A DNA stretch of 64,000 bases from an uncultured Verrucomicrobiae bacterium (GCA_963765205.1 CAVXVB010000009.1:192001-256000), one strand, 5' to 3'. Positions 1 to 64,000 are shown, counted from the first letter of the stretch. Notes: generated from the sequence alone by a model not told the origin. Made by a program: numbers and translations.

Positions 1-2
1 AT

Positions 3-644
3 TTTGTTTATTGCGCCAAGACGCCGCGCGACATCATCTTCCGCCGGGAACTTGATGACCTGCAAAAACGTTTTCCCAACCTGCGGCTCGTGGTGACGCT
101 TACCCGGGCTGAAGGCCACGAGTGGGCGGGATCAACAGGGCGCATCACAGGTGGATTCTTGAAGCAAGCCATCCCCGACCTCGCCCGCCACCCGGTCTAC
201 ATTTGCGGGCCGGCCGCCATGATGGAGCCGACCATTAAATTGCTGCGCGAGTTGGGCGTGCCGGGCGACCAAATCAAGTCGGAAGCATTCGTCGCCGCGA
301 AACGCGCGGAAACCGCCGCGCCTGATACCGCCTCGCGGGCAACCGGCGAGTCCGTGTCGCCTCCGCCGACGGGTGACGGGACCAGTCCGGTCTTGACTTT
401 AAGGCGCTCCAACAAATCCCTTCCCCTGGAGCCGGACAAAACGCTGCTCGAAATATGCGAAGCCTCCGGCGTCAACATCGACTTCGAGTGCCGGTCCGGC
501 ATTTGCGGCCGGTGCAAAACGAAGCTCTTGGCTGGCTGCGTGACGATGGAGGTGCAGGACGCCCTCGACGATGCGGACCAGTCGAACAACATCATTTTGC
601 TCTGCCAGGCCAAAGCTGTCGAAGACGTGACCATTGACGCCTGA
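3..644 (+). CDS. FAD/NAD-binding ferredoxin reductase-type oxidoreductase with C-terminal 2Fe-2S domain (5'-truncated by window edge)
   Basis: Frame open from base 3 (FVYCAKTPRDIIFRRELD...); YICGP motif; C-terminal CRSGICGRC...LLCQA 2Fe-2S signature. Confidence 0.85.
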   Translation, partial: FVYCAKTPRDIIFRRELDDLQKRFPNLRLVVTLTRAEGHEWAGSTGRITGGFLKQAIPDLARHPVYICGPAAMMEPTIKLLRELGVPGDQIKSEAFVAAKRAETAAPDTASRATGESVSPPPTGDGTSPVLTLRRSNKSLPLEPDKTLLEICEASGVNIDFECRSGICGRCKTKLLAGCVTMEVQDALDDADQSNNIILLCQAKAVEDVTIDA

Positions 645-783
645 AGCCAGCCCTATCCGACTGGATGGGTTGCTCGGTGATCCAAATCGAAGGGCGGCGT
701 CAAACCCCTTCCGGGAGCTGGCGGAACTCCTTCGGAATTTCCAAATCCGAAATCCGGAAATCAAAAACGCCCCGCAGTGTCCT

Positions 784-3474
784 CTACCGCGCCACGTCGG
801 CAATGGGTTGCTTCAACATCGAATACACCGGGGGCGGCGCCAGCTCCAGTCCGTCTGTGATCGTGGTGGCGTGCGAGGGGATTTCCACCGTCGCGGACTT
901 GAGGCCGTCGCGCGTGGCAGTCAGCGTGATGGTGCCGGGGGTGGTTGTTGAGCGGATGGCCACGCGGTTAATCCCGCACTCGGTGTCGAGGTAGAGATTG
1001 TTGGTTGAATCAAGCTGGTCGCTGCAGAAGCCGCCGCGCCAGACGGCCGGACCGTCACACCTAAAGTCCACGCGCGCCTCATCAGTCGGGCAGCGGTTGC
1101 CGTCGGCGTCCACGACTTCAAAGTCCACCAGCACCACATCGGAGCCGTCGGCCTGCAGACCTTGCGGGCCGCTGTGTACGGTGAGTTTAATGGCGGCGGG
1201 CGGCCCGGCGGTCTTGAGTTCCTCTTGGGCGACGACCTGGCCGCCCTTGCTGGCCACGGCCTTGAGCGTACCTGGCTCGAAGGCGACATCGGGGAAGGCA
1301 TAGACGTAACCGGTGTAGCCCATCGTGCGGCCATTCGACGAATCCACCGGGCTGCAGGGGGTCTTTTGCACGCCGAGTGATTTACCGTTCAAGAACAATT
1401 CGACCTGGTCGCAAAGCGTCGCCGCGACATACATGGTCTTCTTTGTGCCCGCCGGATAGGTCCAGTGGCCGAGAATATAGATATCGGGCTGGGTGTTTTG
1501 CATCACGCGCGTGACATAAAACACCGTCTTGGGCAGGCGCACGCCGTCCACCTTGCCGCTGACCCGCAGGACTTCGCTGCCATCCTGGCGGCCGTCGGCG
1601 TCGGAATCCGAGAAGTAAATCGAGGCGTAGGCCGAGAACTTGGAGTGGGTGGGGTCGGAGTTATCAATGCGGTTGGACACGAAATTGGCATAACGCCCGG
1701 CGGCGGCGAGCGCGAAGGTCTCCGCGGTCCAATGGTAGGTGTCCTGGCCCGCCACGGGGTCACGGATGACCGGACCGCCTTTGGGCTTAAAGCCGAAGTG
1801 CGGCGGCGAAAAATCGTCCCAGATGCCGCGCGCCGCCTCGTCGCGGAAGTCCTCGGTTTCGATGATCGGGGCTTGGTCACGATCCGTTGGGCGGTAGGGC
1901 CCGCCGAGCATGACGCCGAAATACTCCGTGGCGGCGATGGCCCCGGGATCATTGATCGAGCGGGCCCCCATAATCCGGCCGCCGTGCGGGTCCCAAGTCT
2001 TGCGCAGATCCACCATCTGCTTCATCTGCTCCGCGGTGATACCGGTATTGCCCGCCTCCCAGAATAAGATGCTCGGGTTGTTGCGGAAGAAAATAATCGA
2101 ATCGCGCATGACCTCCGCGCGTTGGTCCCACTGGCGGCCGGTCACGTCTTTTTCCTTGTCGCCGGCGGGGCACACGATGGCGATGCCGAAGCGGTCGCAC
2201 GCCTCGACGTCGGCCCGCTGCGGGGCGACGTGCATCCAGCGAATGTAATTGCTGTTGCTGGCGCGCACTAGCGCCGCCGTGAAGTCGTGCATCCAGTCGG
2301 GATATGCCCCGCCGAGGCCCGGCCAGTCATTGGCCGAGCGTTGCGCGTAGCCGGTCAGCCACGCAAAATGGCCGTTGAGCCACACGCCCCCGGTGCCCGT
2401 GCCGCCTTTGTATTCGGCTTGGCGGAAGCCCGTCTGCGTCTTGCACACATCCACGATCGTGCCGTCCACACTCAGAATCGAATAAACGTCGTAGAGGTAG
2501 GGGCTGTCCAAGTCCCACAAATGCGCGTTGGCCAGGGTGCCGGTCGCGGTGAATACTTCGCTCTCGCCATCCACCAAATCGGAGGTGTTGCCTTCAAACT
2601 TGGCCCGCACCACCCCGTCGGCATCCACCACGACCGTCGAAAGCGTAATGTTGGCATGGTCGCCGGATTCATCGCGCACTTGGGCCTCGACCGTCACGTC
2701 CGTGGTTTTATTTTTCGCATCCACATGCTGGGGGTAGATATAAATGCCCGTGGTTTGGAGGCCTTCGTAAAGCGGCAGCGTCTGGTAAACTTTGCCTGTG
2801 ACGATAAGCTTGGCGTCGCGGTTGAGGCCGCCGAAATCGGGGTTGAAGTCCTTCGCATTCCACAAGAAGGGAGTGCCGGTGGCTTCTTCTTTGTAGGTGG
2901 TGCGGTTGTCCACTTGGACGGCCAGCACGTTGTCCTGGCCGCCGAATTTGACGAGCTTGCTAATGTCGTAGCCGACAGGCGTCACGCCGTTTTCATAAAG
3001 ACCGATTTGCTGGCCATTCAGAAAGAAACGACCGGCCTGGCGCAGGCCGTCGAATTCGAGAAAAATCTTTTGGCCGTCGGCGCTGGCGGGCAACTTGAAG
3101 TGCTTGCGATACCAGCCAACGCCCAACTTCTCGCTCTGGTCGCCCCCGCCGTGGCTGATATACGCCCGGTAGCTGTCCGTTTCATTCCACGTATGGGGCA
3201 GGCTGACGTTGGCCCACGCCGAGTCGTCGAAATTCGCCGCGTCGGCGCCATTCACGACCCCGCTCTGGTCATCAAACATGAATTTCCAGCCGGGGTTGAA
3301 ATTATAGACTGCACGTGCCGAGGCGGGCGGCGTGAATTTCGCGCCCACCGCGATGCTTTCCACGCTGAAAGGGGTTGCGGCCGTGGCGGTGCCGTGTCCG
3401 GCCAGCAGAGCCGCCAGCAAAGTCAGTGGCCGGGTAAAGAGGGGATGGTTGAAAAACGGGGTTTTAGCGTTCAT
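784..3474 (-). CDS. Secreted glycoside hydrolase family 2 (beta-galactosidase-like, DUF4982-type C-terminal Ig domains)
   Basis: Signal peptide; FNPGWKF, WANVSLPHTWN, GWYRKHF, LEFDG, FGGLNRD, RNNPSILFWEAGN motifs typical of GH2; start chosen at MNAKTPF. Confidence 0.85.
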   Translation of the reverse strand: MNAKTPFFNHPLFTRPLTLLAALLAGHGTATAATPFSVESIAVGAKFTPPASARAVYNFNPGWKFMFDDQSGVVNGADAANFDDSAWANVSLPHTWNETDSYRAYISHGGGDQSEKLGVGWYRKHFKLPASADGQKIFLEFDGLRQAGRFFLNGQQIGLYENGVTPVGYDISKLVKFGGQDNVLAVQVDNRTTYKEEATGTPFLWNAKDFNPDFGGLNRDAKLIVTGKVYQTLPLYEGLQTTGIYIYPQHVDAKNKTTDVTVEAQVRDESGDHANITLSTVVVDADGVVRAKFEGNTSDLVDGESEVFTATGTLANAHLWDLDSPYLYDVYSILSVDGTIVDVCKTQTGFRQAEYKGGTGTGGVWLNGHFAWLTGYAQRSANDWPGLGGAYPDWMHDFTAALVRASNSNYIRWMHVAPQRADVEACDRFGIAIVCPAGDKEKDVTGRQWDQRAEVMRDSIIFFRNNPSILFWEAGNTGITAEQMKQMVDLRKTWDPHGGRIMGARSINDPGAIAATEYFGVMLGGPYRPTDRDQAPIIETEDFRDEAARGIWDDFSPPHFGFKPKGGPVIRDPVAGQDTYHWTAETFALAAAGRYANFVSNRIDNSDPTHSKFSAYASIYFSDSDADGRQDGSEVLRVSGKVDGVRLPKTVFYVTRVMQNTQPDIYILGHWTYPAGTKKTMYVAATLCDQVELFLNGKSLGVQKTPCSPVDSSNGRTMGYTGYVYAFPDVAFEPGTLKAVASKGGQVVAQEELKTAGPPAAIKLTVHSGPQGLQADGSDVVLVDFEVVDADGNRCPTDEARVDFRCDGPAVWRGGFCSDQLDSTNNLYLDTECGINRVAIRSTTTPGTITLTATRDGLKSATVEIPSHATTITDGLELAPPPVYSMLKQPIADVAR

Positions 3475-3712
3475 GGGGTGGGGGACGAATGGGTTTAAGG
3501 TGGGCGCAAAAGGGGGAAAATGCAAATGCAAACACCGAGATAGACAAAGGGCGGCTTGCGCACAAGAGTTTAGTTACGTAAATGAAGACATATTTGCGCA
3601 AAACACCTCACGCCAGGACTTTTGCCATGACAAACCCTTCATCCTAAGCTTGCGCTGGGTTGATTCGGCTGCAAACTTTGCCGTTTCCCCATTTCCCTAC
3701 TTTGTCCTGATT

Positions 3713-4408
3713 ATGAACCCATTGAATACAACTTATTCCCAACCCGCGCCCGCCGGTCCCTCCTTGCGGCGTTTTTTCGCTCTCTTTGCCTGTGCGGCCT
3801 CTCTCGCCCTGGCGGCGTCCGCGTGCTCGAAGGAGAATGCTCCCGCTTCCCCCGCGTCACCCGCCCCGGTGTCCACCCCGGTCGCTCCGGCGGCCGCTGC
3901 GTCCATCCCAGCGACCACGCCGCCCACTTCGGCCAATGTGATTGTCACCTTGGAAACGAACCAAGGCGTCATCAAGCTGAAGCTTTTCCCCGAGGTCGCG
4001 CCCAAAACGTGCGAAAATTTTGTCGGCCTAATTCAAAAAGGTTACTACGACGGACTCATCTTCCATCGGGTCATCGCCGATTTCATGATACAAGGCGGCG
4101 ACCCGACCGGCACGGGCATGGGCGGCACTTCCATTTGGGGGAAGGTCTTCGACAACGAGGTGCGGCCCGATGTGACCTTCGACGCCAAAGGCAAGCTCGC
4201 CATGGCCAATGCGGGCCCGAACACCAACGGCAGCCAGTTTTTCATCACCACTGCCGCTTACCCGAGTTTAAATATGCACTATTCGCTTTTTGGCGAAGTC
4301 ATCAGCGGCCAGGACGTGGTGGACAAAATTGACCATGTCAAAACCGGCCCCGACGACCGCCCATTGGAAAAGCAATATATTATTCACGCCACCGTGGGCC
4401 AAAATTAG
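3713..4408 (+). CDS. Cyclophilin-type peptidyl-prolyl cis-trans isomerase, probable lipoprotein
   Basis: APKTCENF, FHRVIADFMIQGGDPTGTG, LAMANAGPNTNGSQFFIT; lipobox-like ASAC followed by Pro/Ala linker. Confidence 0.92.
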   Translation: MNPLNTTYSQPAPAGPSLRRFFALFACAASLALAASACSKENAPASPASPAPVSTPVAPAAAASIPATTPPTSANVIVTLETNQGVIKLKLFPEVAPKTCENFVGLIQKGYYDGLIFHRVIADFMIQGGDPTGTGMGGTSIWGKVFDNEVRPDVTFDAKGKLAMANAGPNTNGSQFFITTAAYPSLNMHYSLFGEVISGQDVVDKIDHVKTGPDDRPLEKQYIIHATVGQN

Positions 4409-4429
4409 GCAAAGATAAAATACCGTCCC

Positions 4430-5062
4430 ATGAAACTCAAGAAGCCCATCTTGATTTTACTGGCTGTCGCCATCGCGGGAGTCGTCATTTGGTTTTTTAT
4501 GCGGTCCCCGCAGCATCCGGCGACGGCCCCCCGTCCTGTTTCTTTGACGCCCCCCCCTGTGGCATCGCCGCAGGTCGCCCCGCCGATAATTGCCCCTTTG
4601 CTCACTCCGCCCACGCCAAGTCTCGGTGCTCCCCAACTCACTGTCACGCAACCTGTGGCCGCTTTGCCCGCCGTGCCAATTGGCGACCTCCAAACCGATT
4701 TGAAAGCCGTTATCTCGGACATTGCGCGTTTGTGGCGGGCGGGCAAGCGGGCGCAGATGTATCAAACTTACAGCGCGCCGGGCAAAATGGACCCCGTGAT
4801 TCTCAAGGCACTCACCCAAATCGAAGAGGCGTCGGCCGGGCAGCCACTAACCCCCCAAAAACAACTCATTTATGAAAAGTATGCCCAGTGTTACGATGCC
4901 CTCGAAGGCCTGGCCCCCACTTATAATGCCGTCGGCGACGAGGCCACCTACCCATTCACGAGACTCGGATTTGTGGGTGGAGTCGATCAGGCAAGCCAAA
5001 GCAGCATCACTTTTGTCAAAGTCAATGGCAAATGGTATATTAAGCCATTGCCAGGGAACTGA
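4430..5062 (+). CDS. Hypothetical membrane-anchored protein (N-terminal TM, Pro-rich linker, C-terminal FVKVNGKWYI suggestive of NTF2-like fold)
   Basis: 210-aa ORF directly after the PPIase; hydrophobic N-terminus. Confidence 0.7.
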   Translation: MKLKKPILILLAVAIAGVVIWFFMRSPQHPATAPRPVSLTPPPVASPQVAPPIIAPLLTPPTPSLGAPQLTVTQPVAALPAVPIGDLQTDLKAVISDIARLWRAGKRAQMYQTYSAPGKMDPVILKALTQIEEASAGQPLTPQKQLIYEKYAQCYDALEGLAPTYNAVGDEATYPFTRLGFVGGVDQASQSSITFVKVNGKWYIKPLPGN

Positions 5063-5475
5063 TTGAGTCGGGGGTGCCTTCCCGATAATCCCTGATAAAT
5101 TACGATGAGCACGGATGGGTGGTAAAAAATCTGCGATAAACGTTTGGGAAATGGCGCTTATTTGACTCCGGTAGTTGTTACAGGTGCTTTTTTGAGCATG
5201 CCAATTTTCTGTATATCTCACCGTTTAGGGTGTTTTTGGGGAGTTAAGCTTTGTGAATTGCCGGGGGGCAGAACGCGGCAACTTTTCCATTTTAGGAGGC
5301 GCAATTGAGTCTGAAATCGGCCATTTTGGGTGGTGAATAACTGTCCGGGGCTTAGCTCTTCATTTTTTAGCAAATTAGGGTGGAATTCTCTTGTGTAATA
5401 ATGTCAAAAGTGTTTCATTCCGGGCGTTTGCCTTTAGCTCATTTTCAAATCCGCTCCACAATTAATTAAATTCCC

Positions 5476-8400
5476 ATGAATAGCTCATTGGTTCTTCACC
5501 GCCTTGCTTGCTGGAAAACTGCCGGAAAAAACTTGCTGCTCGGTGCGGCCCTCTTGCTCCCGGTTTTGGCCCGCGCGCAAGTTCCCGTGCAAACCGGCGG
5601 CAGTATGTCGGTCAATGGCGGTGGTGGCGTCATTAACGGCGACGGCCAATCAGGCTACTTCGTGCAGGCCGGCAGCTTGTCCATCAGCAATGCTACGCTG
5701 GCCAATTTCAATTCGACCGGCGGCAACGGCAGCGGCGGCGGCGCGGGGCTGGGTGGCGCGCTGTTCATCAACAACGGCGGCACCGTTACGCTGAATAACG
5801 TCAATTTCATCTCCGATACGGCCCAAGGCGGCGCGGGCGGCGTCGGCAATGTGGGTGGTTCGCTGAATAATCTGTTCAACAACGGCACGGTGCCCGCGCC
5901 TGCGGCCAGTGGCACCACCCCCACGCAGATATCTTTCACGGATATTGGCGGCACCACCGGTACGGTGGGCCTCAACGGCGCGATCAATTCCTCAGGCGTC
6001 GGCGGCGCTGGCGGCATGGGCGGCAATGGCGGTGCCGGCGGCACCATGAGTACAACGCTGATTTTGTCCGTGACGACCGCGAGCTTGGCACTGGCGGCCG
6101 ATGTGGCGGCAGCGGTGGCTGACTACGCCGACCCTTTTACCTGGCCCCGCACAATTGGTGACACTTTGATTCTCGCCGCTGACGCGGTCGATCTCGCCAA
6201 CCAGGTTACCGCGCTGACCGACTTCGACCAATCCCTCGCCGACGGCCAGATCGGATTGGGCGGCCCGGGCGGCAACGGCGGCAGTGGCGGCATCGGCAGC
6301 GATTTCAATGGTGGTGGCGCGGGTGGCGCGGGCGGGACGGGCGGTGCGGGAGGTTACAACTGGAGTGGCTCCGCCTTCCAAGGCGGCGCCGCGGGTGGTC
6401 CTGGTGGTCCTGGCGGTGCGGGTGGCTTGGGCGGTTTTGGCGCCGGCGGCGGTGTGGGCGGCGCCGGCGGCGTGGGTGGCACGGGCGCCAATTTCACCGG
6501 TTCCCCCGCTATGCCCGCAACGCCTGCGGTCACCATGAATGAAACAACACCCAATTCCTATACCTTGGGCTACATTGACCCGACGACCGGAAACTTTACC
6601 AACATCCAAACTGGACTCAGTTCGGAAGGTTCGATCAGTGGCAACGTCACGCTGAACAACCTGACCATCACCAACAGCAGTGTCGTCTCGGCCTCCGGCC
6701 AGAGCGTAACGGCCGGTGATGGCGGCAACTACACCCTGCAAAATGGCACGGTGGTTCAGCAATACTATGTCTTCATTCCCTCGGTTACATCCACCATCAT
6801 AACCACCCCGGCCATGCCGGCGATTCCCGCCACCGGCCCGGGCCAGGCTGACAATGGCGCCAATGGCACTGGCGGCGCGGGTGGCCTCAGCAGTTTTGGC
6901 GGAGGCACCGGCGCCGCAGGCGCCTCTCCGGGCAATTTATCTTTGGGCGGCAATGGCGGCAATGCGGACGGTGGCGCCATCTTTCTGCGCGCCGGCGGTT
7001 CCCTGACCATCACGGGCAATGCCGTTTTCGATAATAACCAACTCATCGGCGGCCAAGGGCAGGCGGCGGTCGCGGGTTCGGTCCTCGCCGGCAGTGCTGG
7101 GACCACCGCGGGAACCGACCTGTTTATGATGACTGGCTCAAATGTCACGCTCAATCCCGGCCCGGGCAATGTCATCGTGTTTGACGGCAGTTCCGAAGGC
7201 AGTGCCATTGCCGACGACAGCGCAGCCAATGGCCCCTCCACCATTCCCGCCGGCCAGGGCGCGGGCCTGACGGTGGCCAGTGGCCTGGTCATCTTCAACG
7301 GCGTGGACACCTACACGGGCGAAACGAAAATTTTAGGCGGTGTTCTTCAAGCCCAGGATGATTCGGGCATTGATTTCGAAAGCCGCATCAACCTGGCCGG
7401 CGGCCAGCTTCAATCCAACGGTAATTTCACCCGTTATCTCGGCACGAGCAGCACGGATGTCGAGTTCACGGCTTCCGGCGGCTTTGCCGCCGCCGGCGGC
7501 AATTTGACGGTTACCTTGGGCAATGGCCAAACGCCTAACCTGACTTGGGGCCAGGGCAATTTTGTACCCCTCGGCAGTGACTTGCTCTTCGGCTCCACCA
7601 GCGCGGATAGCACCGTCTTCTTCGAGAACAATATCAACCTGGGCGGTGCCACCGACACGATTTTGGTGACGGACAACGGGAATTTCACCGACCCGGCGCA
7701 GATTGACGGCAACATCTCGAACGGCAACCTGACAGTCAATGACGCCTCGCATGATGGCATCCTCATTTTGAACGGAACCAACACCTACACGGGCGACACG
7801 GACATCTATAATGGCACGCTGCGGCTGGGCATCAATGGCTCGATTGCCTCGGGCAGCAATTTGACGGTGGATGGCGCGACGGCGACCTTTGACCTCGGGG
7901 GGAACCACAGTGACACCGTCGGCACGGTGACGTTGGAGGGTGGCGGTAACATCACCGGCACCGGCACCTCGGCGCTGACCAGCACGACCGCCTTCAATCT
8001 GATGAGCGGCACCGTGACGGCCATCCTCGCGGGCTCCGGTATTCCCTTGAACAAGACGACGGGCGGCTTGGTGACGCTCGACAGTGTGAACACCTACACC
8101 GGCGCCACCACCATTTCCGACGGAACTTTGGCCCTGGCCGTGAACAATGCGATCGCCAATGGCAGCAGCGTGACCGTGACGGGCACGTCTTCAGAGTTGG
8201 ACCTGGGCAACACCACCGACACCGTGGGCACCGTGACGCTCGAATCCGGCGGCCTCATCAACGGGACGAGCAACTCGGCGCTGAGCAGCACGACCGCCTT
8301 CGATTTGATGAATGGCACGGTCACGGCGGTTCTCGCCGGCACCTCTCCCTTGAACAAAACCACCGGCGACACGGTGACGCTCTCCGCCGTCAACACCTAC

Positions 8401-11400
8401 ACCGGCTTGACGAACATTACGGCGGGCACGCTGCTGTTGACGGTCAATAATGCGATTGCCAACGGCAGCAACGTCACGGTCAACGGCACCACTGCGGAGT
8501 TGGACTTGGGCAGCACCACGGACACCGTCGGCATTGTTACCCTCCAAAACGGCGGCCTCATCAACGGCACGAGCAGTTCGGCCCTGAATAGCACGACCGC
8601 CTTCGATCTGATGAACGGCACCGTCACGGCCGTTCTCACCGGCACCTCCCCTGTGAATAAAACCACTGGTGCCACGGTGACGCTTTCTGCCGTCAATACC
8701 TATACCGGCTTGACGAACATCACGGCGGGTACGCTGTTGTTGACCGTGAATAACGCCATTGCCAACGGCAGCAACGTCACGGTCAACGGCACGACGGCGG
8801 AGTTGGACCTCGGCAGTCAGGCCGACACCGTGGGCGTCGTCACCCTGCAAAATGGCGGCCTCATCAACGGTACCGCCAGCTCCAATCTGACCAGCACGAC
8901 CGCCTTCGATCTGATGAACGGCACGGTCACGGCGGTTCTGGAGGGCAGCGGCATTCCCTTGAACAAAACCACCAACGCCACCGTGACCCTGTCCGCCGCG
9001 AACACTTACACCGGGCTGACCAACATTTCGGCTGGCACGCTGTTGCTGACCGTGAATAACGCGATCGCCAACGGCAGCAACGTCACGGTTAACGGCACGA
9101 CGGCGGAGTTGGACCTCGGCAGCCAAGTCGACACGGTGGGGATCGTCACCCTGCAAAACGGCGGCTTGATCAACGGCACCTCCAGCTCGAATCTAACCAG
9201 CACGACCGAATTCGATGTGATGAGCGGCAATGTTACCGCCGTCCTGGCGGGCAGCGGCATTCCCTTGAACAAGACGACCAATGGCACGGTGATTCTTTCC
9301 GGATCGAACACGTACACGGGCAACACCACGGTGACGGCGGGCACGCTCCAGGAAAGCGCGACGGGCTTCATTTCGGACAGCAGCAATCTCACCGTCAACG
9401 GCACCACTGCAGTCTTCGAACTCGGGGCCAACCACAGCGACACGGTGGGAATTGTGACGCTCGACGGCAATGGCACCATTGACGGCAACGGCACCTCGGC
9501 GCTGACCAGCACGACCGAATATGAAATGATGAATGGCACGGTTAACGCCATTATCGCCAGTGGCGGCAGTGTGCCTTTGAACAAGTTCACCAACGGCACG
9601 GTGACGCTCACGGCCACGAACACTTACACCGGCCTGACCAACATCACGGCGGGCACGCTCTTTTTGAGCACCACCGGCTCGATTGCGAGCGGCAGCAACG
9701 TGACGATCAACGGCACCACGGCGGCCCTCGACCTCGGCGCCAACCACTCGCTCGACACCGTCGGAAACGTGATCCTCGAGGGCGACGGCTTCATTAACGG
9801 CTCCGGCAGTTCGGCCCTGAGCAGCACGACTGGCTTTCAAGTGATGAACGGAACCGTCAATGCCATCCTCTCCGACGACGGTCCAGTGCCCTTGAACAAG
9901 ACGACCACCGCCACGGTCACGCTGTCGGGCATTAACACTTACACCGGCTTGACCAACATTACCGCCGGCACGCTGTTGTTAAGCAGCACCGGCTCGATTG
10001 CGAGCGGCAGCAACGTGACGATTAACGGCACCACAGCGGTGTTGGACCTCGGGGCCAATCATACGCTCGATACAGTCGGAATCGTGACCTTGCAAAACGG
10101 TGGCTTCATCAATGGCACGGGCGGTTCGGATCTCAGCAGCACGACGGCCTTCAATCTCATGAACGGCACGGTCAACGCCATTTTGGCGGGCAATGGCAGC
10201 ATCCCGTTAAACAAAACGACCACGGCGACCGTGACGCTTTCCGGCGTGAACACCTACACCGGGTTGACCAACATCACGGCGGGCACACTGCTGTTGAGCA
10301 GCACCGGCTCGATTGCCAATGGCAGTAATGTGACGGTCAACGGCACGGCTACCTTGGACCTCGGGGCCAACCACACGACCGACACGGTGGGAATCGTCAC
10401 TCTTCAAAACGGCGGGTTTATCAACGGCACGGGCAGTTCCGCACTCAGCAGCACGACGAGCTTCGAGTTGATGAACGGCACGGTCAACGCCATCTTGGCG
10501 GGCAGCGGCATTCCGCTCGATAAGACCACCACCGCCACGGTGACGCTGAACGGCATCAACACTTATACGGGACAGACCAACATCACGGCGGGCACGCTGC
10601 TGTTGGGTAGCACCGGCTCGATTGCCAATGGCAGCAACGTGACGGTCAATGGCACGGCGACGTTGGATCTCGGCGCCAACCATACGACCGACACGGTCGG
10701 AATCGTCACCCTCCAAAATGGCGGCTTTATCAATGGCACGGGCAGTTCGGCGTTGGGTAGCACCACCGAATTCGACCTGATGAACGGCACGGTCAACGCC
10801 ATCCTGACCGGCAATGCCATCCCTTTGAATAAGACCACCACCGCGACAGTGACGCTCTCCGGCATCAATACCTATACCGGTCTCACCAACATCACGGCGG
10901 GCACACTGTTCCTGAGCAGCACCGGGTCGATTGCGAACGGCAGCAACGTAACAGTCAACGGCACGGCGACCTTGGATCTCGGGGCCAATCACACCACGGA
11001 CACGGTTGGTGTTGTCACCCTCCAAAACGGCGGGTTCATCAACGGCACGGGCAGTTCGGCGCTCAGCAGCACGACCAGCTTCGAGTTGATGAACGGCACG
11101 GTCAACGCCATCCTCACCGGTAATGCCATCCCGCTGGACAAGACGACCACCGCCACAGTAACGCTTTCCGGCGTCAATACTTACACGGGCCTGACCAACA
11201 TCACCGCCGGCACGCTGTTGTTGAGCAGCACCGGTTCGATCGCCAACGGCAGCAACGTGACCGTCAACGGTTCGAACGCGACCTTCAGCCTCGGCGCCAA
11301 CCACACCACGGACACGGTGGGGATCGTCACCCTTGAGAACGGTGGCTTTATCAATGGCACGGGCAGTTCGGCGCTCGCCAGCACGACCGCCTTCAACCTC

Positions 11401-14229
11401 ATGAATGGGACGGTTAACGCCATCCTGACGGGTAGTTCGCCCGTGAACAAGACGACTACGGCCACGGTGACGCTGTCCGGCGTGAACACCTACACCGGCC
11501 TTACCAACATCACCGCCGGTACTCTATTGTTAAGCTCGACCGGTTCGATTGCCAACGGCAGCAACGTGACGGTCAACGGCACGGCGACGTTGGACCTCGG
11601 CGCCAACCACACCACGGACACGGTGGGGAATGTGACGCTGGAAGGTGGCGGCTTTATCAATGGCACGGGCAGCTCGGCGTTGAGCAGCACAACGGGCTTT
11701 CAACTGATGAACGGCACGGTCAACGCCATCCTGTCCGGCAATGCCATTCCGTTGAATGTGACAGGCAATGCCACGGTAACGCTGTCTGGCGTGAACACCT
11801 ACACCGGGCTAACCAACATCCAGGCGGGTACACTGTTGTTGAGCAGCACCGGCTCGATTGCGAACGGCAGCAACGTCACCATCAACGGCACGACGGCGGT
11901 GCTCAACCTGGGCGCCAACCACACCACCGACACCGTGGGCATTGTGACACTTAATGGCGGCGGCTTCATCAATGGCACGGGCAGCTCGGCGCTGGCCAGC
12001 ACGACCAGCTTCCAACTGATGAACGGCACGGTCAACGCCATCCTCGCCGGCAGCTCGAACTTGACCAAGTCTTCCTCCGGTACGGTGATGCTTAACGGCG
12101 CCAACACTTACACCGGGCCGACCAACATCACAGCAGGCACGTTGGTGCTCAACGGCACGCTGGCTGCCAGCCAGGTGGTCACGGTCTCCTCGGGCGCCCA
12201 ACTGACGGTCAATAGCAACAACACCATCGCGACGCTCAACACCAATGGTCTCATCGCCGGCACCAGCACCCTGACGGCCAACACCTATAACTTGAACAAC
12301 GGTGCCCAGATTAACACCACCCTCGGCGCGGGCAACATCCTCAGCAACGGCAACGTCGGCATCAATGCCCACCTGTTGAGCACCAACATTTCCATCGCCA
12401 CCGGGGCGATGACCTTGGAGGGGGATGATTTGCTCAACCATGCCGCGGCGGTGAACATCACCACCGGCGCGAGCCTGGTGCTGGGCAATGGCAACGCAAC
12501 CATCACCACCCTGTCCGGCGGCGGCAACGTCACCCAGAATGACTTCAACCTCAATGTGCTCAGCGGTGGCTCCTACACTGGCACGGCCAACAGCACCGGC
12601 TCCTTGAACTTGAACAGCACGAGCAATCTGACGCTTGGCAACACCAGCAATTCCACCTTCTCGAACGGCACCAACGTGGACTCCGGCAACTTGATTGTGA
12701 ATGGCACTTTGACGACGCCCAACGTGACGGTCAATCCGGGTGGCCTGTTGGCTGGCAGCGGCAACATCAATGGCAATGTCATCCAGAATGGCGGAACCGT
12801 CTCACCGAGCGACCCATCCATCATGCACGTCTCCGGCAATTACACGATCAACAGCGGCACCCTGCTGATTCAAATCGGCGGCACGGCTGGGCCGGGGGTC
12901 AATCCGAACGGCAACGACCAGGTGCAAGTCGGGGGCAACACGTATATTAACCCGGTCGGCACCGTACTCGATCTGGAGCCGTTCAACGGCTTCACCAGTC
13001 CGGCCCGCGGCAACATCTTCACGTTTATCAGCGGTGCTCCGGGGTCTATCAGCGGTCAATTTGGCAGCATCATTGATTCGAATTTCACCACCGCTTTCGT
13101 GATTGACCTGGCCACCGGCCAGGCGATCTCCACCGGTCTGCCGACGGGCTCGAGTCCCGCCAGCGCCTTCCCCGGTGCGACGGCCAACCAACTCGCCATG
13201 CTCAACCAACTGAATGTGTCCGGTAATCAATTTGCGGGCGGCGATCTCATGTCCTTGCTCCTGACCAACCCGGCCAGCGCGGACGCCCAGATTTTCAACC
13301 AGGCTTCCCCCGAAGCCTATGCCGGAGTGACGGACTATGCGCTGTATACGACGCGGTCTTTCCTGGACACCGCCATGGGCCTCGCGCCGTTGGCCAGTTC
13401 GGGCCGGTTCGCCGTGTTTGCGGGCTACGTTGATCTTGACCCCGGTTCGGACAGCTCGTCCGACCAGGCTGATTACACGATCAATAGCAGTGGCGCCGTC
13501 GCCGGTGTCCGTTTCGATCTCGGTAACAAATTTACGGTGGGGGCTTACACGGGTTATGATTCCGGATCCGTGGAATCCACCTATCTTAACACCAGTGTCA
13601 GTGGCAATGTCTACGGTGTGTTTGGGACTTTTGACCCGCTGGCCAGCCACCGGTTGTTGTTCACCGCCAGCATGTCTTATGGCGATTACACCACTCATGG
13701 CACGCGCACGACGTTTTCCGGAGTCTCCTCCATTCCCGATTTCGATTCGAATGATTACCTGGGCGATGTGAATGTGCAATACACGGCCATCCAGCAGCCC
13801 AAATACTCCATCGTGCCGGAACTCGGGCTGGCTTACAGCAGCGCCTCGGTGAATAACGTCACGGAAACCAATAACGCCGATGTCTTCCAGACCCTGCATG
13901 TCAACGGGCTGGACACCCCCAGCTTCCGCCTCGAAGGCAAGGTGAATGGCATTTACGATGTCACGACCAAGTTCAGTGTTAGTGGCAGCTTTGGCGTGAG
14001 CCACGATTTCGAAACGACCTCGCGCGACATCACTGCCAACGTGGTCGGCGAACCCACTTCGTTCACCGTGCAAGCGCCCGGCATGGGCGACACGGACTAC
14101 GACCTGGGCCTCGGCTTGCACTACGACGTGACCAAGCAACTGTCCCTGCACGCCAACTACGAAGCCGGCTTCTCCCCCCAGGCGAAAATGTCCAACACCA
14201 TTTCCGTCGGCGCGTCGTTCTCGTTCTAA
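5476..14229 (+). CDS. Large type Va autotransporter / adhesin with Gly-rich N-terminal region, PATR-type repeats and C-terminal beta-barrel
   Basis: 2917 aa; signal peptide; repeated L(N/D)KT...VTLS(G/A)xNTYTGxTNITAGTL motifs; C-terminal amphipathic barrel ending in ASFSF. Confidence 0.9.
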   Translation: MNSSLVLHRLACWKTAGKNLLLGAALLLPVLARAQVPVQTGGSMSVNGGGGVINGDGQSGYFVQAGSLSISNATLANFNSTGGNGSGGGAGLGGALFINNGGTVTLNNVNFISDTAQGGAGGVGNVGGSLNNLFNNGTVPAPAASGTTPTQISFTDIGGTTGTVGLNGAINSSGVGGAGGMGGNGGAGGTMSTTLILSVTTASLALAADVAAAVADYADPFTWPRTIGDTLILAADAVDLANQVTALTDFDQSLADGQIGLGGPGGNGGSGGIGSDFNGGGAGGAGGTGGAGGYNWSGSAFQGGAAGGPGGPGGAGGLGGFGAGGGVGGAGGVGGTGANFTGSPAMPATPAVTMNETTPNSYTLGYIDPTTGNFTNIQTGLSSEGSISGNVTLNNLTITNSSVVSASGQSVTAGDGGNYTLQNGTVVQQYYVFIPSVTSTIITTPAMPAIPATGPGQADNGANGTGGAGGLSSFGGGTGAAGASPGNLSLGGNGGNADGGAIFLRAGGSLTITGNAVFDNNQLIGGQGQAAVAGSVLAGSAGTTAGTDLFMMTGSNVTLNPGPGNVIVFDGSSEGSAIADDSAANGPSTIPAGQGAGLTVASGLVIFNGVDTYTGETKILGGVLQAQDDSGIDFESRINLAGGQLQSNGNFTRYLGTSSTDVEFTASGGFAAAGGNLTVTLGNGQTPNLTWGQGNFVPLGSDLLFGSTSADSTVFFENNINLGGATDTILVTDNGNFTDPAQIDGNISNGNLTVNDASHDGILILNGTNTYTGDTDIYNGTLRLGINGSIASGSNLTVDGATATFDLGGNHSDTVGTVTLEGGGNITGTGTSALTSTTAFNLMSGTVTAILAGSGIPLNKTTGGLVTLDSVNTYTGATTISDGTLALAVNNAIANGSSVTVTGTSSELDLGNTTDTVGTVTLESGGLINGTSNSALSSTTAFDLMNGTVTAVLAGTSPLNKTTGDTVTLSAVNTYTGLTNITAGTLLLTVNNAIANGSNVTVNGTTAELDLGSTTDTVGIVTLQNGGLINGTSSSALNSTTAFDLMNGTVTAVLTGTSPVNKTTGATVTLSAVNTYTGLTNITAGTLLLTVNNAIANGSNVTVNGTTAELDLGSQADTVGVVTLQNGGLINGTASSNLTSTTAFDLMNGTVTAVLEGSGIPLNKTTNATVTLSAANTYTGLTNISAGTLLLTVNNAIANGSNVTVNGTTAELDLGSQVDTVGIVTLQNGGLINGTSSSNLTSTTEFDVMSGNVTAVLAGSGIPLNKTTNGTVILSGSNTYTGNTTVTAGTLQESATGFISDSSNLTVNGTTAVFELGANHSDTVGIVTLDGNGTIDGNGTSALTSTTEYEMMNGTVNAIIASGGSVPLNKFTNGTVTLTATNTYTGLTNITAGTLFLSTTGSIASGSNVTINGTTAALDLGANHSLDTVGNVILEGDGFINGSGSSALSSTTGFQVMNGTVNAILSDDGPVPLNKTTTATVTLSGINTYTGLTNITAGTLLLSSTGSIASGSNVTINGTTAVLDLGANHTLDTVGIVTLQNGGFINGTGGSDLSSTTAFNLMNGTVNAILAGNGSIPLNKTTTATVTLSGVNTYTGLTNITAGTLLLSSTGSIANGSNVTVNGTATLDLGANHTTDTVGIVTLQNGGFINGTGSSALSSTTSFELMNGTVNAILAGSGIPLDKTTTATVTLNGINTYTGQTNITAGTLLLGSTGSIANGSNVTVNGTATLDLGANHTTDTVGIVTLQNGGFINGTGSSALGSTTEFDLMNGTVNAILTGNAIPLNKTTTATVTLSGINTYTGLTNITAGTLFLSSTGSIANGSNVTVNGTATLDLGANHTTDTVGVVTLQNGGFINGTGSSALSSTTSFELMNGTVNAILTGNAIPLDKTTTATVTLSGVNTYTGLTNITAGTLLLSSTGSIANGSNVTVNGSNATFSLGANHTTDTVGIVTLENGGFINGTGSSALASTTAFNLMNGTVNAILTGSSPVNKTTTATVTLSGVNTYTGLTNITAGTLLLSSTGSIANGSNVTVNGTATLDLGANHTTDTVGNVTLEGGGFINGTGSSALSSTTGFQLMNGTVNAILSGNAIPLNVTGNATVTLSGVNTYTGLTNIQAGTLLLSSTGSIANGSNVTINGTTAVLNLGANHTTDTVGIVTLNGGGFINGTGSSALASTTSFQLMNGTVNAILAGSSNLTKSSSGTVMLNGANTYTGPTNITAGTLVLNGTLAASQVVTVSSGAQLTVNSNNTIATLNTNGLIAGTSTLTANTYNLNNGAQINTTLGAGNILSNGNVGINAHLLSTNISIATGAMTLEGDDLLNHAAAVNITTGASLVLGNGNATITTLSGGGNVTQNDFNLNVLSGGSYTGTANSTGSLNLNSTSNLTLGNTSNSTFSNGTNVDSGNLIVNGTLTTPNVTVNPGGLLAGSGNINGNVIQNGGTVSPSDPSIMHVSGNYTINSGTLLIQIGGTAGPGVNPNGNDQVQVGGNTYINPVGTVLDLEPFNGFTSPARGNIFTFISGAPGSISGQFGSIIDSNFTTAFVIDLATGQAISTGLPTGSSPASAFPGATANQLAMLNQLNVSGNQFAGGDLMSLLLTNPASADAQIFNQASPEAYAGVTDYALYTTRSFLDTAMGLAPLASSGRFAVFAGYVDLDPGSDSSSDQADYTINSSGAVAGVRFDLGNKFTVGAYTGYDSGSVESTYLNTSVSGNVYGVFGTFDPLASHRLLFTASMSYGDYTTHGTRTTFSGVSSIPDFDSNDYLGDVNVQYTAIQQPKYSIVPELGLAYSSASVNNVTETNNADVFQTLHVNGLDTPSFRLEGKVNGIYDVTTKFSVSGSFGVSHDFETTSRDITANVVGEPTSFTVQAPGMGDTDYDLGLGLHYDVTKQLSLHANYEAGFSPQAKMSNTISVGASFSF
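7780..12102 (+). repeat. 14 tandem intragenic repeats of 303-315 bp in the autotransporter passenger
   Basis: NTYTG-encoding starts at 7780, 8089, 8392, 8695, 9001, 9307, 9619, 9934, 10249, 10558, 10867, 11176, 11485, 11794 and 12103. Confidence 0.92.
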
Positions 14230-14324
14230 ATCCGGCGGGGTTGACGCGCCTTGGTCTCCCGCCGCGTGCTATCGAACAGCGTGCGGTGGCAGATCAAGCA
14301 CGCTCGAATCCGGCTGGTTTCTTT

Positions 14325-15271
14325 TCAGCCCATCTTTTGCATCGTGGGTGGCCGGCGAAATTGCCAGACCATGAGGCACATGAAGAACAGGCCGAAACTG
14401 GGGATAAAAACAGCAGCTGGCCAATAACCGAAGCGATGGTAAATGGAAAAAACGGGTTTGAGCATAAAAACGGGGGCCTTATGTTTTGCTAATTGATTCA
14501 GGCCAATAACGGTTATTATTGAAAGATACAAAATTGAGAAAAAGAACAAAAAATTACCGAACGTGGAAAGCGCGGTCGAGGTTTGGTTGTTTGTGTCCCG
14601 GAAAAATTCTCCGGCTTTGGCGTAAATGTCTCCGCCCGCTTCATGGCCTCGGCAACCTGCTCGGGCGCCAAATGGCCGGCATGTTTTTGCAGCTCTTGCG
14701 GCAAGTTTTTGGTAAAGGACAAGCAATGCCACTTGTAGGCTTCAACCGAATCCGCTTGCACCCCGTTGCCACTTTCATAAAGCGCGGCGAGCAAATATTT
14801 TCCAAGGTCATTGCCTTGCTCGGCGGATCGGCGATACCATTTAAAAGCTTCAACGGCGTCCGTCGGCACGCCTTTGCCATTTTGGTGCATATAACCAAGG
14901 GCGGCCTGCGCGAAGGAACCTCCTTTTTCAGCCCCTTCGCGCCAGAAGTTGACCGCCTTGGCATCCTCCATCAGAAACCAACCCCTTCTCTCGAAGAGAC
15001 CAAGCATATTCCAGAGGCACCATGGCAACAAGGGGGCTATAATTACGCCGGCCAGTATGCTGATGACGCATACCACTATAACGGCTATGCTGCGCCAACC
15101 AGCCTGGCCCTCACTACCTGCCAAAACAAACTCGCGACCGAGCACGAAGCTAAAACTCAGCAGGGCAGCGGGGATCAACAGGGTTAGTAAATGGAAAAAG
15201 GTGACTTTTCGGTAGGTTTGGGTGAGCGCCAGTTCTTGAAACAACTGATTGAGACTGCTGCTTTTAAACAA
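14325..15271 (-). pseudogene. Membrane protein with Sel1-like repeats, apparently frameshifted near 14602-14606
   Basis: ORF 14516..15271 has two TMs plus Sel1 repeats (AQAALGYMHQNGKGV, AFKWYRRSAEQGN); a hydrophobic two-TM C-terminus continues in another frame to 14325; lower GC. Confidence 0.6.
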
Positions 15272-15474
15272 TCTCAGGCGTGCCAGACACAGGGCACGAT
15301 AAAGAGTGGCCGAATCTTCCGGGCTTTTGCGGAACTTGGCCGAATATGGCGGCCACCTTGGCAGTGCAATCCCGCCTATGACTTTGGATTCAGGATTTAT
15401 TTTTAGGGTGAAGAATTGGTGAATGCCTCAGCAACGTGATGGGGTAAAACAGTGGATGACGATCCAAACCCATT

Positions 15475-16527
15475 CTACCGCTGCTGTTCCCGGTTTTCAG
15501 GGATGCCGGGTTCGTCGAGCAACTGGATGACGGTGGCGGGGCCGAGGTCGGCCGGGGGCGTCCACGAGCGCAACGCCCAGACGACTTTTTTATCCGGGGT
15601 GACTTCGAGCACCTGCACCGTGGTCGGCCATTTATTGGGGGCCTTGGCGCCCTTGGCGTCCACCACCGCGTTGGGGCACCAGTTGCTCATCACCGTGTTG
15701 CCGTTGGCCAGGCGGTTCGCCTCCTGCATGCAGAACAGCGTGATGTCGGGCACGTCCTTTTGATTGAACTCCCACACGGTTTCGCCCTTGGGGTTGACCT
15801 CGCGCACGAATGAATTATGGCTGGCGATCAAGGTGTTGCCATTATCGAGCCGCACCGCGTCCCACGGAATCGGCACGGCAACGGACCAGATTTGCTTCCC
15901 GTTCGTGTCGAATTCCACAACCTTGTCCTGGTCATGGCACGCGGCGAGAAACGTGCCCGCCTTCGTCATTTGCACCCGTCGGAACTGGGTGTGGACGGTC
16001 TTGGGGTCGCCATTGGTCGGCAGCTCGAATTCCTTCTCCGTTTGGCCGGTCACGATATTGATGATCCGCAGCGTCGCCGGAATCCCGTTTTGCACGATCA
16101 TGACCCGGTCGAGGCCGATGGGTTGCGCGATGTGGACCTCGAAGCCCTTGGGCGCGTCGTAATTCCAGATGAGTTTTTTATCTGGCGTCACTTCGCCCGC
16201 GCCGGTCTTGCGCGCGAACACGACATTGCCGTTCGAGAGCAGGGTCGCGTCGCTCAATTCCTGGAGGGTCTTCGATTGGTCGTAAGTGGGAATGTCATAC
16301 GACCAGACCACTTTGCCGCCGCGGACAATGAACATGGTTTGCACCGGCTTGGGGAAATTATATTGCCCAGTGTAGAAAAACGGATGCTGGTTCAGCCCAT
16401 TGCCGGGCAACACGGTGGGCGAATACGAATCGGGGACGGCAGGCGGCGTCGTGGCGCAGCCGCCCGAGAGAACCGCCGCGCCAAGCGCAGCACAACGAAT
16501 GAAGCCAAGAGGGCGGGGTAGTTTCAT
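15475..16527 (-). CDS. Beta-propeller lipoprotein (PQQ-like / arylsulfotransferase-like repeats)
   Basis: Lipobox SGGC; repeated RLxNGNT.. and EVxPxGK.VW.Y motifs. Confidence 0.8.
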   Translation of the reverse strand: MKLPRPLGFIRCAALGAAVLSGGCATTPPAVPDSYSPTVLPGNGLNQHPFFYTGQYNFPKPVQTMFIVRGGKVVWSYDIPTYDQSKTLQELSDATLLSNGNVVFARKTGAGEVTPDKKLIWNYDAPKGFEVHIAQPIGLDRVMIVQNGIPATLRIINIVTGQTEKEFELPTNGDPKTVHTQFRRVQMTKAGTFLAACHDQDKVVEFDTNGKQIWSVAVPIPWDAVRLDNGNTLIASHNSFVREVNPKGETVWEFNQKDVPDITLFCMQEANRLANGNTVMSNWCPNAVVDAKGAKAPNKWPTTVQVLEVTPDKKVVWALRSWTPPADLGPATVIQLLDEPGIPENREQQR

Positions 16528-16549
16528 AATCGGGGTCGGGGTGATTTGC

Positions 16550-17497
16550 CTAAGGTGTGGCCGACGACGCGCTAGAAGGCGAGACGGGCCTTTTATCGCT
16601 GAGAAACCCGCTGGCCTTGAGCCAGTTGATCATCAATTCTGGCCATTCGCCGAGCAATGGGTCACCGGGGGACATGCTGGTGCCGTGCTCGCCATAATTA
16701 TAGAAGTGAACTTCCGTCGGGACACCGGCGGCACGCAGCGCGTTCCACGCGCCAACTTCGGCATTGAGATGGCTGCTGTCCTCGAGGGTGTTGAACATGA
16801 AGGTCGGCGGCGCACTGGCCGGGTCGCGCGGGGTGCGCCCGCCGTAAATCAAAGCGAGAAAATCTGGCCGGGTGGAGAAGCGGTCGAGCGGGTCGGCCGC
16901 CGCCGGGTCGCCGGCCACCACGCCGTTGTAGAAGGCGTCGCCCTCCAGTTCCGCGCCGGCGGAAAAGCCGATCGTGCCTACACGGTCAACGAAGATTTTA
17001 AAATCGGAGGCATGGGCGCGCACGTAGCGGATGGCGCGGTTGGCATCCAGCACGGAGATATTGTTCCGGTAATTGGGCTGGATGCGGTAGCGCAGGACAA
17101 AGCCGGCAATGCCGTGCGCATTGAGAAACCGGGCGATCTGGACGCCTTCGTGATCGGCCACGCGGTTGGTGAAAGCGCCACCGGGGAGAATGAGAAAAGC
17201 CGCGCCGGTGTTTTTGTCCGCGGGGGCGGGAAAGCAATAGATGGCGGGTTTGTCCTCGTCGGTAAAGTTGCCGCTGGCGTCGGGCACCGCGCCCGGCGCG
17301 CCGTCGGGCCAAAGGAGAACCGGCTCGGGAATGCCCGGCACGGGGTTGGGCGTGTTTTTGACCTGCTCAGCGTAGATGGCTTGCGCCTCGGCGCTGCCGG
17401 GGGCGGCGCGCCCTTGCGCGAAAGAACTTCCCGTCAGGGCGAGAAAAGTGCCCAGCACCACGGCCGCGCTGGAAAAATTGGGCAAACGGGAATTCAT
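16550..17497 (-). CDS. Secreted alpha/beta hydrolase (acetyl esterase / xylan esterase-like)
   Basis: LWPDGAPG, PGGAF oxyanion loop, GFSAG nucleophile elbow, RPDF, GEHG His motif. Confidence 0.85.
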   Translation of the reverse strand: MNSRLPNFSSAAVVLGTFLALTGSSFAQGRAAPGSAEAQAIYAEQVKNTPNPVPGIPEPVLLWPDGAPGAVPDASGNFTDEDKPAIYCFPAPADKNTGAAFLILPGGAFTNRVADHEGVQIARFLNAHGIAGFVLRYRIQPNYRNNISVLDANRAIRYVRAHASDFKIFVDRVGTIGFSAGAELEGDAFYNGVVAGDPAAADPLDRFSTRPDFLALIYGGRTPRDPASAPPTFMFNTLEDSSHLNAEVGAWNALRAAGVPTEVHFYNYGEHGTSMSPGDPLLGEWPELMINWLKASGFLSDKRPVSPSSASSATP

Positions 17498-17538
17498 GGC
17501 CGGGAAATGGGGTTGGGGGAGGTTTGGGCGCAATCGCG

Positions 17539-18801
17539 CTATTTGCTGAACACTTCAATTTTCAAGTCCGGGTTGCCGTCAGGTTTGATTTCGATTAACA
17601 TATCATCCTTGTCATTAGGATGCGCCTTGGTGAAGGAATGTTGGTCGTCAATGCTGGGGGAAAGAATGCGCGCATGGCCAAAGGCCGGGTCGCGATACAA
17701 ATCCGCGCTGAAGGCGTTGCTCAGCCAGCGGTTCGCGTTTTGGCGCACATCCACCCGGTAGCGGCCGGGCACCGGCCCCAGCTTGGCGGGCACCGAGAAG
17801 GTGCCAATCGTGACGCCGGCGGTGGAATTAAAAACATGGGCCACAATCGGCCCCGCGCCCACCGTGTCCAGTGGCGTGAGAATCACGTAGCCAAACGGCA
17901 GCGGCCGGCCATCCAGCCATACAGAACCGCGGATCGCCACGCGAGGCTGGTCCGTCAGGAAACCATATGCGCGCACCCAATTGTAGAACAAATCCGGCCA
18001 CGCGCCCAACGACGCGTCGCCTTGGGCGAGTCCCGCGCCGACATCTACTTTGGGAAAGAAATGCGCCTCAACCGGTACCCGCGCCCGCGGGCCACGCAGA
18101 AAATTCCACAGGTCAATCATGCTCGAAATATTGTCCTTGGCATTTGTCGAGCCGACGAGAAACGTCGGGGGCGGCAGCACCGTGCCGGCTTGGGGCGCAC
18201 CCGCCCCATAAATCAAGGCCATGAAATCGGGGTGGTTGGAGGCGCGCTCCACCGGGTCAGACGAGTCTTGATTGGGTTGGGGCGGTGGGGCAAAGGCGGC
18301 GTCCGTGGCCGGCCCCGCGCCCGCGCCAAACCCCAGCAAGCCGATGCGCGCGGCGGAAAGGTGATAGTCCGCCGCCTTGGCATGCAGGTATTGCACCGCG
18401 CGATTGACATCCCCGGCTGCGCCTCCGCCTGCGGGCCCTGGCGCGCTCCCGTATCGCAGCACAAACGCCGCCAGCCCGTGCGTATTCAGCCATTGCGCCA
18501 CGGGCACGCCCTCCGGCTCCGCGCTCCCACCGGCATATGTCCCGCTGGGCACAATCAAAACGCCCGCCCCGGTGTTATTGGCCGCCGGTGGTAGAAAGGG
18601 GTAAATCGCGGGTTGATCCGCGCCGACGCCCCCACTGGCCGAAGACCCGCCGACGGGCCAAAGCAAAACGGGCGCGGGGATTTGCGCCGGGATGCCCGCG
18701 CGGGGAGCAGAAACATCCGCACATGAGGCAACGGCAGGTAAAATGACCATCAGCAGCCAGACTCGCCAACGCGCGATAAGTCTCCAGGAGACGGGGGGCA
18801 T
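17539..18801 (-). CDS. Alpha/beta hydrolase paralog with degenerate catalytic residues plus C-terminal beta-sandwich domain
   Basis: Aligns by eye with the neighbouring esterase but has GFGAG instead of GFSAG and lacks GxHG; C-terminal GSVWLDGRPL...GPVPGRYRVDV. Confidence 0.75.
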   Translation of the reverse strand: MPPVSWRLIARWRVWLLMVILPAVASCADVSAPRAGIPAQIPAPVLLWPVGGSSASGGVGADQPAIYPFLPPAANNTGAGVLIVPSGTYAGGSAEPEGVPVAQWLNTHGLAAFVLRYGSAPGPAGGGAAGDVNRAVQYLHAKAADYHLSAARIGLLGFGAGAGPATDAAFAPPPQPNQDSSDPVERASNHPDFMALIYGAGAPQAGTVLPPPTFLVGSTNAKDNISSMIDLWNFLRGPRARVPVEAHFFPKVDVGAGLAQGDASLGAWPDLFYNWVRAYGFLTDQPRVAIRGSVWLDGRPLPFGYVILTPLDTVGAGPIVAHVFNSTAGVTIGTFSVPAKLGPVPGRYRVDVRQNANRWLSNAFSADLYRDPAFGHARILSPSIDDQHSFTKAHPNDKDDMLIEIKPDGNPDLKIEVFSK

Positions 18802-18902
18802 GGCGTAAAACTTAGAAAAAAACTCCGGCAACGCAATACCGAACCAACCAACCTTCATTGATGATCGCCGCCAGCCACTGGCGCCGATTCTCTGGAAACT
18901 GT

Positions 18903-19335
<433 letters not shown>

Positions 19336-19341
19336 GGCGAG

Positions 19342-19947
19342 GAATTCGTCGCCAGCGGCACGCCCGCGCCGTCCTACCAATGGCAGGTTTCAACCGATGA
19401 CGGAACCACTTGGGATAATGTCAGCGGCAACGTCTATATTGGCACGACGACCGCCAACCTGACGATCGCCAACGCCACCACGGCCCAGTTGGGCTACCAG
19501 TATCAAGCCGTCATCACCAACTTCGCGGGGAACGTCACCTCCACGCCCGTCCCGCTCGTGGTTGGCACTTCTTCCGCCCAACTGACCTGGCTCCAAAATA
19601 ATTTCACGTCCAACCAATTGGGCAATCCCACTATCGTTGGCGATACGGACGACCCCGCTGGCGACGGCATTCCCAATCTCCTCAAATACGCCTTTAATCT
19701 CAATCCCTGGGTGGATGGACACCCATTTCTTCCGCAACCAACTTTCTCTGCCGGCAACTTGACGCTTACGTTCCAAGACCCGCAAACCGATCTCACTTAC
19801 ACCGTCCAAGCCAGCCCGGATTTGCTCAATTGGAGGACCACGGGCGTGACGCAAACCAACGATTTTACCAACGGCACCGCGACCGCCAGTTATGCGATAC
19901 CCACCAACACGCCCGCATTTCCGCGAATCGTGGTGGTGCCTCTTTGA
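19342..19947 (+). pseudogene. 3' fragment of a surface protein (Ig-like domain plus DGIPNLLKYAFNLNP-type C-terminal module), 5' part deleted
   Basis: ASGTPAPSYQWQ...YQYQAVITNFAGNVTS Ig-like motif; no plausible start of its own; abuts the IS110 fragment. Confidence 0.7.
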
Positions 19948-20068
19948 GACCAACCGGTCGAGACGCCGGGAAGAAACGGAAGAAAACTCGCGCAGGGGCG
20001 CAGCCGTTCGACATTGCTCAGGCTGCCCAAAGTATCGCCGAGGGACAGAGCCGCAGAGTGAAGAATTT

Positions 20069-20141
20069 AACCACGGATTACACGAATAGCACAGATAGAA
20101 GACGATTGGAAAAATCCGTGCTATCCGTGTAATCGGTGGTT
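20069..20141. repeat. Inverted pair of 9-bp-period tandem repeats (CACGGATNN family)
   Basis: AACCACGGATTACACGAATAGCACAGAT ... ATCCGTGCTATCCGTGTAATCGGTGGTT. Confidence 0.85.
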
Positions 20142-20213
20142 CTCCGATCTTTTTTGCGAAATTGACCTTTGGGTTCGACCTATTGGGGTCATCTTGCCAA
20201 AATAAACTCCACG

Positions 20214-22064
20214 ATGGTTCCCCGACTAAGAATTCTGGCGTGGCTGGCCGTGGCATTCCTGGCCGCGGGTTGTTCGGCGACCCATGCCGCGCCCGCGGCG
20301 CCGTTGCCGTTGGCGCCGGGGCAGACAATGGTGGTCGTAGCGAAGGGCGCGCCGGCTGCTGAGCAGGATGCCGCCAAGTTGCTGCAAACGTGGCTGCGCA
20401 AGGCGTGCGGAGTCACGACGGGGTTTGAGATTCAAAGCAGAGAGCAGGGAGCAGGGAGCGCGGGGCTGGAGGTGGCGAATTCAGCGGTGGCTGCGCTGCC
20501 CAAGGACAAGGTGGTCATTGTGCTGGGGGCGGCCGCGGGCCAGCCCGACCCGCGCGTCGCGGCCTTGGAGGATGATGGGTTTTTAATCCATCGCGAGGGC
20601 AACGTCATTGCCATCACCGGCCACTCGGGAGACGGCACATATTACGGCGCGGTGTCGTTTTTGGACCGCTATGCGGGCGTGCGCTTTTACATGCCGACGG
20701 ACTTCTGGACGAGCCTGCCCGCCAGCCACACGGTGGCTTTCAATGGCGGCGACGTTTTGTCGCAGCCCTTTGTGGACTCGGGGGATATTTCGGGCTTCAC
20801 GATCAAAGGCATCAGCGACCCGGACTGGCTGCGGCGCATTGGGGGCCAGCGGCGCAAGGGCGGCACCCACCAGCACGACCTCAATGAGATTTTTCCGCCA
20901 GCGGAATTCGCCCAAACCCACCCGGAAATTTACCCTATCTACGACGGCAAACGTTACATTCCCGCCAACGCAGGCGACCAGACCTGGCAGATTGATTTCG
21001 CCGAGCCGGCCACGCTGGCTGCTGCGGAACAGTCACTCGCGGAGTATTTCCAAAAGACGCCAGGCGCGCCCTACATTGCGGTGAGTGTCAACGACAACAA
21101 CCACTGGAGCGAGAGTGCGCGCAACCAGGCCGTCATGGCCGAATTCCAGGCCAAGAATCCCACGGGCGATTACCAGGCCGCGGCGCGGAGCGACATTTAC
21201 TGGCGCTTCATGAACCAATTGGCCGGGTGGCTGAGGGAAAAATTCCCCGGCAAGCTGCTCATCGGCCTCGCCTACGGGCCGACCGGGGCGACGCCGGCCT
21301 TTTCGCTGGCGGATAATATTGTGGTCTATACGAACCTGCACATCTCCGAACTGCCGTTGTATGTTTCGGCGCCCGCCGGACAATTATCCATCCTCGATCA
21401 ATTTCTCGCGGTGGCGCACCACTTTGGCAACCATGAATGGTATGAAGGCGACGGTTTTGCCTTGCCGCGGATTTATTCGGACCACTGGGCGCAGTTTTTG
21501 CGCACGCTGGCGCAGCATTACCCCAGCGTGTATATGCACGCCGAGGCCTACCCGAACTTCGGCTTCGACGGTCCGAAATATTACATCATGGCAAAAATGT
21601 GGTGGAACCCGCAGGCCGACCCGCGCGCGCTCACCCGCCAGTTTTGCGACGACCTCTTCGGCCCGGCCGCCCCGGCGATGGACCAATACTTCGAGCAGGT
21701 CGAGGCGCTCTGGACGCAGCTCGACAGCGTCGAAGGCCCCAAGCGCAAGATTGGCGCCTGGTCCAACCAATTCATCACCACGCCGGCGAGCCGGTCGCTG
21801 ATTCAGCATTGCGATGACTTCTTGAAACAGGCCGCCGCCACCGCGCAAACCGATGATCAAAAATCGCGCGTGGCGCTGTTCGCCAAGTGCTTTACTTTCA
21901 GCGAAAGTTTGTTCGCGCTGGCCGCCCAACCCAGCGACGCCGCGCTCCACGCCCAGTCCGTCGCGCTGGCCCAGGATTTGATCAAAGACCCCTGGACGAT
22001 TTATAATCCCGCCAGTCTCACGCAGGCGATTGAGGCTACATACCATGACCCGGCGAAAAAATAA
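20214..22064 (+). CDS. DUF4838-like secreted lipoprotein (GH20/GH67-like N-terminal domain)
   Basis: Lipobox AAGC; EDDGFLI..GN.IAITG..GTYYGAVSFLDRYAGVRFYMP; HPEIYP; YIMAKMWWNP; FGPAAPAM..YF. Confidence 0.75.
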   Translation: MVPRLRILAWLAVAFLAAGCSATHAAPAAPLPLAPGQTMVVVAKGAPAAEQDAAKLLQTWLRKACGVTTGFEIQSREQGAGSAGLEVANSAVAALPKDKVVIVLGAAAGQPDPRVAALEDDGFLIHREGNVIAITGHSGDGTYYGAVSFLDRYAGVRFYMPTDFWTSLPASHTVAFNGGDVLSQPFVDSGDISGFTIKGISDPDWLRRIGGQRRKGGTHQHDLNEIFPPAEFAQTHPEIYPIYDGKRYIPANAGDQTWQIDFAEPATLAAAEQSLAEYFQKTPGAPYIAVSVNDNNHWSESARNQAVMAEFQAKNPTGDYQAAARSDIYWRFMNQLAGWLREKFPGKLLIGLAYGPTGATPAFSLADNIVVYTNLHISELPLYVSAPAGQLSILDQFLAVAHHFGNHEWYEGDGFALPRIYSDHWAQFLRTLAQHYPSVYMHAEAYPNFGFDGPKYYIMAKMWWNPQADPRALTRQFCDDLFGPAAPAMDQYFEQVEALWTQLDSVEGPKRKIGAWSNQFITTPASRSLIQHCDDFLKQAAATAQTDDQKSRVALFAKCFTFSESLFALAAQPSDAALHAQSVALAQDLIKDPWTIYNPASLTQAIEATYHDPAKK

Positions 22065-22085
22065 TTCGTAAGCGAGGCAGAAACT

Positions 22086-23249
22086 TCACCGCATCACCCG
22101 CGCGCCGGGGCCGGTGCGGGTGGCGAAGACGACGGGGGCATGGCAAAAATATTGCGTGTAAGCCGCGATGACAGGCGCGGCGGTCTCGGCCGTAAATTCG
22201 GGGTTGGTGAGGGCCATAACTGCGCCGCCGAAGCCGCCGCCCGTCAGCCGCGCGCCATACACCCCGGGCAAAGTCACGAGGCGGTCCACGAGAAAATCCA
22301 ATTCCGGGCAACTGTTGACAAACAATTCTCGCGAACTTTGGTGCGAGGCGACCAGAAGCTTGCCCACGGCGGCCAGATCGCCTTTTTCGAGTGCGGCGGC
22401 GGCTTGCCGCACGCGCTCAATTTCCTGGGTGACATGGCGGGCGCGCGCCAATTGGTTGGGCGTCAAGGATGCGCGCTGGCGTTCGACTTCGGCGGAAGTC
22501 AGATCGGCGAGGAACCGGGCCTGGGGGTGGAATTGTTGCAAAACTTTCAGAGCGTCCTCACATTCGCGGCGGCGCGCGGCATAGAGCGAATCGAGGAGCG
22601 CGTGTTTGGTCCCGGTGTTAAAGATCCAGAAACGCGCGGTCTTGGGCAAGGGCAGGGGAGTGAACGTTTCGGCGCGGCAATCGAGCAGCACCAGGTGGTC
22701 GGCCTGGCCAAAGGCGGACACACCCTGGTCCAGGATGCCACAAGGCATCCCTACGAATTCATTTTCCGCCTGGCGGCACCAACGCGCCAGCGCGAGCAAT
22801 TCGATGGGCAGCCCGAACAATTCGCGCAGCGCCACCGCAGCGGCGAGTTCGAGGGCCGCGCTGCTCGACAGGCCCGCGCCTGCCGGCAGGTCGCCCGCCA
22901 TCGCCAAATCAAAACCCGCGGGAAACGAGCAGCCATTTTTTTGCAGCGCCCAGGCGACGCCGAGCGGGTAATTGGCCCAGGCCGCCGCGCCGGAGAGCGG
23001 CGTGAGGCCGGCCAGGTCCACTTCGACCGCCGCGCCATAAGTCGGGCTGAACACGCGTATGCGGTGATCCATTCGCCTCGAGGCCGCGACCTGCACTCCC
23101 CGATCAATGGCCGCCCCAATGACCAGGCCGCCGTTGTAATCCACATGGTTGCCTATAAATTCAAGCCGCCCGGGGGCATAGCTGCAAACGGCGGGCGCCG
23201 CGCCATATTGCTGGAGAAAAACGTCGGACGCAGTCACGGGCGAAGGCAT
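22086..23249 (-). CDS. galK: Galactokinase
   Basis: APGRLEFIGNHVDYNGG, PAGAGLSSSAALE, CGILDQ, GARLTGGGFGG GHMP motifs. Confidence 0.93.
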   Translation of the reverse strand: MPSPVTASDVFLQQYGAAPAVCSYAPGRLEFIGNHVDYNGGLVIGAAIDRGVQVAASRRMDHRIRVFSPTYGAAVEVDLAGLTPLSGAAAWANYPLGVAWALQKNGCSFPAGFDLAMAGDLPAGAGLSSSAALELAAAVALRELFGLPIELLALARWCRQAENEFVGMPCGILDQGVSAFGQADHLVLLDCRAETFTPLPLPKTARFWIFNTGTKHALLDSLYAARRRECEDALKVLQQFHPQARFLADLTSAEVERQRASLTPNQLARARHVTQEIERVRQAAAALEKGDLAAVGKLLVASHQSSRELFVNSCPELDFLVDRLVTLPGVYGARLTGGGFGGAVMALTNPEFTAETAAPVIAAYTQYFCHAPVVFATRTGPGARVMR

Positions 23250-23439
23250 GAGGGATAATGGGATGAAACAGCGCCCAGCGAAGATGTTAGAGCGTAAGGA
23301 TAGTGGGCGGTGGAGTGGAAAAAGGGAAGCGGGAAATGGGACCTCGGAAATAACCCAAGGGAAACAGGGGGCATTGCCTTTTCCAGCCAGGCGCGGTAGT
23401 ATGGGTTTCAGCATTGCTCTGCCATTCGCCAAACCCGTC

Positions 23440-24030
23440 ATGCAAAAATACTCGTCCACGCAGGAAGTCGCCGAATTGGAGGTGGCGCTCGAGAAATCGC
23501 GCCAGACGCCAGGCTTTCGCGCCCTGCTGGCCTTCTTCTGGGGGCTGATCATGGCGAAGTGCCTGCTGGCGCAGTGGTCGGCCACGGTTTATCACATTCC
23601 CATCAACACCGGCTTATACGTTTGGACCTTGTCCTTCGGCGGTTCGGGTGCGTTGACTCTCGTCTATGCCTGCATTTTGTTCCGCGAACTGCCCCGGATG
23701 CCATTAAGCGGGCGCATCGTCAGTGCAACCTGGGTGGGTTGCGGCGCGGGCTTTCTGGTGCTGGCGCTGGTGGCCGTGGTCTACGGAGCATTTACCGTTT
23801 ACTTGCTGCCGGCGTTGGCGGCGGTTTTGCTGGGGGTCGGGTGCCACATTCACAGCGTGGTGACCCGGCAGCGTCTCTTCCGAATTCTGGCGGTGGGCTG
23901 GTGGCTGGCTGCGTTGGGGCTGTTTACCCAGCCGGACATTCAATCGCTGGCTTGGATGGCCTTGAGCCTGACGGTACTGGTTGTCCTGCCGGCGGGTTGG
24001 TTGCTTTTCACCCGCCGTAAACAAGCGTAA
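23440..24030 (+). CDS. Hypothetical multi-pass membrane protein
   Basis: About six hydrophobic segments; start uncertain (23401 or 23440). Confidence 0.7.
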   Translation: MQKYSSTQEVAELEVALEKSRQTPGFRALLAFFWGLIMAKCLLAQWSATVYHIPINTGLYVWTLSFGGSGALTLVYACILFRELPRMPLSGRIVSATWVGCGAGFLVLALVAVVYGAFTVYLLPALAAVLLGVGCHIHSVVTRQRLFRILAVGWWLAALGLFTQPDIQSLAWMALSLTVLVVLPAGWLLFTRRKQA

Positions 24031-24040
24031 CTAGGTCAGC

Positions 24041-26266
24041 CTAAGTCTTGCGTTCCGGCTTTTCCGTGCGTTCCGGCCGGTAGGAATAATAATCGTAATA
24101 ACGGTAGGAATAGTAGCTCGGCTCGCGGTGATCAATGAAGTTTACCACCATGCCGTAAACGTTGACGCCGCGGCGGTGCAGGCTTTCCAATGAGGTGCGC
24201 ACCTGGCGCAGCCGGGTGAAGCCCGCCCGCACTACAAAAATCACCGCGTCCGCGCGCGTGGCGAAACTGGCGGCGTCGTCGGTGAGCAGGATGGGCGGGC
24301 TGTCAAACACGACAAAGTCATAACGCTGGCGGAGGGTCTGGATGGAGTCACGGAAACGATCGCTCATCAGCAGTTCGCCCGGCTGGGCCGGATATTTGCC
24401 GCACGAGATAAAGTCGAGATTTTCGGAGCCGGTGGGTTGGATAATTTTTTCGAGGGGCACACCTTGGCCAATGTGTTCGGCCAGGCCCAGATCATTGGGC
24501 AGATTGAAGCGCTTGTGCAACTGGCCGCGGCGCATATCGGCATCCACCAACAGCGTGCGCGAAGCGGCAAAGCCCAGGGTAATGGCCAAGTTGGAGGACA
24601 GTGTGGATTTGCCTTCGGAGGGCATCGAGCTGGTCAGCATGATAATCCGTGGACGCTGGCCCTGCCGGTCCATATACAAGAGCGAGGAGCGGAGGTTGCG
24701 GCACGATTCAGCAAACATCTGCCGCTGGTCGCCGTGCTTCAGGAGTTCAACCTGTCCATTAATGCGCTTTTGCATCGGAATGACACCCAGCATGGGCTCT
24801 TCAAAACGCTGGGAGAGATCCTCGACCGACATAATGCGACCGTCGAGCGCGCCCAGCAGGAAGATGATGGTGATGCCGGCGGCCAGCCCGACAAAGGCGC
24901 CTTCGGCCACGGGTCGCAGGGGATCCACCACTTGCTCGGAGGCGGGGGTGGCGTGCAGGTTGATTTGGAGGATTTCCCCGGAAATTTCGTGGTTTTCCGT
25001 CAAGGAGGCGGAACTTTGCACGGCGAAATTATAGGTGTTCGTCAGCAACTGGATTTTGGTGGTGTCGTCCCGGATGGTGTTGATGATCTCATTGTCGTCC
25101 TTGTTGGTTTGCTCGAGCGTCTTTTTGGTTTCGTTGGCGGAAGCCCTTTCAATTTTCAGGATATTCACGATCTTTTCGAGCTGTGTCACTCGCCGCCGGC
25201 GCAGCTCGCGCAGGGTGCTTTGCAACTGGTCAAGCTGTTTGGCCAGTTCGGCCATCTTGGGGTGGCGGGGGCCCAGGCCGGTGCCCAATTGGTCGTATTT
25301 GAGCTGGAGACTGAGGAGCTGCTCATTATACAATTTATAATCCGAGTCGGGTGGCAGCAGTTTCAAGTTGTCCACTTCGCGGTCAATTTCATCCACGCGG
25401 TCGCCCTGGCCATTATTGCCCTCGACATAGTTTTTGAATTCGTCCGGATCCATTGGTTTGGTTTGGTCGTCACCCATCGTCGGTGCGGGCGGCGTGGTCG
25501 CCAAAGTGGTTGCCTTGTCCGCCTCCGACGGCGGGCCCGCCAGCGGCTCGAGAAATTGCAATTGGGCGTCCATCTCCGTGATTTCATCATTGATGGAGCT
25601 CAATTTGGCCTGGGCTTCGTCGGCAGCTTTTTCCGCGGCATCCACCGTGGCAAAACTATGTTTATTGACGTAGTCGCTTAGTTCATTCGTCTTGTCTTGA
25701 ACCTGGCTCTGGTAGTCCTGCGCCACTTTTTGCAGGTTGATGATGTATTTCTGAAAAACCTGGTCCCGCTGGACGTCCCGATAGTGGAGAAAAGCCTCCA
25801 TCCAGGCTTCCAAAAAATATTGGGTGAATTGCGGGTCGCTGCCGGTGGCGGTCAGACTCAAAATACTGGTGCCAGGGATCACGGCCGCATCGGGGCTCGC
25901 CCAGGGCGGATGCGCGCCATATTCCGGATGCTGGAGCAGCACGTTCGCGAAAGCCTCATGCTGCAAATCCGCGCTCTTCATCAGATGGATTTGATTTTGG
26001 AAAAAATTGCCCACCAACTCGTTGATGGAGGAGGTCGTGCCAATGGAAACCAGGTTGCTGACGTTCATTTCCGCGGTGGAGAAATACGTTGGCTGGGCGT
26101 CGCGCATATTCCACTTTTGGACGAAGCCACCCGCCGCCACGGTAATGATGATGATCCACCAGAAGCGCTTGAGGTAGATGCGCGCACGGAACAGAAAGGC
26201 GTGGAACGTCTCCGACCATTCGACGCGCTGGCCGCCTTCGTTGGTTTCGGTGACAGGGGTGGGCAT
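24041..26266 (-). CDS. Polysaccharide co-polymerase / tyrosine autokinase (Wzc-like)
   Basis: Two TMs around a coiled-coil periplasmic region; ESCRNLRSSL, TSSMPSEGKST Walker A, LLVDADMRRG, FDSPP; C-terminal Tyr cluster SYYSYRYYDYYSY. Confidence 0.92.
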   Translation of the reverse strand: MPTPVTETNEGGQRVEWSETFHAFLFRARIYLKRFWWIIIITVAAGGFVQKWNMRDAQPTYFSTAEMNVSNLVSIGTTSSINELVGNFFQNQIHLMKSADLQHEAFANVLLQHPEYGAHPPWASPDAAVIPGTSILSLTATGSDPQFTQYFLEAWMEAFLHYRDVQRDQVFQKYIINLQKVAQDYQSQVQDKTNELSDYVNKHSFATVDAAEKAADEAQAKLSSINDEITEMDAQLQFLEPLAGPPSEADKATTLATTPPAPTMGDDQTKPMDPDEFKNYVEGNNGQGDRVDEIDREVDNLKLLPPDSDYKLYNEQLLSLQLKYDQLGTGLGPRHPKMAELAKQLDQLQSTLRELRRRRVTQLEKIVNILKIERASANETKKTLEQTNKDDNEIINTIRDDTTKIQLLTNTYNFAVQSSASLTENHEISGEILQINLHATPASEQVVDPLRPVAEGAFVGLAAGITIIFLLGALDGRIMSVEDLSQRFEEPMLGVIPMQKRINGQVELLKHGDQRQMFAESCRNLRSSLLYMDRQGQRPRIIMLTSSMPSEGKSTLSSNLAITLGFAASRTLLVDADMRRGQLHKRFNLPNDLGLAEHIGQGVPLEKIIQPTGSENLDFISCGKYPAQPGELLMSDRFRDSIQTLRQRYDFVVFDSPPILLTDDAASFATRADAVIFVVRAGFTRLRQVRTSLESLHRRGVNVYGMVVNFIDHREPSYYSYRYYDYYSYRPERTEKPERKT

Positions 26267-26291
26267 GGGAAAGGGGGGAGGGGAAGGCGGT

Positions 26292-27539
26292 TTAGCGGTT
26301 GGCCAGAATGGACCAGTCCACATTGACGTCGTCGCCAGCTTGGAGGACCATGTCCTGATCCTTTTGATTGCGCAAGAGCACCGCATCCACATCCACCTTG
26401 TAGGTGTGCAATTGATCCTTGCCGTCCTTGTCCTTTTCCCAACGGAGGACGCGGACCGTGTGCTTCGAGAAATCGGTCCAGCCCGCGTCAATGATGGCCG
26501 TGGAAACCGTCATCGGTTCATTGGCGGGAAGCAGGATGCGCAAGGCCGGCTGGTGTTCGATTTCACCGGAAACAATCACATAGCCATTGGTTTCAGTCAA
26601 GGAGGGCACGGTGACGGCGTCGCCGGGACTGAGCACATACATGTCTGGCTCCCTGCCTTTGCTGATCAAGTCCGCCACATTAACTTCGGTTTTTGTTGGT
26701 TTGTCCGGGTCGTCGGTTTGATGAATGATGGTGACGTGTTTGGTGTCCGCCCCGGGGGCAAAGTCGCCGGCCGCGCGAATGACGTCGGATAGCGTCAGCA
26801 GGTGGTCGTTGGGCACTGGCACTTGCAGGTTGTTTCTCATGACTGCGCCATTGATGGTGACATGGCCACGGGACTGGTCGCTATGAAACAAAGCTACTTT
26901 GATGGTGGCTTTATTGTATAACTCCAATTTGGTCTCATTGGGACCCAAATTCTGGTCGGTCAACCGGTCTTGCAGCGCTTGTACCACCTGCCGCAAAGTA
27001 AAGCCGGCGGCCTTGATGGGTTCCGGCAGATAGGGCACATTATTCACCAAGCCTTTTTCATCCACCAGCAACAATGTCGGCGGATCCTGGTCTTCGACCA
27101 CTTGGTAAATGAATTGGTCACCCGGCTCCAAAATATGTTTGTTGTCAATTTGCTCGGGATCCGAGCTTAAAGGGATGGTGGAAAAATTAGGCCCGGATGG
27201 AATTACCGGTGCGGCCACAGTCGGCGCGGTAGCCGCTGGCGCCGCAGCGGTGGTGTTAGCTGATGCTGACGGAAGAACCAACGCCCCGGAAATGGTATTC
27301 GAGCCAGGGACGGGCCCCAGGGCGGGGTTTGCCACAGTGGACGTCGCGTTGGGATCGGGAACGACCTGACCTGTGACACCGTTAATGGTGATAGTTCCCG
27401 TAGGTGTCTGAAAGGCATTCGGACCCGACTGCGAGTTGGTGCCGAAATTAGGTTGGGACGGCCCATTATGCGTGACCTGCGCCATGGCCCAAAGCTGGGT
27501 CGCCAGCCAAGCGAACAAGGCGATACGGCGGGTAGGCAT
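26292..27539 (-). CDS. Polysaccharide export protein (Wza/Poly_export with SLBB domains)
   Basis: LEPGDQF..QVVEDQD..LLVDEKG..VPYL..IKAAGFTL; SLBB-like TLSDVIRAAGDF and LQAGDDVNV. Confidence 0.85.
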   Translation of the reverse strand: MPTRRIALFAWLATQLWAMAQVTHNGPSQPNFGTNSQSGPNAFQTPTGTITINGVTGQVVPDPNATSTVANPALGPVPGSNTISGALVLPSASANTTAAAPAATAPTVAAPVIPSGPNFSTIPLSSDPEQIDNKHILEPGDQFIYQVVEDQDPPTLLLVDEKGLVNNVPYLPEPIKAAGFTLRQVVQALQDRLTDQNLGPNETKLELYNKATIKVALFHSDQSRGHVTINGAVMRNNLQVPVPNDHLLTLSDVIRAAGDFAPGADTKHVTIIHQTDDPDKPTKTEVNVADLISKGREPDMYVLSPGDAVTVPSLTETNGYVIVSGEIEHQPALRILLPANEPMTVSTAIIDAGWTDFSKHTVRVLRWEKDKDGKDQLHTYKVDVDAVLLRNQKDQDMVLQAGDDVNVDWSILANR

Positions 27540-27642
27540 AAATGGACGAAGAGGGAACACGCGGTAACAATGTAGCACGCGAAAAGAGTTTAGGCTATCT
27601 TAAAAAACGGCTCCGGAGCCACCGGCGGGCGATGGGCGGGGG

Positions 27643-28947
27643 TCAGAATTGATAGCGGAAGCCCAGAATGAACTGGTTCTGGTAGTAAGTGCGCTCGAGG
27701 TAATTCGAGAATTTATCTGTGAACTGGTAGCTGGCATACCACTCGGATCGCTTGGTTAGTTTGTAGTTGATCGAGGGCGAAATGACGTATTCGTTGTAAG
27801 TTTCCGGGGCTAGACCGCCGGAATCGGCGGCATGCTCCCAATAAAGCTCCAGCGTCCCCACCAGCTTGGGCAGGAGGAAATGCTGGACTTCAATTTTGTA
27901 GTCCACCCGGTCCACCGTGATGGTGTTGGAGACGTAGCCGAAATTTGAGGCGCGGGTGAGGGTGAAGGTGTGCTGCAGGTTGTTGCTCAATTTCTGGCTG
28001 AGGGAGAAGGAGCCGGTGTAGGTGCTCGGCTGGCTGGAGTCGCCATTCGTCCCGTCTTGCTGAAAGGCGTAACCGGTGAAGCCAAGGGTGGCATTCATGG
28101 TGATGGTCTTGCCCACGGCCCCTGACAGGGTGCCGCCGATATACCAGGAGCCGCTGTTGTTCTCGAGATGCTGCTGGTAGTAGTTTTCCGTGTAATTGGC
28201 GTCCAGCTTGGCCTGTAGCTTGGTGTTAATTTCGTAGCGGGCACCGGCGGACGCGGTGTATTGCCAGCGGCGCAGGAATTCATATTCCGCACTCTGCGGG
28301 AACACATCCGAGCGATAAAGACCCGCGTAGAGCACCACTTTGTTCATATCCCAGTCCGCCGTTACTCCCAGTTGATTGTTAAACATCCCGAAGGCCTGGA
28401 TGCTGGTGATGATTTGCCCGGTCAAGGGATTGAAATCCAGCGCGTCGGTCGGCTGCACAGAATAATTGAAGGAGTCGTAAATGGAAAGCGTGAGCGGCGG
28501 CAGCTTGATGGTGTAGGCCAGGCGGGAATCCGGTGAAATATCCGCAAAGTTGGTGTAGGTGCTCAGGTTTTGATGGATGAGATACTCGCTCCACGCGATG
28601 CCCATTTGCAAGGCGACCGTGTTGTTGTCGTTCAGCTTGTCATTGGCGGCGAGGGTGAGGCCGGGGCGCAAAATGATGTCGCCCGCCCGGTCGTCATGCG
28701 CAAAATTGATGTTGTCATTGAACTCGACTTCGAAGCTCCCGGTGATGTCTATCTTAAGCGCGCCAATTTGCATGGTGGGGGTGTGTTCCTGGCCCGGCGC
28801 GTCTTGGGCGCAAAGGACGCCGCTGCCCAGCCAAACCGTTAGCAATGCCGTCAGGGCGGTGGCCACAAACCGGCCCCGAAGTAATTCACCCCAGTTTAGA
28901 GCCGATGTCCGAACAAAAACAAAATTGCGATGTTCGCGTCCCTTCAT
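27643..28947 (-). CDS. Outer-membrane beta-barrel associated with polysaccharide export
   Basis: Signal peptide; EFNDNI N-terminal motif; alternating beta-strand pattern; C-terminal YQF; upstream of wza-wzc. Confidence 0.8.
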   Translation of the reverse strand: MKGREHRNFVFVRTSALNWGELLRGRFVATALTALLTVWLGSGVLCAQDAPGQEHTPTMQIGALKIDITGSFEVEFNDNINFAHDDRAGDIILRPGLTLAANDKLNDNNTVALQMGIAWSEYLIHQNLSTYTNFADISPDSRLAYTIKLPPLTLSIYDSFNYSVQPTDALDFNPLTGQIITSIQAFGMFNNQLGVTADWDMNKVVLYAGLYRSDVFPQSAEYEFLRRWQYTASAGARYEINTKLQAKLDANYTENYYQQHLENNSGSWYIGGTLSGAVGKTITMNATLGFTGYAFQQDGTNGDSSQPSTYTGSFSLSQKLSNNLQHTFTLTRASNFGYVSNTITVDRVDYKIEVQHFLLPKLVGTLELYWEHAADSGGLAPETYNEYVISPSINYKLTKRSEWYASYQFTDKFSNYLERTYYQNQFILGFRYQF

Positions 28948-29200
28948 AACTTAGGGCAAACCCCCCAGGTATGTGGCGACGATACCGTCGCACCTGCACA
29001 GGCGGAAAAGGCCGTGGGCCGGTCGAGTTGAATATGGAATTGCCATCTAGGTAAAAGGCCTTATAAAGGTCGTTATCCTATCTTGAGGGGTTTTCTTTAA
29101 TCAAGCAAATCATTAGCAAAAATAAGGCCGCATTTTTACACATTTTTACCATAAGAGTTGCTGCCTTTTTTGCCAATCTTGCTTATAGTATCGAAATAAA

Positions 29201-30784
29201 ATGAAAAAGCCTAACCTTAATTCGTTAGTTGGTCGCTTCTTGTTGCTGGGCGTGGCCTTAAGCGGCTTGGCCGCCGCCGCCCCGGCACCCGATGGCAGCG
29301 CCGCGGCCCCCCTCATCGCTTCGACTTCCGCCACCGGCTACGCCCTCACCGTCACGCCGGATGCCCTTTCCACCACCCACCGCATTGTTAAGATTAACCT
29401 GGCCCGCTGGCTGAACGGCGCCCGGCTCGTGGAATCGCAACCCAACGGCGATCTTAAAACGCTCCTCTACGACGACTATGCCGCGGCGCAAAACGCGGCG
29501 CTGGCCAAAGACCCCAACGCCACGCCCACGGTCGGCGCGCTGCTGGATGAAGATGCCACCGCCCAGATTCCCTTCGCGCAAGGCGAGTCGAGCGTCATAG
29601 TGGATGTGGGTGTCATGCGCACGATTGAGCGCTTCGGCTTTTTCAGTTTCAGCGCCGCTGGTTCGGTGGATATCTATTATAGCGCCATCACTCCCGCCTC
29701 CGCCAAAACGGATGACAAATCCTGGCAGTCGGCCAACATCCACCAGGCTTTCGGTTCGCGTCGCATCGTAAACGTGGATCTAAAGGCGTTGGAGGCCCGT
29801 TATGTGCTGCTGGTTTTTAAAATGAACACCCCGGGCGAGATCGGCCCGGTCGCCCTCTTTACTTCGGTGGACCTGAAGAATCCGATCGCCGCCCCCAATC
29901 AGGAGGACGAGAACGGCAAGGTCAAGATCGTCCCGCCTGAAGACCTGGTTGAATTTGACTACGCGCAGTCCGCCTATGGCTCCAAGGTCTCCGACTTGTC
30001 CGGCGGCGCGCTGGACGAGGCGCAAAACGTCCTCACCAGCGACCCGAGCAAAAAACTCACCATGGGTGCAGTTAACGGCACCGATGCCGTGAAACCGGAA
30101 AATATCTTCGTCGTGGACATGGGCACCAAGCGCGATATCAACAAGGTCGGCCTCCTCTTCACGACCACGGGCAACGGCAGTTTCTCCTTCTACTTTCTGG
30201 ATGCGTTGCCGAAGCGGCCCACGGACAACACGAAGCCCGCGACGGATACGAAGACCGCCTTCGAGGAATATTTGCGCCGTCCCCCGCCCATCCTCTTGGC
30301 GTCGAATGACAATGCCTTGGCTGTGGCGCTTTATCTCGCCCAGGACACGGCCCCGTCCACCAATGGCGTCCAGCCGATTGACTATTTGCCGCCGGATTTC
30401 TTTAACAACAACAAGCCCGGTTTCACGCAGGCCATTACCGGCAACACCAACCCCGGACGGATCGCCGGGACCTTTGACAACACTTTGAAATTCCGTTACG
30501 CGCTCATCCGCTGGGTGCCGCAGGATCCCAACCAGCCGCCGATTGATGTTTATCGCGTGAACCTCATTGGCAAAGTGCCCCTCGAGGACATTGGCCTTGC
30601 CTCCTCGAGCATGGTCAATGCCCTCGACCCCACCGGGCAATTGCAACCGGCCCACGGCACCAACACTCCGCCGACAGTCAACCTGCAAACCAATCCACAG
30701 CCCACGGGCACCCCGCAGCCCACCACGCAGCCAACGACGGAGCCGCCACCCACACCCACTTCTCCGTCGCCGGCGAGTGCGTGA
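29201..30784 (+). CDS. Secreted hypothetical protein with two probable discoidin/F5-8-like beta-sandwich domains and P/T-rich tail
   Basis: Signal peptide; duplicated (I/V)VD(V/M)G..R.I..(F/V)G ... RY(V/A)L pattern. Confidence 0.7.
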   Translation: MKKPNLNSLVGRFLLLGVALSGLAAAAPAPDGSAAAPLIASTSATGYALTVTPDALSTTHRIVKINLARWLNGARLVESQPNGDLKTLLYDDYAAAQNAALAKDPNATPTVGALLDEDATAQIPFAQGESSVIVDVGVMRTIERFGFFSFSAAGSVDIYYSAITPASAKTDDKSWQSANIHQAFGSRRIVNVDLKALEARYVLLVFKMNTPGEIGPVALFTSVDLKNPIAAPNQEDENGKVKIVPPEDLVEFDYAQSAYGSKVSDLSGGALDEAQNVLTSDPSKKLTMGAVNGTDAVKPENIFVVDMGTKRDINKVGLLFTTTGNGSFSFYFLDALPKRPTDNTKPATDTKTAFEEYLRRPPPILLASNDNALAVALYLAQDTAPSTNGVQPIDYLPPDFFNNNKPGFTQAITGNTNPGRIAGTFDNTLKFRYALIRWVPQDPNQPPIDVYRVNLIGKVPLEDIGLASSSMVNALDPTGQLQPAHGTNTPPTVNLQTNPQPTGTPQPTTQPTTEPPPTPTSPSPASA

Positions 30785-30845
30785 TTAAAGCGAGGAAAGT
30801 TGCTAAAGGTTCAGTTTTCGCAGGAGCAGATGGGCGGTGGCGCGC

Positions 30846-31475
30846 CTACTTCAAGGCCGCTTCATACCATTCGCCCACTTTGGCCCAGTTGGCCACGTTC
30901 CAAAACGCGGTGATGTAATCGGGCCGGCGGTTTTGGTATTTCAGGTAATAAGCGTGCTCCCAGACATCCAGGCCGAGGATGGGGTCGCCATAAACTTCGG
31001 CCACGCCTTTCATCAACGGGTTGTCCTGGTTCGGCGTCGAGGTGATGGCCAGCGATTTGTCCGCTTTGACCACGAGCCAAGCCCAACCGCTGCCAAAGCG
31101 CGTCGCCGCCGCTTTACCGAAAGCTTCCTTGAAGGCGTCAAAACTGCCAAAGGTCTTGGCGATGGCCTCGCCCACTGCGCCGGAGGGCGCGCCGCCGGCG
31201 TTCGGGCCGATGGCTTTCCAAAACAGCGAATGGTTGGCGTGGCCGCCCCCGTTGTTGCGCACCGCGCCGCGGATGGCTTCGGGCACCTTCGACAAGTCGC
31301 CAATCAGCTCATAAATGCATTCCGGCGCGGTGAGGCCGGCATCGGCCAGCGCCTTGTTCACATTCGTGATATAGGCGTTGTGGTGCTTCGTGTGGTGGAT
31401 TTCCATCGTGCGCGCGTCAATGTGCGGTTCGAGCGCGTCGTAGGCGTAGGGCAGGGCGGGCAGCGTGTAAGGCAT
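30846..31475 (-). CDS. sodA: Superoxide dismutase (Mn/Fe)
   Basis: [47 protein letters not shown]. Confidence 0.96.
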
Positions 31476-31575
31476 GGCGATAATTGGGTTGAGGTTGGAA
31501 AGGTGGGAGGTGGGGAAGAGGCTGAGTCTCCTAACAAAAGCCGCTTTTGCCCCCGCGTCAACACCGCACCGTTAT

Positions 31576-32142
31576 TCATGGGTGGGGTCTTCGCCCACTG
31601 GGCGGCTCCAGCCACCAGCGATAAGGCACCGCCGCCCAGCGCGGCCCGGCATAATCCACGCCGATGCGCGGCCCGCGCCGCCGCCGCCAGCCTGCGGGAA
31701 TTTCCGCCGGGCCTTCGATCCATAAACCGGTGCTTTGCGAGCAGGGTTGTCCATCAAACTCCTTCGAGATTTGCAATGTCCGCGTCAACCGCCCCGGTCC
31801 CTTCGCTTCCTCGACCCCGCGCAGCAACACCGCCGCGGGATACCCCTCCGGGCCGGTGACCAGGTTGAGCATCCAATGCACGCCGTAACACAAATAAACA
31901 TACCACACCCCGGGCGGCCCGTACATCACCCGGTTGCGCGGCGTCGGCCCCCGCGCCGCGTGCGAAGCCCGGTCGCGCGGCCCGCAATACGCTTCGACCT
32001 CCATAATTCGCCAGCGCGTCACCACCCCATCCACCCCGCGCCGGCCCAACCACCGCCCCAGCAATTGTGGCGCGACCACCTGCGCCGGCTGGTGCCAAAG
32101 GTCGCTGATTTTTCCATTTTCCATCTTCCATTTTCCATTCAT
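31576..32142 (-). CDS. mpg: DNA-3-methyladenine glycosylase (MPG/AAG family)
   Basis: VAPQLLG, EVEAY, DRASHA, YVYLCYGVH, AAVLLRG, GPGRL, PRIGVDY; N-terminus encoded by a heptamer repeat. Confidence 0.9.
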   Translation of the reverse strand: MNGKWKMENGKISDLWHQPAQVVAPQLLGRWLGRRGVDGVVTRWRIMEVEAYCGPRDRASHAARGPTPRNRVMYGPPGVWYVYLCYGVHWMLNLVTGPEGYPAAVLLRGVEEAKGPGRLTRTLQISKEFDGQPCSQSTGLWIEGPAEIPAGWRRRRGPRIGVDYAGPRWAAVPYRWWLEPPSGRRPHP

Positions 32143-32706
32143 TTAGAAGTCTTTTTGTTTGGTATCTATGACCAATGTCACCGGCCCGTCGTTGGCTGCG
32201 CGGATGTCCATCATCGCGCCAAAGACGCCCGTGGGCACGGGCCGGCCCAGCGCGGTTTCGAGCGCGCGGTGCAGCCGTTCGAGATAGTCCTTCGCGAACT
32301 CCGGCGGCGCGGCGCGGTTGAAGGACGGGCGCGCGCCTTTCTTCAAGCTGCCGAACAGCGTGAACTGGCTGATGAGCAAAATCTGCCCGCCGGTTTCCGC
32401 GAGCGAAAGATTCATCCGCCCGGTCTCATCCTCGAATACGCGCAGCGCTGTCAGCTTGTTCGCCAGCCAGGCCACGTCTTCGTCCGTGTCCGCGCTCTCG
32501 ACGCCGACGAATGCCACCAGCCCCGGCCCAATCGCGCCGACGATTTTTCCCTCGACGGCGACCGAGGCTTCGGTGACCCGCTGGATGACGGCGCGCATGG
32601 AGGATAGGATAAATGGAAAATGGAAGATGGAAAATGGAAAAATCAAGCGAAGGCCAACAAGTTAGGGATGTCGTCTTTTTCCATCTTTCATCTTCCATTT
32701 TCCATT
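32107..32706. repeat. AATGGAA/GATGGAA heptamer repeat blocks: perfect 33-bp inverted pair at 32107-32139 and 32612-32644, third block at about 32677-32706
   Basis: GATTTTTCCATTTTCCATCTTCCATTTTCCATT versus AATGGAAAATGGAAGATGGAAAATGGAAAAATC. Confidence 0.92.
32143..32598 (-). CDS. dtd: D-aminoacyl-tRNA deacylase
   Basis: MRAVIQRV, SQFTL, TGVFGAMM, NDGPVT. Confidence 0.95.
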   Translation of the reverse strand: MRAVIQRVTEASVAVEGKIVGAIGPGLVAFVGVESADTDEDVAWLANKLTALRVFEDETGRMNLSLAETGGQILLISQFTLFGSLKKGARPSFNRAAPPEFAKDYLERLHRALETALGRPVPTGVFGAMMDIRAANDGPVTLVIDTKQKDF

Positions 32707-33589
32707 ACTTCAAAAATACCAGCCCCACCGCCACGAGCAGCAGCAGCGCCCCCGCCAGCCGCCGGACCATCACGCCCGCGCCCGCCGCGCGTTCCTGGTT
32801 GCCCATCCGCGGCCCGACCGCCCACACGAGCAGTATGCTCCACAACCCGCGCGTGCTGTAAACGACGTTCACGGCCGGGGCCTGGCCGTAATGGCCGAGC
32901 GTGAAGGCCATGCCCCCCGATTGCGCCGCGCAGAGGATGCTGCCCCCGACGGCCCACGGCCACGCCGCGCGCGGAATCGCCCGCAATGGCTCGCGGAAAA
33001 ACGGCATCAGCAAAAATGAGGACAGCGCCACGCCGGCAAACATCACCGCAGTATAACCCATCGTACCGATGGCTTGCGCGTGCATTTCGACGAGCAAATC
33101 ATTGAAGCCATACAACGCCGCCGACAAAACCGCCAGCATCGCCGTCAGCGCCAGCCGCTTGCGGTCGTGCCAGTTGGACATGCCCAGCAAAAACACCGCC
33201 CCCGCCGCCAGACACGCCGCAACCCACCACGTCCCCGGCATCAACCCCGCCCCCAGCAACACGGTAAAGAGCGCCACAAACACCACTTTGACGCCCATCG
33301 CTGGCGCCAGCACCGTCACGTCGCCCGTGCGCATCGCGAGGAAAAACAGCACTTGCCCGGCCGCATAGACCAAACTCGACAGCAGCGGCCACTCCAGCAG
33401 CGGCCAGGTCAGCGTGTGCGGCAACTGCGCCAGGCCGGGCAAGAATAAAAGCCCCGCCGCGACATTGTTCAAAAACGCGATGCGCAGCGGGCCAGTGCCA
33501 TGATCCATCGCGCGCTTGAGGATGATGCCGCCCAGGGCAAAGCCCCAGGACCACAGCAGCGGTTGCAGCAGGAAAAAGGGATGATCCAT
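32705..33589 (-). CDS. DMT/EamA-family transporter
   Basis: About ten TM segments, internal duplication, GDVTVLAP motif. Confidence 0.8.
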   Translation of the reverse strand: MDHPFFLLQPLLWSWGFALGGIILKRAMDHGTGPLRIAFLNNVAAGLLFLPGLAQLPHTLTWPLLEWPLLSSLVYAAGQVLFFLAMRTGDVTVLAPAMGVKVVFVALFTVLLGAGLMPGTWWVAACLAAGAVFLLGMSNWHDRKRLALTAMLAVLSAALYGFNDLLVEMHAQAIGTMGYTAVMFAGVALSSFLLMPFFREPLRAIPRAAWPWAVGGSILCAAQSGGMAFTLGHYGQAPAVNVVYSTRGLWSILLVWAVGPRMGNQERAAGAGVMVRRLAGALLLLVAVGLVFLK

Positions 33590-33624
33590 GAGCAGGTGCG
33601 ACCTCAGTTCTTTTTTTAAATTAA

Positions 33625-33714
33625 ACCACGGATGCCACGGATAGCACGGATAAAGCAATCGAAGCCACCGCCCTGCTCATGGAACGCATCCGTGGTATCC
33701 GTGTCATCCGTGGT
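33625..33714. repeat. Inverted pair of 9-bp-period tandem repeats (CACGGATNN family)
   Basis: ACCACGGATGCCACGGATAGCACGGAT ... ATCCGTGGTATCCGTGTCATCCGTGGT. Confidence 0.88.
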
Positions 33715-33741
33715 GGTCTTTTTTGAGGTTTAAAACCCGGC

Positions 33742-34668
33742 CTACGCGTTCAATTCATGCCGCAGCGCCGCTTCGAGGCCCGCGTGCGTCCAGGCAAAGC
33801 CCGCCTCCTCCAGCCGCCGCGGGCGCACGGCCAAATCCGCCAGCATCGTCTCGACCGCCATTTCGCCAAACATGAGTTTGAGCGCGAACGCCGGCACCGG
33901 GGCCTTCGCGGACTTGTTGATGATACGCCCAATCATTTCCGTCAGCTCGCGGTTCGTGCAGACGTGCGGCGAGACGACGTTGACCGGCCCGCGCGGCTCC
34001 GGCCGCCCGGCCAGGAACAGCAGCGCCGCGACGGCGTCGGTCAGGCCGATCCAGCTCACGCGCTGCGTGCCCGGCCCGGCCGGCCCCGCCATGCCCATGT
34101 TGAACACCTTCAACAATTGTTCGAGCGCCCCACCCTGCCGCGCCAGCACCACGCCGAACCGCGCGAACACCGTGCGCACGCCCGTCGCCACTGCCGGCGT
34201 CGCCGCCGCCTCCCACGCGCAACACACGTCTGTCAAAAATCCCTTGCCCGGCGCGGATGTTTCGTCCACCGGCTCGGCGCGCTGGAAGCCGTAATAACCA
34301 ATGGCCGACGCGCAGATAAACGCGCGCGGGCGCTGCGTCGGCGGCAGCGCCGCGATGCGCTCAGCCAGCAGGCGTGTCGAGAGTACCCGGCTGTCGTGGA
34401 TGGTCTTCTTGGACGCCAACGTCCACCGCTGCCCCACCGTCGCGCCCGCCAGATGCACGACGACGGCGATGTCCTCGAGCGCCTTGGCCGGAATTTCGCC
34501 CCGTTCGGGCTGCCACGTCAGCGTGTCCGGGCGCGGCTGGTGGGCGAGTTCGCGCACCTCGCCGCCCAGCGCGCGCCAATGCACCGCCAGCGCCCGGCCA
34601 ATGAGGCCCGAAGCGCCAGTCAGCAGCAAACGGCCGGGGGGAGGAGGAGTGGGGAGGGAGGCAGACAT
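33742..34668 (-). CDS. TIGR01777/YfcH-like NAD-dependent epimerase family oxidoreductase
   Basis: TGASGLIG, HLAGA..RWT, SRVLST, SAIGYYG, WEAAA, RFGVVL, P.RL...GF. Confidence 0.9.
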   Translation of the reverse strand: MSASLPTPPPPGRLLLTGASGLIGRALAVHWRALGGEVRELAHQPRPDTLTWQPERGEIPAKALEDIAVVVHLAGATVGQRWTLASKKTIHDSRVLSTRLLAERIAALPPTQRPRAFICASAIGYYGFQRAEPVDETSAPGKGFLTDVCCAWEAAATPAVATGVRTVFARFGVVLARQGGALEQLLKVFNMGMAGPAGPGTQRVSWIGLTDAVAALLFLAGRPEPRGPVNVVSPHVCTNRELTEMIGRIINKSAKAPVPAFALKLMFGEMAVETMLADLAVRPRRLEEAGFAWTHAGLEAALRHELNA

Positions 34669-35031
34669 AAAAGAAAAGAGCGAACAGCTTACGCAATCGC
34701 GCGACTTAAAGCAACGTCGGCATTTTTGCCTACTAACACCCCCAATTTCGCACCATAAAAACGTAATCCTCTTTACGTCCAACCTTTGGTTACATTAGGT
34801 CCAATATACTTGTCATAAACGCAACTGACATTTATTCTCCTCCAAAGAATGCGTCGTCCATAGAGCAACGTTTCCAGCCTTTGGAATTCCATTTATTGCG
34901 ATCCGCCTAAGGCCAGCCAAAATCATTCTGGCACATAGGCAAATTCATTTTTCGATTGTGCATTCGGAAATTACCTCGAATCTTGTCAAGAATATCGGCT
35001 CATCCCTCCAAAAAAGAGGGTTCCTTTCCGA

Positions 35032-35060
35032 TTGCCTTAACGCGCCAATCCGCCTAATCT
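35032..35060 (+). promoter_or_regulatory. Putative sigma70 promoter of rnpB
   Basis: TTGCCT-N17-TAATCT ending 7 nt before the rnpB P1 helix. Confidence 0.55.
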
Positions 35061-35067
35061 CTCCTTT

Positions 35068-35486
35068 CCAGTTCCCGGGGATGTTCATTCGCTCGCCATC
35101 GCCCCGGCGGTGGCGGGAGGAAAGTCCGGACACCATAGGGCAGGATTCCCTTCGAAAGGGGGGGCGTCCCGCATAACGCGGGACGACGGAAAGTGTCACA
35201 GAAAATCAAACCGCCCAAGCCGCGCGCAAGCGCGGACGGCAAGGCTGCAAAGGCGGGGTAAGAGCCCACCGCTCCGACGGCAACTGCGGAGGCATGACAA
35301 ACCCAATCCGGTGCAAGACCAAATAGGGGACCAGGCGGCCCGACCAACGGTCCCGGGTTAGTCGCACGACGCGCAAGCGCGACCGCCGGTTTCGCAAGGA
35401 GCCGGCGGCAGAGAAATGAATGAGCGGCGGGAGTGCCGCGAGGCGCCCGCCAGAACAAAATCCGGCTTACGACCCCTGGGAACTGG
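35068..35486 (+). ncRNA. rnpB: RNase P RNA (type A)
   Basis: GAGGAAAGTCCGG and ACAAAATCCGGCTTA (P4); AGTGTCACAGAAA; GGTAAGAG; GCAAGACCAAATAG; terminal P1 CCAGTTCCCGGGG/CCCCTGGGAACTGG. Confidence 0.96.
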
Positions 35487-35494
35487 TTTCTTTG

Positions 35495-35612
35495 TAGAAG
35501 CTAGGAGCTAGAAGTTAGGAGTTAGAAATTGGAAACTAAGAGTTGGAAGTTTAAATTGGTGGTGTAACTTCTTGTGTTTGGTCCTTCTAACTTCCAGCTT
35601 CTAACCTCTACC
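35495..35612. repeat. Inverted pair of TAGAAGT/TAGGAGT-type heptamer tandem repeats between rnpB and the EVE gene
   Basis: TAGAAGCTAGGAGCTAGAAGTTAGGAGTTAGAA... and CTTCTAACTTCCAGCTTCTAACCTCTA. Confidence 0.8.
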
Positions 35613-35623
35613 TTCTCTCCCTC

Positions 35624-36085
35624 ATGCAGCATTGGCTAATGAAATCCGAGCCGGACGTTTTTTCGCTCGCGCACTTGCAAAAACGCCCCGGCGGCGTCGC
35701 GCCGTGGGACGGCGTGCGCAATTACCAGGCGCGCAATTTTATGCGCGCCATGCGCGTCGGCGACCTGGTGTTGTTTTATCATTCGAGTTGTGAAATCCCC
35801 GGTGTTGCCGGCCTCGTCGAAGTCGTCGGCGCCGCGCGGCCCGACGAAACGCAGTTCGACCCGCAGTCCGAATTCTATGACCCCGGCGCGAAACGCGATA
35901 ATCCCCGCTGGTCGCTGGTGGACGTGCGCTACGTCGCCACCTTCCCGCAATTCGTGCCGCTCACCACCCTGCGCGCGCAACCCGCGCTAAAAAAAATGCG
36001 TCTTCTTGCCCCCGGCAACCGCCTCTCCGTCCTCCCCGTCACCCCCGCCGAATTCAAACGCATCTGCCAACTCGGCCAAGGGTAG
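35624..36085 (+). CDS. EVE domain protein (THYN1-like)
   Basis: WLMKSEP, WDGVRNYQARNFMR, GDLVLFYHS, RLSVLPV. Confidence 0.94.
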   Translation: MQHWLMKSEPDVFSLAHLQKRPGGVAPWDGVRNYQARNFMRAMRVGDLVLFYHSSCEIPGVAGLVEVVGAARPDETQFDPQSEFYDPGAKRDNPRWSLVDVRYVATFPQFVPLTTLRAQPALKKMRLLAPGNRLSVLPVTPAEFKRICQLGQG

Positions 36086-36137
36086 GGTGCTTTTCATAAT
36101 TCATAAATCCGAACCCATAATTCATCATTTAAAAAAG

Positions 36138-36211
36138 CGGGGGCGGAGGGACTCGAACCCCCGACCAGCAGTTTAGAAAACTGCTGCTCTATCCGCCTGA
36201 GCTACGCCCCC
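36138..36211 (-). tRNA. tRNA-Arg (anticodon TCT), no encoded CCA
   Basis: GGGGGCGTAGCTCAGGCGGATAGAGCAGCAGTTTTCTAAACTGCTGGTCGGGGGTTCGAGTCCCTCCGCCCCCG folds into a cloverleaf. Confidence 0.95.
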
Positions 36212-36267
36212 AAGTTATTATCAGTAAAATAGTTACAACTATCTTCAATGCTCCATAAAATAGGTGT

Positions 36268-36291
36268 TGTAACCCGTTTGTGTAACCCGGT
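36268..36291 (+). repeat. Putative integrase arm-type binding site (left)
   Basis: TGTAACCCGTTTGTGTAACCCGGT, identical to 39986-40009. Confidence 0.8.
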
Positions 36292-36302
36292 AGTATCTGG
36301 GC

Positions 36303-37382
36303 ATGAATTCGACACAAAATCCCCCTGCCCGGTCTGCGGGCCGGACATATTCAAAGGTAGCCGAATGCCTGTATCGGTGTGACACATCAGGTGTCTATTA
36401 TGCTCTGCTGAAAAAGAGCGGCAAGCAAATCCGCCGCTCCCTCAAGACCGACGACCGGAAGCTGGCGGAGCGTAACCTTGCCGAGTTCAAGGAGAAGGTG
36501 AGCCGTCTCGACCTTAGCCAGGGTAAGAATCGGATCACCTTCGGCGAACTAGCCACCCTATGCATGAACACCTGGCGGGCCCGTCTCAAGCCCCGGTCGG
36601 CCGAAAGTCGGGAAAACAGCATCAACCAACTGCGCCCCTATTTCGGGGCGATGCCCGTCCGCAGTATAACCCGCCTGCAATGCGAGCAATGGGCAGAGCA
36701 ACGCAGCCCGCAAGTCGCGGCCTCAACCTTTAATTGCGATCTTGAGTCGTTGCGGGCCATCCTGGACTACGCCCAGCGCGAAGGGCTGATCATGGACAAC
36801 CCCGCCCAGGTCATTGTTCGCCGGCGCATGGGCAAGGTCGCCATCGTCATCCCTACCCGCGAGCAATTCACAGCCTTGGTGACCACGCTACGTGGTCTGG
36901 ACGTGCGCTATATCGCCGCGGCCGATTTGGTGGAACTATTGGCCTACTCGGGGATGCGCAAGGCGGAAGCCAACGCATTCCGTTTGGCCGACGTTGATTT
37001 CAAGCGCGGCAGCTTCACGGTCACTGGCGGCGAATACGGCACCAAGAACCATGAAGCCCGCGTCGTGCCCCTGTTCCCGGTGCTGCAATCCTTCTTGGAG
37101 CGCCTCCAGGCCGAAAGCCCGCGCCCGTTTGAAAAACCCTTGGTCTCCATCCTGGACGCCAAGAAAGCCTTGGAAACGGCTTGCAAGCTCAACGGGTTTC
37201 CCCACTTTACCCATCATAGTATGCGTCATTTCTTCGTCAGCAACTGCCTCGAAAAAGGCGTGGACTTCAAAACCCTCGCCGCTTGGGTTGGCCACAAGGA
37301 CGGCGGCTTGCTCGTCGCCAAAACCTATGGCCACCTGCGCGACACCCACTCTTACGAAATGGCGAAAAGGATAACGCTATGA
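36303..37382 (+). CDS. Tyrosine recombinase / integrase
   Basis: LAYSGMRKAE (R), TKN (K), HSMRH (HxxR), WVGHKD, KTYGH (Y); N-terminal arm-binding-like domain. Confidence 0.95.
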   Translation: MNSTQNPPARSAGRTYSKVAECLYRCDTSGVYYALLKKSGKQIRRSLKTDDRKLAERNLAEFKEKVSRLDLSQGKNRITFGELATLCMNTWRARLKPRSAESRENSINQLRPYFGAMPVRSITRLQCEQWAEQRSPQVAASTFNCDLESLRAILDYAQREGLIMDNPAQVIVRRRMGKVAIVIPTREQFTALVTTLRGLDVRYIAAADLVELLAYSGMRKAEANAFRLADVDFKRGSFTVTGGEYGTKNHEARVVPLFPVLQSFLERLQAESPRPFEKPLVSILDAKKALETACKLNGFPHFTHHSMRHFFVSNCLEKGVDFKTLAAWVGHKDGGLLVAKTYGHLRDTHSYEMAKRITL

Positions 37383-39061
37383 AACTTAATGAGCCAACGA
37401 AGGAAGAAAAAAACTGAAAGGAAATCGCTTTTTTGGGGTTGCCGGGGTCGGGAGGTGGGGGTTAAGGGGGAGGGGAAGCATGCCCCCATTAGCCCCCCAT
37501 CATAGACGAGGAATAGACCGTCTGAGCGGGGTAGGGCCAGGGGTTGCCAGGATTGTTCCTGGCTTTCCTCGGCTGCTGGCGACTCTACGCCTACCTTTTC
37601 GCAATCTGCACTAGAATAGCTGACACTGCGTTCACGAGGAGCCTTGTTGAGTCGGCGGTCGGGCAAGCCGACCAATTCCATGCCGGGTTCAAATTCCACG
37701 ATGCGCGCGTCCCAGGTGTCCACGCCCCAGAGGATGGTTTTGATGGGCAGCGGCGGGGCGTGGGCGGGGGGGAGGGCGCTGATGCCTTCCCAGAGGCCGA
37801 GGCGGGTGAGCCAGTCGCGGATGGCGGCGGGTTTTTTGATGAGGCCAACATTGCGCATGAGGCCGCCGCAACAGGGGCAGCGCAGCGGGTCGGCGCCCCA
37901 CACGCGGATGACGAGCGCGCGCCAGGTGCGGCGGCGTCCCTCATCCCGCAGGCGGGATTCGGGATCACTCCCGGCTTCACGACTCCCAGCGCCAGCGCTG
38001 GGGTCGGAAGCCTGGGTGAGGTACGGTGGCGCAAATGGAGTCTTACGGGCCAGACCCCGGCACTTGTTGCTGTAGCGGCCATAGTAACGGATCAGTTGGT
38101 TGGATTTTTCGGGAATATGCTCGGCGAGGGCGGCGATGAAGTCGGCCCCGGCAAAGATTTCATAGTTGCGCTTGGTATGCCAACTGCGCGCGGAGCGATA
38201 GAGGACGGTGCGGGTGGCGGGGTTCCAGTGCATCTTGTCCAGCGCGAGCGGGGCGCGCAGGAGGTATTCGGCCAGTCGCTGGCGGCCGGCCGCATCGTCG
38301 GCGGCCAAGGGCGCTTCCCCGACATCCACCTGAAAGCCGCTATGCCGCCAGGACAGGAAGCGGTGCGCCTGCCAGGCTTCGATGATGCCGGTGTCCACGA
38401 ACCGGCACAGGATGGCGTGGCGAAAGAGTTCGGCGAGGTCGGCTGCGCCGCCGCTCGGTGCGAGGTGAAAGGCGCCGGTTTGGTCGAACACCCCGTTGGC
38501 CGCGAGGATATGCAGGTGCGGATGAAAGACCAGGTAATCGCCAAAGGTGTGCAGACCCGCGATGGCGGCAATTTGGCCGGAGGGCTGGCCAGTGCGTTCG
38601 CGGAACCAGATCAGCAGGCTCTCGTGCGCGGCGGCGAAGAGCAAGGCGAGGTGCTCGCGCTTGCGCCGGAAGGGCCAGCGCAGGGCGCGGGGCACGGTCA
38701 GGACGATCTGCCGGTGCGGCGCGGGCGCGCAGATTTCGCGGGCAATAATGTGGGCGGCGTCCACGCTGCGGCGTTGATGGCAGGACGGGCAGGCGCCGCG
38801 TTTCTTGCAGGTAAAGGGCAGCAGGTATTCGTGGGCACAATCGGCGCAGCGGATGCGGGCAAAGCCCTGGGCCAGGTCGCCGCAACGCAGAAAGGCGCGC
38901 AGGCTGGGCGACACGACCGAGCGCAACGGGCCAGAGGCTTCCTCGTAGCGCGTGGGATAATTGGCCAGGAAATCACCAAGACAGGCGTGCAGGCATTGCC
39001 ACCAAGGCGAAGCCCGCGGTCGTCTGGCGCGATAGCTGGCACTCATCCCATAAGTGAACAA
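37352..39061 (-). CDS. IS91-family-like (Y2 HUH, rolling-circle) transposase with N-terminal Zn-binding domain and extended C-terminus
   Basis: FLRCG..GFARIRC..C..LPFTCKKRGACPSC; HRQIVLTVP; HTFG..L.FHPHLH (HUH); WRHSGF; YLLRAP; RYYGRYSN; DPLRCPCCGG; start may be 39043. Confidence 0.88.
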   Translation of the reverse strand: MFTYGMSASYRARRPRASPWWQCLHACLGDFLANYPTRYEEASGPLRSVVSPSLRAFLRCGDLAQGFARIRCADCAHEYLLPFTCKKRGACPSCHQRRSVDAAHIIAREICAPAPHRQIVLTVPRALRWPFRRKREHLALLFAAAHESLLIWFRERTGQPSGQIAAIAGLHTFGDYLVFHPHLHILAANGVFDQTGAFHLAPSGGAADLAELFRHAILCRFVDTGIIEAWQAHRFLSWRHSGFQVDVGEAPLAADDAAGRQRLAEYLLRAPLALDKMHWNPATRTVLYRSARSWHTKRNYEIFAGADFIAALAEHIPEKSNQLIRYYGRYSNKCRGLARKTPFAPPYLTQASDPSAGAGSREAGSDPESRLRDEGRRRTWRALVIRVWGADPLRCPCCGGLMRNVGLIKKPAAIRDWLTRLGLWEGISALPPAHAPPLPIKTILWGVDTWDARIVEFEPGMELVGLPDRRLNKAPRERSVSYSSADCEKVGVESPAAEESQEQSWQPLALPRSDGLFLVYDGGLMGACFPSPLTPTSRPRQPQKSDFLSVFFFLRWLIKFHSVILFAIS

Positions 39062-39140
39062 TTGAGCATATCATGAATCAAGCAGGAGTTATTCACAAAG
39101 AATCGCGCGTGGGGCCAGGCATCCACTCTCGGCAATTTCC

Positions 39141-39638
39141 TCAAAGCACCGGCAGTCCGCAGGCGGCAAGGGACAGATTCAAGATGGCCGGGGCAATATA
39201 GACGCCTTTGATCAACATTTGGGCGTACGTGGCGCGGAGGTCGAGGACGAGCTTTCTGCGATGGGCCAATTCCAGGATGCCGACACAGCCAATGACGTTG
39301 AGTTGGTGGTTCGTGGCCAGTTGACGGGCTGCGCGTTCGTCAAGAATAACCCAATCCGCCGCCAAGGCCTTGGCCAGGGCTATCGTCGCCAGCTCACCAG
39401 ACCCTAAGCTGGCCTGGCTACGCCAAGAGGCCATATCGGCGTGAGACAATGCGGGATGAACTTCAATCCACTTCGCCGCCTTTATCGCTGCTGCGGCCGG
39501 CCGACCGGCCCCGACAATGACAACTTCCTCATAGACCTCGCTGGACACCTGGACGGTGCCAAAGAGGGCCGGCAGCAAATCGAGCCGGTCAATTCGCCCC
39601 AAAATGATGAGGGGAGAAGCATTGGAGACAACCTTCAC
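39141..39638 (-). CDS. PIN-domain DUF3368 protein (putative toxin)
   Basis: VVSNASPLI, VYEEV, LGSGELATI, ILDERAAR, IGCVGIL. Confidence 0.88.
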   Translation of the reverse strand: MKVVSNASPLIILGRIDRLDLLPALFGTVQVSSEVYEEVVIVGAGRPAAAAIKAAKWIEVHPALSHADMASWRSQASLGSGELATIALAKALAADWVILDERAARQLATNHQLNVIGCVGILELAHRRKLVLDLRATYAQMLIKGVYIAPAILNLSLAACGLPVL

Positions 39639-39895
39639 TGAGCGAGTTCACGAGCCGCTTGGTGGTCGTCACGCCAATCCGAGGCCGTATAATGCAGGGG
39701 TATGGCCCGCTCGGCGGTCAGCGTCATGAAGTCCTCCAAGGCCATGCCGGCGAGTTCGGCAGCTTTGCCCAGGGAGACGCGCTCTTCGCGGAAAAGCTCA
39801 AGCACGATGAGCTTGGCAGCCTGGGCGGGCACCGCCCCGGGCATTTCTGCCAACTCAAATAACTCGGCTGAGAGGTCTACGTGAACTGTTGACAT
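39635..39895 (-). CDS. UPF0175-family protein (putative antitoxin)
   Basis: LFREERVSLGKAAELAGM..EDFM; stop overlaps the start of the DUF3368 gene. Confidence 0.85.
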   Translation of the reverse strand: MSTVHVDLSAELFELAEMPGAVPAQAAKLIVLELFREERVSLGKAAELAGMALEDFMTLTAERAIPLHYTASDWRDDHQAARELAQ

Positions 39896-39985
39896 GGGTT
39901 GGAAGGTAACACCAGCCGGGCTGGCAGGCAATCATGGAATCAAGGCCCGGGCAAAGCGCAATTTTCCTGACTCGGTTTCTAAATG

Positions 39986-40009
39986 TGTAACCCGTTTGTG
40001 TAACCCGGT
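39986..40009 (+). repeat. Putative integrase arm-type binding site (right)
   Basis: Identical to 36268-36291. Confidence 0.8.
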
Positions 40010-40134
40010 GGGTGAAAAAGGGCGGAATTTAGAGGATTGAGGATAACGACCTGAAACCCGCAAGCCCCTGAATGACACGGGGTTGATTACTCCAGCACAC
40101 CCTGGTCAATTATAGCAAATCGTATCATTTCGCA

Positions 40135-40173
40135 TTAGAAAACTGCTGCTCTATCCGCCTGAGCTACGCCCCC
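40135..40173 (-). repeat. att site: displaced 5' half of tRNA-Arg(TCT)
   Basis: Matches tRNA nt 1-39 and ends exactly at the 3' edge of the anticodon loop (TTTCTAA). Confidence 0.93.
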
Positions 40174-40334
40174 TAGCCTGCTAAAATATGGACAGATGCG
40201 CCGGGGTCACGCTCAAAGTCACCACCCTGTCGGTCTCACCCTGTGCCGGGGCCAGGGAGATGGCCAGGACGCGGCAATCCGTGGGCGGGTAAGACCCCAT
40301 GGCGGCGGCCGCAGCTGTGTGTTATCATGGCGCC

Positions 40335-40490
40335 ATGAATATATTACTACTCATCATCATTTTTCTGCTGCTGTTCGGGGGCGGTGGTTTTTATATGGGC
40401 GGCCCCGTCATCGGCGGCAGTGGGATCGGCCTTATCCTCGTGGTGTGCCTGATCATTTATTGCTTGGGCGGATTCCGCACGAAAAGTTAA
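40335..40490 (+). CDS. Small membrane protein (DUF3309-like)
   Basis: MNILLLIIIFLLLFGGGGFY.GG...GG.GIGLIL. Confidence 0.8.
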   Translation: MNILLLIIIFLLLFGGGGFYMGGPVIGGSGIGLILVVCLIIYCLGGFRTKS

Positions 40491-40741
40491 GCGAAGGCGG
40501 CGGTGGATGTCGCAGCGTCAGGGGGGGGCATTTTTTTCTGGCTGGCGGTCGTCGGTCAGGCATGAGCAAGGCGTGACGGCATTCACCGACGCCAAAGCCC
40601 CTGCCGTGAAGGCGGGCGTGCTGGCGCATCCTGCTTGACGAAAGTACCCGTGGTAGTGCGTGACTTTTTCGAAGATGTTTGCAGTCTGGCCGTTGGGCAG
40701 CCGAAATAACGCCCAATATCCATTTCAAGACAGCCCAACCC

Positions 40742-41131
40742 ATGAGCAAATCCAAAAAAAGCACTCCCGCGAACATCATCTGGTTCGAAATCCCCGCCAA
40801 CAAGCCGGCGCGCGCGCAGAAATTCTACAGCAAATTGTTTGGCTGGAAAATCAACGCCATGCCGGGGATGAGTGATTACTGGCACATAGACACTGGCGGC
40901 GAAGACGCCATGCCGGACGGCGGCCTGATGACCCGCAAGTGTCCCGGCCAGCCCATCACCAACTACGTCAACGTGCCGTCCGTGACCCGGGCCATGGCCA
41001 AGGTCAAAAAACTCGGCGGGAAGGTCTGCAAACCCAAGACCGCCGTGCCGAAGATGGGCTACTTCGCCATCTGCCTGGACACGGAAGAAAACATGTTCGC
41101 CCTCTGGGAAATCAATATGCAGGCGAAGTAG
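40742..41131 (+). CDS. VOC/glyoxalase family protein
   Basis: WFEIPA..ARAQKFYSKLFGW; GGKV..PK..VP.MGYFAICLDTEENMFALWE. Confidence 0.9.
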   Translation: MSKSKKSTPANIIWFEIPANKPARAQKFYSKLFGWKINAMPGMSDYWHIDTGGEDAMPDGGLMTRKCPGQPITNYVNVPSVTRAMAKVKKLGGKVCKPKTAVPKMGYFAICLDTEENMFALWEINMQAK

Positions 41132-41263
41132 GGTTCTGACTGAAGACAGTTACTTTGCCATTGGTTGGCTTATATGGGTCAAGTTTACTCACGCTTATCA
41201 AATCGCTTTGCAGCCTTTTCCAGCATAGAGAGCAATTCCCGATTTCTGTCGCTGCCATTTGAC

Positions 41264-41776
41264 TTAACCCGCCTTTCGTGCATTGCCGATGGCGGTCAGT
41301 TGCATCCATCCGGGAATTGTGGGATTTGCTCCGTGCGCCAGCATAAGCGCTGCCATCTCGTTTTCGCCTTCATCCACAGCTTTTTTGATCGCCGTATCTC
41401 CGATGTTCGGTTCGTCGTGAGCGTTTACGTCAGCACCGGCATCAAGCAATATTTTGGCGAATTCGATATTATGCTCGCGCACTGCGCTCATCAGGGGAGT
41501 ATGGGCAGTTTCATCAAATTCATTTATCTTCTTCTTTCCATATTCTGTCAGTAGAATCGCTTTCAAAACGTTTACGCTCCTGTTATCAATGGCGGCTTGT
41601 ATTGGAGAAATGCCCGTAATCACACGGACGCGGTTTAAGTCTACCCCGCCTACGATGGCCTTTTGGAATTCCGCCAGATTGTCGTTGGCAATCGGTTCAA
41701 ACAAATCGAAATAATGATCCAGCCGCTTGTCCAGCTTTGCCAGCATGACAGTCGCGGGATTAAACTTGGGTGTCAT
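41264..41776 (-). CDS. Ankyrin repeat protein, possibly frameshifted near the C-terminus
   Basis: SPIQAAI, TPLMSAV..LLDAGADVN, DTAIKKAV..LAHGANP; lower GC. Confidence 0.8.
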   Translation of the reverse strand: MTPKFNPATVMLAKLDKRLDHYFDLFEPIANDNLAEFQKAIVGGVDLNRVRVITGISPIQAAIDNRSVNVLKAILLTEYGKKKINEFDETAHTPLMSAVREHNIEFAKILLDAGADVNAHDEPNIGDTAIKKAVDEGENEMAALMLAHGANPTIPGWMQLTAIGNARKAG

Positions 41777-41855
41777 GGCGTAAATATAGGGACCAAAGAC
41801 CCGTTTTGGCAATGCAAGAATCGAAGTAGAAAACAGGCGTTATCTCGATTCCAAG

Positions 41856-41955
41856 CAGGGGTCGTCGGCAAGCGACGCCCCTACAGTGCCGTGCAGAAGA
41901 CGCCTCACAGGTTTCATTCGCCAATTGTAGGGGCGTCGCTTGCCAACGGCCCCTG
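41856..41955. repeat. GTAG-type REP-like inverted doublet
   Basis: CAGGGGTCGTCGGCAAGCGACGCCCCTACA (41856-41885) and TGTAGGGGCGTCGCTTGCCAACGGCCCCTG (41926-41955). Confidence 0.82.
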
Positions 41956-41982
41956 GGTATTTTCTACAGAGCAGAATCAAAG

Positions 41983-43515
41983 CTATCCTCCGAGCAGCTT
42001 CTTAAGAATGTCATCCACTGTCTGTGGGTTGGCCTGGCCTTTGGTCTGTTTCATCACCTGGCCCTTGAGGGCGTTGATGGCGGTGAGTTTGCCGGCTTTG
42101 TATTGTTCGACGGGTTTCGGATTCGCCGCGACGATTTCCGCGCAGATTTTTTCCAGCTCGCCGGTGTCGGCCTGCATCCGCAGACCCTTGCGCTCGACGA
42201 TGGCCTCGGCCGGGTCGCCGGTGCGGAACATTTCCAGGAAGACATCCTTGGCGATTTGCTTGGAGATCACATTATTCGCCACAAGATTAACTAAACCCGC
42301 AAGCATAGCTGGTGTGATTTTGCATTGTGACACCTTTAACGGTGACTCGCCATGTGGTGCCGCTGATGCGAGTTCACGGAGTAAATCGTTTGCGATGTAG
42401 TTAGCAATGGGCAGTGCGAGCATTTTGCCTCTGCCAATAAATACATCAATGCCTTTTGGGCTGAGTGCAGCATCGTATGCAATGCCTCCACATGCGGTCA
42501 CGGCATTCTCAAAATATTCTGACAATTCGCGATCTTGACAAATCACCGACGTAATCGTGTAGGGCAAATCTAATCCCTCCTTCTGGTAGCGGCGTTGCTT
42601 GTCGAAGGGCAACTCCGGCAACTCCGCCCGCAGTTTCTCAATTTGCTCCGGCGTTGTGCGCACGGGCATCAGGTCGGGGTCGGGAAAATAGCGGTAGTCG
42701 TGCGCCTGCTCCTTCGAGCGCATGGATTGCGTGACGCCCAGTTGTGCGTCCCACCGGCGCGTCTCCTGCACGATCCGCTCGCCCTTTTGCACGCACTGGA
42801 TTTGCCGCTTGATTTCAAACTCCACGCCGTTGCGCACGCCGGAAAAGGAATTCAGGTTTTTCAATTCCACCTTCGTGCCGAGCTTCGTCTCGCCGCGCAG
42901 ACGCACGGAGATGTTCGCGTCGCAGCGCAACTGGCCCTTTTCCATGTCGCAGTCGGAAATGTCGGCGGCGACGAGGCAGGTGCGCAGCGTGGTGAGGTAG
43001 GCGAAAACTTCGTCGGGCGTGTGCATGTCCGGCTCGGAGACGATTTCGATGAGCGGCGTGCCCGCGCGGTTGAAGTCCACCAGGCTGTCGTTGAGAAAGT
43101 GGGTGAGCTTGCCCACGTCCTCCTCGAGGTGGATGCGCGTGAGCTTCACGACGCGGTGCGCGCCCATGAGGTTGCGCGACGGGCCGGGCAGCTCGATCTC
43201 GACCCCGCCGCCGAGGCAGAGCGGCTGGTCGTATTGCGAAATCTGGTAATTCTTCGGGCTGTCGGGATAGAAATAATTCTTGCGGTCCCATTTGCACGTC
43301 TCCGCGATCTGGCAGCCGAACATCAGGCCGACCTTGATGCTTTTGCGGATGGCCTCGGCGTTCATCACCGGCAGCGTGCCCGGCAGCGCGAGCACGACGG
43401 GGTTCGTCAGCGTGTTCGGCGGCTCGCCGTAGCGGTAGGCCGCGCGCGTGAACATCTTCGAGCGCGTCTTTAATTGGACGTGCACCTCGAGGCCGATGAC
43501 TGCTTCAAATTCCAT
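41983..43515 (-). CDS. gatB: Asp/Glu-tRNA amidotransferase subunit B
   Basis: IGLEVHVQL, RKNYFYPD..KNYQISQ, HLEEDVGK, NRAGTPLIEIV, LRCDANIS, DYRYFPDPDL. Confidence 0.97.
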   Translation of the reverse strand: MEFEAVIGLEVHVQLKTRSKMFTRAAYRYGEPPNTLTNPVVLALPGTLPVMNAEAIRKSIKVGLMFGCQIAETCKWDRKNYFYPDSPKNYQISQYDQPLCLGGGVEIELPGPSRNLMGAHRVVKLTRIHLEEDVGKLTHFLNDSLVDFNRAGTPLIEIVSEPDMHTPDEVFAYLTTLRTCLVAADISDCDMEKGQLRCDANISVRLRGETKLGTKVELKNLNSFSGVRNGVEFEIKRQIQCVQKGERIVQETRRWDAQLGVTQSMRSKEQAHDYRYFPDPDLMPVRTTPEQIEKLRAELPELPFDKQRRYQKEGLDLPYTITSVICQDRELSEYFENAVTACGGIAYDAALSPKGIDVFIGRGKMLALPIANYIANDLLRELASAAPHGESPLKVSQCKITPAMLAGLVNLVANNVISKQIAKDVFLEMFRTGDPAEAIVERKGLRMQADTGELEKICAEIVAANPKPVEQYKAGKLTAINALKGQVMKQTKGQANPQTVDDILKKLLGG

Positions 43516-43516
43516 G

Positions 43517-43610
43517 ATTCGATGGTTAAATTGCTCGATTGTTGAATTGTTGAATAACTTAGGTGTTTTTGTTTTTAGCAATACAACAATAGAACAATCG
43601 AGCAATTCGG
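43517..43610. repeat. Inverted pair of 8-bp-period repeats between gatA and gatB
   Basis: AATTGCTCGATTGTTGAATTGTTG ... CAACAATAGAACAATCGAGCAATT. Confidence 0.78.
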
Positions 43611-43611
43611 A

Positions 43612-45078
43612 TTAAAGTGGCGCGCGGCGCGAATGATAATCGTGCGCGGTTTCGAACAGCCGCCCCATCGCCAGCAGGTCGGCCTCCGCGAACGGGCGGC
43701 CAATCAGTTGCAGGCCGATGGGCAAATTATTCTTCGTGAACCCGCAGGGCAGCGACAGGCCCGGCAGCCCGGCGAGGTTGACGGAGATGGTGTAAATGTC
43801 GCTCAAATACATCGCCAGTGGGTCGTCTGTTTTCTCGCCGCGCTTGAACGCCGCCGTCGGCGCGGTGGGCGTGATGATGGCGTCCACCTGCCGGAAGGCG
43901 TCCTCGAAATCGCGCCGGATGAGCGTCCGCACTTTTTGTGCGCGCAGGTAATAAGCATCGTAATAGCCGCTGCTCAAAACATAGGTGCCCAGGATGATGC
44001 GGCGCTTCACTTCCGGGCCGAAGCCCTCGGCGCGGCTCTTGAAATACATGTCCAGCATGTCCGTCGTGCGCGCGCTGCGGTGCGTGTAGCGCACGCCATC
44101 GTAGCGCGCGAGGTTGGACGACGCCTCCGCCGTGGCGATGATGTAATACACCGGCAGGCCGAGTTCCGCGTGCGGCAGCTTAATGTCCACGATTTGGCAG
44201 CCGCGCCCTTCGTAAAATTTGATGGCCGCCTCAATGCTTGCGCGCACCTCCGGGTCGAGGCCCGCGCCAAAAAAGTCGCGCGGCACGCCAAGCTTCCACG
44301 GCTTCGGTGGCGCGGCGACGGCGGCGGCGTAGTCGGGCACAGGCTGCTTGAGCGAAGTCGAGTCGCGCGGGTCATGGCCGGCAAAAGATTGCAGCAGCAG
44401 CGCGGCGTCCTCCGTCGTGCGCGTCATCGGGCCGATTTGGTCGAGCGACGACGCGAAGGCCACCAAGCCGTAGCGCGAGACGACGCCATACGTCGGCTTC
44501 AACCCCACGATGCCGCACAACGAGGCCGGCTGGCGAATCGAGCCGCCCGTGTCGCTGCCCAGCGCCGCCGGCGCCGCGCCCGCCGCGACCGCCGCCGCGC
44601 TGCCGCCCGAGCTGCCGCCGGGGATGCGCGCCAGGTCCCACGGGTTGACCGTCGTTTGATACGCGCTGTTTTCCGTGGACGAGCCCATCGCGAACTCATC
44701 CATGTTCAGCCGCCCCCACAACACCGCGCCCGCCGCGCGCAGGCGCTCAATCACCGTCGCGTCGTAGGGCGACACAAATTTTTTGAGCATTTTGCTGGCG
44801 CACGTCAGCGGCTGGCCCCGGACGGCGATCACGTCCTTGATGCCGATGGGCACGCCGTCGAGCGGGCCGCGCGCCGGCCCGGCGGCGCGGCGCTGGTCGG
44901 CGGCGCGGGCCTGGGCGAGCGCGTCATCCTCGTCGCGGTGCAAAAACGCGCCGACCTGCGGCTCGACTGCGCGCGCGCGTTCGATGAAGGCGCGGGTGAC
45001 CTCCTCAGACGAAACCTCTTTGGCCGCCAGGCGGCGGCTCAATTCGGCGAGGGTGAGACTATGCAGCGGAGCGGACAT
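43612..45078 (-). CDS. gatA: Asp/Glu-tRNA amidotransferase subunit A
   Basis: [46 protein letters not shown]. Confidence 0.97.
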
Positions 45079-45081
45079 GGG

Positions 45082-45378
45082 TTAGGAGGCGTCGTCCACG
45101 ACCTTGGGCACGAGGAACTGGTGGTCGCGCACGGCGGGCGCATTGAGCAGGGCCTCGGCGGGCGTGAAGCCGGCTTGCTCCACGTCGTCGTCGAGCACGT
45201 TAAAGACCGGAAACGCGTGCGCCATCGGCTCGACGCCGCTCACATCCACCGCGTTGAGCTTTTCAAAATATGCCAGGATGTCGCCCAACTGGGCCGCGAA
45301 GCGCGCCTTTTCCTCGGCGCTCAAATCGAGCCGCGCCAGGTTGGCGACGTAATCAATGTCCACGGAAGGCTGGGGCAT
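45082..45378 (-). CDS. gatC: Asp/Glu-tRNA amidotransferase subunit C
   Basis: YVANLARL..L..IL.YFEKL..VDVSGVEP..NAP....F.VPKV; upstream of gatA. Confidence 0.93.
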   Translation of the reverse strand: MPQPSVDIDYVANLARLDLSAEEKARFAAQLGDILAYFEKLNAVDVSGVEPMAHAFPVFNVLDDDVEQAGFTPAEALLNAPAVRDHQFLVPKVVDDAS

Positions 45379-45387
45379 GGCGTAAGA

Positions 45388-45429
45388 GAATGGAAAATGG
45401 AAGATGGAAAAGGGAAAAAGGAAAACGGA
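45388..45429 (+). repeat. AATGGAA-type heptamer block upstream of gatC
   Basis: GAATGGAAAATGGAAGATGGAAAAGGGAAAAAGGAAAACGG, same family as 32107-32706. Confidence 0.8.
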
Positions 45430-45507
45430 GCATGGCAAAAAAACCCGCCGGAAGGCAAAATAATTATTTGCCGAACCGCCGGATGTCTTTATGACTGGCC
45501 TTGCGCC

Positions 45508-48500
45508 ATGCACCCCGTTGAAACCTATCTGGAGGAACTCGCCACGTCGCGGGCTTCCGGGGCGGTGGTGAAGGAAACCTCGGGCTATCCGGCGCTGGCC
45601 AATTTGCTCAATGCCGCCGGGCAGACGCTGCGCCCGAAGGTGCGCTGCCTCCTCCAGCTCAAAAATAGCGGCGTCGGCCTCCCGGATGGCGGCTTGTTCA
45701 CGCCCGACCAGCTCAAGCGGTCGGACGAACAGGTGCCCTTGCTGGGGTTAAAGCCCGCCCGCGGCGTGGTCGAGGTCAAGTCCCCCGGCGACGAACTGGC
45801 GAAAATCGCCGCCACGGAGCAAATCAAAGGATACCTGGAGCATTACGGCCTGGTTTTGCTCACCAATTACCGCGACTTTCAACTCCTCCAGCAGGGCCGC
45901 AACCGCCAACCGCAAAAACTGGAATCGTTCCGGCTCGCGCCCGACGAGGCGGCTTTTTGGCAGGCGGCGGCGCACCCGCGCGCGACGGCCGGCGCGTCGG
46001 GCGAGCGCTTCCTCGAATACCTCAAGCGCGCCCTCCTTCACGCCGCGCCCCTGACCAACCCGCGCGACGTGGCGGTGTTCCTGGCCTCCTACGCGCGCGA
46101 TGCCCGGGCGCGCGTCGAGGCCGCGGGGGATTTGCCGGCCCTCACCGCCGTGCGCGCCGCCCTCGAGGAGGCGCTCGGCATGAAATTCGAGGCCGTCAAA
46201 GGCGAGCATTTTTTCCGCTCCACCCTGGTGCAGACGCTGTTCTATGGCGTGTTTTCCGCCTGGGTGCTCTGGCACAAGGAGCAGCCCGCCCGCCGGGACG
46301 CCTTCGATTGGAAAACCGCCGCGTGGACGCTGCATGTGCCGATGATCAAGTCGCTCTTCGAGCAAATCGCCACGCCCACCAAGCTCGGCCCCCTCGGCCT
46401 GGTGGAAGTGCTCGATTGGACCGCCGCCGCCCTCAACCGCGTCGAACGCGGTGCCTTTTTCGAGAAATTCGTCGAAACCCACGCCGTCCAGTATTTTTAC
46501 GAGCCGTTCCTCGAGGAATTTGACCCCGCGCTGCGCAAGGAACTGGGCGTCTGGTATACCCCGCCGGAGATTGTGCAGTATATGGTCGCCCGGGTGGACA
46601 CCGTCTTGCGCGAGGAATTGGACATCCCCGACGGCCTGGCCGACCCGCGCGTCTTCGTCCTCGACCCCTGCTGCGGCACCGGCGCCTATCTGGTCGAGGT
46701 GCTGCGGAGGATTGCCCAAACGCTCCGGGAAGAAAAAGGCGAGGATGCCCTGGCGAACGAAGGTTTCAAAGAGGCGGCGATGAAGCGCGTTTTTGGCTTC
46801 GAAATCATGCCCGCGCCGTTCGTCGTCGCCCATTTGCAGATGGGTTTGCTGTTGCAGAATTTGGAGGTGCCGCTGGATGAAAAGAAGAACGAACGGGCCG
46901 GCATCTTTCTCACCAACTCGCTGACCGGGTGGGATTTCATCGGTGAAAATCCCCAGCTCAAAAATTGGCCGGAACTGGAGGCTGAGCGCGCGGGCGCCGG
47001 CCGGGTGAAACAGGAGAAGCCCATCCTTGTCATTCTGGGCAATCCGCCTTATAATGCCTACGCGGGCATCAGCCCGGAGGAGGAGCAGGGTTTGGTGGAG
47101 CCGTATAAGGAGGGTTTGGTTAAAAAATGGGGCATCAAGAAGTTCAACCTGGACGACCTCTATGTGCGCTTCTTCCGGCTGGCCGAACGCCGCATCGCGG
47201 AGAAAACAGGCAAAGGCATTGTTTGTTACATCTCAAATTTTTCCTATTTGACCGATTCTTCTTTTGTGGTCATGCGCCAGCGGTTCTTGCAGGAGTTTGA
47301 TTCGCTATGGTTCGATTGTCTCAATGGAGACAGCCGTGAAACAGGCAAGCTGACACCGGAAGGCAAACCTGATCCGTCGGTGTTTTCAACCGAATACAAC
47401 CGCGAGGGCATTCGCGTTGGCACGGCGGTCTGCCTCATGGTGCGCCGGGCCAAGCGGGCGAAAAGCCCGAAGGTTTTCTTTCGCCAGTTCTGGGGTGCGG
47501 GAAAAAGAGCTGATTTGGTCAAGAGTCTCAAATCAAAAAACTTCGCCAAACAATATGAAAAAGTCGAACCGACGGAAGCTAGTCGCAGCTCGTTATTGCC
47601 TTTAGTTGTCTCATCAGAATACCTGCACTGGCCAATGTTGATTGACCTTTCTTATGTCGCCCCTTCCAACGGCTTGATGGAGAAACGGGACGGCGCACTG
47701 ATTGACATTGATCGTTCCGCCTTGGAAAAAAGAATGCGAATGTATTTCGATAGGACAGTTAATTGGCCCACGCTCCATTCGCTTGATACGGGGCTGACCG
47801 AGGACGCGGCGCGGTTTGATGCCCAGAAGGCCCGTGCCAAAGTCATTCAATCAGAAAAATATCTGCCGGAAAATTTGCGCCATTACGCGCTCCGCCCATT
47901 TGACAATCGTTGGTGTTATTACAGTTCTGAACGTCCGCTTTGGAATGAACCCCGGCCCAATCTCTGGGCCCAGTGCTGGGAGGGAAATACTTTTCTGATC
48001 AGCCGGCCCGCCGCGATCGCCAGCCCCGAGGGAGTCCCGCTGTTCTATACGCCCCTGCTGGGTGATAATGACTTTTTGCGCGGCCATGCCTATTATTTTC
48101 CCATTCGTTTGCGCAATGGCTTCAAGGTGATCCCCAAGAATAAGACCGACACCAATGGCGAATTTGACCAGATTCTGGAAGAAGCCGCCGGCGAATATGA
48201 TGCGGGAGAAATAAAAACCACCGCCAATCTTTCTTCGGGTGCCCGCGCCTATCTGGCCAAACTCGGGATTATTAATCCTGATACGGATGAGGCGGCTGCA
48301 TCCATGCTCTGGATGCATGCGTTGGCCGTCAGCTATTCCGGCCATTATCTCAACGATAATGCCGACGGTATCCGCCAAGATTGGCCGCGCGTCCCATTGC
48401 CGGACACAAAGGCTACGCTTCTGGCCTCTGCCACGCTTGGCCGACAAGTAGCGGCTTTGCTAAACACCGAGACCCAAGTAAATGGCGTTGCTGCGGGAAA

Positions 48501-48955
48501 GATTCGTTCCGATCTGGTTAAGATTGCCGTGGTCACGCGATTGTCAAAATCAGCATTAAATCTTTCCCTGACCGCCGGCTGGGGCCACTCCGGCAAAGCA
48601 GGCGCAACTATGCCGGGCCGGGGTAAATTACAAAGCCGCGAAAATATTGATTTCTCGCCGGAATTGCTGGGCCGCGTGACGCATGACGTTCTATCTCAAC
48701 GACCACGCCTGCTGGCAAAACGTGCCGGAAAAGGTTTGGGACTACACCATCGGCGGTTATCAGGTCATCAAGAAGTGGCTGAGTTACCGCGAGTTTGGCC
48801 TGTTGGGCCGGGCGCTCACACCGGACGAGGCCCGCGAAGTCACCCACATGGCCCGGCGCATTGCCGCGTTGCTCCTCCTCGGCCTGGAACTCGACGCCAA
48901 CTACCAAAAGGTCAAGGCCGCCGCCTACGATTGGAACATCGAAAGAACCCCTTGA
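45508..48955 (+). pseudogene. Single-polypeptide restriction-modification enzyme (type IIG / type ISP-like C-terminus, N6-adenine MTase) with apparent +1 frameshift at about 48688-48692
   Basis: PDGG...EVK nuclease-like motif; FYEPFLEEFDP..RKELGVWYTP; DPCCGTG; GNPPY; the C-terminal YLN..W.NVP..VW.YTIGGYQVIKKWLSYR block lies in a different frame (ORF 48683..48955). Confidence 0.85.
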
Positions 48956-48996
48956 TTATGCGTCGTGCTCCCTGGGTGGAAGGGCCCGGACCTTGG

Positions 48997-49296
48997 TCAC
49001 GCCAGCACTTCGTAATTCGTCACGCTGGGATCAAGGGTGACGAGAAAATCCTTGTCGAGGGGCAAGTGGTGGGCGAGGGTCGCGTCGCCGCCGGCGAATC
49101 GCTGGACGGATTCGACGGAGTCCCAAAACGAGATAAGCATGAAGTGCGCCTCGGGGCCCTCGAGACGGCGCAAAACGTAGGCGCCGCGGTTGCCGGGCGC
49201 GGACTGCACGCCCGCCAGGCCGGTCTCATTTAGGTAGTCGGAATAGGCATCCGCCTGTTTCACCGGGGTTACCCCCTGCCAAATTCGCGCAATCAT
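48997..49296 (-). CDS. ABM (antibiotic biosynthesis monooxygenase)-like small protein
   Basis: MIARIWQG..PGNRG..F..ISFWDS.ES...FAG. Confidence 0.82.
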   Translation of the reverse strand: MIARIWQGVTPVKQADAYSDYLNETGLAGVQSAPGNRGAYVLRRLEGPEAHFMLISFWDSVESVQRFAGGDATLAHHLPLDKDFLVTLDPSVTNYEVLA

Positions 49297-49459
49297 GGTA
49301 ATTTCCTCCCCTTCGGGAATTCAAGAAGGATACTCTCGTTTCACGAACTAAGCCATGGTGGAATTGTCAGTAATATGTCAGACCCGGCGGCGGCGCGCGG
49401 GTTCCCGGCCGATAAACCGTAACTTGACAACGGCGCGCGTCCCGCCATGTTGCGGGTTC

Positions 49460-50545
49460 GTGAGCTACAAACTATTCATTCCCGGCCCCACCGAGGTCTC
49501 GCCCGCGATGTTCGCGGCGATGGCCAAACCGATGGTCGGCCACCGCAGCAAGGATTTCGTCGCCCTGTATCAGGGCCTGCAGCCGGATTTGCAGGCGCTG
49601 TTCTACACGCGTGACCCGGTCTATCTCAGCACGAGCAGTTCGTGGGGCGTCATGGAAGGCGCGATCCGCAACCTCACCCTCAAAGGCGTGCTCAATTGCA
49701 TGAATGGCGCGTTTTCCGACAAGTGGAACGACGTGGCCAAACGCTGCGGCAAGCCAGCCGGCGCGTTGCAATTTGAATGGGGCCAGCCGGTGGACCCGGC
49801 GGCGGTGCGCCGCGAACTGGCCACCGGCCAATTCGACGTGATCACTCTCATCCACAACGAGACCTCGACGGGCACGATGAGCGACCTTGCGGCCATCATG
49901 GCCGTCGTGCGCGAATTTCCCGAGGTGATTTCCGTGGTGGACTGCGTCAGTTCGTTTTCCGTCGTGCCGATCAAGAAGGACGAGCTGGGGATTGACGTGC
50001 TGCTGACCGGCTCGCAAAAGGCGCTGTCGCTCCCGCCGGGGCTGTCGCTCTTCGCGGTCTCGGAAAAGGCGCGCGCGCGCGCGGCCCAGGTGCCGGGGCG
50101 CGGGTATTATTTTGATTTCCTGGAATTTCACGCCAACCACGAGAAGGGCATGACGCCGAGCACGCCGTGCATCGCACTGCTCAACGGGCTGCGCGCGAAA
50201 GTGGATGAAATCAAAGCCGAGGGCGCGGAGAACCGCTATGCGCGGCACGCGCGCACCAACGCGCTCGTGCATGCCTGGGCCACGCGGCAGGGCTTCAAAC
50301 TCCTGCCCGCGCCGGCCTATGCCTCGAAGGCGCTCTCGTGCATTGTCAACACGCGCAACGTGGACCTCGAGGCGCTGAACAAGGCGCTCAAAAGCCGTTT
50401 TCACTGCGTGATTGACGGTGGCTACGGCAAGCTCAAGGGCAAAACTTTTCGCATTTCCAACATGGGCGACGAGACGGAGGAGACCATCGGCCGGCTGCTC
50501 GGCCAATTGGACGTGCTGCTGGCGGAAGCCGCCAAAGCCGGATGA
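49460..50545 (+). CDS. Class V PLP aminotransferase (alanine-glyoxylate / serine-pyruvate type)
   Basis: IPGPTEV, GHRS, HNETSTG, VDCVSS, GSQKALSLPPG, TPSTP, FRISNMG; GTG start. Confidence 0.92.
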   Translation: MSYKLFIPGPTEVSPAMFAAMAKPMVGHRSKDFVALYQGLQPDLQALFYTRDPVYLSTSSSWGVMEGAIRNLTLKGVLNCMNGAFSDKWNDVAKRCGKPAGALQFEWGQPVDPAAVRRELATGQFDVITLIHNETSTGTMSDLAAIMAVVREFPEVISVVDCVSSFSVVPIKKDELGIDVLLTGSQKALSLPPGLSLFAVSEKARARAAQVPGRGYYFDFLEFHANHEKGMTPSTPCIALLNGLRAKVDEIKAEGAENRYARHARTNALVHAWATRQGFKLLPAPAYASKALSCIVNTRNVDLEALNKALKSRFHCVIDGGYGKLKGKTFRISNMGDETEETIGRLLGQLDVLLAEAAKAG

Positions 50546-50658
50546 AATTCCGGTAAAAATTTTGCCGGAAATTTCGTGCGACGAAAAAATTATTTTGCCA
50601 AGCGACAAAATATCTGCTAGAAAGGAGTGGTTGCGAGAGTTGCTTGCTTCCTTTTTTA

Positions 50659-53340
50659 ATGGCTAAAACCCTGATCATCGCTGAAAAGCCGAGCGTCGCC
50701 GCGGACATTGCGCGCGCGCTGGGCGGATTCAAGAAAACCGGGGAGTTCTTCGAAAGCGAGGACTACGTGCTGAGTTCCGCCGTGGGCCACGTGGCGGAGC
50801 TGTGCATGCCGGAGGACTACGACAAAAAGCTTAAGTTTTGGACGCTCGGCGCGCTGCCCATCATCCCCGAGCAGTTCAAGCTCAAAGCCGGCGAGCGCAC
50901 GGCGGAACGCTTCACCCTGCTGAAGAAATTGATGGCGCGCAAGGACGTGGGCGACCTGCTCAATGCGTGCGACGCGGGGCGCGAGGGCGAATTGATTTTT
51001 ACCTATCTCTATAGCCTCGCCGAGTGCAAAAAGCCCTTCCGGCGCCTCTGGTGGTCCTCGATGACGAAAGAGGCGATCCGCGACGCCTTCCAGCACCCGC
51101 GCCCGGCGGCGGCGATGCTTGCGCTGCAAGAGGCCGCGCGCTGCCGCTCGGAGTCCGACTGGCTGATTGGCATCAACGGCACCCGCGCGCTCACCTCGCG
51201 CATGTATGGCCGGCGCGGCGGCTCGGTTGCCACGGTCGGGCGCGTGCAAACGCCGACATTGTCCATGGTGGTGGAGCGCGAAATCGAAATCCGGAATTTC
51301 ACGGCCCGGAAATACTGGCGCATTCTCGCGCGCTTTGGGATCGCCCTGGGCGAATACGAGGGCGTTTACCAGCGCCCCGATTTCAAACGGGCTGATGAGG
51401 AGGACCGCGCCGACCGCATTTGGGACCAAGCGGCGGCGGAAAAAATCCTTGCGGAAGCCCGCGCGGTGGCCAAAGCCACCGTGACCGAGGAGAAAAAACG
51501 CACCACCAACATCGCCCCGCGCCTCTACGACTTGACCACGCTCCAGCGCGAGGCGAACAGCCGCTTCGGCCTGCCGGCGGGAAAAACGCTGAGCCTGGCC
51601 CAGGCGCTCTACGAACGCCACAAAGCCATCACCTACCCACGCACCGACGCGCGCGCGCTGCCCGAAGACTACGCCTCGACCGTGCAACGGGTGCTGCAGC
51701 GCCTCGGCGGCGACCTGGCCCCGCACGCGGCCAAGGTGATTGAAAACCGCTGGGTCAACCCGAATGCGAAGCGCATCTTCAACAACGCGGAAGTCTCCGA
51801 CCACTTTGCCATCATCCCGACCGACGAGCCGCCGGAAAAATTGACGCCGGACGAGGCCAAAATTTACGACATGATTTCACGCCGGTTTGTCGCCGCGTTT
51901 TATCCGGCGGCGGAATTCGACGTGACCACGCGCACCAGCACCATCGCCAAGCATGCCTTCAAGACCGAAGGCAAGGTGCTCGCCCTACCCGGCTGGCTCG
52001 CCGTGTATGGGAAGGATGCCGCCACCGAGGAACACCTGCCCGCGCTTTCGCCGGCGGACGGCCAGCCCGCGCAGGCCGCCGTGCGCAATACGACCCTGAG
52101 CGCGGAAGCCACCAAGCCACCGCCGCGCTTCACGGAAGCCACGCTGCTGGCCGCCATGGAAGGCGCGGGCAAATTTGTCGAGGACGAGGACCTGGCCGCG
52201 GCCATGAAGGAAAAGGGCCTGGGCACGCCGGCCACCCGCGCGTCCATCATCGAGCATCTGCTCGCGTTGCATTACATGGAGCGCCAGCAGCGCGAACTCG
52301 CGCCCACGCCCAAGGCCGAAAGCCTGATGGAGTTTTTGAAAATCCTCAAAATTGACGAGCTGACCAGCCCCGACCTGACTGGTGAGTGGGAATACCAGTT
52401 GCGCCGCATGGAGGAAGGCAAGTTGACCCGGGAAAAATTCATGGACGGCATCGCCACCCTCACGAAAAAAATCGTGGACCGCACGAAAAAATTCGACGAC
52501 GAGGGCGTGCCCGCCCAGCCGACGGACATCCTCAACCCCGCCGACGGCCAGACCATGCTCGAAACCTGGCGCGCCTACCGCTCGCAGGACACCAAGACCG
52601 TCATTTACAAAATCATCGGCAACCGCAAGATTGCGCCGGCCGAAGTGCGCGAGCTGCTGGCCAACCGCAAAATCGGGCCGCTGGATGGTTTCCGCTCGAA
52701 GAAAGGGCGGCCATTTTCCGCTGTGCTGCGCCTTGACGAAGAAAACAAAGTCAAATTTGTATTCGAAAACAGCGGCTTCGGCGACAATGCCGACGGCACG
52801 CCGGTGGACTTGACCCAGTTCGCTGTCGTCGGCAAATGCCCGGTGGACGGCGCGCCGGTGCATGAAACGCCGAGCGGCTACGTCTGCGCGAATTTCAGCC
52901 GGGGCGAAGGGGCGAAGTGCGGGTTCCGGGTCTCGCGCGTGCTGCTGGGCGCCACCATCCCGCGCGAGCAATTTCAAAAACTCATCGAAAATAAAAAGAC
53001 GGATCTGATCAAGGGTTTCAAATCGAAGCGCACCGGGCGGTTTTTTGAGGCGTTCCTGGTGTTGAAGGACGAGGGGAAAATCGGCTTCGAGTTCCTGCCG
53101 CGCAAACCGCGCGCGGACGGCAAGGGCAAAGGCTTCAAGCGCGGCGCGCCGGCACCCGCGGCTGAGGCTGCCGTAGGCGATGCTATCACGCCCGCGCCGT
53201 CAAGTAACGGCCATCCGCCGCCCCGCAAAGGGCAAACCCCGCCGGTGACCCGCGCGCCACAGGGCAAAGGAAACACTCCATCGGCCGCGCCTATCCAAAG
53301 GAAACGCAACACCCCGCCGCCGCTCGTGCCGATGGCGTAA
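50659..53340 (+). CDS. topB: DNA topoisomerase III (type IA) with C-terminal repeats
   Basis: AEKPSVA, NACDAGREGELIF, GRVQTPTL, TYPRTD, GLGTPATRA; C-terminal GFRSKKGRPFSA / GFKSKRTGRFF repeats. Confidence 0.9.
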   Translation: MAKTLIIAEKPSVAADIARALGGFKKTGEFFESEDYVLSSAVGHVAELCMPEDYDKKLKFWTLGALPIIPEQFKLKAGERTAERFTLLKKLMARKDVGDLLNACDAGREGELIFTYLYSLAECKKPFRRLWWSSMTKEAIRDAFQHPRPAAAMLALQEAARCRSESDWLIGINGTRALTSRMYGRRGGSVATVGRVQTPTLSMVVEREIEIRNFTARKYWRILARFGIALGEYEGVYQRPDFKRADEEDRADRIWDQAAAEKILAEARAVAKATVTEEKKRTTNIAPRLYDLTTLQREANSRFGLPAGKTLSLAQALYERHKAITYPRTDARALPEDYASTVQRVLQRLGGDLAPHAAKVIENRWVNPNAKRIFNNAEVSDHFAIIPTDEPPEKLTPDEAKIYDMISRRFVAAFYPAAEFDVTTRTSTIAKHAFKTEGKVLALPGWLAVYGKDAATEEHLPALSPADGQPAQAAVRNTTLSAEATKPPPRFTEATLLAAMEGAGKFVEDEDLAAAMKEKGLGTPATRASIIEHLLALHYMERQQRELAPTPKAESLMEFLKILKIDELTSPDLTGEWEYQLRRMEEGKLTREKFMDGIATLTKKIVDRTKKFDDEGVPAQPTDILNPADGQTMLETWRAYRSQDTKTVIYKIIGNRKIAPAEVRELLANRKIGPLDGFRSKKGRPFSAVLRLDEENKVKFVFENSGFGDNADGTPVDLTQFAVVGKCPVDGAPVHETPSGYVCANFSRGEGAKCGFRVSRVLLGATIPREQFQKLIENKKTDLIKGFKSKRTGRFFEAFLVLKDEGKIGFEFLPRKPRADGKGKGFKRGAPAPAAEAAVGDAITPAPSSNGHPPPRKGQTPPVTRAPQGKGNTPSAAPIQRKRNTPPPLVPMA

Positions 53341-53343
53341 AAT

Positions 53344-55728
53344 CTAGGAGGCGGGAGTCGCTGTTTTGGGCGCGGCGGCGTCGGGCGCTTGGGCTGAGTG
53401 CGCCGGGGCTGCGGCACCGCCTTGAATCGAAAGAGCTTTGGCCGAGGCGCCGCCGGGGTTGAGTTTGGCCATGATTTTGAGACTAAGGTCTTCGATGGCG
53501 TCATGGCAGATTTGCGAGGCCGGATAAATGTCCTGCGCCTGCAGATAATAATTGAGGCTCGCGGGATAATCACCGGCTTGTTCCGCGCGATCGGCGGAGT
53601 CCAGCGCGGCGACAAATGGGGCGACGCGGGCGGCCACCTGGGCCTTCGTGATGGCGAGCACGGGGTCGTTCGGTTCAATCTTCGTCGCGTTGACTAGGGT
53701 TTCCCAGGCGTAGTAACCGTTGTTTTGTTTAACCGCCTGATCGGCGATGTTGACGGCCACCTCCACCTGCGATTCCCGGTCCACGATTTCCTTGAACTTG
53801 GCGGAGCGGGCGGCATCGCCATACAGGGCCGCGCCGATTTCGTCCTTGTTGTCGAAGATCGCACGCTCGTCCCCGTGCGCCAGCAGGTCGTCGAATTTTC
53901 CGGTGCCGACGTTGGCCTGGTTCGAATGGTCACGCAGCGACTTGCTGAAACTGGCGATTTCGGGGTTAAGGGGCCACGTCTCCGTGGCCTTTTGCAGATT
54001 GGCGGTGACGCGGTCAATATCGCTGGTCAGGGCGGCCTGCTCGGCGGCCATGACGTAATTGTTGCTGATCTGCTCGCCTTCCTTGATGGCGGACATGATC
54101 GGCGCGGCGTCGGCGTCGGCAAAGTCCTTGGCGTCCGCCTCGATTTGATTCAGCTTGGCCTCCGCGCCGGCGAAATCGCGGTCTTCCATCATGTGTTTCA
54201 GCGCGGTGCTTTCGGTGTAAATGGCCAGCAGCACATGGCGCTTGGCGGGGTCGAAATTCTGCACGGCGGGGAGGTTTTCGCCGAGCAGGAAGGTTTGTTG
54301 GAGCTGCTGGAGGGCGATCCAGCGGTCGCCGCGGTCATAGGCGCTTTCGACCGACTTCATGCCGTTGTCCACTTCGTTGATGGCTTCGTGGGAGATCGCC
54401 TCAAAATTGTTCACGGAGGGGACCACGTTGTCAGTGTTAAAGAATTTGGACATTTCGGATGCGGCCACATTCATGCGTTGCTGGGAGCCTTTGAAAACGT
54501 GCTCGTAAAACATCCCGGCAATCAGGCTGTGCTGAAAGCGGCGCTGGGCGATGAAAGCGAACAACTGGGTTTGATATTCGAGTTTAGCCTCGAGGCCCAT
54601 GGTCGTGGCATCGGCATCGAGGAGGTTCTGCTTGACGTAGGTGCGTGCCAATTCCTCGCTGCGCAACCCGGCCATGTTGGCCCTTTGGAGGGTGGGCAAG
54701 GTCTGCGTCTGCAGGCCCGGGCTGCCGGCCACCGGTTGCATTGCGCTGGTGCTGAGTAGAGGCTGAAGTATGTTGCCAATGCCTCCCAAGCCGTCAGAAG
54801 CGGTCCCATTGTTTATATTGACGGTGGTGCCGTTATAAGTGCCATTGGGGGTGGGAGCCTGCGAAGCACTATACGACGTGCTCGCGGGACCAGCCGGGCC
54901 GGTGGTGGTAGTGCTGTTGGAGTAAGGAACGGGTGGCCCGCCACTGGATGATCCGCCCGATTGACCGGGCGGGGGGGTGGAACTGGGGCTAGAGGCTTCC
55001 AGCCCGGGATTTTGCCGGGCAAAGTCAACGGCATTGGCGGCGGCCATCGCCGCCCCGGAAGCAACCCCGAATTCCTCGTGTTGGCGATCAACTTCGAGTT
55101 GGGCATACTGCTCTTTGTTGGCCGTCAGTTCGTCGCGCACGCGCCAAGCGTTGAAGACCTGGTTGGCGAGCGTTTCCGACGCGCCACCGTCCTCGTCATA
55201 TTTCGCCGCTTTGTAGAGCAACTGCCAGGCCTGGTAAATTTTGTCGCTGTTGCCGGCTTCAACGGGCTTGACGGCCTCATCCTGCGTGGCAGCGGTATTG
55301 GTGGTGAGCAGGCCTTTAATTTGCTCTAGGATTTGCTGGTAATCGTCGGTGTCGTCAAAGCCGGGCGAACTGAGGTAGCGCTCAAAGCGCGAGCGTACGA
55401 TCAGGTTGTCGCCGACAGAAAATTTGCTGTTGTTCCACTGAAAAATGCCGTTTTCCGTGTCCACATTCAGACTGTCCGAATTCAGGAGTTTGGAGGCGAC
55501 GCTCCAAATCTCGTCATGTTCGCCCTGATTGTCATTGCCCGAAGTGCTGGGACTCTGCCCGTCGGACGAGGGATTAACCGGCTGGCTGTTGGAATTGTAG
55601 GCTGAGGGGTTGGCGGGCGCATTCCCGCCCGGGCCGCCGCGCGGAAGCCCGCTGGGTGTGCGCTGGGCCAAGACCGCCGAGGTGAGAACAAGGGTCGCGG
55701 CCAAAACAAGGGGTAATCGAGTATTCAT
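53344..55728 (-). CDS. Secreted hypothetical protein, helical/TPR-like with low-complexity insert
   Basis: 794-aa ORF with signal peptide and host-like codon usage. Confidence 0.75.
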   Translation of the reverse strand: MNTRLPLVLAATLVLTSAVLAQRTPSGLPRGGPGGNAPANPSAYNSNSQPVNPSSDGQSPSTSGNDNQGEHDEIWSVASKLLNSDSLNVDTENGIFQWNNSKFSVGDNLIVRSRFERYLSSPGFDDTDDYQQILEQIKGLLTTNTAATQDEAVKPVEAGNSDKIYQAWQLLYKAAKYDEDGGASETLANQVFNAWRVRDELTANKEQYAQLEVDRQHEEFGVASGAAMAAANAVDFARQNPGLEASSPSSTPPPGQSGGSSSGGPPVPYSNSTTTTGPAGPASTSYSASQAPTPNGTYNGTTVNINNGTASDGLGGIGNILQPLLSTSAMQPVAGSPGLQTQTLPTLQRANMAGLRSEELARTYVKQNLLDADATTMGLEAKLEYQTQLFAFIAQRRFQHSLIAGMFYEHVFKGSQQRMNVAASEMSKFFNTDNVVPSVNNFEAISHEAINEVDNGMKSVESAYDRGDRWIALQQLQQTFLLGENLPAVQNFDPAKRHVLLAIYTESTALKHMMEDRDFAGAEAKLNQIEADAKDFADADAAPIMSAIKEGEQISNNYVMAAEQAALTSDIDRVTANLQKATETWPLNPEIASFSKSLRDHSNQANVGTGKFDDLLAHGDERAIFDNKDEIGAALYGDAARSAKFKEIVDRESQVEVAVNIADQAVKQNNGYYAWETLVNATKIEPNDPVLAITKAQVAARVAPFVAALDSADRAEQAGDYPASLNYYLQAQDIYPASQICHDAIEDLSLKIMAKLNPGGASAKALSIQGGAAAPAHSAQAPDAAAPKTATPAS

Positions 55729-55846
55729 GGGGATGGCAAATGACGCTGCCTAATTCCACATATTAGCCCATTTTCGCAAAAATGTAAGCCCTTTTTTGAC
55801 GGGCACCCCCTTAAATTCAAACGGGTGTTTGACACCGACCCCGCCC

Positions 55847-56572
55847 CTATTCGCGCTCATCAAGGCCGTCGGGGGCGCGGTGGTTATTTTCCACGCGGCA
55901 GTCGTTCATCACCCGCAGCCAAATTTCGCGCAGGTCGAACAGGGCCGTTTGCACGTCGCGGAAGAACTGGCCGTGCACGGCATGGTTGCCCAAGGGGAGC
56001 TGATGCAGGAGGCTGAGGGAGTGGTTGACCGCGCTGAGGGCGTTCTTTAGGTGGCAGATGGCCAGGCTGAAATCGCCCAGATCGAGGGCATGGATGGCCA
56101 TCACCGAGTTCAATTCGCCCGCATTAAGGCTGCCGGCGAATTTCCAGGCGAGGCCGGTGTTGACGCTGAGGTCGTTGCCACTGGCCAGAAAATGCTCCCA
56201 GACATGGTTGAGGTGCTGGTGCAGGCCGCGCGTGGCGATGAAAACCGGATGCTTGTGAATCGTATAGGTGGCGGGGGCCTCCTCGAATTCCTCCTCTTCG
56301 GCCACCGGGTGCGGCGCGGGCGAGGGAGTCGGCGCCGGTTTGGGCGGTGTGGTGGAAGCATCGCCCGGCGCCCACTCCTGGTCGCCCCAGCCCATCAGGC
56401 GGGCGGCTTCGTCGAGATGGTCGGGGCGGTGCTTGTGCTGGAGATAGAGGGTGAGGAAGCGGGCAATCTCCTTCTCATTCTGCTTCAAATACTGCTGCCA
56501 ATCGAACTCGTTCCAAGCGAGTTCGCCGCGATCTTCCCACTCACTCTCCGAGAAATGTTCAAAATCTTGCAT
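55847..56572 (-). CDS. Hypothetical protein (acidic, Trp-rich N-terminus)
   Basis: 241-aa ORF with host-like codon usage. Confidence 0.7.
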   Translation of the reverse strand: MQDFEHFSESEWEDRGELAWNEFDWQQYLKQNEKEIARFLTLYLQHKHRPDHLDEAARLMGWGDQEWAPGDASTTPPKPAPTPSPAPHPVAEEEEFEEAPATYTIHKHPVFIATRGLHQHLNHVWEHFLASGNDLSVNTGLAWKFAGSLNAGELNSVMAIHALDLGDFSLAICHLKNALSAVNHSLSLLHQLPLGNHAVHGQFFRDVQTALFDLREIWLRVMNDCRVENNHRAPDGLDERE

Positions 56573-56735
56573 GGTGCGTGGCTCGAGCCGCCGGGGTGTT
56601 CTTGGATGCTAAACTGTCCGCGCAAGGTGTCCAATAAAAAATATGGGTATTTTGGCTGGAACGCATCCTTAACCTGGATGATGTCACAGGTTCAAGTCTT
56701 GTTGCTCCCACCAGTTTTGGCAGACAAACGGCCCG

Positions 56736-58403
56736 TCATTTTTTCGCCACACCCATCGCCGCGTCTTTCTTGTCATTGCCCGCCAGGGCTTGGTCGAAGA
56801 AGGCCATCAGGTGCGTTATTTCATCGGGCGTGAGGGCATGGGCACCTTTGGGCTTTTCCATGAGGAGGCGCGCAAAGCCGAAATTTTTAAGCTGCGCAAG
56901 GTTGGGCGGATATACGTCATTCACCATCTCGTCTTGGGCACCATCGGCGTAATAAACCGCCAAGCCATTTTTTACCTTCTGCAGCGCAGGAGTGAATGCG
57001 GCCTTGGGCAGATTGGTCGAGACCCCCGCAAATCCGGCAAACAATTCCGGGCGCTGCCCCAGGATCATTGCCCCGTTCGCGCCACCCTCATCAAAGCCTA
57101 GCAGGATAACGTGCTTCGGGTTGACCTGGTCGCGCGTCACGGTGTCGGTTATGATTGCGGCAATTTGGTTCGGCAGGCTGCTTTTGGTCACTGCAACGGC
57201 CAAATCCTGGCGGCTTTTCACCAGCCCGAGCCACTGCTGGGCGAAATCCACCGCCGTGTCGCCAAAACCCGGAAGACAGATGAGCAAGGTAGGGTCTTGC
57301 ACGAAGGGAAACTTGGTTTGGTCGGGGGAGATAAAAACGTAGTTCACCCCCGGGTTCGCCCCGTTATCCCGGCCCATCATCGGTCCCCCGGTGCGTTGGT
57401 TCGGCATCGGCTCCCCATTGCGCCGCGACATCGCGGGACCCCCATTGCGTGGCGGCGCCACCACCGCTGCGGTGCGATGCTCCACCACGACTCCGTCCGG
57501 GGGTTCCGTCGCTGAAACAGTGGCGGGCGCTGGGGTTCCCGGGGTCGCTGCCGCCAGTTTGTCATTGGCCGCCATCACCTGGTCGAAAAAAGTCAGCATA
57601 TGTTCCGTCATTGGCTCATAGACGCTAAATGGCAGGTTATGGCCCGAGTTGGGCCGTTCGGAAAAAATATGGGCAAAACCAAAATTTTTATACTTCGCGA
57701 TCATGAAGGCAAAGTCCGCATCGCTGAGCCCTTCACCAGTGCCCACGCTGACATACAAGGCGAGCCGGGGCGCAATTCTCTGCAACGTGGGTGACGCATT
57801 TAGCTGCGCCCCCGATATGTCGGCAAAACCCGCGAAGAGATCCGGGTATCGGTTCAGCGTTTCAAGCCCGACCGCCGCGCCCATCGAATAGCCTGCCAGA
57901 ATGATGTGATGAGGGTTGATGTGGTCGCCCGCCACGGTGTCGACAATGATTGCATTGATCGAGTCAGGCAGGCCGCCGCCACTGTCAACGAAGGCGCCGT
58001 GGGTGACAGCATAATCCGGCACCGCGACCTCCACGTCCGAGCGGTTGTTGACGAGGCTCAGCCATACTTTCGCCGCCGAGTCCGCAGTTTCCCCCGAGCC
58101 ATGCAGGTAAACCACCAGCGTGTAACCATCCGCGGGCATCATCTTGTGCCGGCCTGGCGATAAAAAAACATAAGCGGGCTGAGTCGCAGTGTTCTTAAAT
58201 GTGGTCAAGCCGGTGATTGGAGCGGTCTGGGGCGTCAACAGATTAATCGCGTCCCTCGTGTGGCGGTCTTCCCATACGACATCTCCTTGATTTGTGGCAG
58301 GGGTCGCATTGAGCACCATAATGCCCGCCGAAGCCGAAGCCGCCCAACCGCACCATAACATGACGGCCAATAACCATCGCAACAAACGGATGCACATGTT
58401 CAC
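56736..58403 (-). CDS. Secreted tandem alpha/beta hydrolase (two esterase-like domains)
   Basis: Domain 1 LHGSG...GYSMGA...GH; domain 2 LPGFG...GFDEGG...AH; signal peptide. Confidence 0.78.
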   Translation of the reverse strand: MNMCIRLLRWLLAVMLWCGWAASASAGIMVLNATPATNQGDVVWEDRHTRDAINLLTPQTAPITGLTTFKNTATQPAYVFLSPGRHKMMPADGYTLVVYLHGSGETADSAAKVWLSLVNNRSDVEVAVPDYAVTHGAFVDSGGGLPDSINAIIVDTVAGDHINPHHIILAGYSMGAAVGLETLNRYPDLFAGFADISGAQLNASPTLQRIAPRLALYVSVGTGEGLSDADFAFMIAKYKNFGFAHIFSERPNSGHNLPFSVYEPMTEHMLTFFDQVMAANDKLAAATPGTPAPATVSATEPPDGVVVEHRTAAVVAPPRNGGPAMSRRNGEPMPNQRTGGPMMGRDNGANPGVNYVFISPDQTKFPFVQDPTLLICLPGFGDTAVDFAQQWLGLVKSRQDLAVAVTKSSLPNQIAAIITDTVTRDQVNPKHVILLGFDEGGANGAMILGQRPELFAGFAGVSTNLPKAAFTPALQKVKNGLAVYYADGAQDEMVNDVYPPNLAQLKNFGFARLLMEKPKGAHALTPDEITHLMAFFDQALAGNDKKDAAMGVAKK

Positions 58404-58463
58404 GGCGCGCGCCGACTATTCTTGTCCAAGCTACCCCATTTCCATGGCCTGTCAATAGGGAAT

Positions 58464-58656
58464 GGGGGTAGTTACGAAATTCGACCAACCACAATCGGTA
58501 GTGTTGGTGGCGATGATGGAGGACTAGCCACGCACGATGCTGGAAATGGAGCGACGGTTCAACGACTAATCGGCGTGCCGGAAGTATCTGTCCGTGTTGC
58601 GCTGGCCGGAGGGGTTTGTCTGTCCCGGTTGCCAAGGAGGCGAGGCTTGGCAATAA
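58464..58656 (+). mobile_element. IS1595-family remnant (left end plus N-terminal transposase fragment with stops)
   Basis: 58513-58656 translates MMED*PRTMLEMERRFND*SACRKYLSVLRWPEGFVCPGCQGGEAWQ*, matching the IS1595 Zn-ribbon N-terminus. Confidence 0.8.
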
Positions 58657-58758
58657 AACACTCCTTCCGGCGTTTTCCCGCCACCGGCACTGCTTTAAGG
58701 ATTGTCCGCGGGCGCGGGTTTGGGGCAGAATTGGCGTTTGCCCAACTTTTCCCCAGCC

Positions 58759-59037
58759 ATGGCCCATCCTGTTTTTCGCCTCGAAGCGCACTTTGCGGGT
58801 CGCGTGCAAGGCGTGGGCTTTCGCTACACCGCCCGCCAGATTGCCCAGGGCTATGAAGTCACCGGGCGGGTGTGCAATTTGCCCGACGGGCGCGTCCACT
58901 TGATTGTCGAGGGGCCGGAGGCCGAGGTGCGCGAATTTGTGCGCGAAATCCAGTCCCAACTGATACATCACATCAAGGAAACCACGCTGGAACCGTTGGC
59001 TGGCCCGGCGCAGTTCCGCGACTTTCACATTGGCTAA
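58759..59037 (+). CDS. acyP: Acylphosphatase
   Basis: GRVQGVGFRY, G.VCNLPDGRV. Confidence 0.93.
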   Translation: MAHPVFRLEAHFAGRVQGVGFRYTARQIAQGYEVTGRVCNLPDGRVHLIVEGPEAEVREFVREIQSQLIHHIKETTLEPLAGPAQFRDFHIG

Positions 59038-59047
59038 AGAGGCCATC

Positions 59048-59917
59048 ATGCCCACCCCCGCCATCCGCATCCAACACCTGACGAAGGACTTCCGCTTGGG
59101 CCTGCGGGGGGTCAAGCTGCGCGCGGTGGATGATCTGTCGTTCGAGGTGCAGGACAACCAGGTGTTCGGGCTGCTCGGGCCGAATGGCTCGGGCAAAAGC
59201 ACCACGATGAAGGTCATCCTGGGATTGCTGGAACCGACCCAGGGAAAATGCGAAATATTCGGACTGCGGAGCGACTCGGTGCAGGCGCGGCGGCTGGTGG
59301 GCTATCTGCCCGAATCGCCGTATTTTTACCGTTTCCTCAGCGGGCGTGAACTGGTGGCCTACTACGCAGGGATTTGCGGTGTGGCGAAGGCCGGGCGGGA
59401 TAAACGCGTGGCCGAGGTGCTCGACTTGGTCGGCCTCAGCGCGGCGGCCGACCGGCGCGTGGGCACCTATTCAAAGGGCATGTTGCAGCGCGTCGGGCTG
59501 GCGCAAGCCATCGTCCACGACCCGCGCCTGGTCATCCTCGACGAGCCGACCGCGGGCGTGGACCCCATTGGCACGCAGGACATCAGCGAGTTGATTCTCG
59601 AACTCAAGCGCCGGGGCAAGACCGTCCTTCTGTGCTCGCACTTGCTGGCGCAAGTCGAGGACGTGTGCGACAATCTCGCCATCCTCAATCTCGGGAAGCT
59701 GGTCGCTGAGGGCGCGGTCGGTGACTTGCTCCGGCGCGAGGGGTTGAGCACCCTGGCGGTGGAGAATTTCACGCCGGCCATGCGGGCGGAGGTCGAGGCC
59801 GTGCTGGCCCGGCATGGCGCGCATCTGCGGCAGGTGGAGACTGCGCGCGTGGCGCTCGACCAGCTCTTTTTGGAAAAGGTGGGACCCAAGGACGGCCCAA
59901 CGAAAGGCACGCCATGA
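59048..59917 (+). CDS. ABC transporter ATP-binding protein
   Basis: GPNGSGKST, YSKGMLQR, ILDEPT, SH. Confidence 0.93.
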   Translation: MPTPAIRIQHLTKDFRLGLRGVKLRAVDDLSFEVQDNQVFGLLGPNGSGKSTTMKVILGLLEPTQGKCEIFGLRSDSVQARRLVGYLPESPYFYRFLSGRELVAYYAGICGVAKAGRDKRVAEVLDLVGLSAAADRRVGTYSKGMLQRVGLAQAIVHDPRLVILDEPTAGVDPIGTQDISELILELKRRGKTVLLCSHLLAQVEDVCDNLAILNLGKLVAEGAVGDLLRREGLSTLAVENFTPAMRAEVEAVLARHGAHLRQVETARVALDQLFLEKVGPKDGPTKGTP

Positions 59918-60771
59918 CGGCGCTCGGACAGGTCTGGCAAATTGCGCGGCTGACGTTTCTCGAGGCGGTGCGGCAGCGCTTTTTCAATTTTCTGGTGCTG
60001 CTGTCGCTGGCGCTGATCGGCAGCGCGAATTTCTTCCGCCAATTTGACTTTGGGCCGCAGGAACTGCGCTTCATCGCGGACTTCGGGCTGGGCGGCATCA
60101 CGTTCTTTGGATCGATTCTGGCCATTGTCGCCACGGCGCAGTTGTTCTTTGGTGAAATCGAAAACCGCACCGCGCTGACCTTGCTGGCCAAGCCCGTGCG
60201 GCGCTGGTCGTTCATCGCGGGCAAGCTGCTGGGCGTGGCGCTGCTCATGCTGGTGTTCGTCGGACTGTTGACGGCGTTGTTGGGGATTTTCCTGTGGTGG
60301 CGGCAGGGACAGTATATTGAAGGCTGGCACGCCGCCAAACTAGCGGGCACCCAGCAGACGGAATTTCCCGACAGCATGCGCGTGCGGTTCGCTGGCCTGG
60401 CGCTCGACGGGCTGCTGCAATGGTTGAAATTCAGCGTGCTGGCGGCCATCACCATGCTCGTGGCGAGTTTTTCCAACACCAACCTCTACACCGTCGTGGT
60501 GTCATTTTTCATCTTCCTGATTTGCCAATTGCAGTATATTGCGCACGACGCGTGGGCGCAGGTCGAGTCGCCCGTGCTCCAGCCGCTCATCTGGACCCTG
60601 GAAAAGCTTTTTCCGAATTTCCAACTCTTTGCCGTCGGGGATCTGCTGGTGTTTCAGTCCCAGTCGCCGGTGCCGAACGGCGCAGTCGCTGCGGCTGTTG
60701 GGTATGGCGTATTTTACATTGTCGTGTTTGCCGCGCTGGCGGTCGGCAGCTTCCGCAGCCGGGAAATTTAA
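59914..60771 (+). CDS. ABC-2 type permease
   Basis: IARLTFLEAVR, EIENRT...LLAKPV.R..FI.GK; multiple TMs; ends F..REI. Confidence 0.88.
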   Translation: MTALGQVWQIARLTFLEAVRQRFFNFLVLLSLALIGSANFFRQFDFGPQELRFIADFGLGGITFFGSILAIVATAQLFFGEIENRTALTLLAKPVRRWSFIAGKLLGVALLMLVFVGLLTALLGIFLWWRQGQYIEGWHAAKLAGTQQTEFPDSMRVRFAGLALDGLLQWLKFSVLAAITMLVASFSNTNLYTVVVSFFIFLICQLQYIAHDAWAQVESPVLQPLIWTLEKLFPNFQLFAVGDLLVFQSQSPVPNGAVAAAVGYGVFYIVVFAALAVGSFRSREI

Positions 60772-60786
60772 CCTGCCATCACTTCC

Positions 60787-61710
60787 ATGACCATTGACCG
60801 CAGTTCCTGGTGGTGGCGCAAAGGGCGCGCACTGCTGACAATCTTCGCCGGCCTGCTGGCTGCGGGCGTGGTGGCCGCGCCGTTGCAAAACGCCGCGTGG
60901 TCGGAAGTTCGCGCGCGGCAACCCGAATTGAACCTCCGCGACTTGGGTGACAACCTTGGCCAGGGCATGTTGTTGGGCGTGCTGGGCGGGTTTCGCACGA
61001 TTCTGGCCGATTTCTCCTGGTTGCAGGGCTACCTCTTCTGGGAGCAGCACGACCGGCCCGCCACGGAGGCTATGATCCAACTGACCACCACGCTCGACTC
61101 GCGTTCGGTCTTTTTCTGGGACCATGGCTCGGACATTATCGCTTACGACATCCCGGCGTGGGCCCTGCGGCAAGTGGAACAGGACTACTACTCAAACGAC
61201 CCCGCCCGCCGCGCGCGCGCTGCCCAGTATGTCCAGCAGGCCAAGGTGATCCAAGCGCAGCGGGGCATCGCCCTGCTGGACCGAGGACTGAAATTCCATC
61301 CGGGCGAATACGATTTGCTCCGGGACAAGGCCATGATCTACCAAAACCGCCTCTGTGACTTGCCCGATGCCGCGGAGTCTTGGCGCCTGGCCGCGGCCGC
61401 GCCCGATAGTCCGTTCTTCGCCGCCCGCATGTATTTTCGCATGTTGTTGCTCCTGGCCAAAGCCGCCCCGAACGCCCAGCGCGAAGCCTACGAGCGGACG
61501 GGCTACGATTACCTGCGCCAGTTTTATCCCAGCCTCCCCGCCAACGCGCCCGACGCCCAGAAAGGCGTCATCTCGGACTGGATGCACGCCTTGGAAGACC
61601 GCTTGCACCTGCCGCATGACGACAACCCCAAGTATGCATCGCCACCCGGCTGGAAGTTCGACCCGGACATGAGCACGCTCCCGGAGAACCCGATTGATAA
61701 CTGCGAGTAG
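60787..61710 (+). CDS. Membrane-anchored TPR-like protein co-transcribed with the ABC genes
   Basis: N-terminal TM; LGGFR..LADF.WL; TTLD..F.W; GIALL.RGL..HP. Confidence 0.75.
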   Translation: MTIDRSSWWWRKGRALLTIFAGLLAAGVVAAPLQNAAWSEVRARQPELNLRDLGDNLGQGMLLGVLGGFRTILADFSWLQGYLFWEQHDRPATEAMIQLTTTLDSRSVFFWDHGSDIIAYDIPAWALRQVEQDYYSNDPARRARAAQYVQQAKVIQAQRGIALLDRGLKFHPGEYDLLRDKAMIYQNRLCDLPDAAESWRLAAAAPDSPFFAARMYFRMLLLLAKAAPNAQREAYERTGYDYLRQFYPSLPANAPDAQKGVISDWMHALEDRLHLPHDDNPKYASPPGWKFDPDMSTLPENPIDNCE

Positions 61711-61865
61711 CGCCTTTCCGGCTTTACAAATCGAAGGCATTGGGTAGGGTTCTTCTTCGCGCAACCATCCCGCCCCCGCCCTCATCCAGAGAGCCGCTCT
61801 GTTTCTCCATTTCCTCTTCGCTTTTCCTTCCTAACTCTTAATTCATAATTCATAATTCCCTTCCG

Positions 61866-62825
61866 ATGCCTCTTTCCTCCCTCCAGCAACTCAAGCAATA
61901 CACCGTTGTCGTCGCCGATTCGGGGGACTTTGCCAGCATCCGGCAATACGCGCCGCAGGACGCCACCACGAACCCTTCCCTCATCTACAAAGCGGTCACG
62001 ATGCCGGAATACAAGCCCATCCTCGATGGCGTCATCCAGGACAACCGGGGACTGAATCTGCCGAAGGACCAAAAAATCAAGCAGATCGTGGACGAATTGC
62101 TGGTGGCCTTTGGCGCGAAAATCCTCGAAATCGTTCCCGGCCGTGTTTCGACCGAGGTGGACGCGCGGCTGTCCTTCGACACGGAGGCGTCCATGCAAAA
62201 GGCGCGCGCCATCATCGGGCTTTACCAAAAACGCGGCATCGCGAAAGAGCGCGTGCTGATCAAGCTGGCCTCGACCTGGGAAGGCATCAAGGCCGCCGAA
62301 GTGCTGACCAAAGAGGGCATCCATTGCAACATGACGCTGCTTTTTTCCCTGGCCCAGGCCATCGCCTGCGCGGAGGCGCGCGTGCAGCTCATTTCGCCGT
62401 TCGTCGGCCGGATATACGACTGGTATCGGGCCAAGGAAAAAAAGGATTACGTTGGCGCGGACGACCCGGGGGTGCAGTCCGTCCACAAAATTTACGCCTA
62501 CTACAAGAAATTCGGCTTCAAAACGGAAGTCATGGGCGCGAGCTTCCGCACCGTGAACCAGATCGTCCAACTGGCCGGGTGCGATTTGCTGACCATCAGC
62601 CCGGCGCTCCTGGCCGAGTTGTCGAAATCCGACGCCCCGGTGCCGCGTCAGCTTTCGCCGGAATGGGCGGCGGGGCAGGACGTGGCGCGCGTCGAGATGA
62701 ACGAGAAGGCCTTCCGCTGGATGTTCAACGAGGACGCCATGGCGGTGGAAAAGACCGCCGAGGGCATCCGCCTGTTCGCCGCCGACATCAACAAACTCGA
62801 AGCCCAAATCGCCGCGGCGCTCTGA
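61866..62825 (+). CDS. tal: Transaldolase
   Basis: [53 protein letters not shown]. Confidence 0.97.
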
Positions 62826-62883
62826 CGGCCCAGCCGCGTCAAAATGTTTTCCTTTTTCTTGAAATTCCTTTAGTAACCAACCC

Positions 62884-63492
62884 ATGTCTTCTGCTTCCCA
62901 TGCCCAGCCGGGCCGGCCGACCTTTGGCGGCTTGCTCATTCGGATTATTATCATTGGCCTGATTTGGGCCGGCTTGGTCGCCGGCTTGCTGCATTACCTC
63001 GGCCACGTCATCCCCGTGGCCTATCAGGTCAGCCAGGCGGAAGCGGAGGAAGCGGACCGACTCGCCCATGCGGCGCTCACACCCCCGCCCGCCGCGTCGG
63101 CAACCGCAAGCGCCACCCCGGCGGCTTCTGCGCCGGCAACTTCAGCCGTTACCTCGGCCGCCCCGGTTACTGCCGCCGCTCCAATGACTTCCGCGACACC
63201 AGTAGCTTCCACGCCTACCGCGTCTGTGGCCTCGACTGCGACCCTGGCGACCTCTGCGCTTGCGGCGGGCACTGCCGCACCCGCCGGTTCAGCCGCCGGT
63301 GCCGCGCCGGCGCCGAAAGCTGCCACCGGCGCCAAGACGCTGCCCTACGATTTGCGCCTGGCCGGCTTCAACCGCACAGCCCTCACGAACGTCGCCATCT
63401 TTTATTCCATCGTCACCAGCGTCGTGTGCATCGGGGCCATTATCCTGCAGCTTTTCAAGTATTGCCATCGCGAGGAAGAAACGGCGCACTAA
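62884..63492 (+). CDS. Hypothetical membrane protein with Ala/Thr/Ser/Pro-rich linker between two TMs
   Basis: Hydrophobic segments at both ends; low-complexity middle. Confidence 0.65.
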   Translation: MSSASHAQPGRPTFGGLLIRIIIIGLIWAGLVAGLLHYLGHVIPVAYQVSQAEAEEADRLAHAALTPPPAASATASATPAASAPATSAVTSAAPVTAAAPMTSATPVASTPTASVASTATLATSALAAGTAAPAGSAAGAAPAPKAATGAKTLPYDLRLAGFNRTALTNVAIFYSIVTSVVCIGAIILQLFKYCHREEETAH

Positions 63493-63538
63493 GGGGCGTC
63501 TTTCTAAAATTAAACGATTCATTGCCAACGCGCCGGCG

Positions 63539-63910
63539 CTATTCCAACACCGCCCCGCAGGTGGCCAGGGCGGTCACCAAAAAAATCAGGGCTGCCAAGA
63601 GCATCCCGAGGCCGAATGGGCGCGTTCGACGGAATAAGGCCAGCCCCAGCCCGAGCATGGGCAAATCCACCACGAGCAAAAAGAAAAACTCGTGGCGGGC
63701 GTGGCCGGCCACCGTCGCATAAAGCGCGCCAAAGAAAAGCGCGAAGCCCGCCCAAAAGGCCCACGACGTCCGGCGAGGTTTGGGCCGGGGCGGGAGGACC
63801 GAAACGGAATCCATGGGCAATGGCTTCATGCTGCAAAGAAGATCGAAGTCCGGGGGTTGCGGCGGAATTATCCGCGCTTCTTGTTCGCGGAATTCGCGCC
63901 ATAACGCCAT
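63539..63910 (-). CDS. Hypothetical small membrane protein
   Basis: Three hydrophobic segments; start uncertain (63829 possible). Confidence 0.5.
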   Translation of the reverse strand: MALWREFREQEARIIPPQPPDFDLLCSMKPLPMDSVSVLPPRPKPRRTSWAFWAGFALFFGALYATVAGHARHEFFFLLVVDLPMLGLGLALFRRTRPFGLGMLLAALIFLVTALATCGAVLE

Positions 63911-64000
63911 CCCAAAATGCCGTGGTGGGGCTGTGCCCGGTGATTCAGCTTGGCGGGGCGGGGATATTTCAGGAAAGTGGCGGCGTGGATGCTCTCGCCA

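Follow-up and report, generated by a model that had tools for sequence, protein, structure and literature searches.

What kind of element lies between an intact tRNA gene and a second copy of that gene's 5' half, and from which DNA is the tRNA then transcribed? The question is raised by tRNA-Arg(TCT) in a 64,000-nucleotide window (the whole stretch of DNA analysed) of an uncultured Verrucomicrobiae bacterium. This gene (Rfam RF00005 match at 36138-36211, 67.2 bits) is the only tRNA gene in the 64-kb window and the sole Arg(TCT) gene among the 55 tRNA genes of the assembly (92% complete, 12 contigs). Its nucleotides (nt) 1-39 recur as an exact direct repeat of 39 bp, and the two copies bracket an intact tyrosine integrase (Table 1). 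The repeat search returned 42 nt at 98%, the mismatch being the first base outside tRNA nt 1, and BLAST aligned nt 1-39 with full identity (E 9e-16). Read off the sequence, nt 33-39 form the 7-nt anticodon loop TTTCTAA; the repeat therefore stops at the 3' end of the loop, as the original prediction had stated. We infer that the 7-bp strand-exchange overlap is the anticodon loop (36173-36179). The proposed 5'-type integration is supported, with a probable crossover at this loop: identity ends there, and family repeats end at nt 37-41.

The element adjoins the intact tRNA on the upstream side, the integrase is divergent and 91 nt away, and the orphan 5' half is found at the far end, which bears out the layout first described. 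The layout shows that the host promoter and the original 5' half are stranded there. The repeat starts are 3962 bp apart, within the 2-200 kb length criterion of Islander, and an intact tRNA with a same-strand 5' fragment positioned upstream is also the Islander arrangement.

Table 1. Features of the element and its flanks (window coordinates)
Feature	Position	Strand	Basis or remark
Rebuilt intact tRNA-Arg(TCT)	36137..36211	-	ARAGORN; host 3' half 36137-36172, 5' half element-side
att repeat copy 1 (tRNA nt 1-39)	36173..36211	-	Repeat search and BLAST
Degenerate IHF-like site, tRNA-proximal att arm	36223..36235	+	2 mismatches here; family-arm matches; predicted
Candidate element-supplied tRNA promoter	36250..36285	-	Best conserved register on the tRNA strand
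Candidate integrase promoter	36267..36302	+	-35 TTGTAA (36267-36272), 18 nt, -10 TAGTAT (36291-36296)
Proximal pair of arm-type motifs (TGTAACCC x2, 13-nt spacing)	36268..36288		Putative integrase arm-binding sites, by analogy
Tyrosine integrase, 359 aa, open frame	36303..37382	+	Pfam PF00589 and PF14659 above cut-off
IS91-family transposase, cargo	37352..39061	-	Pfam PF04986 and PF14319; NCBIfam NF033538 146 bits, cut-off 125
Multi-copy IS end	37412..37499		10 other copies in assembly; presumably oriIS-like
DUF3368 PIN-like protein, putative toxin	39141..39638	-	PF11848 E 5e-5, below curated cut-off
UPF0175 protein, putative antitoxin	39635..39931	-	PF03683 above cut-off
Distal pair of arm-type motifs	39986..40006		Orientation same as proximal pair
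Distal att arm, ~128 nt	40007..40134	-	Common to sister elements
Orphan 5' half of tRNA-Arg(TCT), att repeat copy 2	40135..40173	-	Repeat search and BLAST
Presumed host upstream region	40174..40210	-	Weak promoter-like site; host origin suggested by geometry

The integrase (PF00589 54.9 bits, cut-off 27.1) contains the catalytic-type motifs GMRK 217-220, TKNH 247-250, HSMRH 305-309, GH 330-331 and TYGH 341-344. It is not of the XerC, XerD or integron type (scores 54/48/48, cut-offs 335/330/265). The element has four ORFs only: the integrase, the IS91 transposase, DUF3368 and UPF0175, the last two being a putative toxin-antitoxin pair. The likeness to the IS91 family concerns the cargo only (Zn_Tnp_IS91 and Y2_Tnp domains, NF033538 above cut-off, a multi-copy downstream end). 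A second transposase copy, 85% identical, is present in the genome (C5:46411-48062), and this family was not found in the homolog loci compared; here it is a passenger, distinct from the replication protein (Rep) of the clade. Neither Rep (PF23343, best E 0.23) nor the small HTH gene of related elements is present in the window element. A prophage or pelagiphage-type provirus was rejected, as the window element carries no virion, packaging or lysis genes; no phage structural families were found among 97 cargo ORFs scanned, and the integrase homolog search returned no locus from viral contigs.

Among homologs of the integrase the same polarity is the rule. A divergent tRNA lies directly upstream of the integrase at 62 of 63 evaluable loci and a co-directional one at none. 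At least 15 anticodons are occupied by the clade, with Lys(TTT), Asn(GTT), Thr, Met, Ser, Leu and Val tRNAs as targets besides Arg(TCT). The survey for 5'-type duplications that had been suggested found an orphan 5' half (nt 1 to 37-41) at 15/61 loci and a 3' fragment at 0/61; at 11 loci with 10 kb in view the orphan half was not seen. In a quick midpoint-rooted tree, 65 rows form a clade (SH-aLRT 99) in which 64 are divergent and 1 lacks a tRNA, and four divergent loci fall outside it. In a sample of 401 genomes of the phylum, matches at >=44% identity are all divergent, and the usual 3'-type layout is found in 5/11 matches at <=35% identity. The present genome has five paralogous integrases, each divergent and just upstream of a tRNA, and 4 of these loci have orphan 5' halves. 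Reversed polarity is a fixed habit of the whole Verrucomicrobiota integrase clade.

The sister elements are 2-21 kb long, with cargo in either orientation (in one, urease and transport genes run antisense to the tRNA over 16 kb). Rep is present in 8/13 distinct complete related elements, in 7 above cut-off. At the 40 loci with >=2 kb in view Rep was found in 14 (one self-match of a non-Rep query dropped) and HTH in 21; one 88%-identical relative (L069) has both downstream of the integrase. At a non-tRNA site, all that precedes a stray distal arm is a loop-like core of 7 nt, consistent with a crossover of 7 bp. The tRNA-proximal cassette is still present at loci with a truncated or interrupted integrase (the Lys locus of this genome, relative G004). 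At the tRNA-Asn(GTT) locus of this genome the cassette is kept and no orphan half was found in the assembly, so the Asn(GTT) upstream looks permanently element-derived.

The spacer at 36212-36302 is AT-rich (36% GC vs 60% for the window). The original prediction placed the tRNA promoter at a GATAAT hexamer (36217-36222); hexamer and AT-rich stretch are both present. As a tRNA -10 the hexamer is not supported: no -35 lies at 16-18 nt, the site is not conserved in integrase relatives, and promoter scores there are -6 to -14 vs a host median of 9.5. Judged from sequence, a conserved arm cassette farther upstream fits a tRNA promoter better. A second exact repeat of 24 bp (36268-36291 and 39986-40009), overlooked originally, holds the paired arm-type motifs; in 17 elements the distance between core and distal pair is 127-156 nt. 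The arm-site and IHF assignments are predictions by analogy. With <=1 mismatch, the IHF consensus matches 23/51 family arms vs 5.3 +/- 2.0 in shuffles.

In the candidate tRNA promoter, a -35 TTACAC (36285-36280, inside the arm site) would be followed after 17 nt by a -10 TATTTT (36262-36257) and a GC-rich discriminator-like patch (36256-36250), with a predicted leader of ~38 nt. The A-11/T-7 pattern is found in 34/56 proximal arm pairs vs 1/17 distal ones; deduplicated arms show it in 16/32 at the 17-nt register and in 21/32 at 17 or 18 nt. The GC patch of the cassette stands at 60% vs 27% (49/51). The candidate's score of 2.4 is at the low end of the host promoter scores (leave-one-out range 2.3-14.9, median 9.5), and the best tRNA-strand site per element is above its own shuffles in only 29/51. 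A -10-like run could also be retained for DNA bending or for another protein. On the opposite strand the integrase ATG is 6 nt past the predicted -10, and the mRNA is predicted to be leaderless; the ATG is 6-9 nt after the -10 in 41/55 family members. The mean integrase -10 score is 4.3 vs <=0.9 at 17 distal arm pairs. Across the clade the predicted integrase -35 falls inside a predicted arm motif. Transcription of the tRNA from element DNA, as first proposed, is likely, with a promoter supplied by the element; the GATAAT site as its source lacks support.

The relatives agree with a displaced host upstream region. Half of them (4/8) are empty at tRNA-Arg(TCT). The 4 relatives without the integrase have a GC-rich, host-type upstream that holds TTGC-N16/17 promoter-like sites but lacks an adjacent arm cassette, whereas the element-type cassette is found upstream of the tRNA in 3 relatives with the integrase; sequence like that at 36212 was not seen upstream in the element-free relatives. 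One site, TTGCCC-N17-TTATAT, is common to an empty upstream (G003) and to the host side of an orphan half (L067). The claim that the native upstream now lies beyond 40174 stands by geometry only: this flank had no BLAST match to any relative's empty-site upstream. It holds GTGACC-N16-TATTTT (40210-40183), 9 nt before the orphan half (score 6.1), and its best promoter-like site is not above shuffles (0.12).

Taken together, the findings make it likely that the element integrates site-specifically and belongs to a clade of Verrucomicrobiota tyrosine integrases with reversed attP polarity. The attP would read: arm pair, ~55 AT-rich nt that include an IHF-like site, tRNA nt 1-39, an arm of ~128 nt, and arm pair. 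The integrase would recombine the 7-bp anticodon loops of attP and host tRNA, which places the element on the upstream side of the gene. As the layout shows, the element's nt 1-39 complete the host 3' half, and the host promoter and the original 5' half are left behind at the far end. From its conservation, the 91-nt spacer appears to combine the att arm with a promoter for a leaderless integrase mRNA and with the replacement tRNA promoter, the -35 of the last sitting in an arm-type site. The replacement promoter would be a licence to integrate without killing the host, and not a device for AGA tuning. The full form of the clade is a small replicating island (an integrase, an ORF, a small HTH gene and a rolling-circle Rep, with cargo for defence or metabolism). 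The present copy has intact att sites and integrase and is filled by the IS91-family element and the putative toxin-antitoxin pair; it is probably a reduced, rarely excising passenger.

Insertion of the 5' type is uncommon yet already documented (Islander islands, pTN3, pelagiphages), which removes the novelty that its rarity had implied. The reversed-orientation element of Zhao and Williams reportedly comes from Mesorhizobium. Their 2002 study (J Bacteriol 184:859) is cited in PMC6563490 as a precedent for bacterial recombination with the 5'-distal tRNA part, and its reference entry is also in PMC1635311. Hudson, Lau and Williams count 159/3919 Islander islands with a 5' tDNA fragment (PMC4383910); these share the tyrosine integrase, intact tRNA, displaced upstream 5' fragment and anticodon-centred site, but the available part of that paper gives the count only and does not describe the Verrucomicrobiota clade, the arm cassette or a replacement promoter. 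Archaeal integrases of the pTN3/TKV4 type (Thermococcales) also use the tRNA 5' half as attB, and the rebuilt tRNA, cut off from its own promoter, is said to be expressed from the integrase promoter (PMC8371274, PMC5495485). Their attP is part of the integrase gene itself, and integration splits that gene. Here such a suicidal integrase is rejected (the 359-aa ORF is intact, 91 nt from the tRNA) and arm repeats lie at both ends; because the integrase stays intact and divergent, a separate, opposite-facing tRNA promoter is needed. Pelagiphages HTVC021P/022P/121P/201P/105P/109P/120P have a tyrosine integrase and an attP with the tRNA 5' end, and rebuild the tRNA at PCR-confirmed junctions (10.1101/410191), but are T7-like podoviruses; for the present integrase no viral locus was returned. 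In tRNA-dependent lysogeny the tRNA is rebuilt at neither junction and the element encodes a complete separate tRNA (PMC10865867); this type was rejected, as here the tRNA is rebuilt at a junction and the element has no separate complete tRNA.

The 'opposite and divergent' pairs of Panis et al. share the divergent tRNA and integrase and the overlap, predicted here, of att with the integrase promoter (PMC2951348). In the part of that paper available, this shape and one other make up <8% of 1273 tRNA-integrase pairs, E. coli intF, from a divergent pair, is repressed ~23-fold by its own product, and a tRNA-facing promoter is not addressed. The spacer here is ~60-110 nt vs an autoregulated mean of 208-228 nt (PMC2951348). 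Self-repression of the integrase gene is probable here too, by analogy with what was shown for other integrase promoters that overlap att.

Could the same binding also act on the tRNA? The -35 proposed for the tRNA falls within a predicted integrase arm site, and the integrase or excision complex might therefore repress or modulate the rebuilt host tRNA, so that integrase level, integration and excision alter tRNA supply. Both predicted promoters overlap the arm pair across the clade, and tRNA-Arg(TCT) is single-copy, with AGA present in 1090/3265 heuristically picked ORFs. Element-side sites score below host-side ones at 3/4 paired loci here (5.5/6.4, 6.0/10.0, 9.3/10.8), and 3.9 vs 6.4 gives 4/4 by raw score, only two host sides beating shuffles at <=0.01. 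However, this coupling is predicted from sequence, the overlap of att arm and integrase promoter is general (PMC2951348), and a short spacer may force it without any regulation. The targets include abundant-codon tRNAs (AAA 17.7, AAT+AAC 29 per 1000), where repression would be costly, and the integrase contains no AGA among its 360 codons, so there is no direct feedback; the same two facts argue against the tuning of AGA genes originally suggested. Coupling is therefore considered unlikely. Its strongest form, in which the attP arm is a two-way promoter cassette and integrase dosage directly controls essential single-copy host tRNA genes, is more doubtful still. If true, up to five tRNA genes of one genome would be under such cassettes, common arm motifs would allow cross-talk of paralogous integrases, the elements would have a means of controlling the host's tRNA supply, and the decayed Asn and Lys copies would be promoters that the host has permanently adopted.

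A dedicated element promoter would be dispensable if the tRNA were cut from a long minus-strand transcript that begins either at the displaced host promoter or at cargo promoters facing inwards. The host side, an inward extended -10 within the distal att arm (TGCTATAAT, 40117-40109), the toxin-antitoxin pair and the transposase all face the tRNA, the proximal promoter is weak by score, and minus-strand terminator-like matches are only 5-pair stems at chance number. Such read-through is nevertheless improbable given the variable length and orientation of sister cargo, including the antisense urease genes, the Asn locus with no orphan end left, and the conserved -10 and GC patch, which are present in the proximal cassette but missing from the distal arm pair. 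Enforced retention through the tRNA promoter, also part of the original prediction, is very improbable. Imprecise loss of the cassette would silence an essential tRNA, and the cassette outlasts integrase damage (Lys locus, G004) or far-end loss (Asn locus); what persists is only ~90 nt, though, and not the element, and half of the eight relatives are empty. Conservative excision rejoins the host promoter to the intact tRNA. The same is stated for pTN3 (PMC5495485), and the putative toxin-antitoxin pair would be a more usual retention device. The probability of an assembly artefact or chance duplication is negligible. The assembly is incomplete and none of the listed contigs spans the whole element, but a contig from a second sample of this study matches 36171-36336 without a single difference, extending from the junction 36211/36212 for 41 nt into the tRNA and 125 nt into the element. 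Five metagenome loci (integrases 88-93% identical) have the same layout at Arg(TCT), as do dozens of other loci at their tRNAs, and arm pairs are found at both ends. Joints of an attP circle or empty attB were absent among those listed from contigs of 4 runs, and contigs drop rare forms.

The replacement tRNA promoter thus remains the preferred reading. In the portions of the earlier literature available, such promoter replacement is inferred without being mapped; the 91-nt spacer gives a precise prediction of where the promoter would lie and how it would overlap the integrase-binding sites. Island finders scanning only downstream of tRNAs would miss such elements. A single case adds little, as reversed-polarity islands are ~4% of catalogued tRNA islands. 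More is gained from looking at the family: one clade has kept reversed polarity across at least 15 anticodons and at up to five tRNA genes per genome.

The element beside tRNA-Arg(TCT) is a real feature: a reverse-polarity (5'-type) tRNA island, a geometry that is uncommon yet documented. The 39 bp at 36173-36211 are identical to those at 40135-40173 and equal tRNA nt 1-39, and the next base on each side differs. As nt 33-39 are the anticodon loop, a direct reading is that repeat identity stops at the 3' end of the loop. Each element end also bears a copy of another exact repeat, of 24 bp, in which two TGTAACCC motifs form an arm pair (putative integrase arm-type sites; the proximal pair is on the tRNA side, the distal pair on the side of the orphan half, the displaced 5' part of the tRNA). 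The 39-bp repeats enclose genes for a tyrosine integrase of 359 aa, a transposase of the IS91 family, a protein matching DUF3368 below cut-off and a UPF0175 protein. The tRNA placement, the repeat and the enclosed integrase bear out the 5'-type island of the original prediction, which had also raised the question of other Arg(TCT) genes: this is the only one among the 55 tRNA genes of the 92%-complete assembly (4.02 Mb, 12 contigs).

The tRNA/element junction is crossed without differences by a contig from a second sample of the same study, with the best-covering run, which may be the source sample, left out of the count. Among 18 sequencing runs listed, none is of RNA; for four of them, all represented as contigs rather than reads, no attB or attP joint is listed. 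The window copy is probably of low mobility. An Rfam gathering scan of 33000-44000 detected RNase P RNA and the tRNA and nothing else. A PDB sequence search with the integrase returned distant tyrosine recombinases only, and three pattern matches in viral contigs yielded no integrase locus.

The polarity is clade-wide. In the genome collection (19 loci) the integrase has a divergent tRNA just upstream in 18 and no upstream sequence in one; among 71 metagenome loci, 44 are divergent (43 called by script, L087 by hand), 26 have too little upstream sequence and one has no tRNA. A divergent upstream tRNA is found at 62 of 63 evaluable loci and a co-directional one at none, with the caveat that the two sets overlap (61 script-called loci reduce to 54 distinct upstream sequences). 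Orphan 5' halves (nt 1 to 37-41) occur in 15 of the 61 (13 distinct) and 3' tRNA fragments in none; an orphan half is not seen at 11 loci for which 10 kb of sequence is visible. The homolog loci target 14 anticodons (Arg TCT/CCT/ACG/CCG; Lys CTT/TTT; Thr TGT/CGT; Ser TGA/GCT; Met; Leu CAA/TAG; Val CAC), to which Asn(GTT) is added. Named hosts are Verrucomicrobiota records, including one Kiritimatiellales.

Of the 401 genomes in a phylum sample, 19, the own genome among them, match the integrase at E 1e-40 or better. All 16 matches with at least 44% identity are divergent. At 35% identity or less (n=11), five integrases are co-directional and downstream of the tRNA, which is the usual layout, four are divergent and two have no adjacent tRNA. 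A quick tree of 76 proteins (midpoint-rooted, no bootstrap) places 65 rows in one group with an SH-aLRT of 99; 64 of these are divergent and one lacks a tRNA.

Family-level relatives include both filled and empty sites, and the anticodon arm pattern is present in 9 of 10 family genomes (own included). Among eight relatives, G001, G004 and G008 carry a family integrase and cassette (the integrase-tRNA spacer, 36212-36302 in the window) upstream of the tRNA, and G002, G007 and G009 have GC-rich, host-type upstream DNA. The G006 contig stops at tRNA nt 1; that of G003 stops inside the tRNA, with host-type upstream DNA by hand reading. Sequence of the 36212 type was sought at empty sites and is absent beside the tRNA in four empty relatives, so on this check the original prediction stands. 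Its companion claim, that DNA from 40174 onward is the native upstream region, agrees with the geometry; since this DNA does not match the relatives' empty-site upstream sequence, it is geometry that argues for native status. For the stretch 40174-41200, matches lie on scattered contigs in 5 of 9 family relatives and never cover the first 100 nt; a comparison of gatB synteny resolved no more than coarse order. In one empty/filled pair, TTGCCC-N17-TTATAT is common to the G003 empty upstream region and the host side of the orphan half at integrase locus L067. In these two an EVE gene lies upstream of the tRNA, opposite to its place in four relatives and in the window; in G003 a remnant of a distal arm separates the EVE gene from the tRNA. 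The arrangement reads as a local inversion at the tRNA site, possibly integrase-driven.

The window genome itself contains sister loci. Orphan 5' halves lie upstream of four tRNAs, Arg(TCT), Thr(TGT), Thr(CGT) and Lys(TTT), each with a paralogous, divergent integrase just upstream (74% and 62% identity at the two Thr tRNAs; a 92-aa remnant at Lys). A single base distinguishes orphan half and intact tRNA in each of the three sister elements. A fifth paralogue, 68% identical, precedes tRNA-Asn(GTT), whose orphan half was not found in the assembly allowing up to 4 mismatches in 37 nt; the upstream region of this tRNA looks permanently element-derived. Two stray distal arms occur at other places. 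One, on C9, is a probable scar of secondary-site integration: it is preceded by a 7-nt loop-like core alone, which fits a 7-bp crossover. The C8 island is possibly a hybrid or nested element, and the seven-tRNA array looks mobile-element-borne.

Features of the window and of its genome (G000; C5, C8 and C9 are contigs); G003 is a relative
Feature	Location	Strand	Remarks
tRNA-Arg(TCT)	36137-36211	minus	ARAGORN + Rfam
RNase P RNA class A (RF00010)	35073-35485	+	directly upstream of EVE gene
Candidate integrase promoter		+	prediction; -35 TTGTAA in arm motif, -10 TAGTAT, ATG 6 nt later
Extended -10 match	40109-40117	-	TGCTATAAT just inside orphan half, facing cargo; similar in close relatives only
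IS91-type end	37412-37499		10 further copies, on C4, C5, C9, several clustered at C5:48305-52364
REP-like imperfect inverted repeats	33625-33714, 41856-41955, 43529-43607		intergenic, arms 27-30 bp; some made of short tandem units
Long ORF region	~45500-48200	+	upstream of gatC; resembles restriction-modification methylase (by eye)
Asn(GTT) locus	tRNA G000:C9:913271; C9:912116-913189		family integrase + cassette upstream; neither orphan half nor distal arm nearby; IS-like ORF after integrase
Stray distal att arm	G000:C9:351894-352070	minus	only 7-nt loop-like core before arm, no tRNA half
16-kb sister element, tRNA-Thr(TGT)	G000:C9:880057-895919		urease, nickel-transport, substrate-binding/ABC transport genes
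Sister element, tRNA-Lys(TTT)	G000:C5:319167-327866		truncated integrase, two-component system, RND efflux operon
Island	G000:C8:386911-398614		bordered by 3' fragment of tRNA-Gly(CCC); family-type Rep (50% identical to L028 Rep); stray distal arm after partial, foreign Arg(TCT)-like 5' half
Seven-tRNA array	G000:C9:1287772-1288740		includes atypical second Lys(TTT) and Asn(GTT) genes
EVE gene upstream of tRNA	G003:C209:2826-3722		

Pfam was run over 97 of 106 predicted cargo ORFs of the family. Of 13 distinct complete related elements, 8 encode a rolling-circle Rep (PF23343), which scores above cut-off in 7. The remaining hits include defence-type cargo (OLD nuclease with UvrD helicase, SIR2, ThsB-like TIR, methylases, HNH, Mrr) and metabolic and transport genes (urease, efflux, glycosyltransferases). 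Full-form members, with both the Rep and defence-type cargo, are L028, L035, L039, L044, L078, L096, L106 and L034; a literature search returned no description of such a small replicating island family. Where 2 kb or more can be seen, tblastn finds Rep at 14 of 40 loci and a small HTH gene, possibly for an excisionase, after the integrase at 21 of 40; the window element has neither. Its IS91 transposase was ruled out as the replication gene, being convergent to the integrase, absent from all family loci compared, and present in the genome as another copy (85% identical) and with an end that recurs at many places. Homology with the C5 copy begins within the 3'-terminal part of the DUF3368 gene.

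Promoters were scored with a model built from 41 tRNA genes of the host, whose consensus is TTGACA-N16/17-TATAGT and whose leave-one-out scores run from 2.3 to 14.9 (median 9.5). The integrase side is predicted to yield a leaderless mRNA from a promoter that overlaps the arm sites: an ATG lies 6-9 nt beyond the -10 in 41 of 55 family members, and the mean -10 score is 4.3, compared with no more than 0.9 following 17 distal arm pairs. An alternative integrase promoter, GTTACA-N18-TAAAAT (36232-36261, +), was rejected, with a family register mean of -0.4 versus 2.2-2.7 for TTGTAA-N18-TAGTAT. On the tRNA side, the GATAAT site originally proposed as the tRNA promoter has no -35 at 16-18 nt, is absent from the consensus-scan matches and is not conserved even among relatives with 88-93% integrase identity; it was rejected. 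The best conserved register there has its -35, TTrCAn, in the other arm motif and, after 17 nt, its -10, yAwwTT (mean 1.4; next best -0.5). A-11/T-7 occur in 34 of 56 proximal versus 1 of 17 distal arm pairs, leaving out four proximal and one distal region without a clear pair, and in 16 of 32 after deduplication, since kin are not independent. A GC-rich patch follows this -10: its GC content is 60%, compared with 27% for the remaining arm sequence (49 of 51) and with 56% in host promoters; GC-rich discriminators are a feature of stable-RNA promoters. The window candidate scores only 2.4, and no more than 29 of 51 best tRNA-side sites exceed their shuffles. At the four empty loci, promoter-like sites chosen by eye score 7.6-11.7. 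An IHF-like motif is enriched in the tRNA-proximal AT-rich 45 nt (23 of 51 versus 5.3 +/- 2.0 in shuffles).

Crossover would take place inside the anticodon loop, with arm sites and an IHF site within the att region, and the cassette may drive both integrase and tRNA from two promoters. AGA is rare (1.2 per 1000 codons) yet occurs in 1090 of 3265 heuristically picked ORFs, and it is read by the UCU anticodon only; expression of the rebuilt gene is therefore required. The cassette is explained by selection for a functional replacement promoter, with no need of a tuning role. Tuning of AGA-containing genes, as once suggested, is not supported: the integrase has no AGA codon, and the family also occupies abundant-codon tRNAs (AAA 17.7, Asn codons 29 per 1000), although the own genome does have a second, atypical gene for each of Lys(TTT) and Asn(GTT). 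Enforced retention likewise found no support: precise excision would rejoin host promoter and tRNA, which argues against addiction by this route, and a lethal outcome would follow only from imprecise loss of the proximal cassette. It is unlikely that the integrase controls essential host tRNA genes via the shared arm/promoter cassette. Autoregulation has been shown for E. coli intF (PMC2951348); the predicted promoter overlapping arm sites is the same setting, and the integrase may regulate itself.

Parts of this arrangement have precedent. Islander reports a 5' fragment in 159 of 3919 islands (PMC4383910), and 5'-distal tRNA recombination is attributed to Zhao and Williams 2002 by PMC6563490. 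In seven pelagiphages the 5' end carried by the phage restores the host tRNA (10.1101/410191), and pTN3-like integrases act on the 5' half of a tRNA, the rebuilt gene being expressed from the integrase promoter (PMC8371274, PMC5495485). Bacterial recombinant tRNAs are stated in a review to retain their own promoter "with very few exceptions" (PMC8371274). For the terms searched, 5' polarity is not mentioned in passages of the tycheposon preprint, ProBord or PMC9897764, and no paper was found by the phrase of a replacement promoter at integrase/tRNA genomic islands. Nor was one found on the integrase clade, including Verrucomicrobia/Opitut islands by title or abstract start, in a search of open-access listings; the Islander and Panis supplementary tables could list members. 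What is added is at the level of the family: an integrase clade of Verrucomicrobiota in which the 5' polarity is fixed and which carries a compact att/promoter cassette.
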